A DNA stretch of 64,000 nucleotides, from contig NC_134480.1 in the NCBI RefSeq assembly GCF_964194025.1, forward strand, positions 33,418,001 through 33,482,000, in the 5' to 3' direction. The notes below the pieces were generated by a model. The model saw nothing but the letters and a program-made list of their open reading frames with translations, did not search any database and had not been told where the DNA came from. Of this stretch, positions 1-64,000 are shown in pieces. The first letter of the stretch is position 1; every line of letters starts with the position of its first letter. Made by a program: the position numbers and the translations under genes. The stretch is from Convolutriloba macropyga (Eukaryota).

Positions 1-462
1 AGCTCATAAAATCCTGTTTGAAATCTGTACGTGCCTTTCATGTCTCCGGTTATTATTTTGGAACTACCATGATTTGTTGTGTTAGGATCCAGATTTAATT
101 GGCCATACGAGTACTCTAAATCCAATGTAGAAAGATATGTCGTGTTCTGCGGTGCGGGAGCATTAATTTGTTGAGAAATAGATTCGATAAGCGTATCAAT
201 ATTAGGCATTTGATATTTGTTTATATGGGTAGCTTTATTTAATATTTTGGAATCCAGTGCAAGTGTAATTGTTTGATCTTTCTTTACGGTGACTAAAATG
301 GAAGATAAAATACTTGTCAGGTCCACTAGAGATTTTTATTGTGTGTTTTTCCTCTAATAATTTTTTCAGTTTCTTATTGAATTTATCTTGAAGATTAATA
401 GGTACGCCTCTACCATTTTGGTGTCTAGGTTGAAAATCTTTGTGAAATTTAGGATTAGCCAC
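1..462 (-). pseudogene. Gypsy pol fragment, reverse transcriptase N-terminal part
   Basis: ORF 235-462 reads RGVPINLQDKFNKKLKKLLEE. My translation of ~215 down to 1 gives KYQMPNIDTLIESISQQ...STLDLEYSYGQLNL...GTYRFQTGFY, matching Gypsy RT (Y.MP.ID, STLDL..AY.Q, G.Y.F). Confidence 0.85.
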
Positions 463-776
463 ATGATTTTTTGATTTTCCGATAAGCGAGATCAGATTAG
501 GAATTTTTTTTGCAATATGTTATTTGATTTCTTACGATGGAGAAATGTTTATGAATTGATTATTGTTACAGCTAAGCCCAGATGGTCAAACAAATCTCTA
601 CCAATTAAAAATTTTAGACCGTCCGCAACGACGGTGAATTTTGCCGAGTTTAATGTCCAGCCGTTGCTTTAATGGGGGTCTGTATTTTTCCTTCATTATG
701 AATCGGTTCTTTGAGAATGTTCTAAGTTGTGGGCTGACCTTCTCGTGAATGCAGACAGCAAATGGACTGCTCTTCA

Positions 777-1001
777 CTACTTGCGACGCGAGTGATCGAT
801 TGAGATACACGCGCTACCCGAGTCCCAGAGAAGAGTAATTGGAATGTTACCGATTTGGATGTGCATATTGAGAAGTTCTATCTTTGCTATGTTATTCTCG
901 ATTAGTCCAACCAAATTATCTTCCCTACTAGTGTAGTCAGATTCGTAGAGTTTTGTAAACCGAAGAAAATTTTGCTGAAGCTTCCGGGTGCAGTTCTTCA
1001 T
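777..1001 (-). pseudogene. Gypsy aspartic protease fragment
   Basis: IQIGNIPITLLWDSGSACIS carries the retropepsin D-S-G motif, between gag and RT. Confidence 0.8.
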
Positions 1002-1010
1002 CCACTGTAT

Positions 1011-1979
1011 TCATGTTTCCTCCTTGGGGTTTTGAGGTTTTACTTTCTTTTGTTTCCTGCAGAGTTCACCAAAATGTCTCATTAACCCGCAGTTTTTACA
1101 TGTTTTGCCCTTCAAGATGCATTTATCAGGGTGATTGGGTAGCCAGTTCCCACCACAATTTGAGCAATATAGTGGAGGTCGACTCTTCGGTTTCTGGAAA
1201 TTGTTCGAGAATGACCAATTTGATGATCGAGGGTTGTTTGGAAACTGAACTGCATTCACGCTGGCCCAGATAAGTGTCTTGTTATGCAGTTGAAATTGAA
1301 GCTGGTTTCGCATCCCGACTTCCATTTTGATAGCCAGTTCTAACGCCTGATGCGGCTGTACTGTTTGTTTGAGAAGTTCTTTTTGAATCTCCGCATCAAT
1401 CAAGTTGGTGATGAATACATCACGTATCAGTGTTTCCTCTTTATTTTCAAAGTCGCAACTTTCGGCTAATTTTTTTACCTTACCATAGTAGTACCGAAAG
1501 TGATGTTTCCAGTGCTTCCACAAACTTCCAAATATCTGCAGTGGATAATGTATCAAATATTATATGCGCGTTTTTACAGTTCAGATTCCAAAGTCCTCCC
1601 ACGCCGATGCTCAAGTAGAGAAATGAGATTGTTTTTTGATCCGCAAGTGGCCATGGCTTGTCTCCACACATTATGCAGAGTTTGATTAGACGTTGACATT
1701 TGTTTTGCCAATTCATTTTCCGCTGAGCGTTGCGGGCATTTCTTTCTTTTTCCGATTGTGCCGATGAACTCATTATTGTTTCCTCATATATGGGTTCCAA
1801 CGGGAGATCGACAATCTTATGTTTTGGTCCAAGTAATGTGTCGAGGATGGTATTCTCCTTTGCGAGCAGTGCCACTTTGTATTCTCCCAGCGATGAGGGG
1901 GATCGGGTGTCGGCTTGTCCCAAAAAGCGTCTATTCCGAGCGGTGTACGCTTGTTTGCTGACTGCGCCTTGTCAAACAA
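1011..1979 (-). pseudogene. Gypsy gag, frameshifted
   Basis: Overlapping ORFs 1773-1979, 1480-1923 and 1011-1556. LAESCDF...LIRDVFITNL...IQKELLK and Cys/His clusters CSNCG..H..KC and CKNCGLMRHFGELC. Confidence 0.8.
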
Positions 1980-2077
1980 TATTTGAATTCGAAAGTCACT
2001 TGCGATGCGCGTTAGCTTATTTTTTCCAAAGTATTATTCTCGGAACAAGATCTGAACTTAATTTGCTTTCGCTTACT

Positions 2078-2371
2078 TGCGGTGCGAGATACAAAGAGAG
2101 AGGAGCAGCTGATTTTGAATTAAGAAACTGAAAGTATAAACTGAAGTGCTTGTAAGCAACTGAAGAAGGTGTGATCAGACATGTCTGATCACGCAGCGGG
2201 AAATCAAGAAAGGATGAAAATGAATAAATTGAGACAACGAAAGAACGAACATGAAATGATAATGAAGGGCAAATAAATTGAACTAAATTAATTAAATCAT
2301 ATGAAATTTTACTGCATATTTAAATCATATGAAATAAATAAATGAGATGTAAAATATCCACGGGTATCACA
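2078..2371 (-). repeat. Putative 5' LTR of the Gypsy element
   Basis: The minus strand reads TGTGATACCC...CCGCA just upstream of gag. The partner LTR is outside the window, so the limits are tentative. Confidence 0.4.
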
Positions 2372-3104
2372 ACGCCGAAAATCAATTCAACTTCTTTTTT
2401 CCGTATTTTTTCTATCGAGTGATATTAAATTGACGCAGATGTGTTCCCAGTGTACCAATTTGCAATTGGTTTTATTCAGTAACATTCAGCTGATGTCAAA
2501 TTTTCATGTTAGTTACACTACTAGCAATCCTAGTCATTTTTAGGTTTTTGGCTCTATTTTTTGTTATTTCTCTAAAATCGTTACTGAGTATCTTCGAGAA
2601 TGTTCTCATTGGTTGGCAATGAGGAATAATTGCACCTAATGTTTTGAGCTCTTTCGTAGCGTTTATCGTGACTTTGACACTATTTGTTCTCAAAAAATTA
2701 GAATGATTTTGGAATTTTTCCAGTGTCTGTCCTACTTTTTGTTATCTTATCATTTTATCTTATCGAGGGCATGTCACATACGTTGCTGAAAAGGACCTTA
2801 TTAAATTGACTGATTTATTTTTATTGAAAACTAAGTAAGATCGATTAATTGTTTATAAGATATCTTATCGAATTTTTGAATTTTTGGTGTTCTTATTGTT
2901 CAATTTGTTGTCTAATCGCTCAATCTCGTTGGAGACGAGTGTCCTCAATTGCTATGGACGTCTCTTTCAGTTGTTTAAGTTAATAGCTATAGCATTTTTG
3001 ACAGATTTTATTGGTTTTTAAAGATGAATTAGTGACTAAAATTAGTCGCTGTTGTTTATAGCGTTCGTTTTTTTTACTTTGAGATTGTTTTCCAAAAATT
3101 AAAG

Positions 3105-5140
3105 AAGATTTTTAGTCTTGTATGTTTTGTCTGTATCTTTTGGTCATATTGCAGAGTCTGGAAGGCAATATTCTGTATTGATTTTTTTGTACGGTGTAGT
3201 AACTATGCTAAGGAACATTATTTTTATCAGTTGTTGTTCTTTTAGTAATTAAAACACCAAAACCCTTATTAAAATGAAACTTCTCAGTGTTTTCAGATTT
3301 TTTTGTTTGTCCTTATAGAGCCATGGGTTTTCAGTCTGTCTTAGAGTATAGTTATTTGTTATAGTCTTAACTAATAGCTTTATCTATTTCTGTCTGCATT
3401 ATACGGCAAGTTAATCAATTTCGCTGCTATTCCGCAGCAGTCTGCTGCTATGCTTTCAATTTCAAAGACAAAAGAGTGAAGGGTGTTGCATAACTGTTCC
3501 ATTTGAACTTTGGCTAAGCGTTTGGATAAATGTTTCAAAATTAAAACTTCTTTTCCGAAATGAACCAATTATGTTCTATAGCACTATTCATTTAATTTCG
3601 CTAGAAGAACAAAGCTAAAAGCAGCTACCCTACACACATTACACAGAGGTTTAGTTTTACTTCTGATTCCTCAGAGTATTACGAAGTTAAAAGCATACCT
3701 GTTTTATCTAACCTAACTCAAAAATTATCCAAAATCCAACATTGAACTTTGATTTATCAACGTTTGTTTATCAAATCACATTATTCTCAATTAAGTGTTA
3801 CAATTACAGTTTCAATGAAAACGAGTAGCAATATCACGTCTAGTTTTAGTCTAATCGTACTTTACTTTTTTGTTTCTTTTAACTTAAACAAAAGGGTTCT
3901 TAATATGAATAAAGAAAAATAATTAGTCAATGTAGTTTAAAGCGTTTGTTTTTATGACACTGGGATTGCTCTCAAAAAAATACAGAATAGTTTTTAGTCT
4001 TGCATATTTTGCTTGTTTATCTTGTGATTTTATTGCTTAGTCTCGAGAGCAACATTTTATATTGGCCGTTCTCGTACCGTGTAGTAACGATGCTAAGAGC
4101 CATTTTTCATGAAGAGTTGTTGGTTTTTATTATTTTTTAAGACTGTCTCAATTTTTTAGACTGTATCAATTTGATATTGCTGTAAACCTGTTAATTGTCA
4201 TGTCTTTAGTCAAGTCAATATTTGGATTGAAATTTAGGCGCTTGGCTAGGTTTGTTTTGTTTGGTCATCTGACGCCATTTTGAGCTCTATGTTTGTTCAC
4301 ACAGCAAAGCTGGAAATGTCAATTTTTCTAAATAATTTCTTTTTCTCGCTAACGGCGTTTTTTAGCGCGTAATGTTATTAATAAATCTGTCTGAAAAATA
4401 TTTTCCTGTGCTTGGCGTGATCAGATTTTGATCATGCGTGACTTATCTCAATCAAAAATTGAGCTTCCGTTTTAAAATTTAAGTATAGAGTGTTTTAGTT
4501 TAACGACAATAAAATACATTTATAATAAAAATATCGAATAAAATGGCCTCTGCGGAATGATTATTAACAAGCTTTACTTTTTAATCGTCGATTTTTTTAA
4601 TAGAATTATTTCAATGGCGTCGATAAATTTTTGAGTTTATAGCTTTACCTTTTTCTGTCTGTATTATACGGCATACAAATCTATTTCGCAATTATTCCGG
4701 CAGTCTGCCGGCTATGTTTTTAATTTCAAAGGCAAAGGGGAAGTTGTTTAACTGTTTCATTTGAATTTTTGTCTAAAAATTTGGCTAAATATTTCAAAAT
4801 TAAAACGTTTTTTCTTTTCAAAAAGAACCAATTATGTTGTAAAGAACTATTCATTTAATTTCACTAGAAGAACAAAGCTAAAAGCTGCTACCACATTCAC
4901 ACTACACAGAGGTTTAGTTTTACTTCTGCTTTCTTTGAGAGTAATCCGATTTTAAAAAATATACCTGTTTTTCTAATTGCACTCTAAAATTATTCAAAAT
5001 CCATCATTTAACTTTGATTTATTAATTTTTTGTATCAAATTACATTTTTCTCAAACAAGTTTAACATTTAAAGTTTCTTACAAAACGAGTAGCAATATCA
5101 TGTCTTTTTTTGATCTAGTCGTAGTTTTGCCTTTTTTTGT
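3105..5140. repeat. Degenerate direct duplication of a non-coding repeat
   Basis: ~3110-3250 resembles ~3990-4130, and ~3375-3870 resembles ~4640-5140 (both contain CTAGAAGAACAAAGCTAAAAGC and ACACAGAGGTTTAGTTTTACTTCTG). Confidence 0.7.
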
Positions 5141-8100
5141 AGGAATTAAGGGTGTGGGAACCGCATTGACAAAAATTATGCCATCAAGAACCAACCCAAG
5201 AGCCTAATGTCGGAACAGAGTCCTTTAATGTGTCAGCTTTTGGTATTTTATTGAATAATTTGAAGATGCATATTCGAATTTTTATGAGCGCGAATTTTTC
5301 TAAAGCACTAGTATAGCTGTGTAGTTGTTGACAGGAGCCTAATTAGAGTAACCCGGCGAAACTTCGCTTAATTCAGTTATAATTGTTCCGAATCCATGTT
5401 AGTGGGGTGGGGTTTGGGGGGATTGGAGGTTGAAATTTTGTTCACATTCGACTGGTTTCCGTTGTTTCCGTTAACATTTTTTTTTTTAAATTTTTTGTTC
5501 ATTTTTAGGTTAAAATAGTGAAAATAGATAACAATAGTGTGAATGGTTTAACCTTTACAGATCTTAGAAGTTGGCCAAGAATTTGCCAAAATTTCTTGGC
5601 CAAAACTTTGCCTCAAAAAAGCCTTTTTCGATGAAAAATTGCACCGAATAAGCCTCTTATACAAAATTTGTCGGAAATGCAGACCAAAGAGAACAGTTTA
5701 CACAAAATTGGTTGTCTCAGATGAGGGCTATTATTCTGCGTACTATGAGGGTGTTCTAGAACTAAAATGTTTTTGCGATTTTAAATCGGTATTTATCCAA
5801 AATACTTAATTTGTGTTTGCTAATTTTTTGCCAAAATATGTATTGCACTATGAAATGGTACAAACACGTGACCTTAATAACAAACAGTGATCTTATGGCT
5901 ATATAATATTGTGTCATGCTTTTCAAATTTCGAAAATGGTTCAAATTTTATAGTGGTCCTGTCTTCTTTCTTTTTTAAAATGTTTACGGACTATTGTGGT
6001 TTTTTACATCTCTAACAGTCAAGTACGTTTTATATCAGAGTTCAAATTATACGGTGTCATATTTACATTCAAATAAGGACTAATAAAAAACCTTATATTT
6101 TAAGAGAAAAGCTCAAGATTTTTTTTATGGTTTTGAGTACGGTTTTTTGTCACATCTAATTAATTATTTACTTGCCTGCATTTGTCGTCCTCTATATTGT
6201 CTTTTGGCTAAGTCTCATTATTCAATTGGTTCCCAAAAATTTATAATTAAATTTTTTTATTGATTTCGGTTGATACCTAAAGTCTATCAAAATTATTTGA
6301 GTGATACTTAAGGGCTTCAAAAATTATTAGTGGATATTTAGACCGTGTAGCTTTTTAGCCTTATTTTTTCAACTTTTAGCTTAATCTTGTTACTGATTGG
6401 CCCATACTCTTCATAGAGAAACAAATATGATCTCTGTAGAGGTTTTATTTTTTAGACAATGGTCTTATCACTTTTATAGCTCGGTTTTTCAGGAATTTTT
6501 TTTGTTATATTTAAAAATTTGCTCAAATTTGATTTTTTTTGTTTTGTCACATAACAATAATGGGAGGTTAAGACAGCTTTGGCAGGAGGTTCAGCGAAAC
6601 ATATGCGATGTTCTCATGGATTAATAAAGTGCTTTAGTAGCTTCGACTCATTTTTCTGGTAAAATTTGAATTCATTCTTTAATATTTTGCCTACGTTTGT
6701 TCTTTTTGTAGTCGTGTGAAATTATCTGGATTATTTTTTAAGAAACTGTTAAAAAAATTAGTGTCATTAAAAGCAATTTGCATCCACTTCGTTGTGAAGC
6801 AAAATATAATGTCTCTTCTGATTTTGATATTGTAGCTGGTATTTTCATCACTTTCAATACGCGTTTTTCAATATTTTTGTTTTCTTTTGATAGTTTTCAA
6901 TATTTGTTGTTCTTTCTGTTTTTCTTCACATAGTTCCTTGATTTTCAACTGACCAATTAGAAGCGTTTAATTTTTTCAATTCATAGCTCTTATTGTAGTG
7001 GTTTCAACACAGTGTATGTTTGTATGTTTTTTGTGAATTTTTGTGGATTTTATTTGATGTTTTCTTTGTAATCTTATGATTTATTCTAAATAAAGATAGA
7101 TCCCGCTGGTTTCATGAAAAAATTAACATTATTTTTTTAAATATTTTTTCTGCAGAAAGATTATGGTATCTATAACTTTTGTATTCTTTTGGTTTCTAAT
7201 ATTTCTATGGATTTTTGATCTCTTCGCCTTATTTGCTTTCTTGTGATTTACGAAATAATTGATTAACTGCAGTTTCTCTCATGTTGTTTTGTTTTCGTTG
7301 TTAATTTTTTTTAAGAAATGGACGTTCAATTTTCGCCTTAATTAATGTTTGCTGTTTTCGTTGTAGTTTGTTGTTTGTCTTATCTCGTAGTCTCATTAAT
7401 ATTCGCTTTCATTGGCCCTGTGATGCTGCAATTGTTGGTCTATATAGTTGTTTGAATATATAAAACTTTGTTTTTAATCGGACATTAAATTGTTGGTAAC
7501 AGAATTCCTGTCTCTTCACGATTTGATGGAAAATTAAGTAAAAAATGTGGATAGGCGGAGTAGAAACTTTATATGCAAAAGTACATTACTGAGCCTCCCG
7601 TTTGTTTTAAACTATTCGTTTCCGTTGTTATAGGACTGAAAAAATCATATACTCATTTTCATCAGTTAATTCATGTTCATGTGGAATGGAATTAGCTGAA
7701 TTGTTCGACTGCGGGATCTGTGTTAGTGCGCTTAAGAAATCGAGGAGATCCGTTATCAGTTCGCACACAAAACACCCTCCACATGAAATTCCCTCAACGC
7801 TATCTCGACCGATGCAAAAAAAATGCTTTTTGCAGTTTATTAATAATCAGTTTTTTGGTCTAGGCATTGTCGAGGTGCTCACTGATAGGATAGTCAATAT
7901 ATTGTCAAGTACAACATTTTCAGTCTCAACATAGCGTATGTACAAACTTTTTGTTCCAGCTAAAGTTAACTTTGACCGTGAATTTTGACCGTGAGGCGAT
8001 AATAGTCTTTTTGCATATTCAGTTTTGTTCAATCAATGTTTTATAAATAACAATTTAAATATGAGCCTATTTTTTTATTCGAGATCATGACTAATGTATA

Positions 8101-11100
8101 AAGTTTTTTCATATAATATTTTATATGTGTATACTTGTTTGTATAAAGAAAAATATCTGTAGAAATAACTATTTCTAAGCTTTCTTTTGTGCCTCCCCTC
8201 GCATTAAAGTGCTTTACTAATTAGAGGTAAACTAATTAGAGGTCCAAAATGTTGTTAGTTTTAAGAAAATGTAATTTCTACTGGAGGTGTAATGTTACGA
8301 GGAAAGTTTTATCAATGATGTAAGATTTTAAGAAAGTTTTAGACTAAGTAAGTTTAAGATCCTAATTCTGGGAAGCTTATTGCAATTGGCGCTCAGAACC
8401 GAGCGAATTTCAGAAAGAGTGCAAGAAATTTGCTTCGTATGTTTATTATTTAAAGCTTATTTAAATTATTATTATTATTTACTATAGAAAAAAATTGAAT
8501 TGTATCGGGGTGCTGTCTTTTTACAACTTGAAGAGAGGTATAGTGATCAATGTTTTTTTTCAGTTTTTTAAGTATCACTAAAACAGGTAACAGGTCGTAG
8601 GAATCAATGCGGCTGGTTTCGGTCAACATGTTGAACAAGACTGCAAAACAGACAGAAGTTTTTTCGCCTCAAATGGTTTTTCTCACAAAAGTCAACAATG
8701 AATAAAGCGTCTGCAAATTTTCTTGGAAATTTTAGGTTTCTATAAGACTTTTAGATGAAATTTTGGTTTTTTTCATTGCAATTATAAAGGCTGTTTTTGT
8801 TTTATTTTTCTTACAGTTTCGATATTCCGTTTTGAATTTTTACGGTGGCAACTCGTCGTTCTCGTAGTTTAAATGTCCTTTTCTAATCATGAGAATCGGC
8901 TTTATGCCATTTTGTTGAAAACAAAAATTGATTAAATTTAGTCTAATTTCGGACTTTTTTGTCTCTTTTTGAAATTTGTTTCCTAGGTTTTTTGTTTTCT
9001 ATCTGCTTACCAGAATCATTGCATCGTAAAATTGTTAAATTTGATCTATTCTATGGATGTTTTTTTTATGTTAATAATTGGAGATTCTTCACTCCGTCTA
9101 AAATAGGTCCCATTCTTTAGATTAAATGAAGTACTTCTGTGTTTTACTCATTACTTTTTGTCTTTTTGTTCGTTTATTTTTTTAGTATGTCTTGAGACGT
9201 GTTGATAATCATTGATAAAACACATATATTCTCAGAACAATCATTAAACCCATTTTTGGTTGTCCCAACTTATAGAAAAGTTTTTTTAAAGTAATATAAT
9301 CAGATTTTGATTTTCTACTGAGGGTATTGTTCAGTTATTGGATTTGTTGTTACTTGAGCAAAATTAATATCAATTTAATCATCTCTGAACGTAATTGTTT
9401 TAGAGTCGACAACTGTACAGATTTAGAAGCAACAATTGTTTCCAGAATTTGTTTTTTTTTGTTTTCTTTCACGTTTAGTAATTTGCGATTCAAGGGGAAA
9501 TTTGGCTGTGATTAATGTCACGTTTTACTTTGAATCGGCATAGACTCTTCCCTAAAAGTAAATTTTAAAGTTTGAATTTTTATCTTCTTTTTGTTTTTGT
9601 TTCTTTTCAAATTGAGTAAAGGTCTGCAATCGAAGTCACGTTTTAGTCCTAATAGGTTTCAAAGTCTTCGTCTTCCGGCTACATTTTTCAAGACATGTTC
9701 GCGCATTTTCATGATTTGTGAATTCATATTGAGGCAATGATTTTGGTCATGACGTAACAAGAACTGAAGCAAAAATGCTCGTGGTTCTGTGGCGTGAATT
9801 TTTCTACCTCTAGTTTGTGTGTAGAGTATGAAAAGGGTGTTTGAACAAAAATTAACTTGCTCAATGGCGATTTTTTTTCTTTTGTGGCAATTTGACTTTG
9901 TGCGTTTAATTTTGTGTATTGAGCGGAATTTTGTAAACGATTATCAAAATCATTTCCTGGTGATTTCTGGATCTAGTTTTTGATCAGCCAATGAAAGTTG
10001 AATGAAAAGTCGAAACCTGCTGTTTTGAATGAAAAGTCAAAAAGTGGAAAAATGAAAGAAATTTACACGCAACTCTTTGAGAGAGAAAATATCGAAATTG
10101 GTGATCTAGCTGAGCTAAATTGTTGCTTTTTATCAGCAACAAAATCGGGCGTCTTAAGTAGTGAACACTTCTTCAAAATTGTACACTGAAAGTTTTTCTA
10201 TTTAATTAGGCCATAACTTGTGGTCAATGAAGAGCTCAAACAGTTTGCTTATAACGTATCTTCAAAGGTCCTTGCAATCTAGTACAATAATAGAATTATG
10301 GTGTCAGAAAATAGTAGTAGTCGGCGTCCGCAAGGCGCAAATATAATTGTTCTGGGTTAAACCGGTTTGGTCACTTAAGACAATGGAGAGGGGGGTGAAA
10401 AAGGATCTCCTGTTTCCTTCAAAATCATTTTTCCACAAAACCCTTAATTAGTAGCAGCAATACATTCCTGAAACGATGGTTTTCTAAAATTTGCGCGTGT
10501 GTGATTAATTTAAAGTCATTTCAAATTTATGACGTATAAAATAACCTATAACTTATTTGCGTCTGAAGGATTTGAAACCAAAGCGTTTAAGGGTACCTTT
10601 TATTAGGCCAACTCGTCTTCAAACTTTGACCAAAATTTACGACTTGAAATAAGCTCAAATTACTGGTAGACTAGAGGTCGGAAAAGCTGCAAATTTTATT
10701 GCCTGCGTTCATTATGGGCTTTATTGCACCATATTGGACTTGGATGTTTGCTTCGTTAGCCAACAATTGTGGTCAATATTTGACGGAAAGCTTTGACGTG
10801 ATTTGTGTGTCAAAATTAGATTTATAACTCGAAGAGAACTTTGAAAAAGCGGAGAAATTTATTTTCACGCGTAATTGCGTTTTTGTTCCTACCTGATGTT
10901 GGAAATTGTGCAAGTGAAGGCGCAAAAGCGTGAATACGGTTTAAAGCCACGTGAAATTTGTTGTTATTGGTGTCGTTAAGTTGCGAAAATGGTATCAAAA
11001 GGCGGTTTGTTCTTTTGAGGTAGTCTTTATAGCCAATTTTGGGATCAAGTGGTGATATTTTAGATATTTTATTCAATCAATATGACGTCTTTAACTTCAA

Positions 11101-11575
11101 AGCAATCTAATTGTAAAGTGTAACTAGTTCAAAGAATATAACTATAATATTATAACCTCTTTAAACCAATGTGCTTTTAACATGTTCATTTCTTTAGATC
11201 CTAACTTCACTTTATTTTATTTTCGCTAGAATTCGACAACATTCAACAACTTTTTTCTTTCTCTTTTACTTATTTTTTCACACTTGAGATAAAAAGTGAC
11301 TCTTAAATGACAACTTCAATAGTATGTGATCGATATCAAACAAAATCCCTTTCTGATTAATATTAAATCAACAAATCTTTTAATTCTCACAAATTTTATC
11401 AAGCTGTCAACTTTTATCTGACAAAGTTAAAAAACAAGTTTGATTTTTCTTCTTTCTTAACAGCAGTTCTTCTCAAAATCAATTCAACTTCTTGTAAAAG
11501 TTTATTGTAAGACGATTTAGTTTACAAAAGTTAGAAGCGAAGTTAGCCTAAAAAACTGCTATTTAGCCGCAAAAA

Positions 11576-12289
11576 ATGGAATTTTGTTTATATTTGACAA
11601 AAACATCCCTTTTTACAGTTATTATTTTGCAGTTTTTAAGTTCACTTTCATTAGCTTTTCCAATCGAACCACCAAAATACAATGAAACATTGGAACAGGA
11701 AGAAATGAATGCAAAACGAGTCGAGCTTGAGGAAAAATTTGGCTTCAGTTTCCAAAATTTACCGGACGAATGTATAATGTGGCTAACGTGTGAACTTCCC
11801 CAACGAACCGATTACGTCAGAAGGAAAATAAACGACCTGCCGTCTTGTCCATGCTCGTATCCAATCACGGCGATTGTTGACCCCGAACACGAGCTGCACG
11901 ACTCGGCACGAAACCAGTCGTTCAAATGGCGCGAAGCAGCTGACGTCATTGAAAATTACGGGCGAGATAGTTATGGGGTCGGGAAATGTGTTCGTTCATT
12001 TGCCTGGTACTCGGACCCGAGAAATTTGGGCTCTCGAGTTTGTTGTTACGACAGCAGTTTAAATTTGATTACACGTGGGGGCGCAGCGGGGGGTTATGAA
12101 CTCGTGTCGCCGGATCGGAACGCCGAGTATCACGAAATGCTGGATTATATGCCGTATGTTATTTGTAAAATGGATTGGCGTGCAGTGCAAACACAAATTA
12201 CCCCAAATAATGAACAGAAATGCGCCGAAAATCCGGATGATGAAACTTACAAAGCGCAAGTGAAAAAATTGGAAGAATCATTTTCATGA
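11576..12289 (+). CDS. Secreted AMOP-domain protein, isthmin-like (no TSP1 repeat), single coding exon
   Basis: Hydrophobic signal peptide. AMOP motifs LPSCPCSYP, CVRS, CCYDSSLNLITRG and LVSP. The C-terminus D.MPYVICK.DW...PNN.QKC.ENPDDE.Y..Q resembles isthmin. GC is higher than in the flanks and the 237-aa ORF is intact. Confidence 0.9.
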   Translation: MEFCLYLTKTSLFTVIILQFLSSLSLAFPIEPPKYNETLEQEEMNAKRVELEEKFGFSFQNLPDECIMWLTCELPQRTDYVRRKINDLPSCPCSYPITAIVDPEHELHDSARNQSFKWREAADVIENYGRDSYGVGKCVRSFAWYSDPRNLGSRVCCYDSSLNLITRGGAAGGYELVSPDRNAEYHEMLDYMPYVICKMDWRAVQTQITPNNEQKCAENPDDETYKAQVKKLEESFS

Positions 12290-13485
12290 AATGAACGATT
12301 GCCAAATTAAACTTAATTGAACTTTTAATTTGAATTAGAATTTGCAGAATTTCAATTTCCATTTTATCGTAGAGCTCTATTTTTGTAATGGAATATAATT
12401 GCAATGTTTTATTTTCATTTCTTTTTTGACAAAAAATGTGATGCAATATTTTAGCGCAGTGACCTAATTTCCAAGTTTCGCTTCAAATAGAACTGCGTTA
12501 GAACAAAATCTGATGAAATGTTTGGCCTATGATTATAATGACCCGAAATATATTTTTAAAACAAGCAAAAAATATCGTTGAAACTTGTGGCAAAGGAACT
12601 CATCTCCCGAGGAACAACAGAATTCTAGTTTGAAAAAACTTGATAAATGTTTTTCACAAATTGGTAAAAATTTGAGCGAGCATTGATTTTTTTCTATTTT
12701 AATGTATTTATTTATCAATTTAAAAAACAGTGATTCAAAATAGTGACAAAAATTCGTTTTAAATGGATGGTAGAATGGTAGACGTGATTACTGAACAATG
12801 AAATAAGTTTTCAGTAACACCAATGTTGAAAATTTGTTTAAAAAAATGTAGTGTATCTTTTAATTTTTCGTTTTTATTTACAATGAGCTATACTGAAAAT
12901 ACTTTAGATAGATGGTTTTTTTAAATTAAAAACAGTCCTTCTGAAAATTTTTAGAGCGATCTGAAGAACAACTCAAGTTCCGCAGGCACAGTTCTAATCT
13001 GTGTTAAATTGTTTTGGACCAACTAAAAAATTGAAATCCCAAAACATTAGACGAACTCCGATGGGACAAAAAATACTTCTTTAACAAAAAATTTTAAAGA
13101 AAAAAGTGCAATTTTAAAGACCGATTAACTCAAAGATCATATTCTCTTATGAGTTCAGTCCATCGAAGAGAGCTCTTGGTTCAAAAGAGAAACCTCCATA
13201 TCAGTTTTGCCCCAAAATACCGCATTAACGTATTTGAAAACCTGATTTCTTAAAAAAAATTTTTAAGAATTTTTTCAATGGTTCATTCTGTACAAATTGA
13301 ATTTGAATAGGTTGGTAAGGTTTAAAAAGGTCATTAAAAGGCCTCCAGTAACTTCCAGCGTATGATATAAAATGTTTTTTTTTGCAATTTTTTCCCCTTA
13401 AATGAGAGTTTTCTGTGATCCCTTTCATTTTGAATTATTATTAGGTAGCAAGTACCAAAGAATCGACTGTCAAATTCAACAAAAA

Positions 13486-13632
13486 CTTGCAAGAGTTCGT
13501 CGCTTATCTGGCAAAAATCTTACAAGATCGAAGCTTATCTTGCAAGATTCTTGCATATCCGACGGCTATCTGGCAAGATCTTGCAAGTGATGCATAATCT
13601 TACAAGACTTGAAGGGTTCTGGCAAGATAGCC
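13486..13632. repeat. Cluster of palindromic TCTTGCAAGA-like motifs, probably a non-autonomous DNA transposon remnant
   Basis: About 9 variants of TCTTGCAAGA / TCTGGCAAGA / TCTTACAAGA in ~150 bp. Confidence 0.55.
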
Positions 13633-15333
13633 TTCGATAATAGACTATGGAAACTAGTGTTTGATCTAAGGTATCATCTGAAAAGTAATTAATGACTTAA
13701 AAAATGTAAGTTGTTTATAATTCTGTTGATAATTGATGCAGATTTTGATGCTTCAAAAACAGTTAATTTTACAGGAAATAAAACACAAGATGTAAAAATT
13801 TCAGAACTATTGTTGAATAATGTTCTTGTCATGAACTTTCCGATTCAAATTCTTCTTCAAAATACTTTGTTTGAGATAAAAAGTTCTGCGCAATTAATAC
13901 GACAGGAGAAAAATATAGTTTGAAATTGGAATCGAATGGTTTTTATTAATAAAAACTGCCCGAGTTCTTTACAGAACTAAGTAATATGCAAACAAAGTAA
14001 TCAGGTAAAAAACAATATTTGAAACTTTGCTGAAGTGATAACTGTTTTAAAAACACAGTATGCCACATTTGTTGAACGCACTTTTGATACCCCAATTGTT
14101 TGTTATAAAGTCGTCCGCCACAATTTTTTAGGAAGCGAGTGGGGCCAGAAAAGATAACTATTCACCGTTTGGCGTGACTCAACCGCCAGTATATAACCAA
14201 TTTGGTAAGAAAACTTGAATCGCGGTGCCTTTGAAACACGTAAATTGGTGAAAATTTTTATGGATACAAACAAGCCACAGTTGGAAGAATCTGTTTAACA
14301 AATCTCAAACCTTAGTTAAACTGTCGAAAAATTTAACTAAAGAAAACATAATTCTTGTTTTTGTATGTTCAAAGATAACGGTGGTGCCATAAATATTAAT
14401 AATATGGCTCAGACAATACTATACTTCTCGTTAGTTTTTTTTGAGGAATTAATGAGCTCTTTTTTAACGAGTTTTAAAAAACAAAGGTACAGCTTTGAAA
14501 AACAAAATTTTTCCTGCAACGGTTTTTTGCCGAGTATAGCATTGCCGAGCAAGAGGGACTCAAAACTACTTTTTCCATTTGTGACGTAAAAAGAATCTGT
14601 GTTTGTATTTGGCAAAACAGAGCTCTGATACCACTGTTTGCCGTATAACTTATTAAAAAAAGAATAACGGACGAAACTTTCAAGTAACAATTTCTAGCAA
14701 GTCGTCCCTTTGATTTTTACCTCTGAAATGATCGTAATTCAAAAAAAAATCTGCAATTGTACTATATACATTTCATCAAAATAATTAAGCAACTATATTT
14801 TTTTCAGATACAATTAAATACAATCAACAAGAGTTGCGTTAAGAACAATCAAAAGTGAGATTAATTTGATTAATAAGGAATATGTGAATTATTATTTGAG
14901 AAAATGCAATGCGGTTCTTATTTTGTACTGCTAGATTGAACTAATACTTTTTGAAATACTCATCATAATAATCTTTTCGGACTAAAATTGTGTAGTAAAT
15001 TGCGGATTACTTGAAAATAGGCCAAATGTTTATGAAAAAAAAAACTATTAAATCTTGATCAATCCTCAAAAATTGCAAATTTACAAAAAACACAGCTTGT
15101 GCTTGGAATGTATCATTTTAGCAGAAATGAACTCGAAAAAAAAATTAAATATATATTCTTCCTCCTTTAATGTATTTTTAGAACAAACTTGTTTGCAGGA
15201 TATAAGTCGTGGTAACGATATCGCTTCTATTGTTCAACTAATTACTTTAGAGTAAAGTTTGTTTGCATGACAAAACTAAGACGCTTATAAAACAAATAAA
15301 AATTAGTGACAAAATTTTTGGCACCAAATAAAG

Positions 15334-15357
15334 CCCGGGTTGAGGTCGTGGAAGTAT
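15334..15357 (+). repeat. Left terminal inverted repeat
   Basis: Starts CCCGGG and matches the reverse complement of 39714-39737 at 19/24; preceded by AG. Confidence 0.65.
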
Positions 15358-15559
15358 AAACCAGACGATCCAGACACAAAACACCCATGACTCGACAGTC
15401 CAGACAATAATTGAAGTATGAATCGAAACTCCGGGAAATTGTGCGAAATTGTGCGAAATAGCGCGAACAATCAGAAATTGTTCGACAGTGGTTCGACAAA
15501 CCAGACAGTGCGAAACTGCGCGACAGTCAGTCAATAGACCAGACACTAACAGAATTATT

Positions 15560-16414
15560 AACACACTTGGACACGCAGACACGCATGACACACCACANNN
15601 NNNNNNNNNNNNNNNNNNNNNNNNNNNNNNNNNNNNNNNNNNNNNNNNNNNNNNNNNNNNNNNNNNNNNNNNNNNNNNNNNNNNNNNNNNNNNNNNNNNN
15701 NNNNNNNNNNNNNNNNNNNNNNNNNNNNNNNNNNNNNNNNNNNNNNNNNNNNNNNNNNNNNNNNNNNNNNNNNNNNNNNNNNNNNNNNNNNNNNNNNNNN
15801 NNNNNNNNNNNNNNNNNNNNNNNNNNNNNNNNNNNNNNNNNNNNNNNNNNNNNNNNNNNNNNNNNNNNNNNNNNNNNNNNNNNNNNNNNNNNNNNNNNNN
15901 NNNNNNNNNNNNNNNNNNNNNNNNNNNNNNNNNNNNNNNNNNNNNNNNNNNNNNNNNNNNNNNNNNNNNNNNNNNNNNNNNNNNNNNNNNNNNNNNNNNN
16001 NNNNNNNNNNNCACACACACGCACTCACAGACACAAACACACACACATAGACGCACACACATGCACACACGCACACGCGCGCTCACATATACACACAGGC
16101 ACACACACAGAAACACAAACACACACAAACACAGCACACACACCATNNNNNNNNNNNNNNNNNNNNNNNNNNNNNNNNNNNNNNNNNNNNNNNNNNNNNN
16201 NNNNNNNNNNNNNNNNNNNNNNNNNNNNNNNNNNNNNNNNNNNNNNNNNNNNNNNNNNNNNNNNNNNNNNNNNNNNNNNNNNNNNNNNNNNNNNNNNNNN
16301 NNNNNNNNNNNNNNNNNNNNNNNNNNNNNNNNNNNNNNNNNNNNNNNNNNNNNNNNNNNNNNNNNNNNNNNNNNNNNNNNNNNNNNNNNNNNNNNNNNNN
16401 NNNNNNNNNNNNNN
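15560..16414. repeat. Degenerate (CA)n microsatellite with N-runs at 15598-16011 and 16147-16414
   Basis: CA-rich sequence is visible between and before the N-runs. Confidence 0.9.
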
Positions 16415-17184
16415 AATTGGAACATTACTTGATACATATTGGTTTTTCTTTAATACAACTTGACAAGTTTCCGAAAAAAATATCATTTAGTTTGGATAGT
16501 TTGAGAAATTTTGGTTTTTAAGGAGCAGCTACAAAATTAAGGCCATTTTTATTATATTTGTTGATTTTTATTGTTTAAACATTATTCGAATTGTAATGGT
16601 GCGTTGTTTTTAGGGAAGTTTGACCTTGTGTGTTTTGTGTTATTTGCAGAGCAGAAAGACTTCAAAACTCATTTATTGACAGACCAAAGTTAATGGCAAA
16701 TGATGTCTTAACAATTTATACCTTAATGTTAGCGGAAAGGTTTTTTTGGCTTCAATGCAGTTTGTGGAAACTTTTGTGGAACTTTTGAATTATGCCTCAA
16801 TTTGTTGTTAACTTGTAGTCTATTGAATCAGATGTCAGCGTCGTTTCAGCGCGTTTTTTTGTAAGAAGTGCATTGATTGCAGAAAATTTTAAATTCCAAC
16901 GCATCTTCAGTTCAATTTCTTACATAACATCAGCGCCTTTTGAGTACAGTTCTAGTCAAAGTTTCGGCATTTTTTCAACGCATTTTGTACAAAATTTTAG
17001 CGCCAATTCAGCACATCCGCAAAAAAGTTTTTGCGTTTTTAAGGAACCGTAAAAACAATATAACTTCAGCGCATTTCTTACAAAGTTTTACCGCTATTTT
17101 AGCACATCCGTAGAATAATTTCAACGCTTTACAAAAATCAGAATGATTATGTTAGTAACCGGTTATTACGATTTACAATTTATT

Positions 17185-17920
17185 CGTACCAAAACTTTTA
17201 AGGCTATGTTGAACGTTTTTTGTGTGCTCTTCGGGAAACTGTGACCGAAAGAGCAATTCGCACCTATTGAAAAGAGGGCATGGTAACTGAATGCTCGGTG
17301 GCTTTGATTTCCTAAGTACTTAACATAATCGAGTTATGGTGAACATGCTTTTAATGCCCGTTTTACGTTCATTCTAATGAGCTGTTTCTTGTCTTAATTG
17401 GTTTAGTATTTGAAAAGTTATTAACGATTTTCACCCCCAAACCTCCGAAAATGGCCACATGCTCACTGCTCGATCCTTATTTTTTCTTTAATCAGAGTGT
17501 TATTGTTGTTAACCAGTTAATATGACTCGCGATATTATTGCAAAAAACTCTTAAGACTGTGGTGAATGCTTGTGATGCACCCTTCGGGAAATTATAACCG
17601 AACGAGCGTTTGGTACCAATTGAAAAAAGAGCATCGTGGTTCAATGCTCATAGGCTTTTATTTCCTAAGTACTTTAGTGAAACCATTCAATGTATATATA
17701 GCTTTGAAGCTCGTTTTCCGCGCAATCTAATGAGCTATGTTTCGTTTTGATTGGTTCAGTATTTTATAATTTATTAACTATTTTCAACCCCAATTCTCCG
17801 AAAATGACCACACGCTCACTGCTTGATCTTTAATTTTTCTTTAATCAGATTGTTTGTGTTGATAAACGGTTAACATGAGTCACAATATCATTGTAAAAAT
17901 TTTTTAAGACAATGGTGAAC
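17185..17920. repeat. ~353-bp tandem repeat, about 2 copies
   Basis: TTCGGGAAA...CCGAA.GAGC...TTGAAAA and TGATTTCCTAAGTACTT recur at a ~353-bp period. Confidence 0.85.
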
Positions 17921-18149
17921 GGTTGAATTAAAACATTTGTGAGGTACGTTTAGGCAAATTCTTCAATTAATCACTAAAAATTTAATTGATCGCAAATAAA
18001 CATGATCTGAATGTTTCGCAAATTTTCACTTGTTTTCAATTGGGAAATAAATTTAGTGACTAACAACGCATTTTTCTCACGCAAGCCAGTATTCAATGAA
18101 ATTGTTTGTTTAAGTCGTGAAAATTATTTGTCGGAAAATTATTCAAGAT

Positions 18150-20120
18150 TGAATGCTGAAAATTTTATCTTTTCTTAAATTTTAATGACTGAGTTGTGTT
18201 TTAAACAACCAAACTGCTTTTTAGAAGCTATTTTTGTGCCTCTCTAATGCCATTCAAAACCTTGAAGCTAAATTATCAATTTTTGTTGTTAATTCGACAT
18301 TTTTTCTTTCACGATTTACGTCAAATTTCGCTGGATGTCGTTTTATGTCAAAACCACAAAACATCATAACCTTAATTGCGAAGTGGGAAACAACTTCCAA
18401 GTTGTTTCCCACCTCTTCATTGAGATTTGCCGGAAAAAAGACCTCAGATGTGGTAAGTAAGAATATTTGCAACAGATATCCAAGCAAAATCTGCATTTGC
18501 GGAGGAAAGAACTTGTTTTATCATATTGAGAAAGGAGCTTAATTTTTTAAACTTTTCCGAATTTCTCATTCAATTTATGACCAAAACAAGTGAATAATGG
18601 CATAATCTGTTGCTTTAAGACGTGCTTCTTTGGAATGGCTAGTCACAGTCCTGGAAATATTCTTTAGAACTGTTATTTAATGATGAATGCGGAAAAACAA
18701 ATCTTTTCTTAAATTTTATGCCTGAGTTGTGTTTTGTGCAATTTAACAAGTTTTTCGGCGTGCGTTTTGTGTTTTCTAGACAATATTTAAGTTGTCGAAG
18801 CTAATTGTATCAATTAATGGGGTTAATTCAACAATTTTTCTTTTTTCACGAATTCATCAAATTTCTGTGGATGTTGTTTTATGTCAAAACACACAAAACA
18901 TCATAACCTTCATGGTGAGGTGGGAAATTTTTTCCCACCTCACCATGAAGGTTTGCCGTGACCTAGAACGTGGAAGACGACCAGAGTTACACCCACAATT
19001 ACGGCGGGAACGCTGTTTTACGTTGTTTTGCGTCGGTTCCGGAGATCTTGGGCTTCGATTTTAGCCCAAAAAATGGGTACAGAACAGTATTTTGTAAATA
19101 TCTGCTAAAGTACTGGACCAAATTAAACGAGAGTGGTCGCATTTTGTTAGTACTGAACCCTTCTTGGTTGCAGTACCTGGTTGGTTTCCCAAATCCCTAA
19201 TCAAGAAGTTATTAATGTTCAAAGTTGAAATAGGTCGAATTTTTGGGATGTTCTGGGTGACCCAAATTTTCGGTACCACAAAACAGTTCATTTGCGGGAA
19301 AAATGTTAGTGTTTTAGAATCCTCAGTTAGTGAGGAGTATCCCCATATATATTTTCCATAGCGTTTTACGGAATTGAGATGGCCAAATTTGGCTCTGAAG
19401 TCAGGTCGCCATGCTTTTTTCGTCATTTGGTACCGTACCTTATAATTGCTATAACTCCTCGAAGAATGTACCGATTGGGCTCATTTTTTGATATGATGCG
19501 TATCTCGAGCAGTTCTACAAAGAGCAGTGTTGAAGGGGTTTATTTTTGTTCCGCCGTTTTAGAGAAATTGACCAGTAAAGTTGCCCTTGATTTTACCTCT
19601 AGAAGCGTTTGACAGGACTTGGTCCGGGTCCGGTCACTTATAATTTCATCACTTCTGTTATAAATTATACTGTTTTGAAAAACCCGTTTAACGCAGATTC
19701 CGAATATATATACTTTATGTATCATTTTCTGTGGTTTAGGTGTTCAATTTTAGCTCTGAACGTATTGTATCTCTCCTCTCCGGTTATTTGGTACGCTACC
19801 GTTATTTTAGTATAACTCCTAGAAGAGTTAACCGATTGGGCTCATTTTTTAATATGATGCGTATCTCAAGCAGTGCTCCAAAATGTATCAAGGGCGTTTG
19901 TTTTTGTTCAGCGGTTTTTGAGAAATTGGCCAGGGAACTTGGCCCCAGTTTGAACTCCTGAGGAGAGAAACACTAATTTGTCAGACAACATTTTTCTTCT
20001 TTCAGATTGCTGTTTGATTTTAAATTGTTGACAAAGTTTCCTGGGAACATCTGGAACGTGCCCGGATTGCTCAATGTAAGTTTCTTGTTGAAGTATAGCG
20101 TTTAAATTAGAGATTGACCA
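18150..20120 (-). pseudogene. Possible decayed cargo sequence with internal duplications (~18150-18430 vs ~18685-18960; ~19300-19610 vs ~19660-19960)
   Basis: Paired similar blocks, e.g. CCGATTGGGCTCATTTTTT.ATATGATGCGTATCTC twice at 360-bp spacing. Broken ORF-like pieces; no family recognised. Confidence 0.3.
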
Positions 20121-20129
20121 CATGACTCC

Positions 20130-20860
20130 TTGAAAAAATGGTCTTAGCAACTGAATGCTCATCGGCTTTGATTTCCTAATTACTTGAAGGAAACTAATCA
20201 TGGTATATATAGTTTTAAAGCCCGTTTCAAGTGCAATCTAATGAGCTATGTTTCGTTTTGATTGGTACAGTATTTCAGAAGTTATTAACGATTTTTGACC
20301 CCAAACCTCCGGAAATGACCACATGCTCACAGCTCGAGCTTTAATTTTTTTTTAATCAGAGTGTTTATGTTAATAAACGGTTAATATGAGTTGCCATATC
20401 ATCGCACCAAACTTTTAAGACTATGGCGAATGCTTTTGATGCACCCTTCGGGAAACTATAACCGAACGAGCGTTTGGTACCATTTGAAAAAAGAGCTTAG
20501 TGGCTGAATGCTCATCGGCTTCGATTTCCTAAGTACTTTAAGGAAACTAGTTATGCTATATATAGTTTTCAAGCCCGTTTCAAGTGCAATCTAATGAGCT
20601 ATGTCTCGTTTTGATTGGTACAGTATTTCAGAAGTTATTAACGATTTTCGACCCCAAACCTCCGGAAATGACCACATGCTCACAGCTCGATCTTTATTTT
20701 TTTTTTAATCAGAGTGTTTATGTAAAAAATCGATTAATATGAGTTATAATATCATCGTATCAAACTTTTAAGACTATGATGAACGTTTTTGGTGTGCTCT
20801 TCGGGAAACTATAAACGAATGAGCGTTTGGTACCAATTGAAAAAAGGGCATAGTGAAAAG
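20130..20860. repeat. ~353-bp tandem repeat, about 2 further copies of the 17185-17920 family
   Basis: Same unit motifs (CTGAATGCTCATCGGCTT.GATTTCCTAA, AATCTAATGAGCTATG). Confidence 0.85.
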
Positions 20861-22606
20861 GGCAAATTCTTTCATGGGGTCAAAAAGTTGTTCAAATTGA
20901 GCCAAACTTGGCATAGAGTATCCCATGTGTATGTGGAGTGTACCACAAAAAGAACTTTTGCTATAACTTGCCTAGGAAAAAAGTTAGTATTTCATACGGA
21001 AATTTGCGAATTTCGCGAATAACGAATTTTAAAAATAGGTCTTTTTTATCGGGTCAAGGAGTTGTCCAAAGTGAACCAAACTGATATCCCAAACTCCCAA
21101 TACCATCTAAATTGTAATGCGAAAAGAATGGTCCGCCTAACGTTCCGTGAAAAAAAGTTCGTATTTCAATCGGAAATATCGACTTATTCGCTCATTATTC
21201 GCTTATTCTATTTTCAAAAATATAGAAACTTTATTGGATCAAGGAACTGTTCAAATCAGACCAAACTTGGTATGGAGTATCACCAGTGCAGTTAGAGTAT
21301 AAAACGAAAAGAATTTTTGGTATAGCTTGCGTAGGAAAAAAGTTAGCTTTTCATACGGAAATTTCCAATTATTTCGAATAACCTGCAATTATTGAATTTT
21401 AAAAATAGGTCTTTCCATGGGGTCAAGGAGTTGTCCAAATCAAACCAAACTCCGTATGGAGTATCCCCTGTGTGCCTAGAGTCTAAAACAAAAAGAGTTT
21501 TTGGTATAGCTTGCGTACGAAAAAAATTAGTTTTTCATACGGAAATTTGCGATTATTTCCATGGAAATAATCGCAAACTTCCGTATGGAAACCCAACTTT
21601 TTTCCTAGGCAAGCTGTACCAAAAATTCTTTTTGTTTTACAATCTAGGTACTCACGGTATACTCCATACCCAGTTTGGTTTGATTTGGACTACTCCTTGA
21701 CTCCATGAAAAAGACCTATTTTTAAAATTCAATAATTGCAAATTATTCGAAATAGTTGGAAATTTCCGTATGATAAGCTAATTTTTTTCCTACACCAGCT
21801 ATACCAATAATTTTTTTCGTTTTATACTCTAACTGCACTGGTGATACTCCATACTAAGATTGGTCTGATTTGAACAACTCCTTGACCCAATAAAGTTTCT
21901 ATATTTTTGAAAATAGAATAAGCGAATAATGAGCGAATAAGTCGATATTTCCGATTGAAATACGGACTTTTTTCCAAGAACGTAAGGCAGACCATTCTTT
22001 TTGCATTACAATTTAGATAGTACTGGGTGTTTGGGATATCAGTTTGGTTCACTTTGGACAACTCCTTGACCCGATGAAAAAGACCTATTTTTAAAATTCG
22101 TTATTCGCGAAATTCGCGAATTTCCGTATGAAAAACTAACTTTTTTCCTAGGCAAGCTATAGCAAAAATTCTTTTTGTGTTACACTCCACATTTGCAGGG
22201 GATACTCTATGTCAAGTTTGGATCAATTTGAACAACTTTTTGACCCCATGAAAGAATTTGCCATTTTCACTATTCCCTTTTTTCAATTGGTACCAAACGC
22301 TCATTCGGTTATAGTTTCCCGAAGAGCAAACCAAAATCGTTCATCATGGTCTTAGAAGTTTGATACGATGATATTGTAACTCATAATAATCGGTTTTTAA
22401 CATAAACACTCTGATAAAAAAATTAAAGATCGAGCTGTGAGCATGTGGTCATTTCCGGACGTTTGGGGTCGAAAATCGTTAATAACTTCTGAAATACTGT
22501 ACCAATCAAAACGAGACATAGCTAATTAGATTGCACTTGAAACGGACTTTAAAACTATATATACCATGATTAGTTTCCTTCAAGTACTTAGGAAATCAAA
22601 GCCGAT
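20514..22606. repeat. ~2.1-kb spacerless inverted repeat centred at 21561/21562
   Basis: Centre GCGATTATTTCCA|TGGAAATAATCGC. The arms can be followed out to ATCGGCT (20514) and its complement ending at 22606. Confidence 0.9.
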
Positions 22607-22920
22607 TTCAAACGCATTTGAAACGGAACTTTTTGAACTTGGCGAATAACGAATTTTAAGTATAGTTCTTTTTGATTGAGTCATAGAGTTATCGAAATCA
22701 AACTAAACTTGTCATGGAGTATCACCTGTGTAGGTAGAGTGTAGGAAGAGAAGAATTTTTTCTTTAGATTGTCTAGGAAAAAAATTAGTTTTCCATACGG
22801 AAACTTGCAAATTTCGCGATCAGCGAATTTTAAAAATAGGTCTTTTTCATCGGGCCAAAGAGTTGTCCAAAGTGAACCAAATTAATATCACAAAATCCCA
22901 GTACTATCTAAATTGTAAAG
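20860..22920. repeat. ~175-bp satellite family, left cluster (both orientations)
   Basis: Unit GGGTCAAGGAGTTGTCCAAA...CCAAACT...AGCTTGCCTAGGAAAAAAGTTAG...CATACGGAAATTTGCGA; same family as 35960-38870. Confidence 0.85.
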
Positions 22921-22922
22921 TG

Positions 22923-23035
22923 CACCCATCCCCGGGTATCAGGGGACGCCACCAAGTGTGAACTGGGACCACCCACCACGGGTCGAAGTGGGACCACCCA
23001 GCCCCGGGTATCAGGGGAACTACTATATAGGGGTT
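22923..23035 (+). promoter_or_regulatory. GC-rich island with duplicated CCCCGGGTATCAGGGGA and TGGGACCACCCA, followed by a TATA-like CTATATAG; candidate promoter of the SGNH gene
   Basis: Sharp GC rise and two pairs of direct repeats ~100 bp upstream of ATG 23131; polypyrimidine-AG immediately before the ATG. Confidence 0.4.
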
Positions 23036-23130
23036 AATTTATGTTTCTGTTTATGTATACAATTATTACAAACATTTTCGACTCGCTTGTTGGGCTACTT
23101 TTACGGATTTCTTTTTTTCTAGCTTAAACC

Positions 23131-23799
23131 ATGAACCCAAAAAGAATTGGCGAACCCTTTGCTAGTAACCCTGATGTTGCGCAACGAAAGAGGTTTAAAG
23201 AAACTTTCTCGGCTCAGCAGTTACAAGGGCGTATCAAGAAAGAGACCGTCAGGGGGAAGAGTAGAGAGTTCCTTTACACAAATTTTGTAAATGAAGTTGC
23301 CGTCGAAACTGCACTAGTTGGCGATTCAATCGTGGACAACATTTGCTTAAATGGTTGTTCCACCTTCTCGTTATCAGGAGGCGTTGTGAATGACTTCTAC
23401 GACCTGCTACCGACCATGAAGTCTTACGGGAAGATAATTCTTTCCTTAGGTGGTAACAATCTCTCGAGATATAACGGACCTGGAGAAGAGCCAGAGTCAG
23501 TATTGGCACAAATAAAGGATCTGGTGGATGCCTTCGCTAAACTTGAAAATCAGCCAAGAGTTGTCGTGTGCACAGTATTACGGAGAACAAGAGCCAATCA
23601 TTCTTACATTAAGACTTTCAATGATATACTAGTAAATTCAGAGCTGTCAGTTTTCAATTTGCATCGACAAGTCTACAAGAACAGAAATTTCCTGGAAGAT
23701 GGGATTCATCTGACTTTACGAGGGAGGAAAACCTACGCTTGTGGCATGAAAAAATTGCGAAAAGAAAAGTTTGGTGACGACGATAGCTTCCGCAATTGA
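23131..23799 (+). CDS. SGNH/GDSL hydrolase-fold protein (LINE ORF1 esterase / OSK-like)
   Basis: All four blocks in order: LVGDS, SGG, LSLGGNN, DGIHL. Intact 222-aa ORF. Confidence 0.85.
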   Translation: MNPKRIGEPFASNPDVAQRKRFKETFSAQQLQGRIKKETVRGKSREFLYTNFVNEVAVETALVGDSIVDNICLNGCSTFSLSGGVVNDFYDLLPTMKSYGKIILSLGGNNLSRYNGPGEEPESVLAQIKDLVDAFAKLENQPRVVVCTVLRRTRANHSYIKTFNDILVNSELSVFNLHRQVYKNRNFLEDGIHLTLRGRKTYACGMKKLRKEKFGDDDSFRN

Positions 23800-24029
23800 T
23801 TGATACAGTTTTTGATTTTGGGCAAAGTCTTATTTGTTTTGATTCTCATTGATCTTAGAGCTATCATGACTTGTTTTGATGTATTTTTTGATGTTTTAAT
23901 TTGATGTATATTGTTACAGAAGCCTGCTCAAAATCATTTTTGACTTTCAATTTGATAATTTGTCATGTTTTGTTTATTGAATTATTTCAGAATTTAATCT
24001 GATTTTAACAGTTCGCTTTTACAATTCTC

Positions 24030-25010
24030 ATCTGTTGAATCCCTTAAATAACTGCCAGGAGAGTTTGTTGCTTTCCTGTGCAGTTAAACTTTAGAACTTT
24101 CAGCAAATAGAATCTTCAACTTTATTGTAATTTTTGATGTTTTTAAAAGTGCTAAGAGATTGTGTTGCTTTCCGGCACAATTAAATGTAGTTACTGATGT
24201 TTTTAAAAGTGCTAGGAGAGTGTTGCATTCCGTCAGTTGAATCTCTCAAATAACTGCCTGGAGAATGTGTTGCTTTCCCGTGCAGTTAAACGTTAAAACC
24301 TTCAGCAAATAGAATCTTCAACTTTATTGTAATTTTTGATGTTTTTTAAAAGTGCTAAGAGAGTGTGTTGCTTTCCGGCACAATTAAATGTAGTTACTGA
24401 TGTTTTTAAAAATGCTAGGACAGTGTGTTGCATTCCGTCTGTTGAGTTCCTCAAATAACTGCCTGGAGAGTGTATTGCTTTCCTGTGCATTTGAATTTTA
24501 GAACTTTCAGCAAATGGAATCTTCAGTTTTATTGTAATTTTTGATGTTTTTAAAAGTGCTAAGAGAGTGTGTTGCTTTCCGGCACAATTACATGTAATTA
24601 CTGATGTTTTTAAAAGAGCTAGGAGAGTGTGTTGCATTCCGTCAGTTGAATCTCTCAAATAACTGCCTGGAGAGTGTGTTGCTTTCCGGTGCAGTTAAAC
24701 GTTAGAACCTTCAGCAAATAGAATCCTCAGTTTTATTGTAATCTTTGATGTTTTTAAAAGTGCTAAGAGAGTGTGTTGCTTTCCGGCACAATTAAATGTA
24801 GTTACTGATGTTTTTAAAATTGCTAGGACAGTGTGTTGCATTCCGTCAGTTGAGTTCCTCAAATAACTGCCTGGAGAGTGTGTTGCTTTCCTGTGCAGTT
24901 AAATTTCAGAACCTTCAGCAAATGGAATCTTCAGCTTTATTGTAAATTTTGTTTTTTTATAAGTGCTAAGAGAGTGTGTTGCTTTCCAGCACAACTAAAT
25001 GTAGTTACTG
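24030..25010. repeat. ~204-bp tandem repeat, about 4.8 copies, with 3 GTGTTGC(T/A)TTCC motifs per unit
   Basis: ACTGCC anchor at 24051, 24253, 24458, 24662 and 24866. Confidence 0.9.
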
Positions 25011-25103
25011 ATTGATGATGTGTTAAATTTTTTGCTCTTAAAAAGTTCTAAATAAGTTCCTTAGAGTATTATGTCTAGCCAAGTTTTCTGGCTTTTCATT
25101 TCA

Positions 25104-26563
25104 ATGAACAATGACGATGTTCAACTTCTCTCAGAAAGTTCCAAGCTTTGNNNNNNNNNNNNNNNNNNNNNNNNNNNNNNNNNNNNNNNNNNNNNNNNNN
25201 NNNNNNNNNNNNNNNNNNNNNNNNNNNNNNNNNNNNNNNNNNNNNNNNNNNNNNNNNNNNNNNNNNNNNNNNNNNNNNNNNNNNNNNNNNNNNNNNNNNN
25301 NNNNNNNNNNNNNNNNNNNNNNNNNNNNNNNNNNNNNNNNNNNNNNNNNNTGCATGTATTTTTCTTCAAAAAGTGTTTCGCGTTTTTAGTTGAAATGACT
25401 GTTGTCGTTTCTCTTTCGATATACACAAACATAACACACTTTCTTGCGGGTTATTAAAAATTTTAGGATCAAGAAACATTTAATATAACTATGGCAATAA
25501 AATTGTGGTTTGATTTAGTGTTGTGAAGACCACCAAAAGCTTACAGAGGCTCTTCTTCAGAATGAGGAAAAAGTGCGTCAAATGGGATTGATTCTAGAGG
25601 ACATGGGCAACGAGTATGCATCAAAAATTATGGAAATGAAGCAAAAGATCTCCAGTATTGTAAGTTTAACCCTTGTTCAGGATATTGCTAGCAACATTTT
25701 ATAACTCCACAACTACGCCGGAGTTTTTTACTTGAAAATTTTGCAAATTTTTCGTGTTTATTTTTTGAGGGATGTTTTTTCCAGCAAAACGCTAACATTT
25801 TTGTCACTGATTTGGATCAGTACTAAAGGTTCTTTTGTGTTGAGTTTTTCAATGCCCTTACCAACACTTTTTCGTCATTTCCCAAGACTTTTTTAATTAA
25901 TAGGTGAGCAAGACAATTAAGGATTTGGAACCAGAAAGACTCGCCCTGTCCGAAGATACAATTCTTGAGGACAATGTCGAAAATTTCCAGGAGATTGAAG
26001 AGACACCAGAAGTGCAATATGGTCTTGATAACAGGAATTTAGATCATATATATAAAGGACATAATCCTGCCCACTATGGTTTGCATTTGAGAAGGTGGAT
26101 TTTTGGAGAAAATGGGTTGTCAACTGACATGATTACTCCTCAACGCACAATGGCATCGGGACGAGCCGCAGCAGACTCCGAACTCGTTCTGAAGTTCTTT
26201 AGTAATTTTTAGTCACTTCAATTTTAGCCATATGCCAAATAAAAGTAAACGGTTTAACCGAAATTCTTGTTTATAAGAAAAAACTTCGAGGGCTTTTTTG
26301 AGATTAAGTTTTCGCAAAAAAGTAAAGATTCTTATTTTTGGTGCTCAACCGTATTTATGTCCCTTTTTGCTTTAGGATCAGTTCAAAGAAAATTTCCCAG
26401 AAGAAAGCAACCCCTGGCTGCGAAAAAGGCTAGAGCAGCTGCAAATAAGGCGGGACTAAACGTCAAAGACCGATTGGCAGGAACAGGGAAATACAGTGCT
26501 GGAGCGAAGGAAATCAGAAAAGCTCAACTTAAGAAAAAGCATGAGTCAATTCAATCAGAATAG
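25104..26563 (+). CDS. Spliced coiled-coil + BEN-like domain protein A (exons: 25104-gap, 25519-25659, 25904-26201, 26376-26563)
   Basis: GT-AG introns with compatible phases give ...HYGLHLRRWIFGENGLSTDMI...ADSELVLKFF/RSVQRKFP...AKKARAAANKAG, clearly paralogous to protein B. The first exon runs into the 200-N gap, so the start is uncertain. Confidence 0.65.
25151..25350. other. Assembly gap (exactly 200 N)
   Basis: N-run of round length, probably a scaffold join. Confidence 0.9.
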
Positions 26564-26869
26564 TTTGTTCTGCTATTTGTTCAATTGTCGAATTCTTTGT
26601 CTTAAAGTTTGCATTCTTAAAAGTTTACATAAATTTTCCTGTCAGATATAATTAGTTTTGCAAAAAAAAGGTTCGCCCAAGGCTTTTTTGAGTCTTGTTT
26701 TGCTTGATAATTTCTCGCTCGATTTTGTTAGTTCTTCTGACTTTATTCTATAAGATGTGTTGTTTGTAGAGAATTAAATTTTTTTCGAGTGTCCAATTTT
26801 TCTTTGCAGATTTATTAAGAGAATAAGAAGAGATTTAAATTTCTTGTCTTTGTTGCCGTAGGTTTGAGC

Positions 26870-27440
26870 ATCAGCAATTTTTTTTATAAAAAAAGAGTGA
26901 GGCTTATAATAGGGAAAGCAATACTGAATTCTAAAGTTATGATTTAAAGAAATGATAACAATGCTAAATATGTGATTTGCCTTCCGAAAGAATTCGTAAA
27001 TTTTATAATAAGTGCTTTTCTTCATAAATATCTTTTTGGCTTGGGTAAGTGTAAAGCTAAGTTTCTAAATTCCGAAATGGTTAGGAGGGCGTGTTGCCTT
27101 CCGATTTATTAGAAGAGAGTGAGGCACATAATAGGGAAAGCAAAAGCTTAGCAAGAGCCCAAAGTCTTTATTGAATTTCAAAGCTTTTTTAAAGAAATCT
27201 TAACAATGCTAAATATGTGATTTGCCTTCCAAACGAAATCGTAATTTTTATAATTTTAAGTGCTTTTCTACATAAATATCTTTTTGGCTCGGGTAAGTGT
27301 AAAGCTAAGTTTCCAAATTCTGAAATGGTTAGGAGGGCGTGTTGCCTTCCGACTGATATAAATTTTCGATTTCTTGTTAGAATTAACTCGAGGCTTGATC
27401 GGAATTTTTTTGATGGTGCTATTTGGGTGTGTTGCCTTCT
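26870..27440. repeat. ~245-bp direct duplication carrying GGAGGGCGTGTTGCCTTCC motifs
   Basis: ~26945-27105 matches ~27190-27352; a third motif copy lies at ~27426. Confidence 0.8.
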
Positions 27441-27568
27441 AGCACTTTGCGTTGATTTCAATCTATTTCTCGCTGCGGTTGCTACAACGTGAGCGTTGTT
27501 CTTGAAAACGTTTGCGAGTGAAATGAACAGTTTTTGTAAAATAAACTCTGCTCTTCAGTGATTGAAAA

Positions 27569-29384
27569 ATGGCAACTCGAACGTCTAGTAAGGGCAGGAA
27601 GATAGTGAAGCCCACAAACTTCAGCACTGACAGTGAAGTTGAGTTGCAGGAAACAGCCCAAAGTCAAATGCGAGACAGCAGATTTCTGTTTTATTATGGC
27701 AAAAATGCGTTCTCAACTGCCCTGAATTCATCGAGCTGGCCACAGGGGACTTCCTGGAAATATAAATTAAGTCTGGAGCTAGGTCAAACATATCCAATGA
27801 TTCACAATGAAACTCAACCAGAATGCATCTATCTCGGAAAAGGTTCACAATCTGAAATATCACGTCATAAACTTGTTGTTTTGGCTCAATTGAAAAAAGG
27901 AGAACCTCCAAGCTTCGTTCCGGAGACAATTCTTCGTGACAACAGAGATGAGGAGGTCATTTCAGAAGATTGCGAAACTCCTCTTCATTCCCCTCTTACG
28001 CAGCATGTGTCCCAGGCTGCGGGGTCAACATCTCTGATAGTTAACTATAAGGCAACGAAGACTGCCGAAATAGAGAGCGCCAAAAATAAAAGTTCGTCAT
28101 GTGAGCAGTTTCAACTTTTTTTTGCGGAAAATCAATCAAGGATGGCACGGGCCGAATCCAGTTTCGAGAAAATTAAGAAGCAATCAGATCGCCGCAAGAG
28201 GAAGCTGGTGAACGAGTTCAATGATTCGGTAGTATCTGTTTGCAGTTTTTTGAAATTAATGTCTAGACAAAATAAAAATCTAAGGCAGTCGCTGCTTCGT
28301 TGCTTGAAAAATTGAACAAGAAAAAATGGCCGGCAAAATTGCACAAAATCTTTCATGTTTCAACTTCTGAAGCTAGGTTTCTAATGAAAATTGTATTAAA
28401 ATATTTTGGTTACAAAATTCTACAATTTTGCTTCTTTTTTGACTCTACGTCTTTTTTAGACAATACGTATTTATGACACTAAAGACGTTCTGTAAATTCA
28501 GTAAAAAAGACTATTTTCTTGGTTGTTTTCTAGCGCTCTGAATTTCATATCAAAATGATACTAACATTTAAAAGCGTTTTGTTTAGCTGGAGGAGTTAGA
28601 GGAGTGCGTGAGAATCCAAAAGTTTGGGTTTGAGAGTGTCGATCAAAATCCGCATCTTCTTGAAACGTTCCCCGGTGTCCGTGTTATGAAAGGAGATGTT
28701 GATTTGATGCAAATTGAAGCCAATGAATTTCCTAGCAGGCTAGGACGAGCCCTTCGCAAGGAAATTTTTAGACAAAATGGACTCGTTGAAACAATGATTG
28801 GCGCTGAGCATTCAACTAGAAAAGAGGCAAAGGGCTCTGATGTTAAGCGGTTTTTTGGTTAGATTTTTAAGAGCAACAATTATGATCAACATTAGGGTTT
28901 TGTTAACGGGTTTTGTATTTTAAATATAACGTTTGTTTTTTAAATATATAAAGTCTTAATAAATTAGATAATGGAAAGAAAGATGAGTGACAATCAACAT
29001 ATGCTCTAAAAATCTCCTGCCACTACTGGAGGAAAAGATAAATGTTTATTGTTTTGCTTAGGGTATTAAACGTTTCATAAACTAACCAACTTTGTCATGT
29101 TTATCTTTTGTAAGGTTCTTCAAATTCTTAGATTAGAGCAAATATAGTAATTGTTTAAATAGGCGCTGTGCTGATAAAGGTATAGAGTTGTCGACATTCT
29201 TTAAAATGCTTTAGAAGTTATCAACGGTAAGTATCCGCTTACTCCCCGATTGGCATTCAAACTGGCAAAGGATGCAGCCAATCAAGCGGGAAGAGAAGTG
29301 AAAAGCTATCGATCACAACTTGTTCATGAAGAGAGAAACAGCACAGAAAATGAAATAGACAACAGAGGAGAACCTATCAATTGA
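27569..29384 (+). CDS. Spliced coiled-coil + BEN-like domain protein B (exons 27569-28228, 28587-28857, 29215-29384)
   Basis: Phase-0 intron with a TACTAAC branch site (28559-65), then a phase-1 intron. The product SRLGRALRKEIFRQNGLVETMIG...DVKRFF/EVINGKYP..DW..KLAKDAANQAGR fits the BEN helical pattern (L...lF....L....G ... V...fP...W......N.k.R). Confidence 0.7.
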
Positions 29385-29744
29385 AAATGTGCCATACTAC
29401 TGAGTTAGCAAATAGAAAAAAACAAACAGGTGCTCATGTCAAGCAGCAATGATTCTAAATAGTTTTAGAATTTTATAGTGAATTCTTTCACCCCCCCCTT
29501 CTTATTAAAGCTATGTTAGTTTTGATTACAACCCGTTTTGGTTTAGTAGCGATTGTTAACTGCTTGTTAAACAATAGTTTGAAAAATCAGTTCATCTTAA
29601 ATTGCCACTGCATCTCTTGTGCCGCTAAATTTAATCGATACTATTGAATCGAACTGAACACAATGTTTGATAACGCTCAAAAATAAAGTTTTGAAACAAC
29701 TTTTTCCTATTGCATTGTGATTTTTTGTTAAATTAGTGCGCTGC

Positions 29745-31230
29745 TATGAGGGTGTAATTCTCCCTGATACCAATGAGATATGTTACTGCTTTGCTCTGAC
29801 AGTTATGTTGCTAAGAAATATGAAATTGATATTCGGTTGTGTTGCCATCAAGAACAAATCAATGAAAAAGGTCTAGGTGAAGATTTAATAGCAATATTTT
29901 TTACGTGGAGTTTGCGCAGTGCTCCGAGGGTGTGTTGCTCTCTGGTACTAATGAGATAATTTAAAGGTGACCGCTTACAAGCAGCATAGGTTTTGTTTAA
30001 AATAGTGAGAAGGCTATGAGGGCGTGTTGCCTCGAGCAGAAATAAACGAGAAACTATTAGGTGAAGATTTAAAGGCGGGTGATTAAGTGTGATTTTTTTC
30101 CTGTGCTACGAGGGCGTGTTGCCTTCTGGTACTAAGGAGAAATGTCGCAGGTTTGTGCAGAGACAGTGTGTAATATTGAAAAATTCGGGATGCTATGATG
30201 ATGTTGCCTTCTAGAGAAAGTAAATGAAAACTTCTAGCTGAAGAAATAATAGCGAGGTGCTTTTGTAAAATTTGTGCAGTGCTACCAGTATCTGTTTGCC
30301 TCTTGCACCAATGCGATTTTTTACTGGTTTTGCGCTAACAGTCAGAGTTTGTTGTGTTTGAGTGCCATGAGGGTGTGTTGCTCTCTGGTACTAAAGAGAG
30401 AATTTAAATGTGACCACTTAAAGGGAGCATAAGTCTTGTTTAGAATAGTGAGAAGGCTGTGAGGGCGTGTTGCCTCGCAGAAATAAACGAGAAATTATTA
30501 GATGAAGATTTAAAAGCGCGTGATTGATTGTGATTTTATCCTTTGCTACGAGGGCGTGTTGCCTTCTGGTACTAAGGAGAAATGTCGCAGGTTTGTGCAG
30601 AGACAGTGTGTAATATTGAAAAATTCGGGATGCTATGATGATGTTGCCTTCTAGAGAAAGTAAATGAAAACTTCTAGCTGAAGAAATAATAGCAAGGTGC
30701 TTTTGTAAAATTTGTGCAGTGCTACCAGTATCTGTTTGCCTCTTGCACCAATGCGATTTTTTACTGGTTTTGCGCTAACAGTCAGAGTTTGTTGTGTTTG
30801 AGTGCCATGAGGGTGTGTTGCTCTCTGGTACTAAAGAGAGATTTTAAATGTGACCGCTTAAAGGGAGCATAAGTCTTGTTTAGAATAGTGAGAAGGCTGC
30901 GAGGGCGTGTTGCCTCGCAGAAATAAACGAGAAACTATTAGGTGAAGATTTAAAGGCGCGTGATTTATTGTGATTTTATCCTTTGCTACGAGGGCGTGTT
31001 GCCTTCTGGCTGGTACTAAGGAGAAATATCGCAGGTTTGTGCAAAGAGACAGTGTTATTTTGAAAAAAATTTGAGTTGCTCTGAGGATGTTGCCTTCTAG
31101 AGAAAGTAATTGAATTTTCCTTGGTGAAGAGTTAAAAGCTAGGTGCTTTGGTAAAATTTGTGCAGTGCTACGAATATCTGTTCCCCTCTTGTACCAATGA
31201 GAGTTTTTTTACTGGTTTTGCGCTTCACCA
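29745..31230. repeat. ~440-bp tandem repeat, about 3.3 copies, rich in GAGGG(C/T)GTGTTGC
   Basis: GCTACGAGGGCGTGTTGCCTTCTGG at 30105, 30545 and 30985. The array ends just before the SET-transposase ATG. Confidence 0.9.
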
Positions 31231-31252
31231 AAAGTTTAGGTTCCAGTTAGCA

Positions 31253-34206
31253 ATGAGTGAGTGCGAAAACCTAGCGCAAATCGAAGGACAACTGTCTGAA
31301 AAATTGTTGAAAGATTTCCCGAATTCACCAAAACTTTTGACTGTGCTATGGAGTAAGGATGATTTTGAATTAAAACTGCGCAATGACCGAAAGCTGAAAA
31401 AACTGTTTATGGATATGAGCGAATCATACAAAGCTGCTATGGATTTTGGACTGAGTATTGAACCAGACAAATACGGAGGATTTTGCTTGGTGAATCGGTC
31501 GATGAGCGCCATCAAGCCTGGTGAAATTGAGGTGGCCGTTGGATTGTTAGCTAACCTGCCAAAAGAAAACTCGTATAAAGACTGGTCAGTTATGGAAGGA
31601 GGAAAACTCCTAGTTGGAGTGGCTAGGTGGGCTAATCATTCCTGTAAAGCTAATTGCGACTACTACATGAAAGGTGGTTATCGTGGACGACAATGTGTTA
31701 GGTTGAGAGCGCTGAAGCAAATAGAAGACAATGAAGAGCTGACAACCTTCTACAACGAAGACGCTTTTGGAGAAGAAAATGTCGATTGTCTTTGCAGTCA
31801 TACAGAAGAGCATGGAAGGAGTGCAAATTTAGTGCAATCAACTTCACAAACTGTAGTGAGAGCTGTAAAACGAAAACGTCTACCAAAAGCAGAAATTCGA
31901 TATGCACAACAAGCAACAGAGTTTGATTCTTTCTTTGCTTATTACGAAGACTCATCGAATTTTAGCCTGTCCTCATTAAATGAAGCGCCCTCTTTTCCTA
32001 TAGAAACTTCCCCAAACAATACTGCGGTTCCTCAAATCATCACATCAGATTCTATTGACGACGAAATGGGCAGCAGTAATGGAACAACTGACGAGTCATT
32101 GAACAACGCTCAATTTCAATTTTTCCCCGAGTATGAAAGCGATGAAAGTTCACAGTCTGACACCGAAGCTGTAAGGGAACTTGCCTCATTCAATCGATCT
32201 TCTCTATGTGATTTTGTGAGTGACTGCAGACCAGTCTCTGTGTCAAATCTAGCTTTTTCCATCATGTCGTTAGTAATAAAGCATAATTGTTCTGACCAAA
32301 TGATGTACGAACTTCTAAAACGCGATCAAATTATTTTAAATGGTGAAAGTTTAGCACCATGGACAATACAAAAGAAGTTGGGTGAATTTGCCGCTCAATA
32401 TCAATGTAGAAAAGAACTTTTGTCGAACGGTGAACAAATTTATCTCAATTTCAGTCCGCTTCTTCTGAAAATTGTTCAAAATTCGATCAACGGCATGTTG
32501 AGATACGCAGAGTTGAGAAAAACAACAAACGATATAATTATGCCTAAACTGGAAGTTATTGAACGGCAAGTGACAATTAGGTTAATTTTGAACTTGGACG
32601 GAGCCCTGGTCTCAAAATCTCCTCCTAAAACAGCCTGGCCGCTCCTGATAGCGATTGCCGATCTACCTCCGAAAAAACGACAGATGTTTCAAAACATAAT
32701 TTTAGGATCTCTTTTTGTTGGAAACGGGACACCGAATTTTGACGACGTTTTTGATCATTTCGAGCGACAGATATCTACACATGAGGAGGTAACACTGGAT
32801 GGTGATCGAGTTAAGGTTAAGTTCGAGCCAATCTTTTTTGTAGCAGATTTAATTGGCAAAGCAAAAGTATTGAATATCAAACAATGCAACGGATATTATG
32901 GTTGCTCTCTCTGCACTCAGCGTGGCTTCCACATGGATGGAGCGCATCACTATCCACATGACTTTGATGTTCATAAAAATATGCGGTCTCCTGAAAGTTA
33001 TCTGGAGAACTTGAAGAACCTGGATGAGGGATCTCAACAAAAACTCAAAACCCTCAACGGTAAAAAGAGTGATTTTGAAAAATTCACTCAAGGAGTAAAG
33101 GGCAGGAGCAAAATTTTTTCTGTTATCGCTAATCAGCCGCTCTCTTCGCCGGTTGATACAATGCATCAACTTTTTCTTGGCGTATCGAGGGACCTACTAA
33201 CGTATTTTTACGACCGCATGAAAGCAGACAGTAAAAGAAAATTGAATAAAATACTTTCGGGTATTCAAACTCCAAGAGAAATGAAACGATCAGTGCGATC
33301 TTTCGATCATCTCGCAAATATGAAAGCCAGCGAGCTAAAAGTTTATTTGCTATATCTGGCGTCCATCGTCTTACCCATTTTTTGTTTGGAGAAGACCGGA
33401 GGTCCGATAAAACGGATCTTTTTAAACTAGTTTTTTCTTTGCGCAGTTTATATGATGACAATCGAAACTCTAAATTTTGCAGACTTTTGTTAGACGAGTT
33501 TTGCGTCAGCATGGCTGAAAAAAATCCCAAGAAGTTCGAGTCGATCAATTTCCATCTATTGAGACATCTTGCTTGGCAAGCTGCTGAGATTGGTCCTCTC
33601 TTCGTTACTTCAGCATCAATGTTTGAATCGGCTCTTCACCTTCTGATTGCTCCGTTAACTGGAACAACAAACCACTGTAAACTAATGGTAGAGAGATTCA
33701 TCAGAGGCAAAGTGGTTTCTGAGATAGATTATAGTGAAGATGATTTGGCGCAGTTTCTAAGGTTTTCTGACAATCCGTCGGATGTGAACGAAGAATTTGG
33801 CCTCGTAGAATCAGAAGAATTAAGAGAATTCAGGTTCAACAATCCGTCAGCTCGAGTGTTCTGTCGATTCAGGAAGAATTTTTATTTTGGCTCTTTAGCG
33901 TACGGGCGGGAATCAGGTGCAGATATTTTTGCATGTGTAGACGCGTCAACAATGGCTATTGGGAAAATTCTTTTCTTCTATGAGCTGGATGGTGAATTTT
34001 GTGTGCTTCGTGAACAAAAAATTGTTTCAACATTTAAACTTGTTCAACAACCAGAAGGTCCGGTTTCTTATTTTGCATACGTCGTTGAAGACAAGAATAG
34101 CACAATTCATGTTGCAGTAGATGCATTAGAAATAAAGTTTTTTCCTGTAAAAATTGAGGACAATTTGTATCTTGTTCCACTACTCAGTAACTTTGAGCAT
34201 GATTAA
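31253..34206 (+). CDS. SET domain (Suv4-20/KMT5-like) fused to a CMC-EnSpm/CACTA DDE transposase; ~984 aa if the 1-nt frameshift at 33378-33383 is corrected
   Basis: SET: DWSVM...GVARWANHSC..NC...LRALKQIEDNEELTTFY...FGEENVDCLC. Transposase: LNLDG...AWPL...DLPPKKR..N, FVADL, NGYYGCSLC, DTMHQLFLGV, KASELK, NFHLLRHL...GPL...SASMFES. The two ORFs (to 33430, and 33382-34206) are joined by adding one T to a T6 run. Confidence 0.9.
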
Positions 34207-34542
34207 TTTTTAGTTTTCAGTTTCAATTTTGATTATAGCTACGCTGTTGATTCATTAACGTATGATCTGTTATTGTCATTGTATATTTTGAAAACAATCA
34301 ATTTGCAAAACTCGATATATTGAAAACAATCAATTTGCAAAACAATCGATATTTTGAATAGTAATTTTGCTGCATGACTTTTTAACGTATTGCTTGTTTT
34401 ATTTTATTGACATAAATTTTAAACAATTATTTTGCGAAACTTAGTTGAAAACAAAGTCATCTTGCAGAACGCAGGCAAATTCCAATCTCTTTACATTATT
34501 TTTCTTTTGCTTGTTCTAAAAATTTGCATCCTTCCAGACGTA

Positions 34543-34821
34543 ATGAGGCAAACAATTTTGAGTTTTGAGAACAACCGTTTGATTTATCGAATACAACCTG
34601 CTGACATAGCTGATAATGTCGAATCAAGTGAAGTTGACTTGCTCAGGAGTCAGATCTTTGCTTTGGAGGAAAAGGTTGCTCTCCTTACGAAAAGAGTAGA
34701 AGACCTGGAACGTCTTCGACCTGTTGAGATAATCGATTTGACACAAGATGAAAGTTTCACAACAACTGTTTCGGTGTCGTCTAACCAAAGCGATGATATA
34801 GAGATGAATGGACTTTTTTGA
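34543..34821 (+). CDS. Small coiled-coil protein with a SUMO-interacting-like motif (VEIIDLTQDE)
   Basis: ATG at 34543, heptad leucines LRSQIFALEEKVALLTKRVEDLE, then IIDLT and an acidic/Ser tail. Coding-like composition. Confidence 0.55.
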   Translation: MRQTILSFENNRLIYRIQPADIADNVESSEVDLLRSQIFALEEKVALLTKRVEDLERLRPVEIIDLTQDESFTTTVSVSSNQSDDIEMNGLF

Positions 34822-35264
34822 GCCGGGCAGGATCTTAAGCTTTTAAATAGCACGATAGTTTCTGGTTTTCTCTAGTAAAATGTTCAAGCTGGTTCTTTTA
34901 GATTTTTGAATTGTTCAAATGTAGTTTGTTTTCTACTTAATTGTATTAAAGATTTGATACCCCTGCTTTTTTGATGCTGAATTGAACTTGATTTTTTGCT
35001 TTTCCAACTGGCTAACAATTTATACATATTATAAATCGAGGACAAGCTTGTGTTTTACTAATTTTTCGAGGAGGTTCGGAGGGTGTATTGCCTTCTGCCG
35101 CAAAAGTATCACTTTCATTCCATAATTTTCTATTTTGCTTCAAGCTTTTTTCGTTTATACCTTGACATAGACTGGAGGGTGTGTTGCCTTCCGGCTAATG
35201 TTATGACATTGCTCATAAGTTGTACTTTTTTTCTAATGATCACGAAAATTTTTAGTTTCTCGAA

Positions 35265-35570
35265 ATGAGTTCCCAGCTACTGATCAGCGTACCGGGGACA
35301 TTAGTGATGGGATCTTTTGTAGTACTCAGATTTGTGGTAATTTTCGAGACCGCAGTTTTGACAACGTGGCAGCCAATACAAATGGTTCAAATGATCCTTT
35401 TGAATGACGGAGTTGAGCATACATTATCTTTGACCCCAAATACCCCAGAATTTGAGTCCTTTATGGCATGGGTTACTGAAGTTGAAATGAGCGACGAGCA
35501 GGAGCAAGCTTTGTATCCTCTGATTGCGGTTCTTGGAGACTACTACGGTTCCTCTGATAGCGAACACTGA
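35265..35570 (+). CDS. Hypothetical 101-aa acidic protein
   Basis: ATG-initiated ORF with GC above the flanks, same strand as the other cargo genes, preceded by two copies of the shared motif. No family recognised. Confidence 0.4.
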   Translation: MSSQLLISVPGTLVMGSFVVLRFVVIFETAVLTTWQPIQMVQMILLNDGVEHTLSLTPNTPEFESFMAWVTEVEMSDEQEQALYPLIAVLGDYYGSSDSEH

Positions 35571-35959
35571 CTACTATTTCGATCAGATCTACAGTGCTAA
35601 ATTTTAATTGTTTGCTCATGATAACAAACTTTCTTAGGCTGTGCTTATTTCGAACAATTTTTTTAAAAATGTGCTAAGTTTTTACTCTGTTTTATGTTTG
35701 TGATAAAGGAACTAATTTCTCTCAATTAATGCGCAATTAAAAACTTCGATGTTTTATGTTTATGATAAAGAAACCAATTGAAAGCTTGTCTTCTTTCTTG
35801 TTTTTCATGCATTTAGTGAGTGTGGTTAATATGAGTGTCAGTATTATCCAATAAAACTTTTAGTCTGATGCGAAATATAGGCTGAAAGAATATTAACTCT
35901 AGTTATTAACTCTAGAATTTTAGGCTGAACGAATATTAACTCTAGTTATTAACTCTAGA

Positions 35960-49055: not shown

Positions 49056-49943
49056 TGTTTGGGCCTATCTTATGTTATCAATATAATATTCAACTAAGTT
49101 TTAAGGCCGCCCTCTTCGCGTTATAAATTTCTCTCTCAATTGAGAAAGAATAGACAGGACTGTTTTATGAGACGGTTAATTTCTTGTTTTATTGTCCAAT
49201 ACAAGTTATAAAGGCATAAAATATAAAGTTAAACAAAGCGTGCGTAATATTTAAATAGATATATGTTCACTAATTATCAATGAAAGCAAAACCAAATCAT
49301 ATTTATAAATGGTACATAAACTTCACAGCTTTTATGGTAAGAATCAACAGAATCAATTTTTAGTTTAACTGCCTTTCCGTTTTCTTAATCAAATGCAATT
49401 TTTCGTACAGGAAACATAATTACTTGAATAAATTTACTACCGGCAAATAAATGAAGAAAGTGTATGTAAAGTGACCAAATATGATTGAAATAGATCAAAT
49501 AGCACTATAATAGCTGCGATTTGAGTACACAATCAATAAACAAGTACAATTAGTGTAATATGAACTAAATAACACATTTTCACATTTTCAGCTATGTGCA
49601 AATTAGGGCTAAAATATAAGGTTTTTTGGCAATAACTCATAAACTAAAAAAGATATCAATATCAAATTTTGTGAGTCGATAGACATTGTTAAGATACACA
49701 TTGTGAGTGAAAATGAAGGTTCTATTGCAAAGCGATAAAGTGCGGCTCCCTTATAAATTCTATAAGCAATCTTAATACATGGGGAAAATTTTCAAATGTA
49801 AATAGCTCTCACACTAATGATTCAAAATAGAGGAAACTTGGCAGTGACTAGCACTAGTCTACGATATAGCATATGAAAAAAAGATTAACTAAATCGGACA
49901 TTTAGTTTTTGAGATAATGAGATTTAAATGTCAGGCCGCAACA
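49056..49943 (-). repeat. BEL/Pao 5' LTR, copy 1
   Basis: Homologous to 42251-43131; followed by TSD ACGGG. Confidence 0.92.
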
Positions 49944-50203
49944 ACGGGCTTTTTAATGATACCACTCACAACTCTATACTATGAAAATATCGATCGGTTA
50001 AAATTGTCTGAACAAAAAACCCAGTTGAGTATATAGTTCCTCCTCCAACAAGAGGGGTCGGAACAACAATTTCTGACGCTTGAAAGCAAAATTTCTTAAG
50101 TTGTCTTCCTGGTTTTCGTTAGTTTCTGGAGTATCAGTGTCACTGAAAAATCCAAATGTTTTTTAAAGAAAATTGATAACGACCCATTCAACCTAAAATT
50201 TGG

Positions 50204-53200
50204 AGCATTGTTATTGCTAAATAGAGAAATGGGCCATGACACGTTTGCTCCCCCAACAAGGAAATGATTCGGTCTTATCGTGTCCAAATCTTCAACATCG
50301 CTACTAATTGCTGTCGAAGGTCGATTATTGAGTAATTGTTCTGCTATGCAAATTACTGTCGAGAGATTTTCTTCTTTCAAAGATTCTTTGCCCAAAATTT
50401 CACTCGATTTCACTAATGACTCCCAAGCGCCACCGAAATGCGGAGCTGCAGGGGGAACGAAAGTCCATTGTATTCCGTTTTGTGTTAACTTCTGCTGCAT
50501 TTTAGAATGGTTCAGTTCTTTGAAGGCCGCCTTCAATTCGTTCGCTGCGCCTACAAAGTTTGTTCCGTTGTCAGAAATTAGCGTTTTCGGTTTCCCTTTT
50601 CTCACTATGAACCGACGAACTGCGTCTAAGCAAGACTGTGTATCCAGTGATTGAACGATTCCATATGGAATGCTGTGATGTTGAGACACGTGAATAGACA
50701 AATCCATCTTTTCACTGTTCTTCGGAAGAGTTTATTTGAAAATGGTCCAAAGTAGTCTTCTCCGGTGTTTGTGAACATTATCTTCTACTCTGACTACTGG
50801 TAAATCTGACATCATTGGCATTGATGTTTTGCTTCTCTTCAATTTACAGTGTAGGCATTGGTGTTTAACCGATCTCAGTGCGTTTCTTTGACCAGTTACC
50901 CAAAGCTTTCTTTGAATTTCAGCTCTAACATGTTCAACACCTTGGTGATGGTTGTGCTTATGCTGACACTCGAGATATAATTTAACTGCTGGATGAGAGT
51001 GTGGTAAAATAACAGGATATTTTTCTCTGAAACTGACGATTGCATGTCTAAGTCGACCTTTGGCGCTTATTAGATTTTCACTCAGAAACGGATTCAGGGA
51101 TTCAATTTTACTGTTGTTTTTGACAGAGTCTCCTTTTTTCAATGACGCTATTTCCTTTGTGTAACTTTCTCCCTGGACTAACTCCTATATTCATTTCTCT
51201 GTTTGATCAAGCAACTCAGGGGTTATTTCCTTGTTCCTATTTCTCAGATTCAATATTCTCGCAAATACATTTCTCAGTCTTCTGAAGTTACTGAATCGTT
51301 TCCACTCAATTGGAGCTGAATTTTCATTCGAACTACTGGCAAAAATTTCTTCTCGATCAGGAACTACTTCTTCTTGCTCCCAATTTTCTGTTTCGTTAAT
51401 TTCGCTCGTCAACCAATCCGGTCCGTTTATCCAGTCACTTTGCATCAGTTCATTAATAGAGAGACCTCTCGTTCCCAGATCAGCTGGGTTGTCATCTCCA
51501 GCTATATGCCTCCACTGATCAACTGTTGAACTGTCTAGGACTTCTGCTACCCGGTTAGCAACAAAAGTGGGCTGTTTTTTGTCACTATTACGCAACCATT
51601 GTAATACAGTAGTTGAATCGCTCCACAAATTGATTGACGCAAACGAAATTCTACGTTCTTTCAAAATTTGATCTTCAATTCAGTTTGCCGTAACTGCTGC
51701 CATTAACTCTAATATTGTATAGTATGGTGCTTCATTGGAGCCACCCTTGTTTTTCCAACAATGAACCTTATTAGTCTATCGCCGTTTGGTTTAGTAATTA
51801 CAACGTAACTTGCTGCACAAAGAGCATCTTCCGACGCGTCTCCAAAGACGTGTAGCTCAACTCTGTCACAAGATTCCTGATTGTACCATCTTGAAACGGA
51901 TAATTGTTTTGAATTACTCCATTCTTGCACCCATTTGTTAAACTCGGTGTTTATGTTTTCGGCTATCGGCGAGTCCCACTTTTGACCTTGGGTCTGCCAG
52001 ATTCGTTTCATTAACGTCCTTCCTCGAATGACAAATGGTTCCATGAACCCCAGGGGATCAAACACTTGCGAAACCGATGACAAATTTTGTTTTTGCGTCC
52101 AATTCGTTTTCTGCAGGAACTTTTGGTCCTTTCGAACAGTTAACTGATCATCGGCTGCTATCCATTCAAGTCCCAAGACCTTAGCGTTATCTTCGCTTTC
52201 TATTGGTGTAATTTCACTGTTTTCAAATATTTCTTCGGAATTAGAAAAACATTTTGTGAGGTTGAAGCCTCTTTTTGCTAACAATGACTTCAGGACTTGA
52301 ATCACTTCAGATGCTTGTTCAATGGTGAATGGTGTAAACCGAGAGAAGCATATCGTCCGGATGAAAGTTATCCATTATCACGTGCGATGCAATAGGATGT
52401 TCCAATCCAAACAGTTTTGCACAATGCTGCAGGGCATAATTTGCACATGTTGCAGACGATTTTGCTCCAAAAATGTGCCGGTTGTACTGGTACGTTATCA
52501 GTTTACCGTCTTCATCTGCCCACAGAAACCTGAGGTAGCGACCTTGTCGTTCAAGCACTTGAATTTGCAGAAACATTTCTTCAAAACCTGCGGTTAGTGC
52601 AATACAGTTTTCTCGAAATCTGAACAAGATTCCAACTAGTTTTTGCAAAAGATCGGGACCTTTCATCAAAACGTCATTCAGGCAGTATCCTCGAAACCTT
52701 TTCGCAGCATTGCAAACTCTTCTTACTTTCCTTGTTTTCTGGGATTTACAACTGGATGATGAGGCAGATACCAAACATCCTGACGTTCACATCCTGAGTC
52801 AAACATCCTGACACACCCTTTTCAAGCAAGGAGATATAGCCTCTTGCCAAATCCTTTTTTATTGAATCGCTATACTTCACTTTTAAAGACTCGTTTTTCG
52901 CTAATCTTCGTTCGAGCGATCGTAGTTGTCCGAGGGCTGAAGAAATATTACAATCTAATTTTTGTTCTTTTCCGGTAAAAGCATTTGAACTTGGAAACGT
53001 TCTGGTAGCTTTAACGTTGTCTTCTCTAGTATTTCTAGAGACTTTTTATCTTCAAAACTTCTGCTGTTACTTGAAATGTTGTACCGTAGGATTCGATTTC
53101 CCACCACTTTCTCACAATTTCTGTTAGCTCTTGATTCTCTTGGCTATCGCTGCTTAGGAAACTGCTCTCTGTCTTTTCGCTATTTGGCATTAGACCACTT

Positions 53201-55685
53201 AGCGTCCAGCCTAATGGAACTTTTACTGCCCATGGAGAAATTTTTTCACAATATTTGTACTCTAATTGTCTTATTAGGGAGTAAGCGTCTTGACCAAGAA
53301 TCACTTTTACGTCTTTCAAGTCAGTTTTCTTCAGTCTTATGCACGATAAATGAGGGTAACCTTTACTTAGCTCGGTTACATTGTAAACCGAGGTTCCAAC
53401 TACAAGATCTTTATAACTACTGGCTTTGATTTTTACCGTGTCGCTAATTTCATCGGCCGGCCCAATCTTGACCGGTACTTTCAAACAGTCGATTGTGTTC
53501 GTTCTGTGAATCCCTGTTACTGACATCGAAGTACTTCTTCCTTCAAGCCTAGTGATTGTATCAATTCTTCGTCTATCCATGTTTGAGAGGAGGCGGAGTC
53601 GCAAACAGCTTTAGTTTCGACAAAACTTCCATCTTCAGCGTAGATGCGCAACGGTGCAACTTTGAGGAGACCTTTGACTGACCAAGCTGTCTCATTTGCT
53701 AGGTTGGTTTCGCTTGTTTGATTTGGTGACTGGATTAGCTCGTGTCTCACAGTTGGTTTGTTGTGTAACATGCGATTGTGATTTCTTTCACAGCTGTCAA
53801 TTCCGCAATTTGAGCTTCGATTTGCAATCTCTGGCGCGATGCTTTCCCGTCAAGCATTTGAAACAGAGGTTAGCTTGTTTCATTGCTTCTGACCGTTCTG
53901 TGACAGAGAGTTTTTTGAATTTATCACATTTCCAAAGTGGATGATCTCCGTCATCGAGAGGGCATTTCTTAAATCATATCTCTCTATCGTTAGAAAAAGT
54001 GGCGTTTTTTGTTTGATCTCTACTTGATCTGAGGCTATTTTGTTTTCCTGTATAAGAACTCTCTGGAAAGTGCTTTTTTGCTGCAGTTTTCATTCGCTCT
54101 TGAACTAAAGATTCTTCTTGTAGCCATTCGTTCAATTCAATCAGATTTGGCAGCTTCGACCTATGCGACGCGGTTTCAATATGTGCAAACCATCTGCGTT
54201 TTATGTCTGCCGGTAGTTTATTAACTATCATGTCTAGATTACTTGATGAAAACAAGTTGTTGCTGTAACCGAATTGTTGCAGAACATTTACAAAGTTTCC
54301 CACTGTGTCAACAAAAATAACAAAACTCGCACTATCGTATGGCCGTAATTGTGAATGATTCTGAATTTTAGTTAACTGCGATCCTATTATCAAGTGCGGC
54401 TGACCCAATTTGCGCTCAAGCGTTTTCCAAGCCGTGTTGTACATAACGCCCGAATAACCCATACCAGCCAGCGCTCTTTTTGCCGGTCCAGTTAGCAACG
54501 TTTTTAAATGTGTCATTTTTTTGTCGTCTGATCTAGTACTACGATCGACTGTCGACAGAAACATGCAGCTCCATTCTGGCCAATCAAAGGGTTCGCCATT
54601 ATATTCTCTTAACTTAAATTTTGGTAAAGTTCGATTAACTGCGGAACTTACTGGGTACATATCATACTGATTAAAACCGTGTTTCGGACTTGATTGCGAA
54701 GTATCAGAAATCTCAAACTTACTATGATGCCCTTGGTTTGAGCTCACCGTTTCTAGAAGGTGTCTGACTAGAGCACTGCCAAACACACCATCTTTCTAAG
54801 AGTTGCGTTGTGACATCAGTGACCCCAGCTAGCTGTTACTGTATTTCCGCTGAGATGAGGCTGCAACAAATTTTGTTGATTGTCACCCTGTGCTTGAATA
54901 AGTTTTCTGTTTTCGCCCAAATAGTCTTCTTCATCACTGCAGCTGATATTGCCCAAGAACTCTCAACTGTCTGGTTCTATTGGAATTTCTGAATTTTTAG
55001 TATGAAATTCGTCTTCCTCGTCGGCGTTGATTTCGAGTTTCAACATTTCGAGTGTCTTCTGCTCCTCGAGTTGTCTCAATTGCTCGTCAGTCTCTCGAGC
55101 TCGTCTTTTCTGTTCAATTTTCAACTTCTGCATCTAATATTCAAGCCTCAGTTGCACTTGGCGTTTTCTTTCAACTCGCGCTTCTTCCTTTTGTTTCAAT
55201 TCTTCTTCCGTTGAAACATCGGGCAAAACATTTTTCGATTTTGGCTGATCGGTTTGTGTCTCAGTTTCGCTTGTGTTCTGAGGTGGCCCAATATTTTGTC
55301 CTGTTTCTTCCTCGGCCCCATTTACCGATGACACGAGTGAAGGTGTTTGTTCTCTGACAAAACTCACTGACTTTGCCGTCTCCAATGACTTCTTCTTCTG
55401 GTCCCACAATGCCAGAAGTTCTTTTCTTTTCAAAGACAAGTTTCTTTGTTTCTCTTGCAGATCTGCTTTGTGCTTTGATGAGACCCGTGTGCTGTAATGT
55501 CTCATCTCTTCAACTATTTTCTCGTCCAGGGCAAGATATTTATCAAGATTGGTTTTGATGCTCGCTGCTCTACTTAATTTAGAGCCAAATTGTCTTGTGA
55601 GTTCTGCTCTTCTCATTTGAAGAGCATTAAGGTTTTTCTGTATTCCCTCGCCAATTTGGTAATGATATTCCACATCTTCCACCAT
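50204..55685 (-). pseudogene. BEL/Pao gag-pol, copy 2 (fragmented, integrase C-terminus lost)
   Basis: Same ORF fragments as copy 1, with shared and private lesions. Confidence 0.93.
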
Positions 55686-55787
55686 TTCGAAATCAGTTGA
55701 CTGATGAGATATACCACCACTGCGGGCTCCAGAGGGACTTTGTTGCTTTCTTCTAATTTTCGAGGTTGTCCGGGTCGGCGGACCAAA

Positions 55788-56675
55788 TGTTTGGGCCTAT
55801 CTTATGTTATCAATATAATATTCAACTAAGTTTTAAGGCCGCCCTCTTCGCGTTATAAATTTCTCTCTCAATTGAGAAAGAATAGACAGGACTGTTTTAT
55901 GAGACGGTTAATTTCTTGTCTTATTGTCCAATACAAGTTATAAAGGCATAAAATATAAAGTTAAACAAAGCGTGCGTAATATTTAAATAGATATATGTTC
56001 ACTAATTATCAATGAAAGCAAAACCAAATCATATTTATAAATGGTACATAAACTTCACAGCTTTTATGGTAAGAATCAACAGAATCAATTTTTAGGTTAA
56101 CTGCCTTTCCGTTTTCTTAATCAAATGCAATTTTTCGTACAGGAAACATAAATACTTGAACAAATTTACTACCGGCAAATAAATGAAGAAAGTGTATGTA
56201 AAATGACCAAATATGATTGAAATAGATCAAATAGCGCTATAATAGCTGCGATTTGAGTACACAATCAATAAACAAGTACAATTAGGGTTATATGAACTAA
56301 ATAACAGATTTTCACATTTTCAGCTATGTGCAAATTAGGGCTAAAATATAAGGTTTTTTGGCAATAACTCATAAACTAAAAAAGATATCAATATCAAATT
56401 TTGTGAGTCGATAGACATTGTTAAGATACACATTGTGAGTGAAAATGAAGGTTCTATTGCAAAGCGATAAAGTGCGGCTCCCTTATAAATTCTATAAGCA
56501 ATCTTAATACATGGGGAAAATTTTCAAATGTAAATAGCTCTCACACTAATGATTCAAAATTGAGGAAACTTGGCAGTGACTAGCACTAGTCTACGATATA
56601 GCATATGAAAAAAGAATGAACTAAATCGGTCATTTAGTTTTTGAGATAATGAGATTTAAATGTCAGGCCGCAACA
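55788..56675 (-). repeat. BEL/Pao 5' LTR, copy 2
   Basis: Near-identical to 49056-49943 and followed by the same ACGGG and host flank. Confidence 0.92.
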
Positions 56676-59600
56676 ACGGGCTTTTTAATGATACCGCTCA
56701 CAACTCTATACTATGAAAATATCGATCGGTTAAAATTGTCTGAACAAAAAACCCGGTTGAGTATATAGTTCCTCCTCCAACAAGAGGGGTCGGAACAACA
56801 ATTTCTGACGCTTGAAAGCAAAATTTCTGAAGTTGTCTTCCTGGTTTTCGTTAGTTTCTGGAATATCAGTGTCACTGAAAAATCCAAATGTTTTTTAAAG
56901 AAAATTGATAACGACCCATTGAACCTAAAATTTGGACTTGCTTTCATGGCGTAAGAGTCACCACTCAATTTGCACCACATCACATATGGCCCATTAAAAT
57001 TCACATGTGTTAAATGTAAACCTAAAATTATGAGAACAAAGTCCGCAAAACCCACCCTTAAAAGTCGAAATTAAGACATCTGCGGTGGCTTCGCTTGGCG
57101 ATCAAAGAATATTCGGAGAGAGTAGCAGAATAATTGCCCTCCGGAGAAAAATGATATCTTCGCATTTCCTTCAGACGTGAATACAAAACTATCAAAATTG
57201 CCCAGGGCAAAAGCCATTTCTGTGGACAATTTTAACAGTAAGACATCTCGCGTTGCTTTTATTCGATTCTTTTGTTACGCTCTGCTAATGCAGATTTTTC
57301 GGTCTGGTGTGATTTTATTTGACCATAACCGGCAATTAGAATTGATTTATGCGAATATTTCATAGTTTAAAAAGTACTCCACAAAATATACTTTATTACA
57401 TCATAAACCAAATTGTGGTTACGCCTCATTCTATTTAAACGTTCTGTTTAATTTTCCAACCTTGAGGTAATTATTTTGAACTATTGTGCCCAGTTCTGCC
57501 CAGATTTTCTTTTAAACAGTTTACATTAAAATATGAAGATCAAGTTTAAATTCAAGGTCACCCTCAACACTATACTAAAAATATTTGAAACAAAAATGCC
57601 ATTTTAGGTGTCCCGCCTCTTCACACTTATTAATTTCACCCCTATCACCCCGGTTATTTTTCCGTACGCAATTGGTAGTAGTATCAACAATCAAAATGAG
57701 AGATATGTAGTGTAATTCGGGCACTGAGTTTTGGCATTGATACCAAAAATTAGGAATGCGTACTGAATGGGGAAAGTGTTTTGTGGTAAAATGTTTGCCA
57801 GATAGGAACTAAGAGCCATGCGGGTTAATAACTGAAAAAAGGGGCTGAATTGCAACACCTATAATTGACTTATAAAACTTGGCAAAACTGTTGTAGTAAT
57901 TTAACTTTAGTTTACAAACATTCTAGAGATATACAAACATTAAAGAAATTTTTAAATATTTTGATCGAATACGCCCCAACGTTGGTGGAATTCTCTCTTG
58001 CAAAAGAAAAAGCTTCAATGAATTGCTTCAAAACTTTATGAGAAAAGTAATGCAAAAAAGAAGTATGAGTACACATTGGGTGGTTGCTCCAGAGCAAAAA
58101 GAAATCTGTTAAATCTGTTTCTTGCCTTCTCTTTATCTTTTTCTTTTCATTATACTAAAAATGAATAAAGCAAACACTATGCCTAAACTTCATAGAAAAC
58201 GAAGGTAATATTGTACAGGTTTAGTTTTTTTTAAATGGAAATAAAAAGTTCTTTTAATTTTTCGTTATTGCATTCTACCTTTTTGGTTGCATTTCCGAAG
58301 GTTTTGATAAAAAACAAGATTTTAAAATTTAGCGCTGAAAAAATTTTGAAGATAACATGAATTCTAATATAATTCTTTTCTTTTTTGTGCTAACTTGTAG
58401 GTCTTATAGTCTCACAAAAAATAGCAGTGGTTGTATGGTCCAATATTACATTTTTATTGTTTTGAAAGGGTAGGCATGGCTCGAACTTGAGCCTCAGTGC
58501 ATTTCAGCGCTGAACTAGTAGATTTCAAAAGCGAAAACAAAATCCAATTCCGAAGCATTGTATCTCCAGAATACTTTCGCTTTCTTCGAGTGCAATTTTT
58601 CTTCATTATGATTACATTGAGATCATTGAGCTTTGTGGTTACGATTGCTATCCAAACTAAATGTGGCAAGTGCACACGCTGAAGTCCGGATAGCACATAA
58701 AGCAAACCTCGTTGGCGGAGTTAATCTGAACATACTATTTTCACGCAGTAAACTTTACACCAAAATCAAGACTGGTCCTTGTAGATTGTGACATGATCAG
58801 AGTACTGACCATCAAAAAAATATCTGTAGGCTGATTTAGCGCTGATTTGTTCTTTCTCCAACCTCCGGAATTGTTAGTTCTTTTTGATTTTGCACAAAAG
58901 CACATCCAGTTTTTTTTGATGATTTAAAAATTTTTGTGTTTGCCAGTTTTTTTATCAATAAATTTCAATTAAAAACTTGATTTCTGACATATGGTGCTGA
59001 CCTTAAGTACTTTAAATTTCAGCGCTGACTGAAAATTCCTGAAATTTTTTTGTGACAAAGTAAATTGGGGAGCACTTCACAATTGATAGGACGCTGAGAG
59101 GTCATGAAATATAATTTTCCCATCTCAGGTTTTTTGAAGCTTCAAGTTTGCCGTTATTGTTCCGACTCACTTAAGTACGGGGTGGAACTATTTACTCAAA
59201 TGGGTTTTTGTACATTCATTTCTGGCCAATCGATATGTTAATCGTAGAGAATCATCATTGGTATCACTAGAAAGCCCGTCCAGCGTAAAATATGGAATTA
59301 GAAAGATTTTTTGGAGTGTTTTCCAGTGAGTTGACGATGTTAATTTTTTGTGAATAAAAGACGGATATCCATTGCTTTTATTCACGTTTTCCAAAGCCTT
59401 CGTCTAAATTATATTCAGTTTTGCTGAATTATGTTAAAATTGTTTAAAATTGTTGTTGGTTTGGTTTCTAAAGATAAAAATGTGTTGATGAAACTATTCA
59501 TCTACTTTTTGGCTCAAATTTGTGCTGCATATTTAAAAAAATCAGCGGTTTCATCAAAAATTTTATGAAAATAAGCTTTTTTAGTAAATTGATTACACTT

Positions 59601-62600
59601 GCCAGTATTTTCCTGAACGGCAATGAAAAGTTGACATAAAATGCTTTAGCTCACGAGGGAAGAAATTTTCTACTCCACTTTCTTTAAAAGGTTTCTGGGT
59701 TTGAAATGTTGCCGGTTTTTAGCTAAAATAACCCGATAAATATATGAACTGAATTTTCAAACATTTTTTGCTGATAACTGAACATTTCTGCCAAAAAATT
59801 CATTATGATTTCACTGGGAACCATTGCATGATCTTAATGAACAAGCAGTAACAGTTGGGTTGGTTTTGATCAAATCATTGAATCCTAAAATTCAAAAAAA
59901 TTCCTGATTTTTAACAAAGGCTACTTTTTTTCAAACTGTTGCGCTTTTTTTCTTAGTTACAGAACAGAACAATTGATTTCAGGGCTCACTATCGATGGGT
60001 TGAGCTGGCTTCATTAACAGTTGCCAGGTAATGTAAAAGTTTTTGTCATTTCGACTTTTGAAATCATTTTTTTTCATTATGAACAATGGATTGTAGAGCT
60101 TTGCCACTTTTCTTTCATTATTCTGGTCAATTTATAGATAAGTTTCATCGCTGAAAAAAGCATATTCCATTAAATTTATTTTGTTCCCTAATGCGGCGTT
60201 GTGTTTCAAGAAAAAATCTTTTCTGGCTTTGATACTACTAATATCAAAAAGAAATTTTGAATTTTGTAAATTTTTACGTCAGCTTTTCTGGTCCTGTCAT
60301 ATTTTTAAGTTTTTGAGAAATAGTTTATCACTTAATTGTTGATAAAAAATTTAGGCACAATTTAACACATAGTTTTTTGATGAAATGATTATAGTTTTAA
60401 CGGCTTCGAAACCATTTTCTAGAAGAATTTGATGCAATATTTTTCACTTTATTTTTAATAGCCTTTTTCTTGTAGCGATGTGAGAGTTTCTGAGTTATAA
60501 AAGGTTTCAATAGCTTGTTATTAAAGAACACGTGCGCCTATTTACTATCTTTACTTGTCAGCTGATTGTTTTTTACGCCTTTAAAGATAATTTTCAAGAG
60601 TTGTAAATAAATTTTATAATTTTTTTCATTTTTTATTCTTTTGTTTGTATGTCTATTTGTCTAATTGTCTTTTACTCAAGTCTTATGTCATTTTTAGTGT
60701 CAAAATGAAACGCATTTGGAGATATCTATTTTTTTACTGAAATTATTATAGTTTCAATAGATTCGACTATGGGTTTTCGCAAACAAAAATTTTTTTTTGT
60801 CTTTATCGGAAGTTCTTTTTTTAAATGTATGGTAAATTATTCTTAATGGCTGGTCTCAGTTGCTTTCTTTGGGGAATAAACAAACGTATTTATTTTTTCA
60901 ATATACAGCTGATAAATTTTCAAGACTCTGAGATTGATTGTTTTTGAAAAAAATATATTTTCTGCTTTGCGCCAGTCAGATATCAACTTTTTCGCGTCGG
61001 ATAAAAGTGCCTTTGGATAAATGTTTTAACATTGGTTTTATGGTTTTAAAAACTTCGACTGCTGTTTTCTGTCAGTTTTTTTGTTGAAATTCTTTTTGAA
61101 AACGTCAGACATATTTTGAATGCTCACAGTTTTGGCCTTTTTTCACTGCAGGAATGAAGGAACCTAGTTTTTAACTAGTTTTTTCTATTGAGTTTAAAAA
61201 ATTTCGTTTTAAAGAATTTTAAGTAATTCTTGACTTTGCACCTTCTGTTCTTTTTTTCTATTTTCGTTAATTACCTGTTCTCGTTAGTTACAGGTCACAT
61301 ATCACAAAATTGGCGTCATGCAAATTTGCAGTTAAGCATATCGAATGTTTAGAGCGATTATGATTATAACGGGTATGACAACGGCTTTTCAATTTTTTTT
61401 GTATTTGTTTTTGCTTTGTAGTCGAATGAGCGAAATTCTAATGACAGGTCCCAATGTCTTATCTGATGAAGTTATAGGATATCGTTTTACAGTCAAATTT
61501 AATTATTTTTTTTCATATCTAATGGTTTTCATTATTGTGGAGCGTTTTTTTTAGGTTAGCCGCTTTTGTCGTTTTTTTCTCTTTTTGTTACCGAGTCTCA
61601 ATAAGGACTGGTTTCACGTCGTTTCTAGTTATCAACAATGTTCAATTAATTGTTTTTTTAGTTTAGCTTTTATCTGCCGCTATTGAAACTTTGTTTTTAA
61701 GTTTTTCTACAAATAGACACCGGGTTTTGGATGTCATTAATGTTTGTTGTTGTTGTTTAATTTTGTCGTATGTCTTGTCTTGTATTCTTAAAAATGGCAA
61801 ATCTCCACGGCCCTCTAAAGCGTTGTTTTCGAAATTCCACTTAATGAGTTGAGTCGGACGCAAATTTTTTTTCATACACCAGTTAATTTCGCAAAAAACT
61901 TGAATTTTTGAAAGTTTTCTATCCCCTCCCATTTGATAGACAATTAAGCCAAAAAAGAGGATGATGTCGTAACATTATGTGCAAACGCACATTACTGAGC
62001 CTGCTTGTTTTTCTTATATCGCCGTCGGTCACTTGAAATAAGATCAGATAAATGTTACAAAATAGGGTTTGAAGCCTTCAATATGTTATTTCAATGGGTT
62101 GGAAGCAGTAGCTCAACGAATTTTTTCTACGAAATATTTCATCGCTTTTTGAAACTTCAGTTTAACATCAATCTTTTGTAATCTGATTAACTCGCTTTTT
62201 GTTGCGTACAACGAGCGCCAAAGCTATCGTCTACAATAATGAACAGAGTTTGTTTAAAGGTGGTCAAAAATTGCCTCACAATTCGTCGAATTGCTCTAGC
62301 GAAAATTGAATGCTACCATATTTGGGGGTCTTAACATTGCCACCCATTTAAGAGTTAACATAGCACGCATGAACTATACAAAATTTTATCTGTGCTGACA
62401 ACTACTGACATCCTGACCCAGAAAACTGTCCCAAAGTCCGTTAACATGTAAACAGTTCTGCTAAATTCTAACTAACAATGGTTGAAGTTATTGTTGACCA
62501 GTTGATTTTAAAATCCTAATCTCGTGAACTGATTTTTTTGAGAAAAAACTGGTACACTTGTTACATCGTGACAAGCACTTGAACAAGTTGATAGATCTTG

Positions 62601-64000
62601 TCAAGTTTAAAACCCCGGGATTGCTTTTTAATCTTTTCATTTCCCCGCCTTTTCGCGATGGTTTTATCACAAAACCTGACCTTCTTATTCCCCCTCCCCA
62701 CTACCCCTTCCCACCCTCAGTTCTCCTATAGCAAACGTCGCGGTCTCCATGGACTGAACAAAATTACCCCGTGCACCCCAATCTCCCAAAAAGACCTGTC
62801 CATTTTCAGCAGGGACCAAGTCCGTTTTAAATCTTTTAAATGACTGGAGGGCAAATTTAAATACATTTTAAGACGAGTAATTTTCGGGCTAGCATTACTA
62901 AAAAATTGGGCAAAATATTGGGACAAATATTCCTTTTAAAAAGTAAGCGGGTAGAGCAGGGTGCTGGTTTTAAGTACAAAAATATTGTAGTAGTAGTTAA
63001 TAAATGGGTGAGTTATTTTTGTGGAACTCTTTATCGATTGGTTAATACTTTTTACCCGTGGAAGATCAAAGTCTAAATAGTCTATTTTGTTGTCACAAAT
63101 CTAAGAACAGATTTTCCCCCGGTTAGGCTAATTTTATATGGGCAAATTCTTTAATCACCAAAGGTTATTGGAACCCTAATTCAACATCGAGTTATTCATT
63201 TGAACAGCAGAAGTTAATGACTGGAATTTGGCTGAATATTATTACAAAAGTAGTACCTTGGTAATTTTAATTACTTCATTCGAAAATTTAACTGTTATGT
63301 TAATTTAACTTCATCAACGTATTCAGTAAAATTGTAGTGTATGTAGAAGTTGGTAAGATCAATTTATTCACACAGTATCAATATCTTGGCTGACATGGCA
63401 TTAAATTATAATTCCCCGGGTAATCTTTGATTTTTTTTTATTTTAAACAGTTTAATTGGAAAATTTTCAGTAATTTATGTTTTCCCAATGAGTTCTTAGG
63501 TTGTGTTTTCACTTTTTGTCACCTTGAGTTGGTATAAATAAAAATGTTTTTATTTAGTGACTAGAAATACTTTAACACCACTGGTAAGCCAGTACCTTTA
63601 AATCTCAGTAACTTGCTTAATTATGAACTTAAGTTTGGCAGCCTAGTGAAAAACATTTAATTAATCGATTACTTAAGTTGATTTCACAATAGGAGAACCT
63701 AGTGTCTGGTAAGCCACAACGTCTAAATATATCAATCGCTTACCTGATCGTTTTTTGGTTCTAAGTTGCTATCCGCCTTGTAGTTATTGGACTAAAAGCA
63801 AAAAGTGGGCGAATAAATTATGTCACCTATTTGATACAAAACTTGTAATCCCCAGAACACGACATCTGACACAGAATTAAAAATACAACGATTTTAAAAA
63901 AAAATAGAGCCATTATTTGAGGTCAAAGTCAATTCGCTGCAAAGATATTGAACTGTTTTCTTACTATGAAATTATACTCTACAAACACATTGTTTAAAAT

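Follow-up and report, generated by a model that had tools for sequence, protein, structure and literature searches.

A private, hairpin-capable motif in the gene spacers of a giant CACTA-type transposon of Convolutriloba macropyga

To our knowledge, the reading of clustered family-specific motifs by a protein of the same transposon has been established only in plants, namely, in the VANDAL/VANC and Spm/TnpA systems. The 5' leader of gypsy carries an array of co-oriented Su(Hw) sites between the promoter and the genes, where the reader is a host zinc-finger protein and the sites are not hairpins, and the REP/BIME elements of bacteria are intergenic imperfect palindromes with a conserved core that often form arrays and are mobilised by a transposase of their own. 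The targets of VANC share one orientation, reach high density, lie in tandem repeats within non-coding parts, are gained and lost between copies, and are family-specific (PMC5735166). TnpA of Spm requires high-density clusters of its motif, and TnpA-like proteins have been reported only from flowering plants (bioRxiv 10.64898/2026.08.24.746577). For BEN proteins, dimeric binding to palindromes and clustering at promoters are on record: TTCCAATTGGAA is bound 2:1 by Insv, NACC2 has paired sites, and BEND3 forms clusters at promoters (PMC8887127).

Here, we describe a transposon of the CACTA type in a 64-kb stretch of the genome of Convolutriloba macropyga, hereinafter the window, in which five co-oriented gene units are separated by four spacers (Table 1). 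The 3' end of the element lies near 39738, where homology with other copies stops; an inverted copy of this terminus, as the 5' end of the element, was not found in the window. The frame of the transposase is broken near 33.38-33.43 kb in the window copy and is a single ORF of 1003 aa in copy L005. An assembly gap (25151-25350) interrupts exon 1 of 'BEN-A', the gene following array 1, and, because it starts 175 nt past the last motif, the arrays and their order are independent of it. The start of this gene (MSSQVFWLFISMNNDD.. at 25071) shares homology with the first exons of two diverged subfamilies, L002 and L003.

Table 1. Genes, motif-bearing spacers, and terminal repeats of the element (positions in the window)
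Feature	Coordinates	Strand	Remarks
First gene unit, SGNH/GDSL-like ORF	23131..23799	+	Lipase_GDSL_2, E 0.0055, below cutoff; no motif upstream
Array 1	24034..25012	+	204-bp unit x 4.8; 14 motif sites, three kinds per unit (A, CTGCC..GGTGCAG; B, GTGCT..GGCAC; C, weak); last site 95 nt upstream of the ATG at 25071
'BEN-A' gene	25071..26563	+	Exon 1 from 25071; later exons 25904-26212 and ~26405-26563
Spacer 2	26840..27460	+	248-bp duplication with sites 27091 and 27339 (kind D), then site 27429 (kind E; arms GGTGCTA/TAGCACT), 140 nt upstream of the ATG at 27569
'BEN-B' gene	27569..29384	+	Exons 27569-28315, 28608-28862, and ~29250-29384; paralogue of 'BEN-A'
Array 3	29835..31224	+	Lone site 29839, then 440-bp unit x 2.9 (29926-31224) of five ~90-nt sub-units: strong sites F, G, and H and two decayed
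SET-domain / CACTA-type transposase gene	31253..34206	+	SET Pfam match, E 1.6e-8
Small coiled-coil ORF	34432..34821	+	Conserved in L002 and L003, there placed before 'BEN-A'
Spacer 4	35067..35202	+	Two sites, loops at 35085 and 35181, 180 and 84 nt upstream of the ATG at 35265
Last ORF, 101 aa	35265..35570	+	Without homologue in L002/L003; no motif downstream
3' subterminal repeats	39204..39646	+	ATGAHTCGAA, 12x, all +

The motif that occupies the spacers is built around a core, GGAGRGY-GTGTT-GCYTTCC, of about 19 nt. This core is an imperfect inverted repeat in which GTGTT forms the loop and GGAGRGY/GCYTTCC the inner stem, and complementary flanks usually lengthen the inverted repeat to 30-36 nt. 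The initial annotation had placed this motif in arrays before four genes, on one strand, and the counts bear this out: exact copies of GAGRGYGTGTTGCYTT number 12 in the 64-kb window, each of them on the + strand (24359-24985, 27085, 27333, 30110/30550/30990, and 35175), as against none in 100 shuffles. The transposon thus has a private cis element, which is not background. The 12-nt core, with at most one mismatch, was matched 27 times versus 0.9 expected (26 of the 27 on the + strand, at 24061-35188), and GTGTTGC is found in the window 27 times on the + strand and once on the - strand. With a 19-nt position weight matrix and a cut-off of at least 10 bits, 33 sites on the + strand and 1 on the - strand were recovered, compared to 2.25 in shuffles; the 31 sites within 24.0-35.3 kb are all on the + strand and all in the four spacers. 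The motif is absent from coding stretches, introns, and satellite DNA, and from the non-coding DNA 5' of the first gene and 3' of the last gene. Four of the five transcription units are preceded by the motif, the last copy of which lies 84-257 nt upstream of the start codon. With only four independent arrays, a common orientation would arise by chance about once in 8 cases and on its own carries little weight. PolyA-like and TATA-like hexamers occur in the spacers at the chance frequency for AT-rich DNA.

In a k-mer comparison, GTGTGTTGC was the sole word of at least 8 nt common to all four spacers, and the similarity between arrays is limited to at most 50 nt around the motif, with the single exception of a two-site block (27315-27446 versus 30000-30133; 136 nt, 66%). 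The claim that the repeat units are otherwise dissimilar is largely borne out, the exception being this block, which links spacers 2 and 3. Because the spacers share only the motif, with similarity confined to its immediate vicinity, the module was either kept or seeded while its surroundings diverged. The spacing of neighboring sites recurs at 90-97 nt and, therefore, the arrays probably descend from a single unit of about 92 nt.

Ten further copies from this family, with 84-99.8% DNA identity, retain the sites at the same places, whereas array 3 differs in length among them, the shortest having about 1.5 units and the longest more than 4. Divergence between copies amounts to 3.1% inside the hairpins versus 4.6% in the spacers, a modest deficit. 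In decayed copies, about 15 of 22 stem substitutions, by our reading, break pairs, so that these copies give no sign of ongoing constraint. The subfamilies L002 and L003, with transposases 45-47% identical, encode the same two 'BEN' genes, and k-mer sharing, a simple hairpin scan, and a covariance model, R1, revealed neither the motif nor an equivalent in them, the only trace of the latter being two short blocks common to two spacers of L003. Because these elements have the same genes without the motif, the module is not essential to such elements, which counts against the interpretation in the initial annotation.

A third, distant family, L012, presents another facet of the story. Its transposase is about 30% identical to that of the window element, and the family has SET, Transposase_21, and an HTH_psq ORF; the L012 relative of the window transposase matches Transposase_21 and DUF1258. 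The motif of this family, ATCCRATTGTGGAG, occurs six times, all on the + strand, versus 0.01 expected; its arms are complementary, and the sites are distributed over three spacers, one of which is a 168-bp x 4.2 array, at 132-254 nt upstream of ORF starts. L012 is an independent replicate, with an unrelated motif but the same hairpin-capable build and placement. As a lead only, the L012 core at 7241, TCCAATTGTGGA, recalls the Insv palindrome.

The motif points to a family-specific control signal, and we tentatively favor the view that it is a cis-acting module private to this transposon family that a factor binds, as a dimer, on double-stranded DNA. This factor would recognize the sequence of the sites and would probably be a product of the element itself; by occupying the sites, it would tie together the genes of the element in their expression or in their chromatin state, with tandem duplication multiplying the sites. 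The binding itself, the choice of DNA over RNA, the identity of the binding protein, and the consequences of binding are what we infer. This reading is supported by the confinement of the motif to spacers, on one strand and in all four of them, by the retention of the sites in ten copies with hairpins less diverged than the spacers, by the repetition of the layout, with another motif, in L012, and by the precedents of TnpA clusters in Spm and dimeric binding of palindromes by BEN proteins. It is weakened by the covariation of the outer arms, given that a protein on double-stranded DNA needs no such pairing, by the concentration of conservation in the loop and the 3' arm together with the better folding of the + strand, by the lack of the motif in L002 and L003 and upstream of the first gene, by the searches for BEN domains, which gave no candidate binder, and by the broken stem pairs of the decayed copies.

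The more specific version in the initial annotation, where the binders were the two 'BEN-like' proteins, now seems rather improbable. Pfam searches gave no BEN match with the pieces of the 'BEN' genes at E up to 10, or with 10 relatives and an intronless relative at E up to 1, and nothing was found for the 'BEN' proteins in two profile searches against PDB sequences or in the protein atlas. The first AF2 model had a pLDDT of 51; a model of the intronless relative, with a pLDDT of 68, produced no BEN match in Foldseek comparisons with PDB and AFDB Swiss-Prot or in a wide VIA-align search. Furthermore, the motif does not resemble the known BEN sites, sharing at most GCGTG with the BEND3 site. 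Of the anti-silencing-like circuit proposed there, then, the motif stands as private, spacer-only, co-oriented, amplified, and variable between copies, but the 'BEN' label is left without support.

Because the arms covary, a hairpin is a close rival to a double-stranded DNA site. Structured elements usually betray themselves by a conserved loop and apical stem over variable but complementary basal arms, and the build of the sites is in keeping with this. In such a case, transcription of the + strand genes would include the sites, be it in 5' leaders or in an intergenic transcript, and the GUGUU loop on its stem would be the feature through which a protein controls translation, stability, processing, or export of all element messages; alternatively, the hairpin would form in transiently single-stranded DNA. 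The outer arms vary by site and retain complementarity, cognate arms pairing with a mean of -16.8 kcal/mol versus -13.6 kcal/mol for non-cognate ones (p = 5e-5, permutation), and the most conserved part of the site is the asymmetric loop with the 3' arm. Strong sites fold with z from -2.5 to -4.3 relative to shuffles (site A of array 1, at -23 kcal/mol, has z -4.3; the second site of spacer 4 folds at -19.9 kcal/mol), and the + strand fold is more stable than that of the complement at 28 of 29 sites. All sites are co-oriented with the genes, and those of L012 are built alike. One inner pair is G:C in some arrays and A:U in others, whereas at six pairs only one side varies, via G:U. In total, 87.7% of cells are paired, compared to 35-55% when the partner is slid, but 337 of 500 shuffles pair equally well, so that covariation does not reach significance inside a single site class; likewise, the ratio of G.T to A.C appositions, about 8:1 by hand count, is a weak measure because the G/T-rich + strand alone favors the former. 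Against a structured RNA, none of the Rfam 15 covariance models matched the stretch 23800-35400 at E up to 1, and the public runs that contain the element look like DNA over 30950-35650: their depth is flat and very high, and spliced joints are absent. It would also be unusual for a leader of about 1 kb to carry as many as 14 stable hairpins. Moreover, the hairpin structure is lost in decayed units, and decayed copies break stems freely. On balance, we regard RNA or single-stranded DNA as the functional form of the motif as possible but doubtful.

It is also conceivable, if unlikely, that the sites have no function at all and are the remains of a palindrome-prone minisatellite unit of about 92 nt that was spread within the element by duplication and ectopic conversion, with replication template-switching keeping the arms complementary. 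The recurrent spacing and the two-site block of spacers 2 and 3 fit descent from one ancestral repeat, the copy number of the arrays is unstable, the diverged subfamilies lack the motif, and the stem substitutions in old copies look neutral. However, once L002 and L003 had split off, such a unit would have had to enter four spacers with genes lying between them, in one orientation and never in introns or other non-coding DNA, with only about 30-45 nt retained and the remainder diverged beyond alignment. Nor does this scenario easily accommodate the unrelated motif of L012, with its like build and placement, or the hairpins that diverged less than the spacers. Sites bound by the transposase for transposition, akin to the subterminal repeats of En/Spm, are highly improbable even though element proteins are known to bind clustered motifs in CACTA elements (bioRxiv 10.64898/2026.08.24.746577) and the weight matrix finds an inverted motif-like site near the 3' end of the element (39106-39124), because the 3' subterminal repeats carry a different motif, ATGAHTCGAA, whereas the sites at issue are internal (24.0-35.2 kb) and of one orientation.

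If the two families are considered together, a broader scenario can be outlined, which we consider rather unlikely: separate lineages of animal SET-transposase CACTA elements might each have evolved a private hairpin as an 'address label', placed ahead of every transcription unit, amplified by tandem duplication, and read by an element protein for its own family. The reader could be the BEN-like pair, an HTH protein, or the transposase, activating its own family or shielding it from silencing, and the label might guide the SET methyltransferase of the element. Regardless of the details, two distant families of a giant animal transposon, each with a motif of its own, offer a testable candidate for a self-recognition circuit in animals, and the sites can serve as short probes in binding and reporter assays that tell DNA-level from RNA-level recognition.

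Among the known systems, the Su(Hw) sites of gypsy resemble the window element in forming a transposon-borne, co-oriented array but differ from its hairpin-capable sites, and REP/BIME elements are similar as intergenic imperfect palindromes in arrays but are bacterial. The sites of BEN-domain proteins are likewise palindromic or paired and clustered near promoters, but span 6-12 bp and lack covarying flanks (PMC8887127), and the window motif resembles none of them. Closer parallels are found in the VANDAL21/VANC21 arrays of Arabidopsis (motif YAGTATTAY; PMC5735166), where a short, family-specific motif is dense, has one orientation, and occupies non-coding tandem repeats that include upstream regions of genes; there, too, repeats are gained or lost between copies and related families have other motifs (here, L012 has its own and L002 and L003 have none). 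VANDAL21, however, is a Mutator-like element of a plant; its word is asymmetric, 9 nt long, and lacks a hairpin, and VANC binding and demethylation have been demonstrated (PMC5735166), whereas the window element is an animal one of the CACTA type, with an inverted repeat of 19-36 nt and without a VANC homologue. Spm/En belongs to the same transposon superfamily, as indicated by the Transposase_21 match of the L012 relative, and has clustered family-specific motifs that, in Spm, are read by an element-encoded regulator; the TnpA sites are terminal, whereas the window element has its sites in internal positions and a different motif in its terminal repeats. The 'address label', if it exists, would be the animal counterpart of the VANC and TnpA circuits.

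The spacers between the five co-oriented gene units of the giant SET-transposase CACTA-type element share a 19-nt inverted-repeat core, GGAGRGY-GTGTT-GCYTTCC, which is present in all four of them. The initial annotation had described a degenerate 16-mer, always on the same strand, ahead of four cargo genes, an observation that is confirmed and proves stronger than first described. In the 64-kb window, the 16-mer has 12 exact matches, all on the + strand and all at the places named (none in 100 shuffles); the 12-nt motif core, with one mismatch allowed, has 27 matches against 0.9 expected, 26 of them on the + strand, at 24061-35188; and GTGTTGC, a heptamer, is present 27 times on the + strand and once on the - strand. 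A 19-nt weight matrix built from distinct sites, with a threshold of at least 10 bits, finds 33 places on the + strand and one on the - strand, 31 of these within 24.0-35.3 kb compared to 2.25 in shuffles; among the three matches elsewhere, two are the same word in two retrotransposon copies, and the third is an inverted 17-bit site at 39106-39124 (- strand), within the element, in the interval separating the satellite from the subterminal repeats. The motif is found in none of the coding DNA, introns, satellite, or the DNA before the first gene or after the last. From the last site to the next ATG there are 95, 140, 257 and 84 nt in spacers 1 to 4, respectively; spacer 3 also has a decayed unit only 83 nt ahead of the ATG. 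The ORF from 25071, which begins MSSQVFWLFISMNNDD, has homologues in the initial exons of the corresponding gene at two related loci. Array 1 therefore stops 95 nt short of a genuine start codon, to which the sequence is unbroken.

Features of the element and its surroundings (window coordinates unless L012, a locus of a distant family, is named)
Feature	Position	Strand	Description
AMOP-domain ORF	11576-12289		E 4e-8; probable host-gene exon
Unit 1			SGNH-like ORF
Array 1, before BEN-A	24034-25012		204-bp x 4.8 (Tandem Repeats Finder)
Units 2 and 3			two paralogous spliced genes, BEN-A and BEN-B of the initial annotation
Spacer 2 duplication	before 27569		248-bp unit (read from sequence)
Array 3, before SET-transposase	29926-31224		440-bp x 2.9 (Tandem Repeats Finder)
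Unit 4			SET-domain/transposase gene, then small coiled-coil ORF
Spacer 4	before 35265		two motif sites (read from sequence)
Unit 5			last ORF, 101 aa
Satellite	36566-38867		174-bp repeat, downstream of gene units
3' subterminal array	39204-39646	+ (all)	ATGAHTCGAA x 12, units ~21-43 bp; word differs from spacer motif
Pao/BEL LTR retrotransposon, two adjacent copies	43166-48953; 50096-55685	-	Peptidase_A17, rve, DUF1759, DUF5641; frames broken in both
HTH_psq ORF of L012 (L012:1-14812)	4405-4980		same assembly as the other copies
Intronless BEN-like relative in L012	6108-6812		

The Pao/BEL and AMOP domains that adjoin the element identify the window as animal DNA. Homology to other copies of the element stops near 39738, and no inverted copy of the 3' terminus was found upstream within the window, which implies that the 5' end is absent, has been rearranged or falls in the gaps at 15598-16414. 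In the SET-transposase gene, the frame is disrupted at 33380-33430, where two ORFs in different frames, 31148-33430 and 33382-34206, overlap; one other copy encodes this protein in a single 1003-aa ORF (L005:5931-8942). Another assembly gap, 25151-25350, falls in exon 1 of the gene after array 1, and the contigs of seven loci in the ENA assembly (L001, L004-L007, L009 and L010) end inside array 3 or at ~26.0-26.3 kb in window coordinates, near this gap; in both assemblies, the stretch from array 1 to exon 2 of the first BEN-like gene seems to be difficult to assemble. Several further structures were noticed: a near-palindrome at 36294-36783, at the start of the satellite, with 231-nt arms, 86% complementary and spaced by 28 nt; satellite-like units in reverse orientation, with additional inverted repeats, at 20161-22918; and a separate hairpin, GGCCTGG-TTTTT-TGCCAG.., at ~39014, that is kept in the L005 and L006 copies. 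The GC skew reaches its window maximum, +0.26, at 30001-32000, spanning array 3 and the first part of the transposase gene, and such a G-rich sense strand could promote R-loops were it transcribed.

With GTGTT as the anchor of the alignment, the sites form an imperfect inverted repeat, and nearly every one is predicted to fold into a stem-loop whose loop contains GUGUU. Folding energies of strong sites range from -12 to -23 kcal/mol (z-scores against dinucleotide shuffles, -2.5 to -4.3), the site at 35181 has a stem of 17 bp, and within the 440-bp repeat, the two decayed sub-units fold no better than shuffles. The degenerate R and Y of the 16-mer pair with each other, as A-T in array 1 and as G-C elsewhere. 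Beyond the core, the flanks vary among site classes, yet are complementary inside each site (CTGCC/GGTGCAG, GTGCTA/TGGTAC, GGTGCTA/TAGCACT, TTGAT/ATCAA). When left and right flanks were grafted in all combinations onto a shared core, cognate flanks averaged -16.8 kcal/mol compared to -13.6 for permuted ones (11 classes, p = 5e-5). In an alignment of ten sites from one class, pairing holds in 87.7% of cells, compared to 35-55% with the partner column slid; one pair is altered on both sides and six on one side via G:U, and the column-shuffle control was not exceeded (337/500), so that covariation within that single class is not significant. At 28 of 29 sites, the + strand is the more stable of the two, which is suggestive only, given that this strand is G/T-rich. 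A hairpin in RNA or single-stranded DNA would better account for why the arms covary and why the asymmetric loop is conserved, and is a possible, if doubtful, functional form of the motif; sequencing runs containing the element behave as DNA, and Rfam holds no family corresponding to the hairpin.

The arrays are not homologous along their full length, the alternative that the initial annotation had envisaged. Similarity between spacers extends over at most 50 nt around the site, with the single exception of a two-site block (27315-27446 and 30000-30133, 136 nt at 66%), and GTGTGTTGC is the sole word of at least 8 nt common to all four. Neighbouring sites are repeatedly 90-97 nt apart, which suggests that they derive from one ~92-nt repeat of which only the hairpin part is still recognisable. 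Ten further copies of the element, retrieved from one ENA assembly by exact-protein look-ups (84-99.8% DNA identity), retain the sites at the same places; among the copies, array 3 ranges from ~1.5 to more than 4 units, and the 248-bp unit of spacer 2 is single-copy at one locus. In the non-array parts of spacers 2-4, hairpins diverge from the window by 3.1% compared to 4.6% outside, a modest deficit based on counts that are not independent. Stem substitutions, read by hand, are pair-breaking in ~15 of 22 cases, matching the expectation for dead copies.

Two subfamilies (L002 and L003), with a transposase 45-47% identical to that of the window and the same gene order and satellite, have no GTGTTGC motif, no word common to their own spacers and no covariance-model match for the site; L003 has only two short blocks common to two of its spacers. 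A third, distant family (L012), reached via an intronless relative of the BEN-like exon, encodes an HTH_psq protein as well as SET and a ~30% identical transposase, matching Transposase_21 and DUF1258, in separate overlapping ORFs; its 180-bp satellite is by eye unlike the 174-bp one (consensus units, unaligned). L012 has its own motif, ATCCRATTGTGGAG, with six matches, all on the + strand, against 0.01 expected; a 168-bp x 4.2 array contains four of them and two other spacers contain one each, 132-254 nt upstream of ORF starts. Every site has complementary arms that partly differ among sites (GAAAGCCGAC/GTCTGCTTTC vs GAAGCCAA/TTGGCTTT). In two lineages, this architecture has thus arisen, or diverged past recognition, and this commonality is the strongest argument that the motif is functional and family-specific; it is reasonable to regard it as a family-private cis signal. 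A neutral palindromic minisatellite, which would fit the unstable copy number and the two subfamilies lacking the motif, appears unlikely; it does not easily explain four co-oriented, spacer-confined seedings or the parallel in L012. That the sites are bound by the transposase as element ends is highly improbable, being contradicted by where the sites lie, inside the element, and by the distinct word of the subterminal repeat.

With regard to a protein that might read the motif, Pfam returned nothing for the exon pieces of the BEN-like genes, ten relatives or the intronless one, profiles of 6 and 31 sequences found no PDB chain, and a protein atlas search gave no lead. The first predicted model has a pLDDT of 51; that of the intronless relative, a weak model at pLDDT 68 in which helices come after two short strands, had no BEN match in Foldseek (PDB, AFDB Swiss-Prot) or VIA-align. 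The BEN assignment of the two genes found no confirmation, and both models are too weak to argue against it. BEN proteins are known to recognise short sites, among them palindromes to which dimers bind (PMC8887127); the L012 site TCCAATTGTGGA recalls the Insv palindrome, as a lead only. Because animal Spm-type elements usually carry the DNA-binding domain within the transposase, the transposase and the HTH_psq protein of L012 are equally good candidates. BEN proteins as readers of the motif, and a role of it in anti-silencing, as the initial annotation proposed, are putative. The reading that we tentatively rank first is that the motif might constitute a DNA-level cis-regulatory module, because its layout matches two documented systems, the target arrays of VANC21 in the Arabidopsis VANDAL21 element (PMC5735166) and the TnpA motif clusters of Spm (bioRxiv 10.64898/2026.08.24.746577).

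What the first reader, a model, noticed from the sequence alone, without database searches (positions are those of the whole stretch)
31253..34206. Suv4-20-like histone methyltransferase SET domain fused in frame to an EnSpm/CACTA transposase
Seen: one uninterrupted frame carries a SET domain (~31430-31810), an acidic/Ser-rich linker, and the first two catalytic Asp motifs of a CMC-EnSpm transposase. Known: the SET motifs resemble Suv4-20/KMT5B-C (H4K20me2/3) as I recall them. IEVAVGLLANL ~ IELLVGCIAEL; DWSVM ~ DFSVM (specificity Ser kept); GVARWANHSC ~ GPAAFINHDC; EELTTFYNEDAFGEENVDCLC ~ [21 protein letters not shown]. The SAM-binding NHxC and the catalytic Tyr are retained; the last Zn ligand may be His. 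Inference: the transposon captured a heterochromatin writer and could mark or read H4K20 at its own copies or target sites. This differs from SETMAR, a host gene built from a mariner transposase and a different SET class. I know of no described Suv4-20/CACTA fusion but could not search.
Basis: partly seen in the sequence, partly recalled or inferred. Interest (0 to 1): 0.95.

Follow-up and report, generated by a model that had tools for sequence, protein, structure and literature searches.

The report
Jumping gene with built-in histone-tagging domain
This is a recently broken copy of an animal DNA transposon whose cutting enzyme begins with a domain built like the Suv4-20/KMT5 enzymes that methylate histone H4, and many old, diverged lineages have kept that joined design.

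Summary
From the ATG at 31253, one frame carries a SET domain, an acidic/Ser-rich linker and the first two catalytic Asp motifs of a CMC-type transposase.

**This copy is broken.** A 1-bp deletion in a T-run (33377-33382) moves the rest of the transposase, including H(3)H and the catalytic Glu, into another frame (33385-34206). Intact 984-1003-aa copies that are 99.6% identical lie elsewhere in the same genome.

**The SET part is Suv4-20/KMT5/Set9-like.**
- A family profile hits SUV420H1/H2 at about 100 bits; the next SET class scores 49.
- A pLDDT-90 model matches only KMT5B/C/Set9 over its whole length, including the N-terminal helical bundle.
- Ser161 and Tyr217 equivalents are conserved, but Phe191 is Tyr here.

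**The transposase** has the invariant D, D, C(2)C, H(3)H, E signature of the CMC clade.

**The fusion is old and under constraint.**
- At least 12 lineages under 50% identical keep it.
- The SET domain is as constrained as the transposase core.
- The linker is stop-free only in the coding frame.

**Still open:** five copies share one right end (39737) with different flanks. That end is not CA..TG, and I did not find the left end. Enzyme activity and function are untested.

The scan noted this fusion on at least 8 other pieces of this genome. I found no published description.

The parts
31253..33382 (+). SET-transposase ORF, first part (aa 1-710), up to the frameshift. In this copy the frame then runs into a stop at 33428-33430.
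   Evidence: ORF list; alignment to intact paralogs P0004 and P0005; coordinates.
31253..31447 (+). N-terminal helical bundle (aa 1-65), as in Suv4-20/KMT5 enzymes.
   Evidence: AF2 model shows helices 3-18, 35-44 and 46-65 with pLDDT above 94. Whole-length structural matches to KMT5B/C/Set9 cover query residues 1 to about 205.
31448..31807 (+). SET core plus a post-SET Cys/His cluster (aa 66-185). Landmarks: DWSVM 31580-31594 (Ser112), RWANHSC 31625-31645, ANCDYY 31649-31666 (Tyr137 at the Suv4-20h2 Phe191 position), TTFYNEDAFGEEN 31742-31780 (Tyr167), DCLCSH 31784-31801.
   Evidence: Pfam SET; PDB sequence and profile alignments; invariant columns S112, N128, C131, C179 and C181, with Y167 nearly invariant; residue roles from PMC3874154.
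31808..32245 (+). Acidic/Ser-Thr-rich low-complexity linker (aa 186-331) with a basic KRKRLPK patch at 31868-31888. The patch looks like a nuclear localisation signal; that reading is inferred.
   Evidence: Alignment. The linker has the highest non-synonymous divergence (pN 0.35-0.59) yet is stop-free only in frame in six families.
32246..33382 (+). Transposase body, first part. First catalytic Asp in LNLDGA (32588-32605, D449); second Asp in FVADLIG (32837-32857, D532); C(2)C as CSLC (32903-32914); DxMH (33155-33169).
   Evidence: These columns are invariant in 28-30 of 30 diverged relatives. The signature is as described in PMC12730594. Pfam Transposase_21/DUF1258 hits are weak here and above cut-off in relatives.
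33377..33382 (+). T-run carrying the inactivating 1-bp deletion (T6 here, T7 in intact copies). This is the frameshift point, at codon 709.
   Evidence: Nucleotide alignment of the window CDS to the intact copy L005 shows one indel at CDS nt 2126 plus 12 substitutions. Sequence read.
33385..34206 (+). Transposase C-terminal part, now in another frame. It holds H(3)H in NFHLLRH (33547-33567), the putative catalytic Glu in MFES (33619-33630), and the conserved ...FEHD C-terminus followed by the stop.
   Evidence: ORF list; alignment to P0004 and P0005; invariant H767, H771 and E791 in P0004 numbering.
29926..31224 (+). 440-bp tandem array (2.9 copies) directly upstream of the ORF, carrying 9 copies of the motif GAGGGYGTGTTGC. 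It may be the element's own promoter/regulatory array or a binding-site array; that role is inferred.
   Evidence: TRF; motif scan finds 28 matches against 0.84 expected, all on the + strand; present in copies L005-L008.
25584..39737 (+). Minimum extent of the mobile unit shared at 95-98% identity with independent copies. It includes ORF248 (27569-28315), the SET-transposase, ORF129 (34432-34821), ORF101 (35265-35570), a 174-bp satellite array (about 36200-38870) and 21/42-bp subterminal repeats (39204-39646). The left end was not found; the unit probably reaches at least 23131.
   Evidence: blastn of L005-L008 and L002 against the window; accessory ORFs conserved in other subfamilies; TRF.
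39694..39737 (+). Right terminus of the element, ...GACGACGTTTTGTCGAGTCATAATTCTACCACCTCGCCCCGGG, preceded by a C-run of variable length.
   Evidence: The same last bases are followed by five different flanks in the window, L002, L005, L007 and L008.

Best explanation
SHOWN. Window 31253-34206 is a recently decayed copy of the transposase gene of a multi-copy, multi-gene DNA transposon of an animal genome. It differs from intact copies by one 1-bp deletion and 12 substitutions. The intact protein (984-1003 aa) is a single polypeptide: an N-terminal Suv4-20/KMT5/Set9-type module (helical bundle, SET and a Cys/His post-SET), then a disordered acidic/Ser-rich linker with a basic patch, then a CMC-clade DDE transposase with D...D...C(2)C...DxxH...H(3)H...E. 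The fusion is ancient, occurs in many deeply diverged lineages, and its SET part is under the same purifying selection as the transposase core. INFERRED (most likely mechanism). The SET module is an active, or at least substrate-binding, lysine methyltransferase module that the transposase carries to chromatin. While the transposase is bound at element ends or at a target, the module engages the histone H4 tail of the neighbouring nucleosome and methylates Lys20, or holds H4K20me1 as substrate. That would couple cut-and-paste transposition to a local chromatin mark. The mark could favour repair of the excision or integration break, since H4K20me2 is the 53BP1-binding mark (my own knowledge). 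It could also steer or mark insertions in H4K20-methylated chromatin. Selection for the module acts on the transposon, not the host.
For: Identity of the SET part: Pfam SET; family profile against PDB gives SUV420H1/H2 about 100 bits versus 49 for the next class; AF2 model with pLDDT 90.2; Foldseek top 15 PDB hits and top 25 Swiss-Prot hits are all KMT5B/C/Set9/Suv4-20 at TMq 0.58-0.72 over the whole model, while other SET classes reach about 0.4. Active-site retention: Ser112 (Suv4-20h2 Ser161) is invariant; Tyr167 (Tyr217) is nearly invariant; N128 and C131 of the NHxC motif and C179/C181 are invariant. Transposase: the invariant DDE, C(2)C and H(3)H set matches the published CMC(T) signature; relatives exceed the Pfam cut-offs. 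One polypeptide: the linker is stop-free only in frame in six families. Selection: between subfamilies pS is saturated (0.73-0.86), while pN is 0.18-0.35 in SET, 0.16-0.36 in the transposase and 0.35-0.59 in the linker. Mobility: clusters hold 28-106 near-identical ORFs; the L005 and L007 CDSs are identical; five copies share one right terminus with different flanks. Breadth: at least 12 fusion lineages under 50% identical come from two ENA assemblies, one NCBI genome and Logan runs.
Against: No activity, substrate or expression data exist. The Suv4-20 pocket residue Phe191 is Tyr137 here and in most subfamilies, and the equivalent F-to-Y change in Suv4-20h1 caused a dramatic loss of activity (PMC3874154). 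The His of NHxC is Ser in several subfamilies. In this subfamily the last post-SET zinc ligand is not the canonical Cys: the motif is CxCxH...H rather than CxCxxC. The element's right terminus does not fit the CA..TG rule of the CMC clade, and the left end and TSD were not found. The full-length model was poor (pLDDT 40), so nothing is known about how the two domains sit together. Within subfamilies, amino-acid differences are spread evenly over the domains, so constraint shows only between lineages.
Confidence: 0.55

Rival explanations
1. The SET module is catalytically inert and serves only as a chromatin tether. It would bind the H4 tail or the nucleosome surface and so select target sites or hold the transposase on chromatin, much as chromodomains do for chromovirus integrases (the comparison is from my own knowledge).
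For: Phe191 is Tyr, a change that cripples Suv4-20h1. The His of NHxC is Ser in several subfamilies, and the post-SET ligand set is non-canonical in the window's subfamily. Strong conservation is equally expected for a binding module.
Against: The substrate-Lys-contacting Ser112 and Tyr167 and the cofactor-side N128/C131 are invariant or nearly so across lineages only 18-30% identical in this region. That is more than a pure binding role would require.
Confidence: 0.25
2. The SET module is an active methyltransferase whose relevant substrate is not H4K20. The substrate could be the transposase itself, an accessory protein of the element, or a host repair or silencing factor.
For: The active site differs from KMT5B/C at the pocket residue, Tyr137 instead of Phe191. 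The element carries several conserved accessory ORFs of unknown function.
Against: The whole Suv4-20-specific architecture is kept, including the N-terminal bundle and the FS(V/L)M tetrapeptide that lines the H4K20 channel.
Confidence: 0.12
3. The long ORF is not one protein. An intron or alternative start would separate a SET protein from a transposase, so this is gene capture with co-transcription rather than a fusion.
For: No transcript data are available. The linker is low-complexity and fast-evolving.
Against: The 136-194-codon linker is open only in the coding frame in six diverged families, with 0 of 2000 shuffles stop-free. Frame continuity is kept in at least 12 lineages. A conserved basic patch lies within the linker.
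Confidence: 0.05
4. It is a domesticated host gene of the SETMAR type rather than a transposon gene.
For: SET-transposase host fusions exist, for example SETMAR (papers listed).
Against: There are hundreds of ORF fragments and dozens of intact copies per subfamily. Identical CDSs sit at different loci. Copies share a terminus but have different flanks. Broken copies like this one decay neutrally: 10 non-synonymous to 2 synonymous changes plus a frameshift. The catalytic DDE is fully retained.
Confidence: 0.03

Closest known systems
Suv4-20 / KMT5B, KMT5C / fungal Set9 (H4K20 methyltransferases)
   Same: Best sequence-profile and structural match, over the whole module including the N-terminal helical bundle. 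The Ser161 and Tyr217 equivalents, the NHxC motif and the first post-SET Cys pair are conserved.
   Different: Identity is only about 20-25%. Phe191 is Tyr. The last zinc ligand is probably His in this subfamily. There is no long C-terminal heterochromatin-targeting region. The module is the N-terminus of a transposase. Activity is untested.
CMC clade DNA transposases (CACTA/EnSpm, Mirage, Chapaev; Pfam Transposase_21, DUF1258)
   Same: [quoted passage not shown] Pfam hits in relatives are above cut-off. The elements are large, multi-gene and have subterminal repeats.
   Different: The right terminus is ...CCCCGGG rather than ...TG or ...TAGTG. The TIR, TSD and subgroup are unresolved. The N-terminal SET module is not part of the described families I could find.
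SETMAR / Metnase (primate SET + Hsmar1 mariner transposase)
   Same: One polypeptide with an N-terminal SET domain and a C-terminal DDE/D transposase.
   Different: SETMAR is a single-copy domesticated host gene with a different SET class and a Tc1/mariner transposase (abstracts). Here the fusion belongs to multi-copy, recently mobile elements, the SET is KMT5-type and the transposase is CMC-type.
HarbingerS and MuDR families of oomycetes that carry SET histone methyltransferase genes (Kojima & Jurka 2014, cited in PMC12730594)
   Same: DNA transposons that have taken up a SET-domain lysine methyltransferase. This is the same general kind: a transposon-encoded chromatin writer.
   Different: They belong to other transposon superfamilies and other hosts (oomycetes). 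I could not read the Repbase Reports, so their SET class and whether the SET is fused or separate are unknown to me.
TET/JBP-carrying KDZ, Plavaka and EnSpm transposons of fungi (PMC12730594)
   Same: CMC-related and other DNA transposons that carry an enzyme acting on epigenetic marks.
   Different: That enzyme is a DNA-base dioxygenase and, as I understand it, usually a separate gene. Here a histone-type methyltransferase is fused to the transposase itself.

Membership tests
Suv4-20 / KMT5B-C / Set9 SET family | SET-domain sequence closest to KMT5B/C rather than to other SET classes | tested here: met
   Single sequence: SUV420H2 E 3.5e-10 against NSD2 7.9e-5. Family profile: SUV420H1/H2 at about 98-104 bits against at most 49 bits for KMT2C, NSD and ASH1L.
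Suv4-20 / KMT5B-C / Set9 SET family | N-terminal helical bundle packed on the SET fold (family-specific N-flanking domain) | tested here: met
   The pLDDT-90 model has three N-terminal helices. KMT5B/C/Set9 align over query residues 1 to about 205 at TMq 0.58-0.72. Other SET classes align on only about 130-160 columns at TMq about 0.4.
Suv4-20 / KMT5B-C / Set9 SET family | Active-site Ser (Suv4-20h2 Ser161) that hydrogen-bonds the substrate Lys, and the channel residue Tyr217 | tested here: met
   Ser112 is invariant and Tyr167 nearly invariant in 32 diverged sequences. Equivalence was read from the HMMER alignment to 4au7. Roles are from PMC3874154.
Suv4-20 / KMT5B-C / Set9 SET family | Phe191 methyl-pocket residue | tested here: not met
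   The aligned residue is Tyr137 in the window protein and Tyr in most subfamilies; a few have Phe. The F-to-Y change in Suv4-20h1 causes dramatic loss of activity.
Suv4-20 / KMT5B-C / Set9 SET family | Post-SET zinc site (Cys of NHxC plus CxCxxC) | tested here: inconclusive
   C131, C179 and C181 are invariant. The window's subfamily has CLCSH...H in place of CxCxxC, while other subfamilies (P0088, P0086, P0091, P0120) keep CxCxxC. Metal binding cannot be tested here.
Suv4-20 / KMT5B-C / Set9 SET family | Phylogenetic placement inside the KMT5/Set9 clade, and relation to the host's own KMT5 | not tested
   No reference KMT5 or other SET sequences could be obtained as tool outputs. Word-indexed searches returned only the family itself and one Myzus persicae 'set9-like, partial' protein.
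Suv4-20 / KMT5B-C / Set9 SET family | H4K20me1-to-me2/3 methyltransferase activity | not testable with these tools
   Needs an enzyme assay.
CMC clade (CACTA/EnSpm-Mirage-Chapaev) transposases | [quoted passage not shown] | tested here: met
   D451, D534, C553xxC556, H767xxxH771 and E791 (P0004 numbering) are invariant in 28-30 of 30 relatives. Definition from PMC12730594.
CMC clade (CACTA/EnSpm-Mirage-Chapaev) transposases | Match to the Pfam models Transposase_21 (tnp2) or DUF1258 above the curated cut-off | tested here: inconclusive
   The window protein and close paralogs are below cut-off (13.8-24.8 bits). Diverged fusion relatives are above it: P0082 Transposase_21 42 bits, P0088 and P0093 DUF1258 45 and 51 bits.
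CMC clade (CACTA/EnSpm-Mirage-Chapaev) transposases | Termini 5'-CA..TG-3' (CACTA...TAGTG in EnSpm) | tested here: not met
   The right terminus shared by five copies is ...ACCTCGCCCCGGG-3'. No inverted copy of it lies in the window. The rule holds only 'in most cases'.
CMC clade (CACTA/EnSpm-Mirage-Chapaev) transposases | 2-5 bp target site duplication | not testable with these tools
   The left end was not found. All public contigs with this subfamily break 0-5.7 kb upstream of the gene, and the window has an N gap at 25151-25350.
SETMAR-type domesticated SET-transposase host gene | Single-copy syntenic host gene with an immobilised transposase | tested here: not met
   The family is multi-copy, with identical CDSs at different loci, a shared terminus with different flanks, and an intact DDE.

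The most novel reading that the evidence does not exclude
An active cut-and-paste transposase carries its own histone writer. The KMT5-type module would methylate H4K20, or dock on H4K20me1, on the nucleosome next to the synaptic complex. Transposition would then itself lay down a repair-recruiting or heterochromatin mark at donor or target sites. This would be a natural, transposon-selected counterpart of the SETMAR layout, kept across many lineages of animal CMC elements. It would give an experimental system for writer-coupled transposition and for chromatin-directed target choice.
Probability: 0.35. Interest if true: 0.85.

Novelty: new variant of a known kind. Interest (0 to 1): 0.7.

Why it matters
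Transposons are known to carry chromatin readers, such as chromodomains, and occasionally writer or eraser genes. Examples are SET genes in oomycete Harbinger/MuDR elements and TET/JBP genes in fungal elements.

What differs here is that a histone-methyltransferase module of a defined class (KMT5/Suv4-20) is covalently part of the transposase itself. Selection has kept it there across deep diversification of mobile elements.

If the module is active, three things follow:
- It links the DNA-breakage step of transposition directly to an H4K20-type mark involved in break repair and heterochromatin.
- It shows that the SETMAR-like layout can be useful to a transposon, not only to a host.
- It offers compact natural parts for chromatin-aware genome engineering.

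It also matters for annotation. Fragments of such elements can be named 'set9-like histone methyltransferase' in public genomes, as one aphid protein is.

Tried and rejected
**Left end and TIR**
- Exact and 3-mismatch searches for the reverse complement of the right terminus and of its subterminal repeats found nothing on the left.
- A word-7 blastn of the last 867 bp against the window found nothing.
- A k-mer inverted-repeat scan of the window and of L001, L003, L004, L009 and L010 gave only AT-rich or poly-C chance pairs.
- Five further contigs of the same subfamily were fetched, and all break upstream of the gene.
- An exact-protein look-up of the upstream SGNH-like ORF found nothing.

**Satellite arrays as TIRs**
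- The 174-185-bp arrays at 20870-22900 and 36200-38870 are inverted relative to each other and also accompany other subfamilies.
- They are not the termini. The true right end lies 870 bp further out.

**Full-length structure**
- The model was poor (pLDDT 40). It gave no fold evidence for the transposase and no information on domain arrangement.

**SET tree with canonical KMT5**
- I could not build one. Both word-indexed searches of the SET part returned only the family itself.

**Organism identity**
- I did not obtain it. Accession searches in papers gave nothing.
- The window only shows animal-type content: an AMOP domain and BEL/Pao retrotransposons.

**Literature**
- Four searches found no Suv4-20/CMC fusion. 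One search was wasted on an ambiguous word.
- Repbase Reports and the Kojima 2020 review could not be read.

**Rejected readings**
- A domesticated host gene.
- Chance ORF continuity.
- An L002 'stop', which came from my wrong offset and is ignored.
Full report
**What is at the coordinates**

The ORF list shows an open frame at 31148-33430. Its biological start is the ATG at 31253, which is where all paralogs begin.

Pfam finds a SET domain at residues 110-168 (E 1.5e-8, 35.4 bits against a cut-off of 22.4). It also finds weak DUF1258 and Transposase_21 similarity further on.

A second ORF, 33382-34206 in another frame, aligns with the C-terminal 270 residues of intact paralogs.

I aligned the window CDS to an intact copy (L005, product P0058). 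The window differs by 12 substitutions (2 synonymous, 10 non-synonymous) and a single 1-bp deletion at CDS nt 2126. That deletion lies in the T-run at 33377-33382.

The uninterrupted frame holds the SET, the linker, both Asp motifs, C(2)C and DxMH. The H(3)H motif and the putative catalytic Glu lie after the break.

**It is a transposon gene, and the family is alive or was very recently**

A protein search found 15 relatives. Eleven keep the SET at 36-47% identity to the window protein, and some are uninterrupted ORFs of 975-984 aa.

The 90%-identity clusters hold 28-106 member ORFs each, and about a third of the listed members are full length. The window's own subfamily has intact 984-1003-aa members. 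The CDSs on contigs L005 and L007 are identical from the second ATG on.

Copies L005-L008 and L002 match the window at 95-98% identity from 25584 at the furthest left to exactly 39737. In five copies the last bases...CTACCACCTCGCCCCGGG, are followed by five unrelated flanks. A unit of at least 14 kb with a precise right end has therefore inserted at different sites.

That unit contains:
- a 440-bp tandem array upstream of the gene;
- ORF248, ORF129 and ORF101;
- a 174-bp satellite array;
- 21/42-bp subterminal repeats.

ORF248 and ORF129 have 32-37% identical homologs next to the SET-transposase genes of other subfamilies. The SGNH-like ORF at 23131-23799 has a weak homolog in L003. The elements are therefore multi-gene.

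I could not find the left end. Every public contig with this subfamily breaks in the upstream arrays. The window has an N gap at 25151-25350, which I left alone.

**The SET part is Suv4-20/KMT5/Set9-like**

Sequence evidence:
- A single-sequence search of PDB ranks SUV420H2 and SUV420H1 first (E 3.5e-10 to 1e-8), with NSD2 next at 8e-5.
- A profile of 32 diverged SET regions of the family (A3) gives SUV420H2/H1 E 9e-29 to 6e-27 (98-104 bits). The next classes (KMT2C, NSD1-3, ASH1L, KMT2A) score at most 49 bits.

Structural evidence:
- With that alignment AlphaFold2 models window residues 1-216 at mean pLDDT 90.2 and pTM 0.82. The model has three N-terminal helices followed by the SET beta fold.
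- In Foldseek against PDB the first 15 hits are all SUV420H1/H2, at TMq 0.58-0.70 over 207-262 columns. MLL, SET7/9, SETD8 and vSET reach TMq about 0.4 on 105-180 columns.
- Against Swiss-Prot models the first 25 hits are exclusively KMT5B, KMT5C, fungal Set9 and fly or worm Suv4-20, covering query residues 1 to about 205. There is then a sharp drop.

Residue mapping to mouse Suv4-20h2 (4au7) is read from the HMMER alignment, with roles taken from Southall et al. (PMC3874154):

| Suv4-20h2 residue | Role | Window residue | Conservation |
|---|---|---|---|
| Ser161 | hydrogen-bonds the substrate Lys | Ser112 | invariant in 32 sequences |
| Tyr217 | lines the Lys channel | Tyr167 | nearly invariant |
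| Asn and Cys of NHxC | cofactor side | N128, C131 | invariant |
| first two post-SET Cys | zinc site | C179, C181 | invariant |

There are three differences from KMT5B/C:
- Phe191 of the methyl pocket is Tyr137 here and Tyr in most subfamilies. The paper reports that F-to-Y in Suv4-20h1 causes a dramatic loss of activity.
- The His of NHxC is Ser in several subfamilies.
- The window's subfamily has CLCSH...H where KMT5 and some other subfamilies have CxCxxC.

So the class call is well supported. 'Same activity as KMT5B/C' is not.

**The partner is a CMC-clade transposase**

I aligned 30 diverged relatives. The invariant residues, in P0004 numbering, are D451-G452, D534, A537-K538, C553-x-x-C556, D635-x-M-H638, H767-x-x-x-H771 and F790-E791.

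[quoted passage not shown] That is exactly this pattern.

Further support:
- Diverged fusion relatives pass the Pfam cut-offs: P0082 Transposase_21 at 42 bits, P0088 and P0093 DUF1258 at 45 and 51 bits.
- Language-model neighbours of the transposase part are Transposase_21, DUF1258 and Plavaka clusters.

What does not fit is the terminus. The same paper says these lineages mostly have 5'-CA..TG-3' ends and 2-5-bp TSDs, but the right end here is ...CCCCGGG. I therefore place the family in the CMC clade by its catalytic signature. I do not endorse 'EnSpm/CACTA' specifically.

**The fusion is old, widespread and constrained**

An exhaustive HMMER search of 1.84 billion representatives with the full-length profile gave 6722 hits at E <= 1e-3. 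Among the top 150 are many full-length proteins under 50% identical to each other.

Of nine such proteins scanned, eight carry Pfam SET plus Transposase_21 or DUF1258. My own SET HMM also detects the ninth.

They come from two ENA assemblies, one NCBI genome (GCA_013332895.1) and Logan assemblies. A lineage only 18% identical in the SET region (P0127) sits in the same assembly as the window's family.

On a tree of transposase cores, SET-bearing proteins lie on both sides of the deepest split. The 'SET-less' rows among them are mostly short ORF calls and could be truncations.

Between subfamilies, synonymous sites are saturated (pS 0.73-0.86). Non-synonymous divergence is:
- SET: 0.18-0.35
- transposase: 0.16-0.36
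- linker: 0.35-0.59

The SET is thus as constrained as the catalytic core.

Within subfamilies, differences are spread evenly over the domains, and the window copy's changes are 10 non-synonymous to 2 synonymous. That is what neutral decay of inserted copies predicts.

The linker is open only in the coding frame in six diverged families, with 0 stops against 3-24 in the other five frames and 0 of 2000 shuffles stop-free. This argues for one polypeptide.

**How it most likely works**

Shown: one protein with a KMT5-type module, a flexible linker carrying a basic patch, and a CMC DDE transposase. Selection on transposon lineages has maintained it.

Inferred: the transposase brings the SET module to the nucleosome next to its binding sites. 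There the module engages the H4 tail and methylates Lys20, or holds H4K20me1. That would couple transposition to a local mark. The mark could help repair of the excision or integration break, or bias and mark insertion sites.

I give this about 0.55. The main rival (0.25) is a catalytically inert tether, which the Phe191-to-Tyr change makes plausible. Smaller rivals are a non-histone substrate (0.12), separate products by splicing (0.05) and a domesticated host gene (0.03, contradicted by copy number, the shared terminus and the intact DDE).

**Comparison with what is known, and novelty**

- SETMAR has the same layout, but it is a single-copy primate host gene with another SET class and a mariner transposase.
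- Transposon-borne SET genes are recorded for HarbingerS and MuDR of oomycetes (Kojima & Jurka 2014, cited in PMC12730594).
- TET/JBP genes ride on KDZ, Plavaka and EnSpm elements of fungi.
- Four full-text searches found no KMT5/Suv4-20 fusion to a CMC transposase.
- Repbase Reports could not be searched, so prior description there cannot be excluded.
- NCBI names one related aphid fragment 'histone-lysine N-methyltransferase set9-like, partial'. This agrees with the class call and suggests such elements are hidden in annotations.

I rate it a new variant of a known kind, with interest 0.7.

The scan's first-stage readers noted the same fusion on at least eight other pieces of this genome. 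One follow-up reached the same general conclusion. I re-tested the claims independently here.

Noticed in passing
window 24059-35187 (+ strand only): The motif GAGGGYGTGTTGC occurs 28 times against 0.84 expected. All copies are on the + strand, grouped in otherwise dissimilar arrays just upstream of each ORF of the element: 24059-24982, 27085-27435, 29926-31002 and 35079-35187. It looks like an element-specific regulatory or binding motif.
   Followed up: partly
window 20870-22900 and 36200-38870; L001 1947-5600; L003 13735-17100: A 174-185-bp satellite flanks the SET-transposase gene in the window. It is palindromic on the left and a 13-copy array on the right. At 70-80% identity it also accompanies elements of subfamilies whose transposases are only about 45% identical. 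Either the subfamilies share subterminal arrays or this is a genome-wide satellite.
   Followed up: partly
window 39685-39693; L002 about 8300-8335: A C-run 44 nt inside the right terminus varies in length between copies: 6 C in the window, 7-12 in L005, L007 and L008, and about 32 in L002.
   Followed up: no
window 27569-28315, 34432-34821, 23131-23799; L004 4119-4463 and 1998-2252; L001 7902-8201; L003 2336-2767: Accessory ORFs of the element have 26-37% identical homologs beside the SET-transposase genes of other subfamilies. They are ORF248, the coiled-coil-like ORF129 and an SGNH/GDSL-like ORF. None has a Pfam hit apart from a weak GDSL match for the last. Their functions are unknown.
   Followed up: partly
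window 43166-55685 (- strand): There are remnants of BEL/Pao-type LTR retrotransposons. The integrase core (rve) occurs twice (43166-43981, 50096-50707), with DUF5641 and DUF1759 gag-like ORFs. The element's right flank therefore lies in a TE-rich region.
   Followed up: no
window 11576-12289 (+): This ORF has an AMOP domain (Pfam E 4e-8), an extracellular domain of animal proteins. It is probably an exon of a host gene.
   Followed up: no
window 15247-16486: The long 'ORFs' listed here run through the N-masked stretches (15598-16011, 16147-16414). They are artefacts of the masking, not genes.
   Followed up: no
L012 (Myzus persicae LXJY01002191.1) 4161-5269; protein P0256: An aphid protein annotated 'histone-lysine N-methyltransferase set9-like, partial' matches the family SET profile at E 1.5e-24. 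It most resembles the P0127-type transposon SETs (NDFSLI, LGPISFVNHSC, CLCDLC). It lies at the end of a 5.3-kb contig, so I could not see whether a transposase follows.
   Followed up: partly
L005-L008, L002, L011 (ENA ERZ25071359): Every public contig carrying this subfamily starts or ends 0-5.7 kb upstream of the SET-transposase gene, inside the tandem arrays. The left part of the element is systematically unassembled there.
   Followed up: yes
L013 3001-6021 (P0127), same assembly as the window's family: A SET-transposase lineage only about 18% identical to the window protein in the SET region coexists in the same genome. Its motifs are closer to canonical Suv4-20 (NDFSLI, LGPISFVNHSC).
   Followed up: partly
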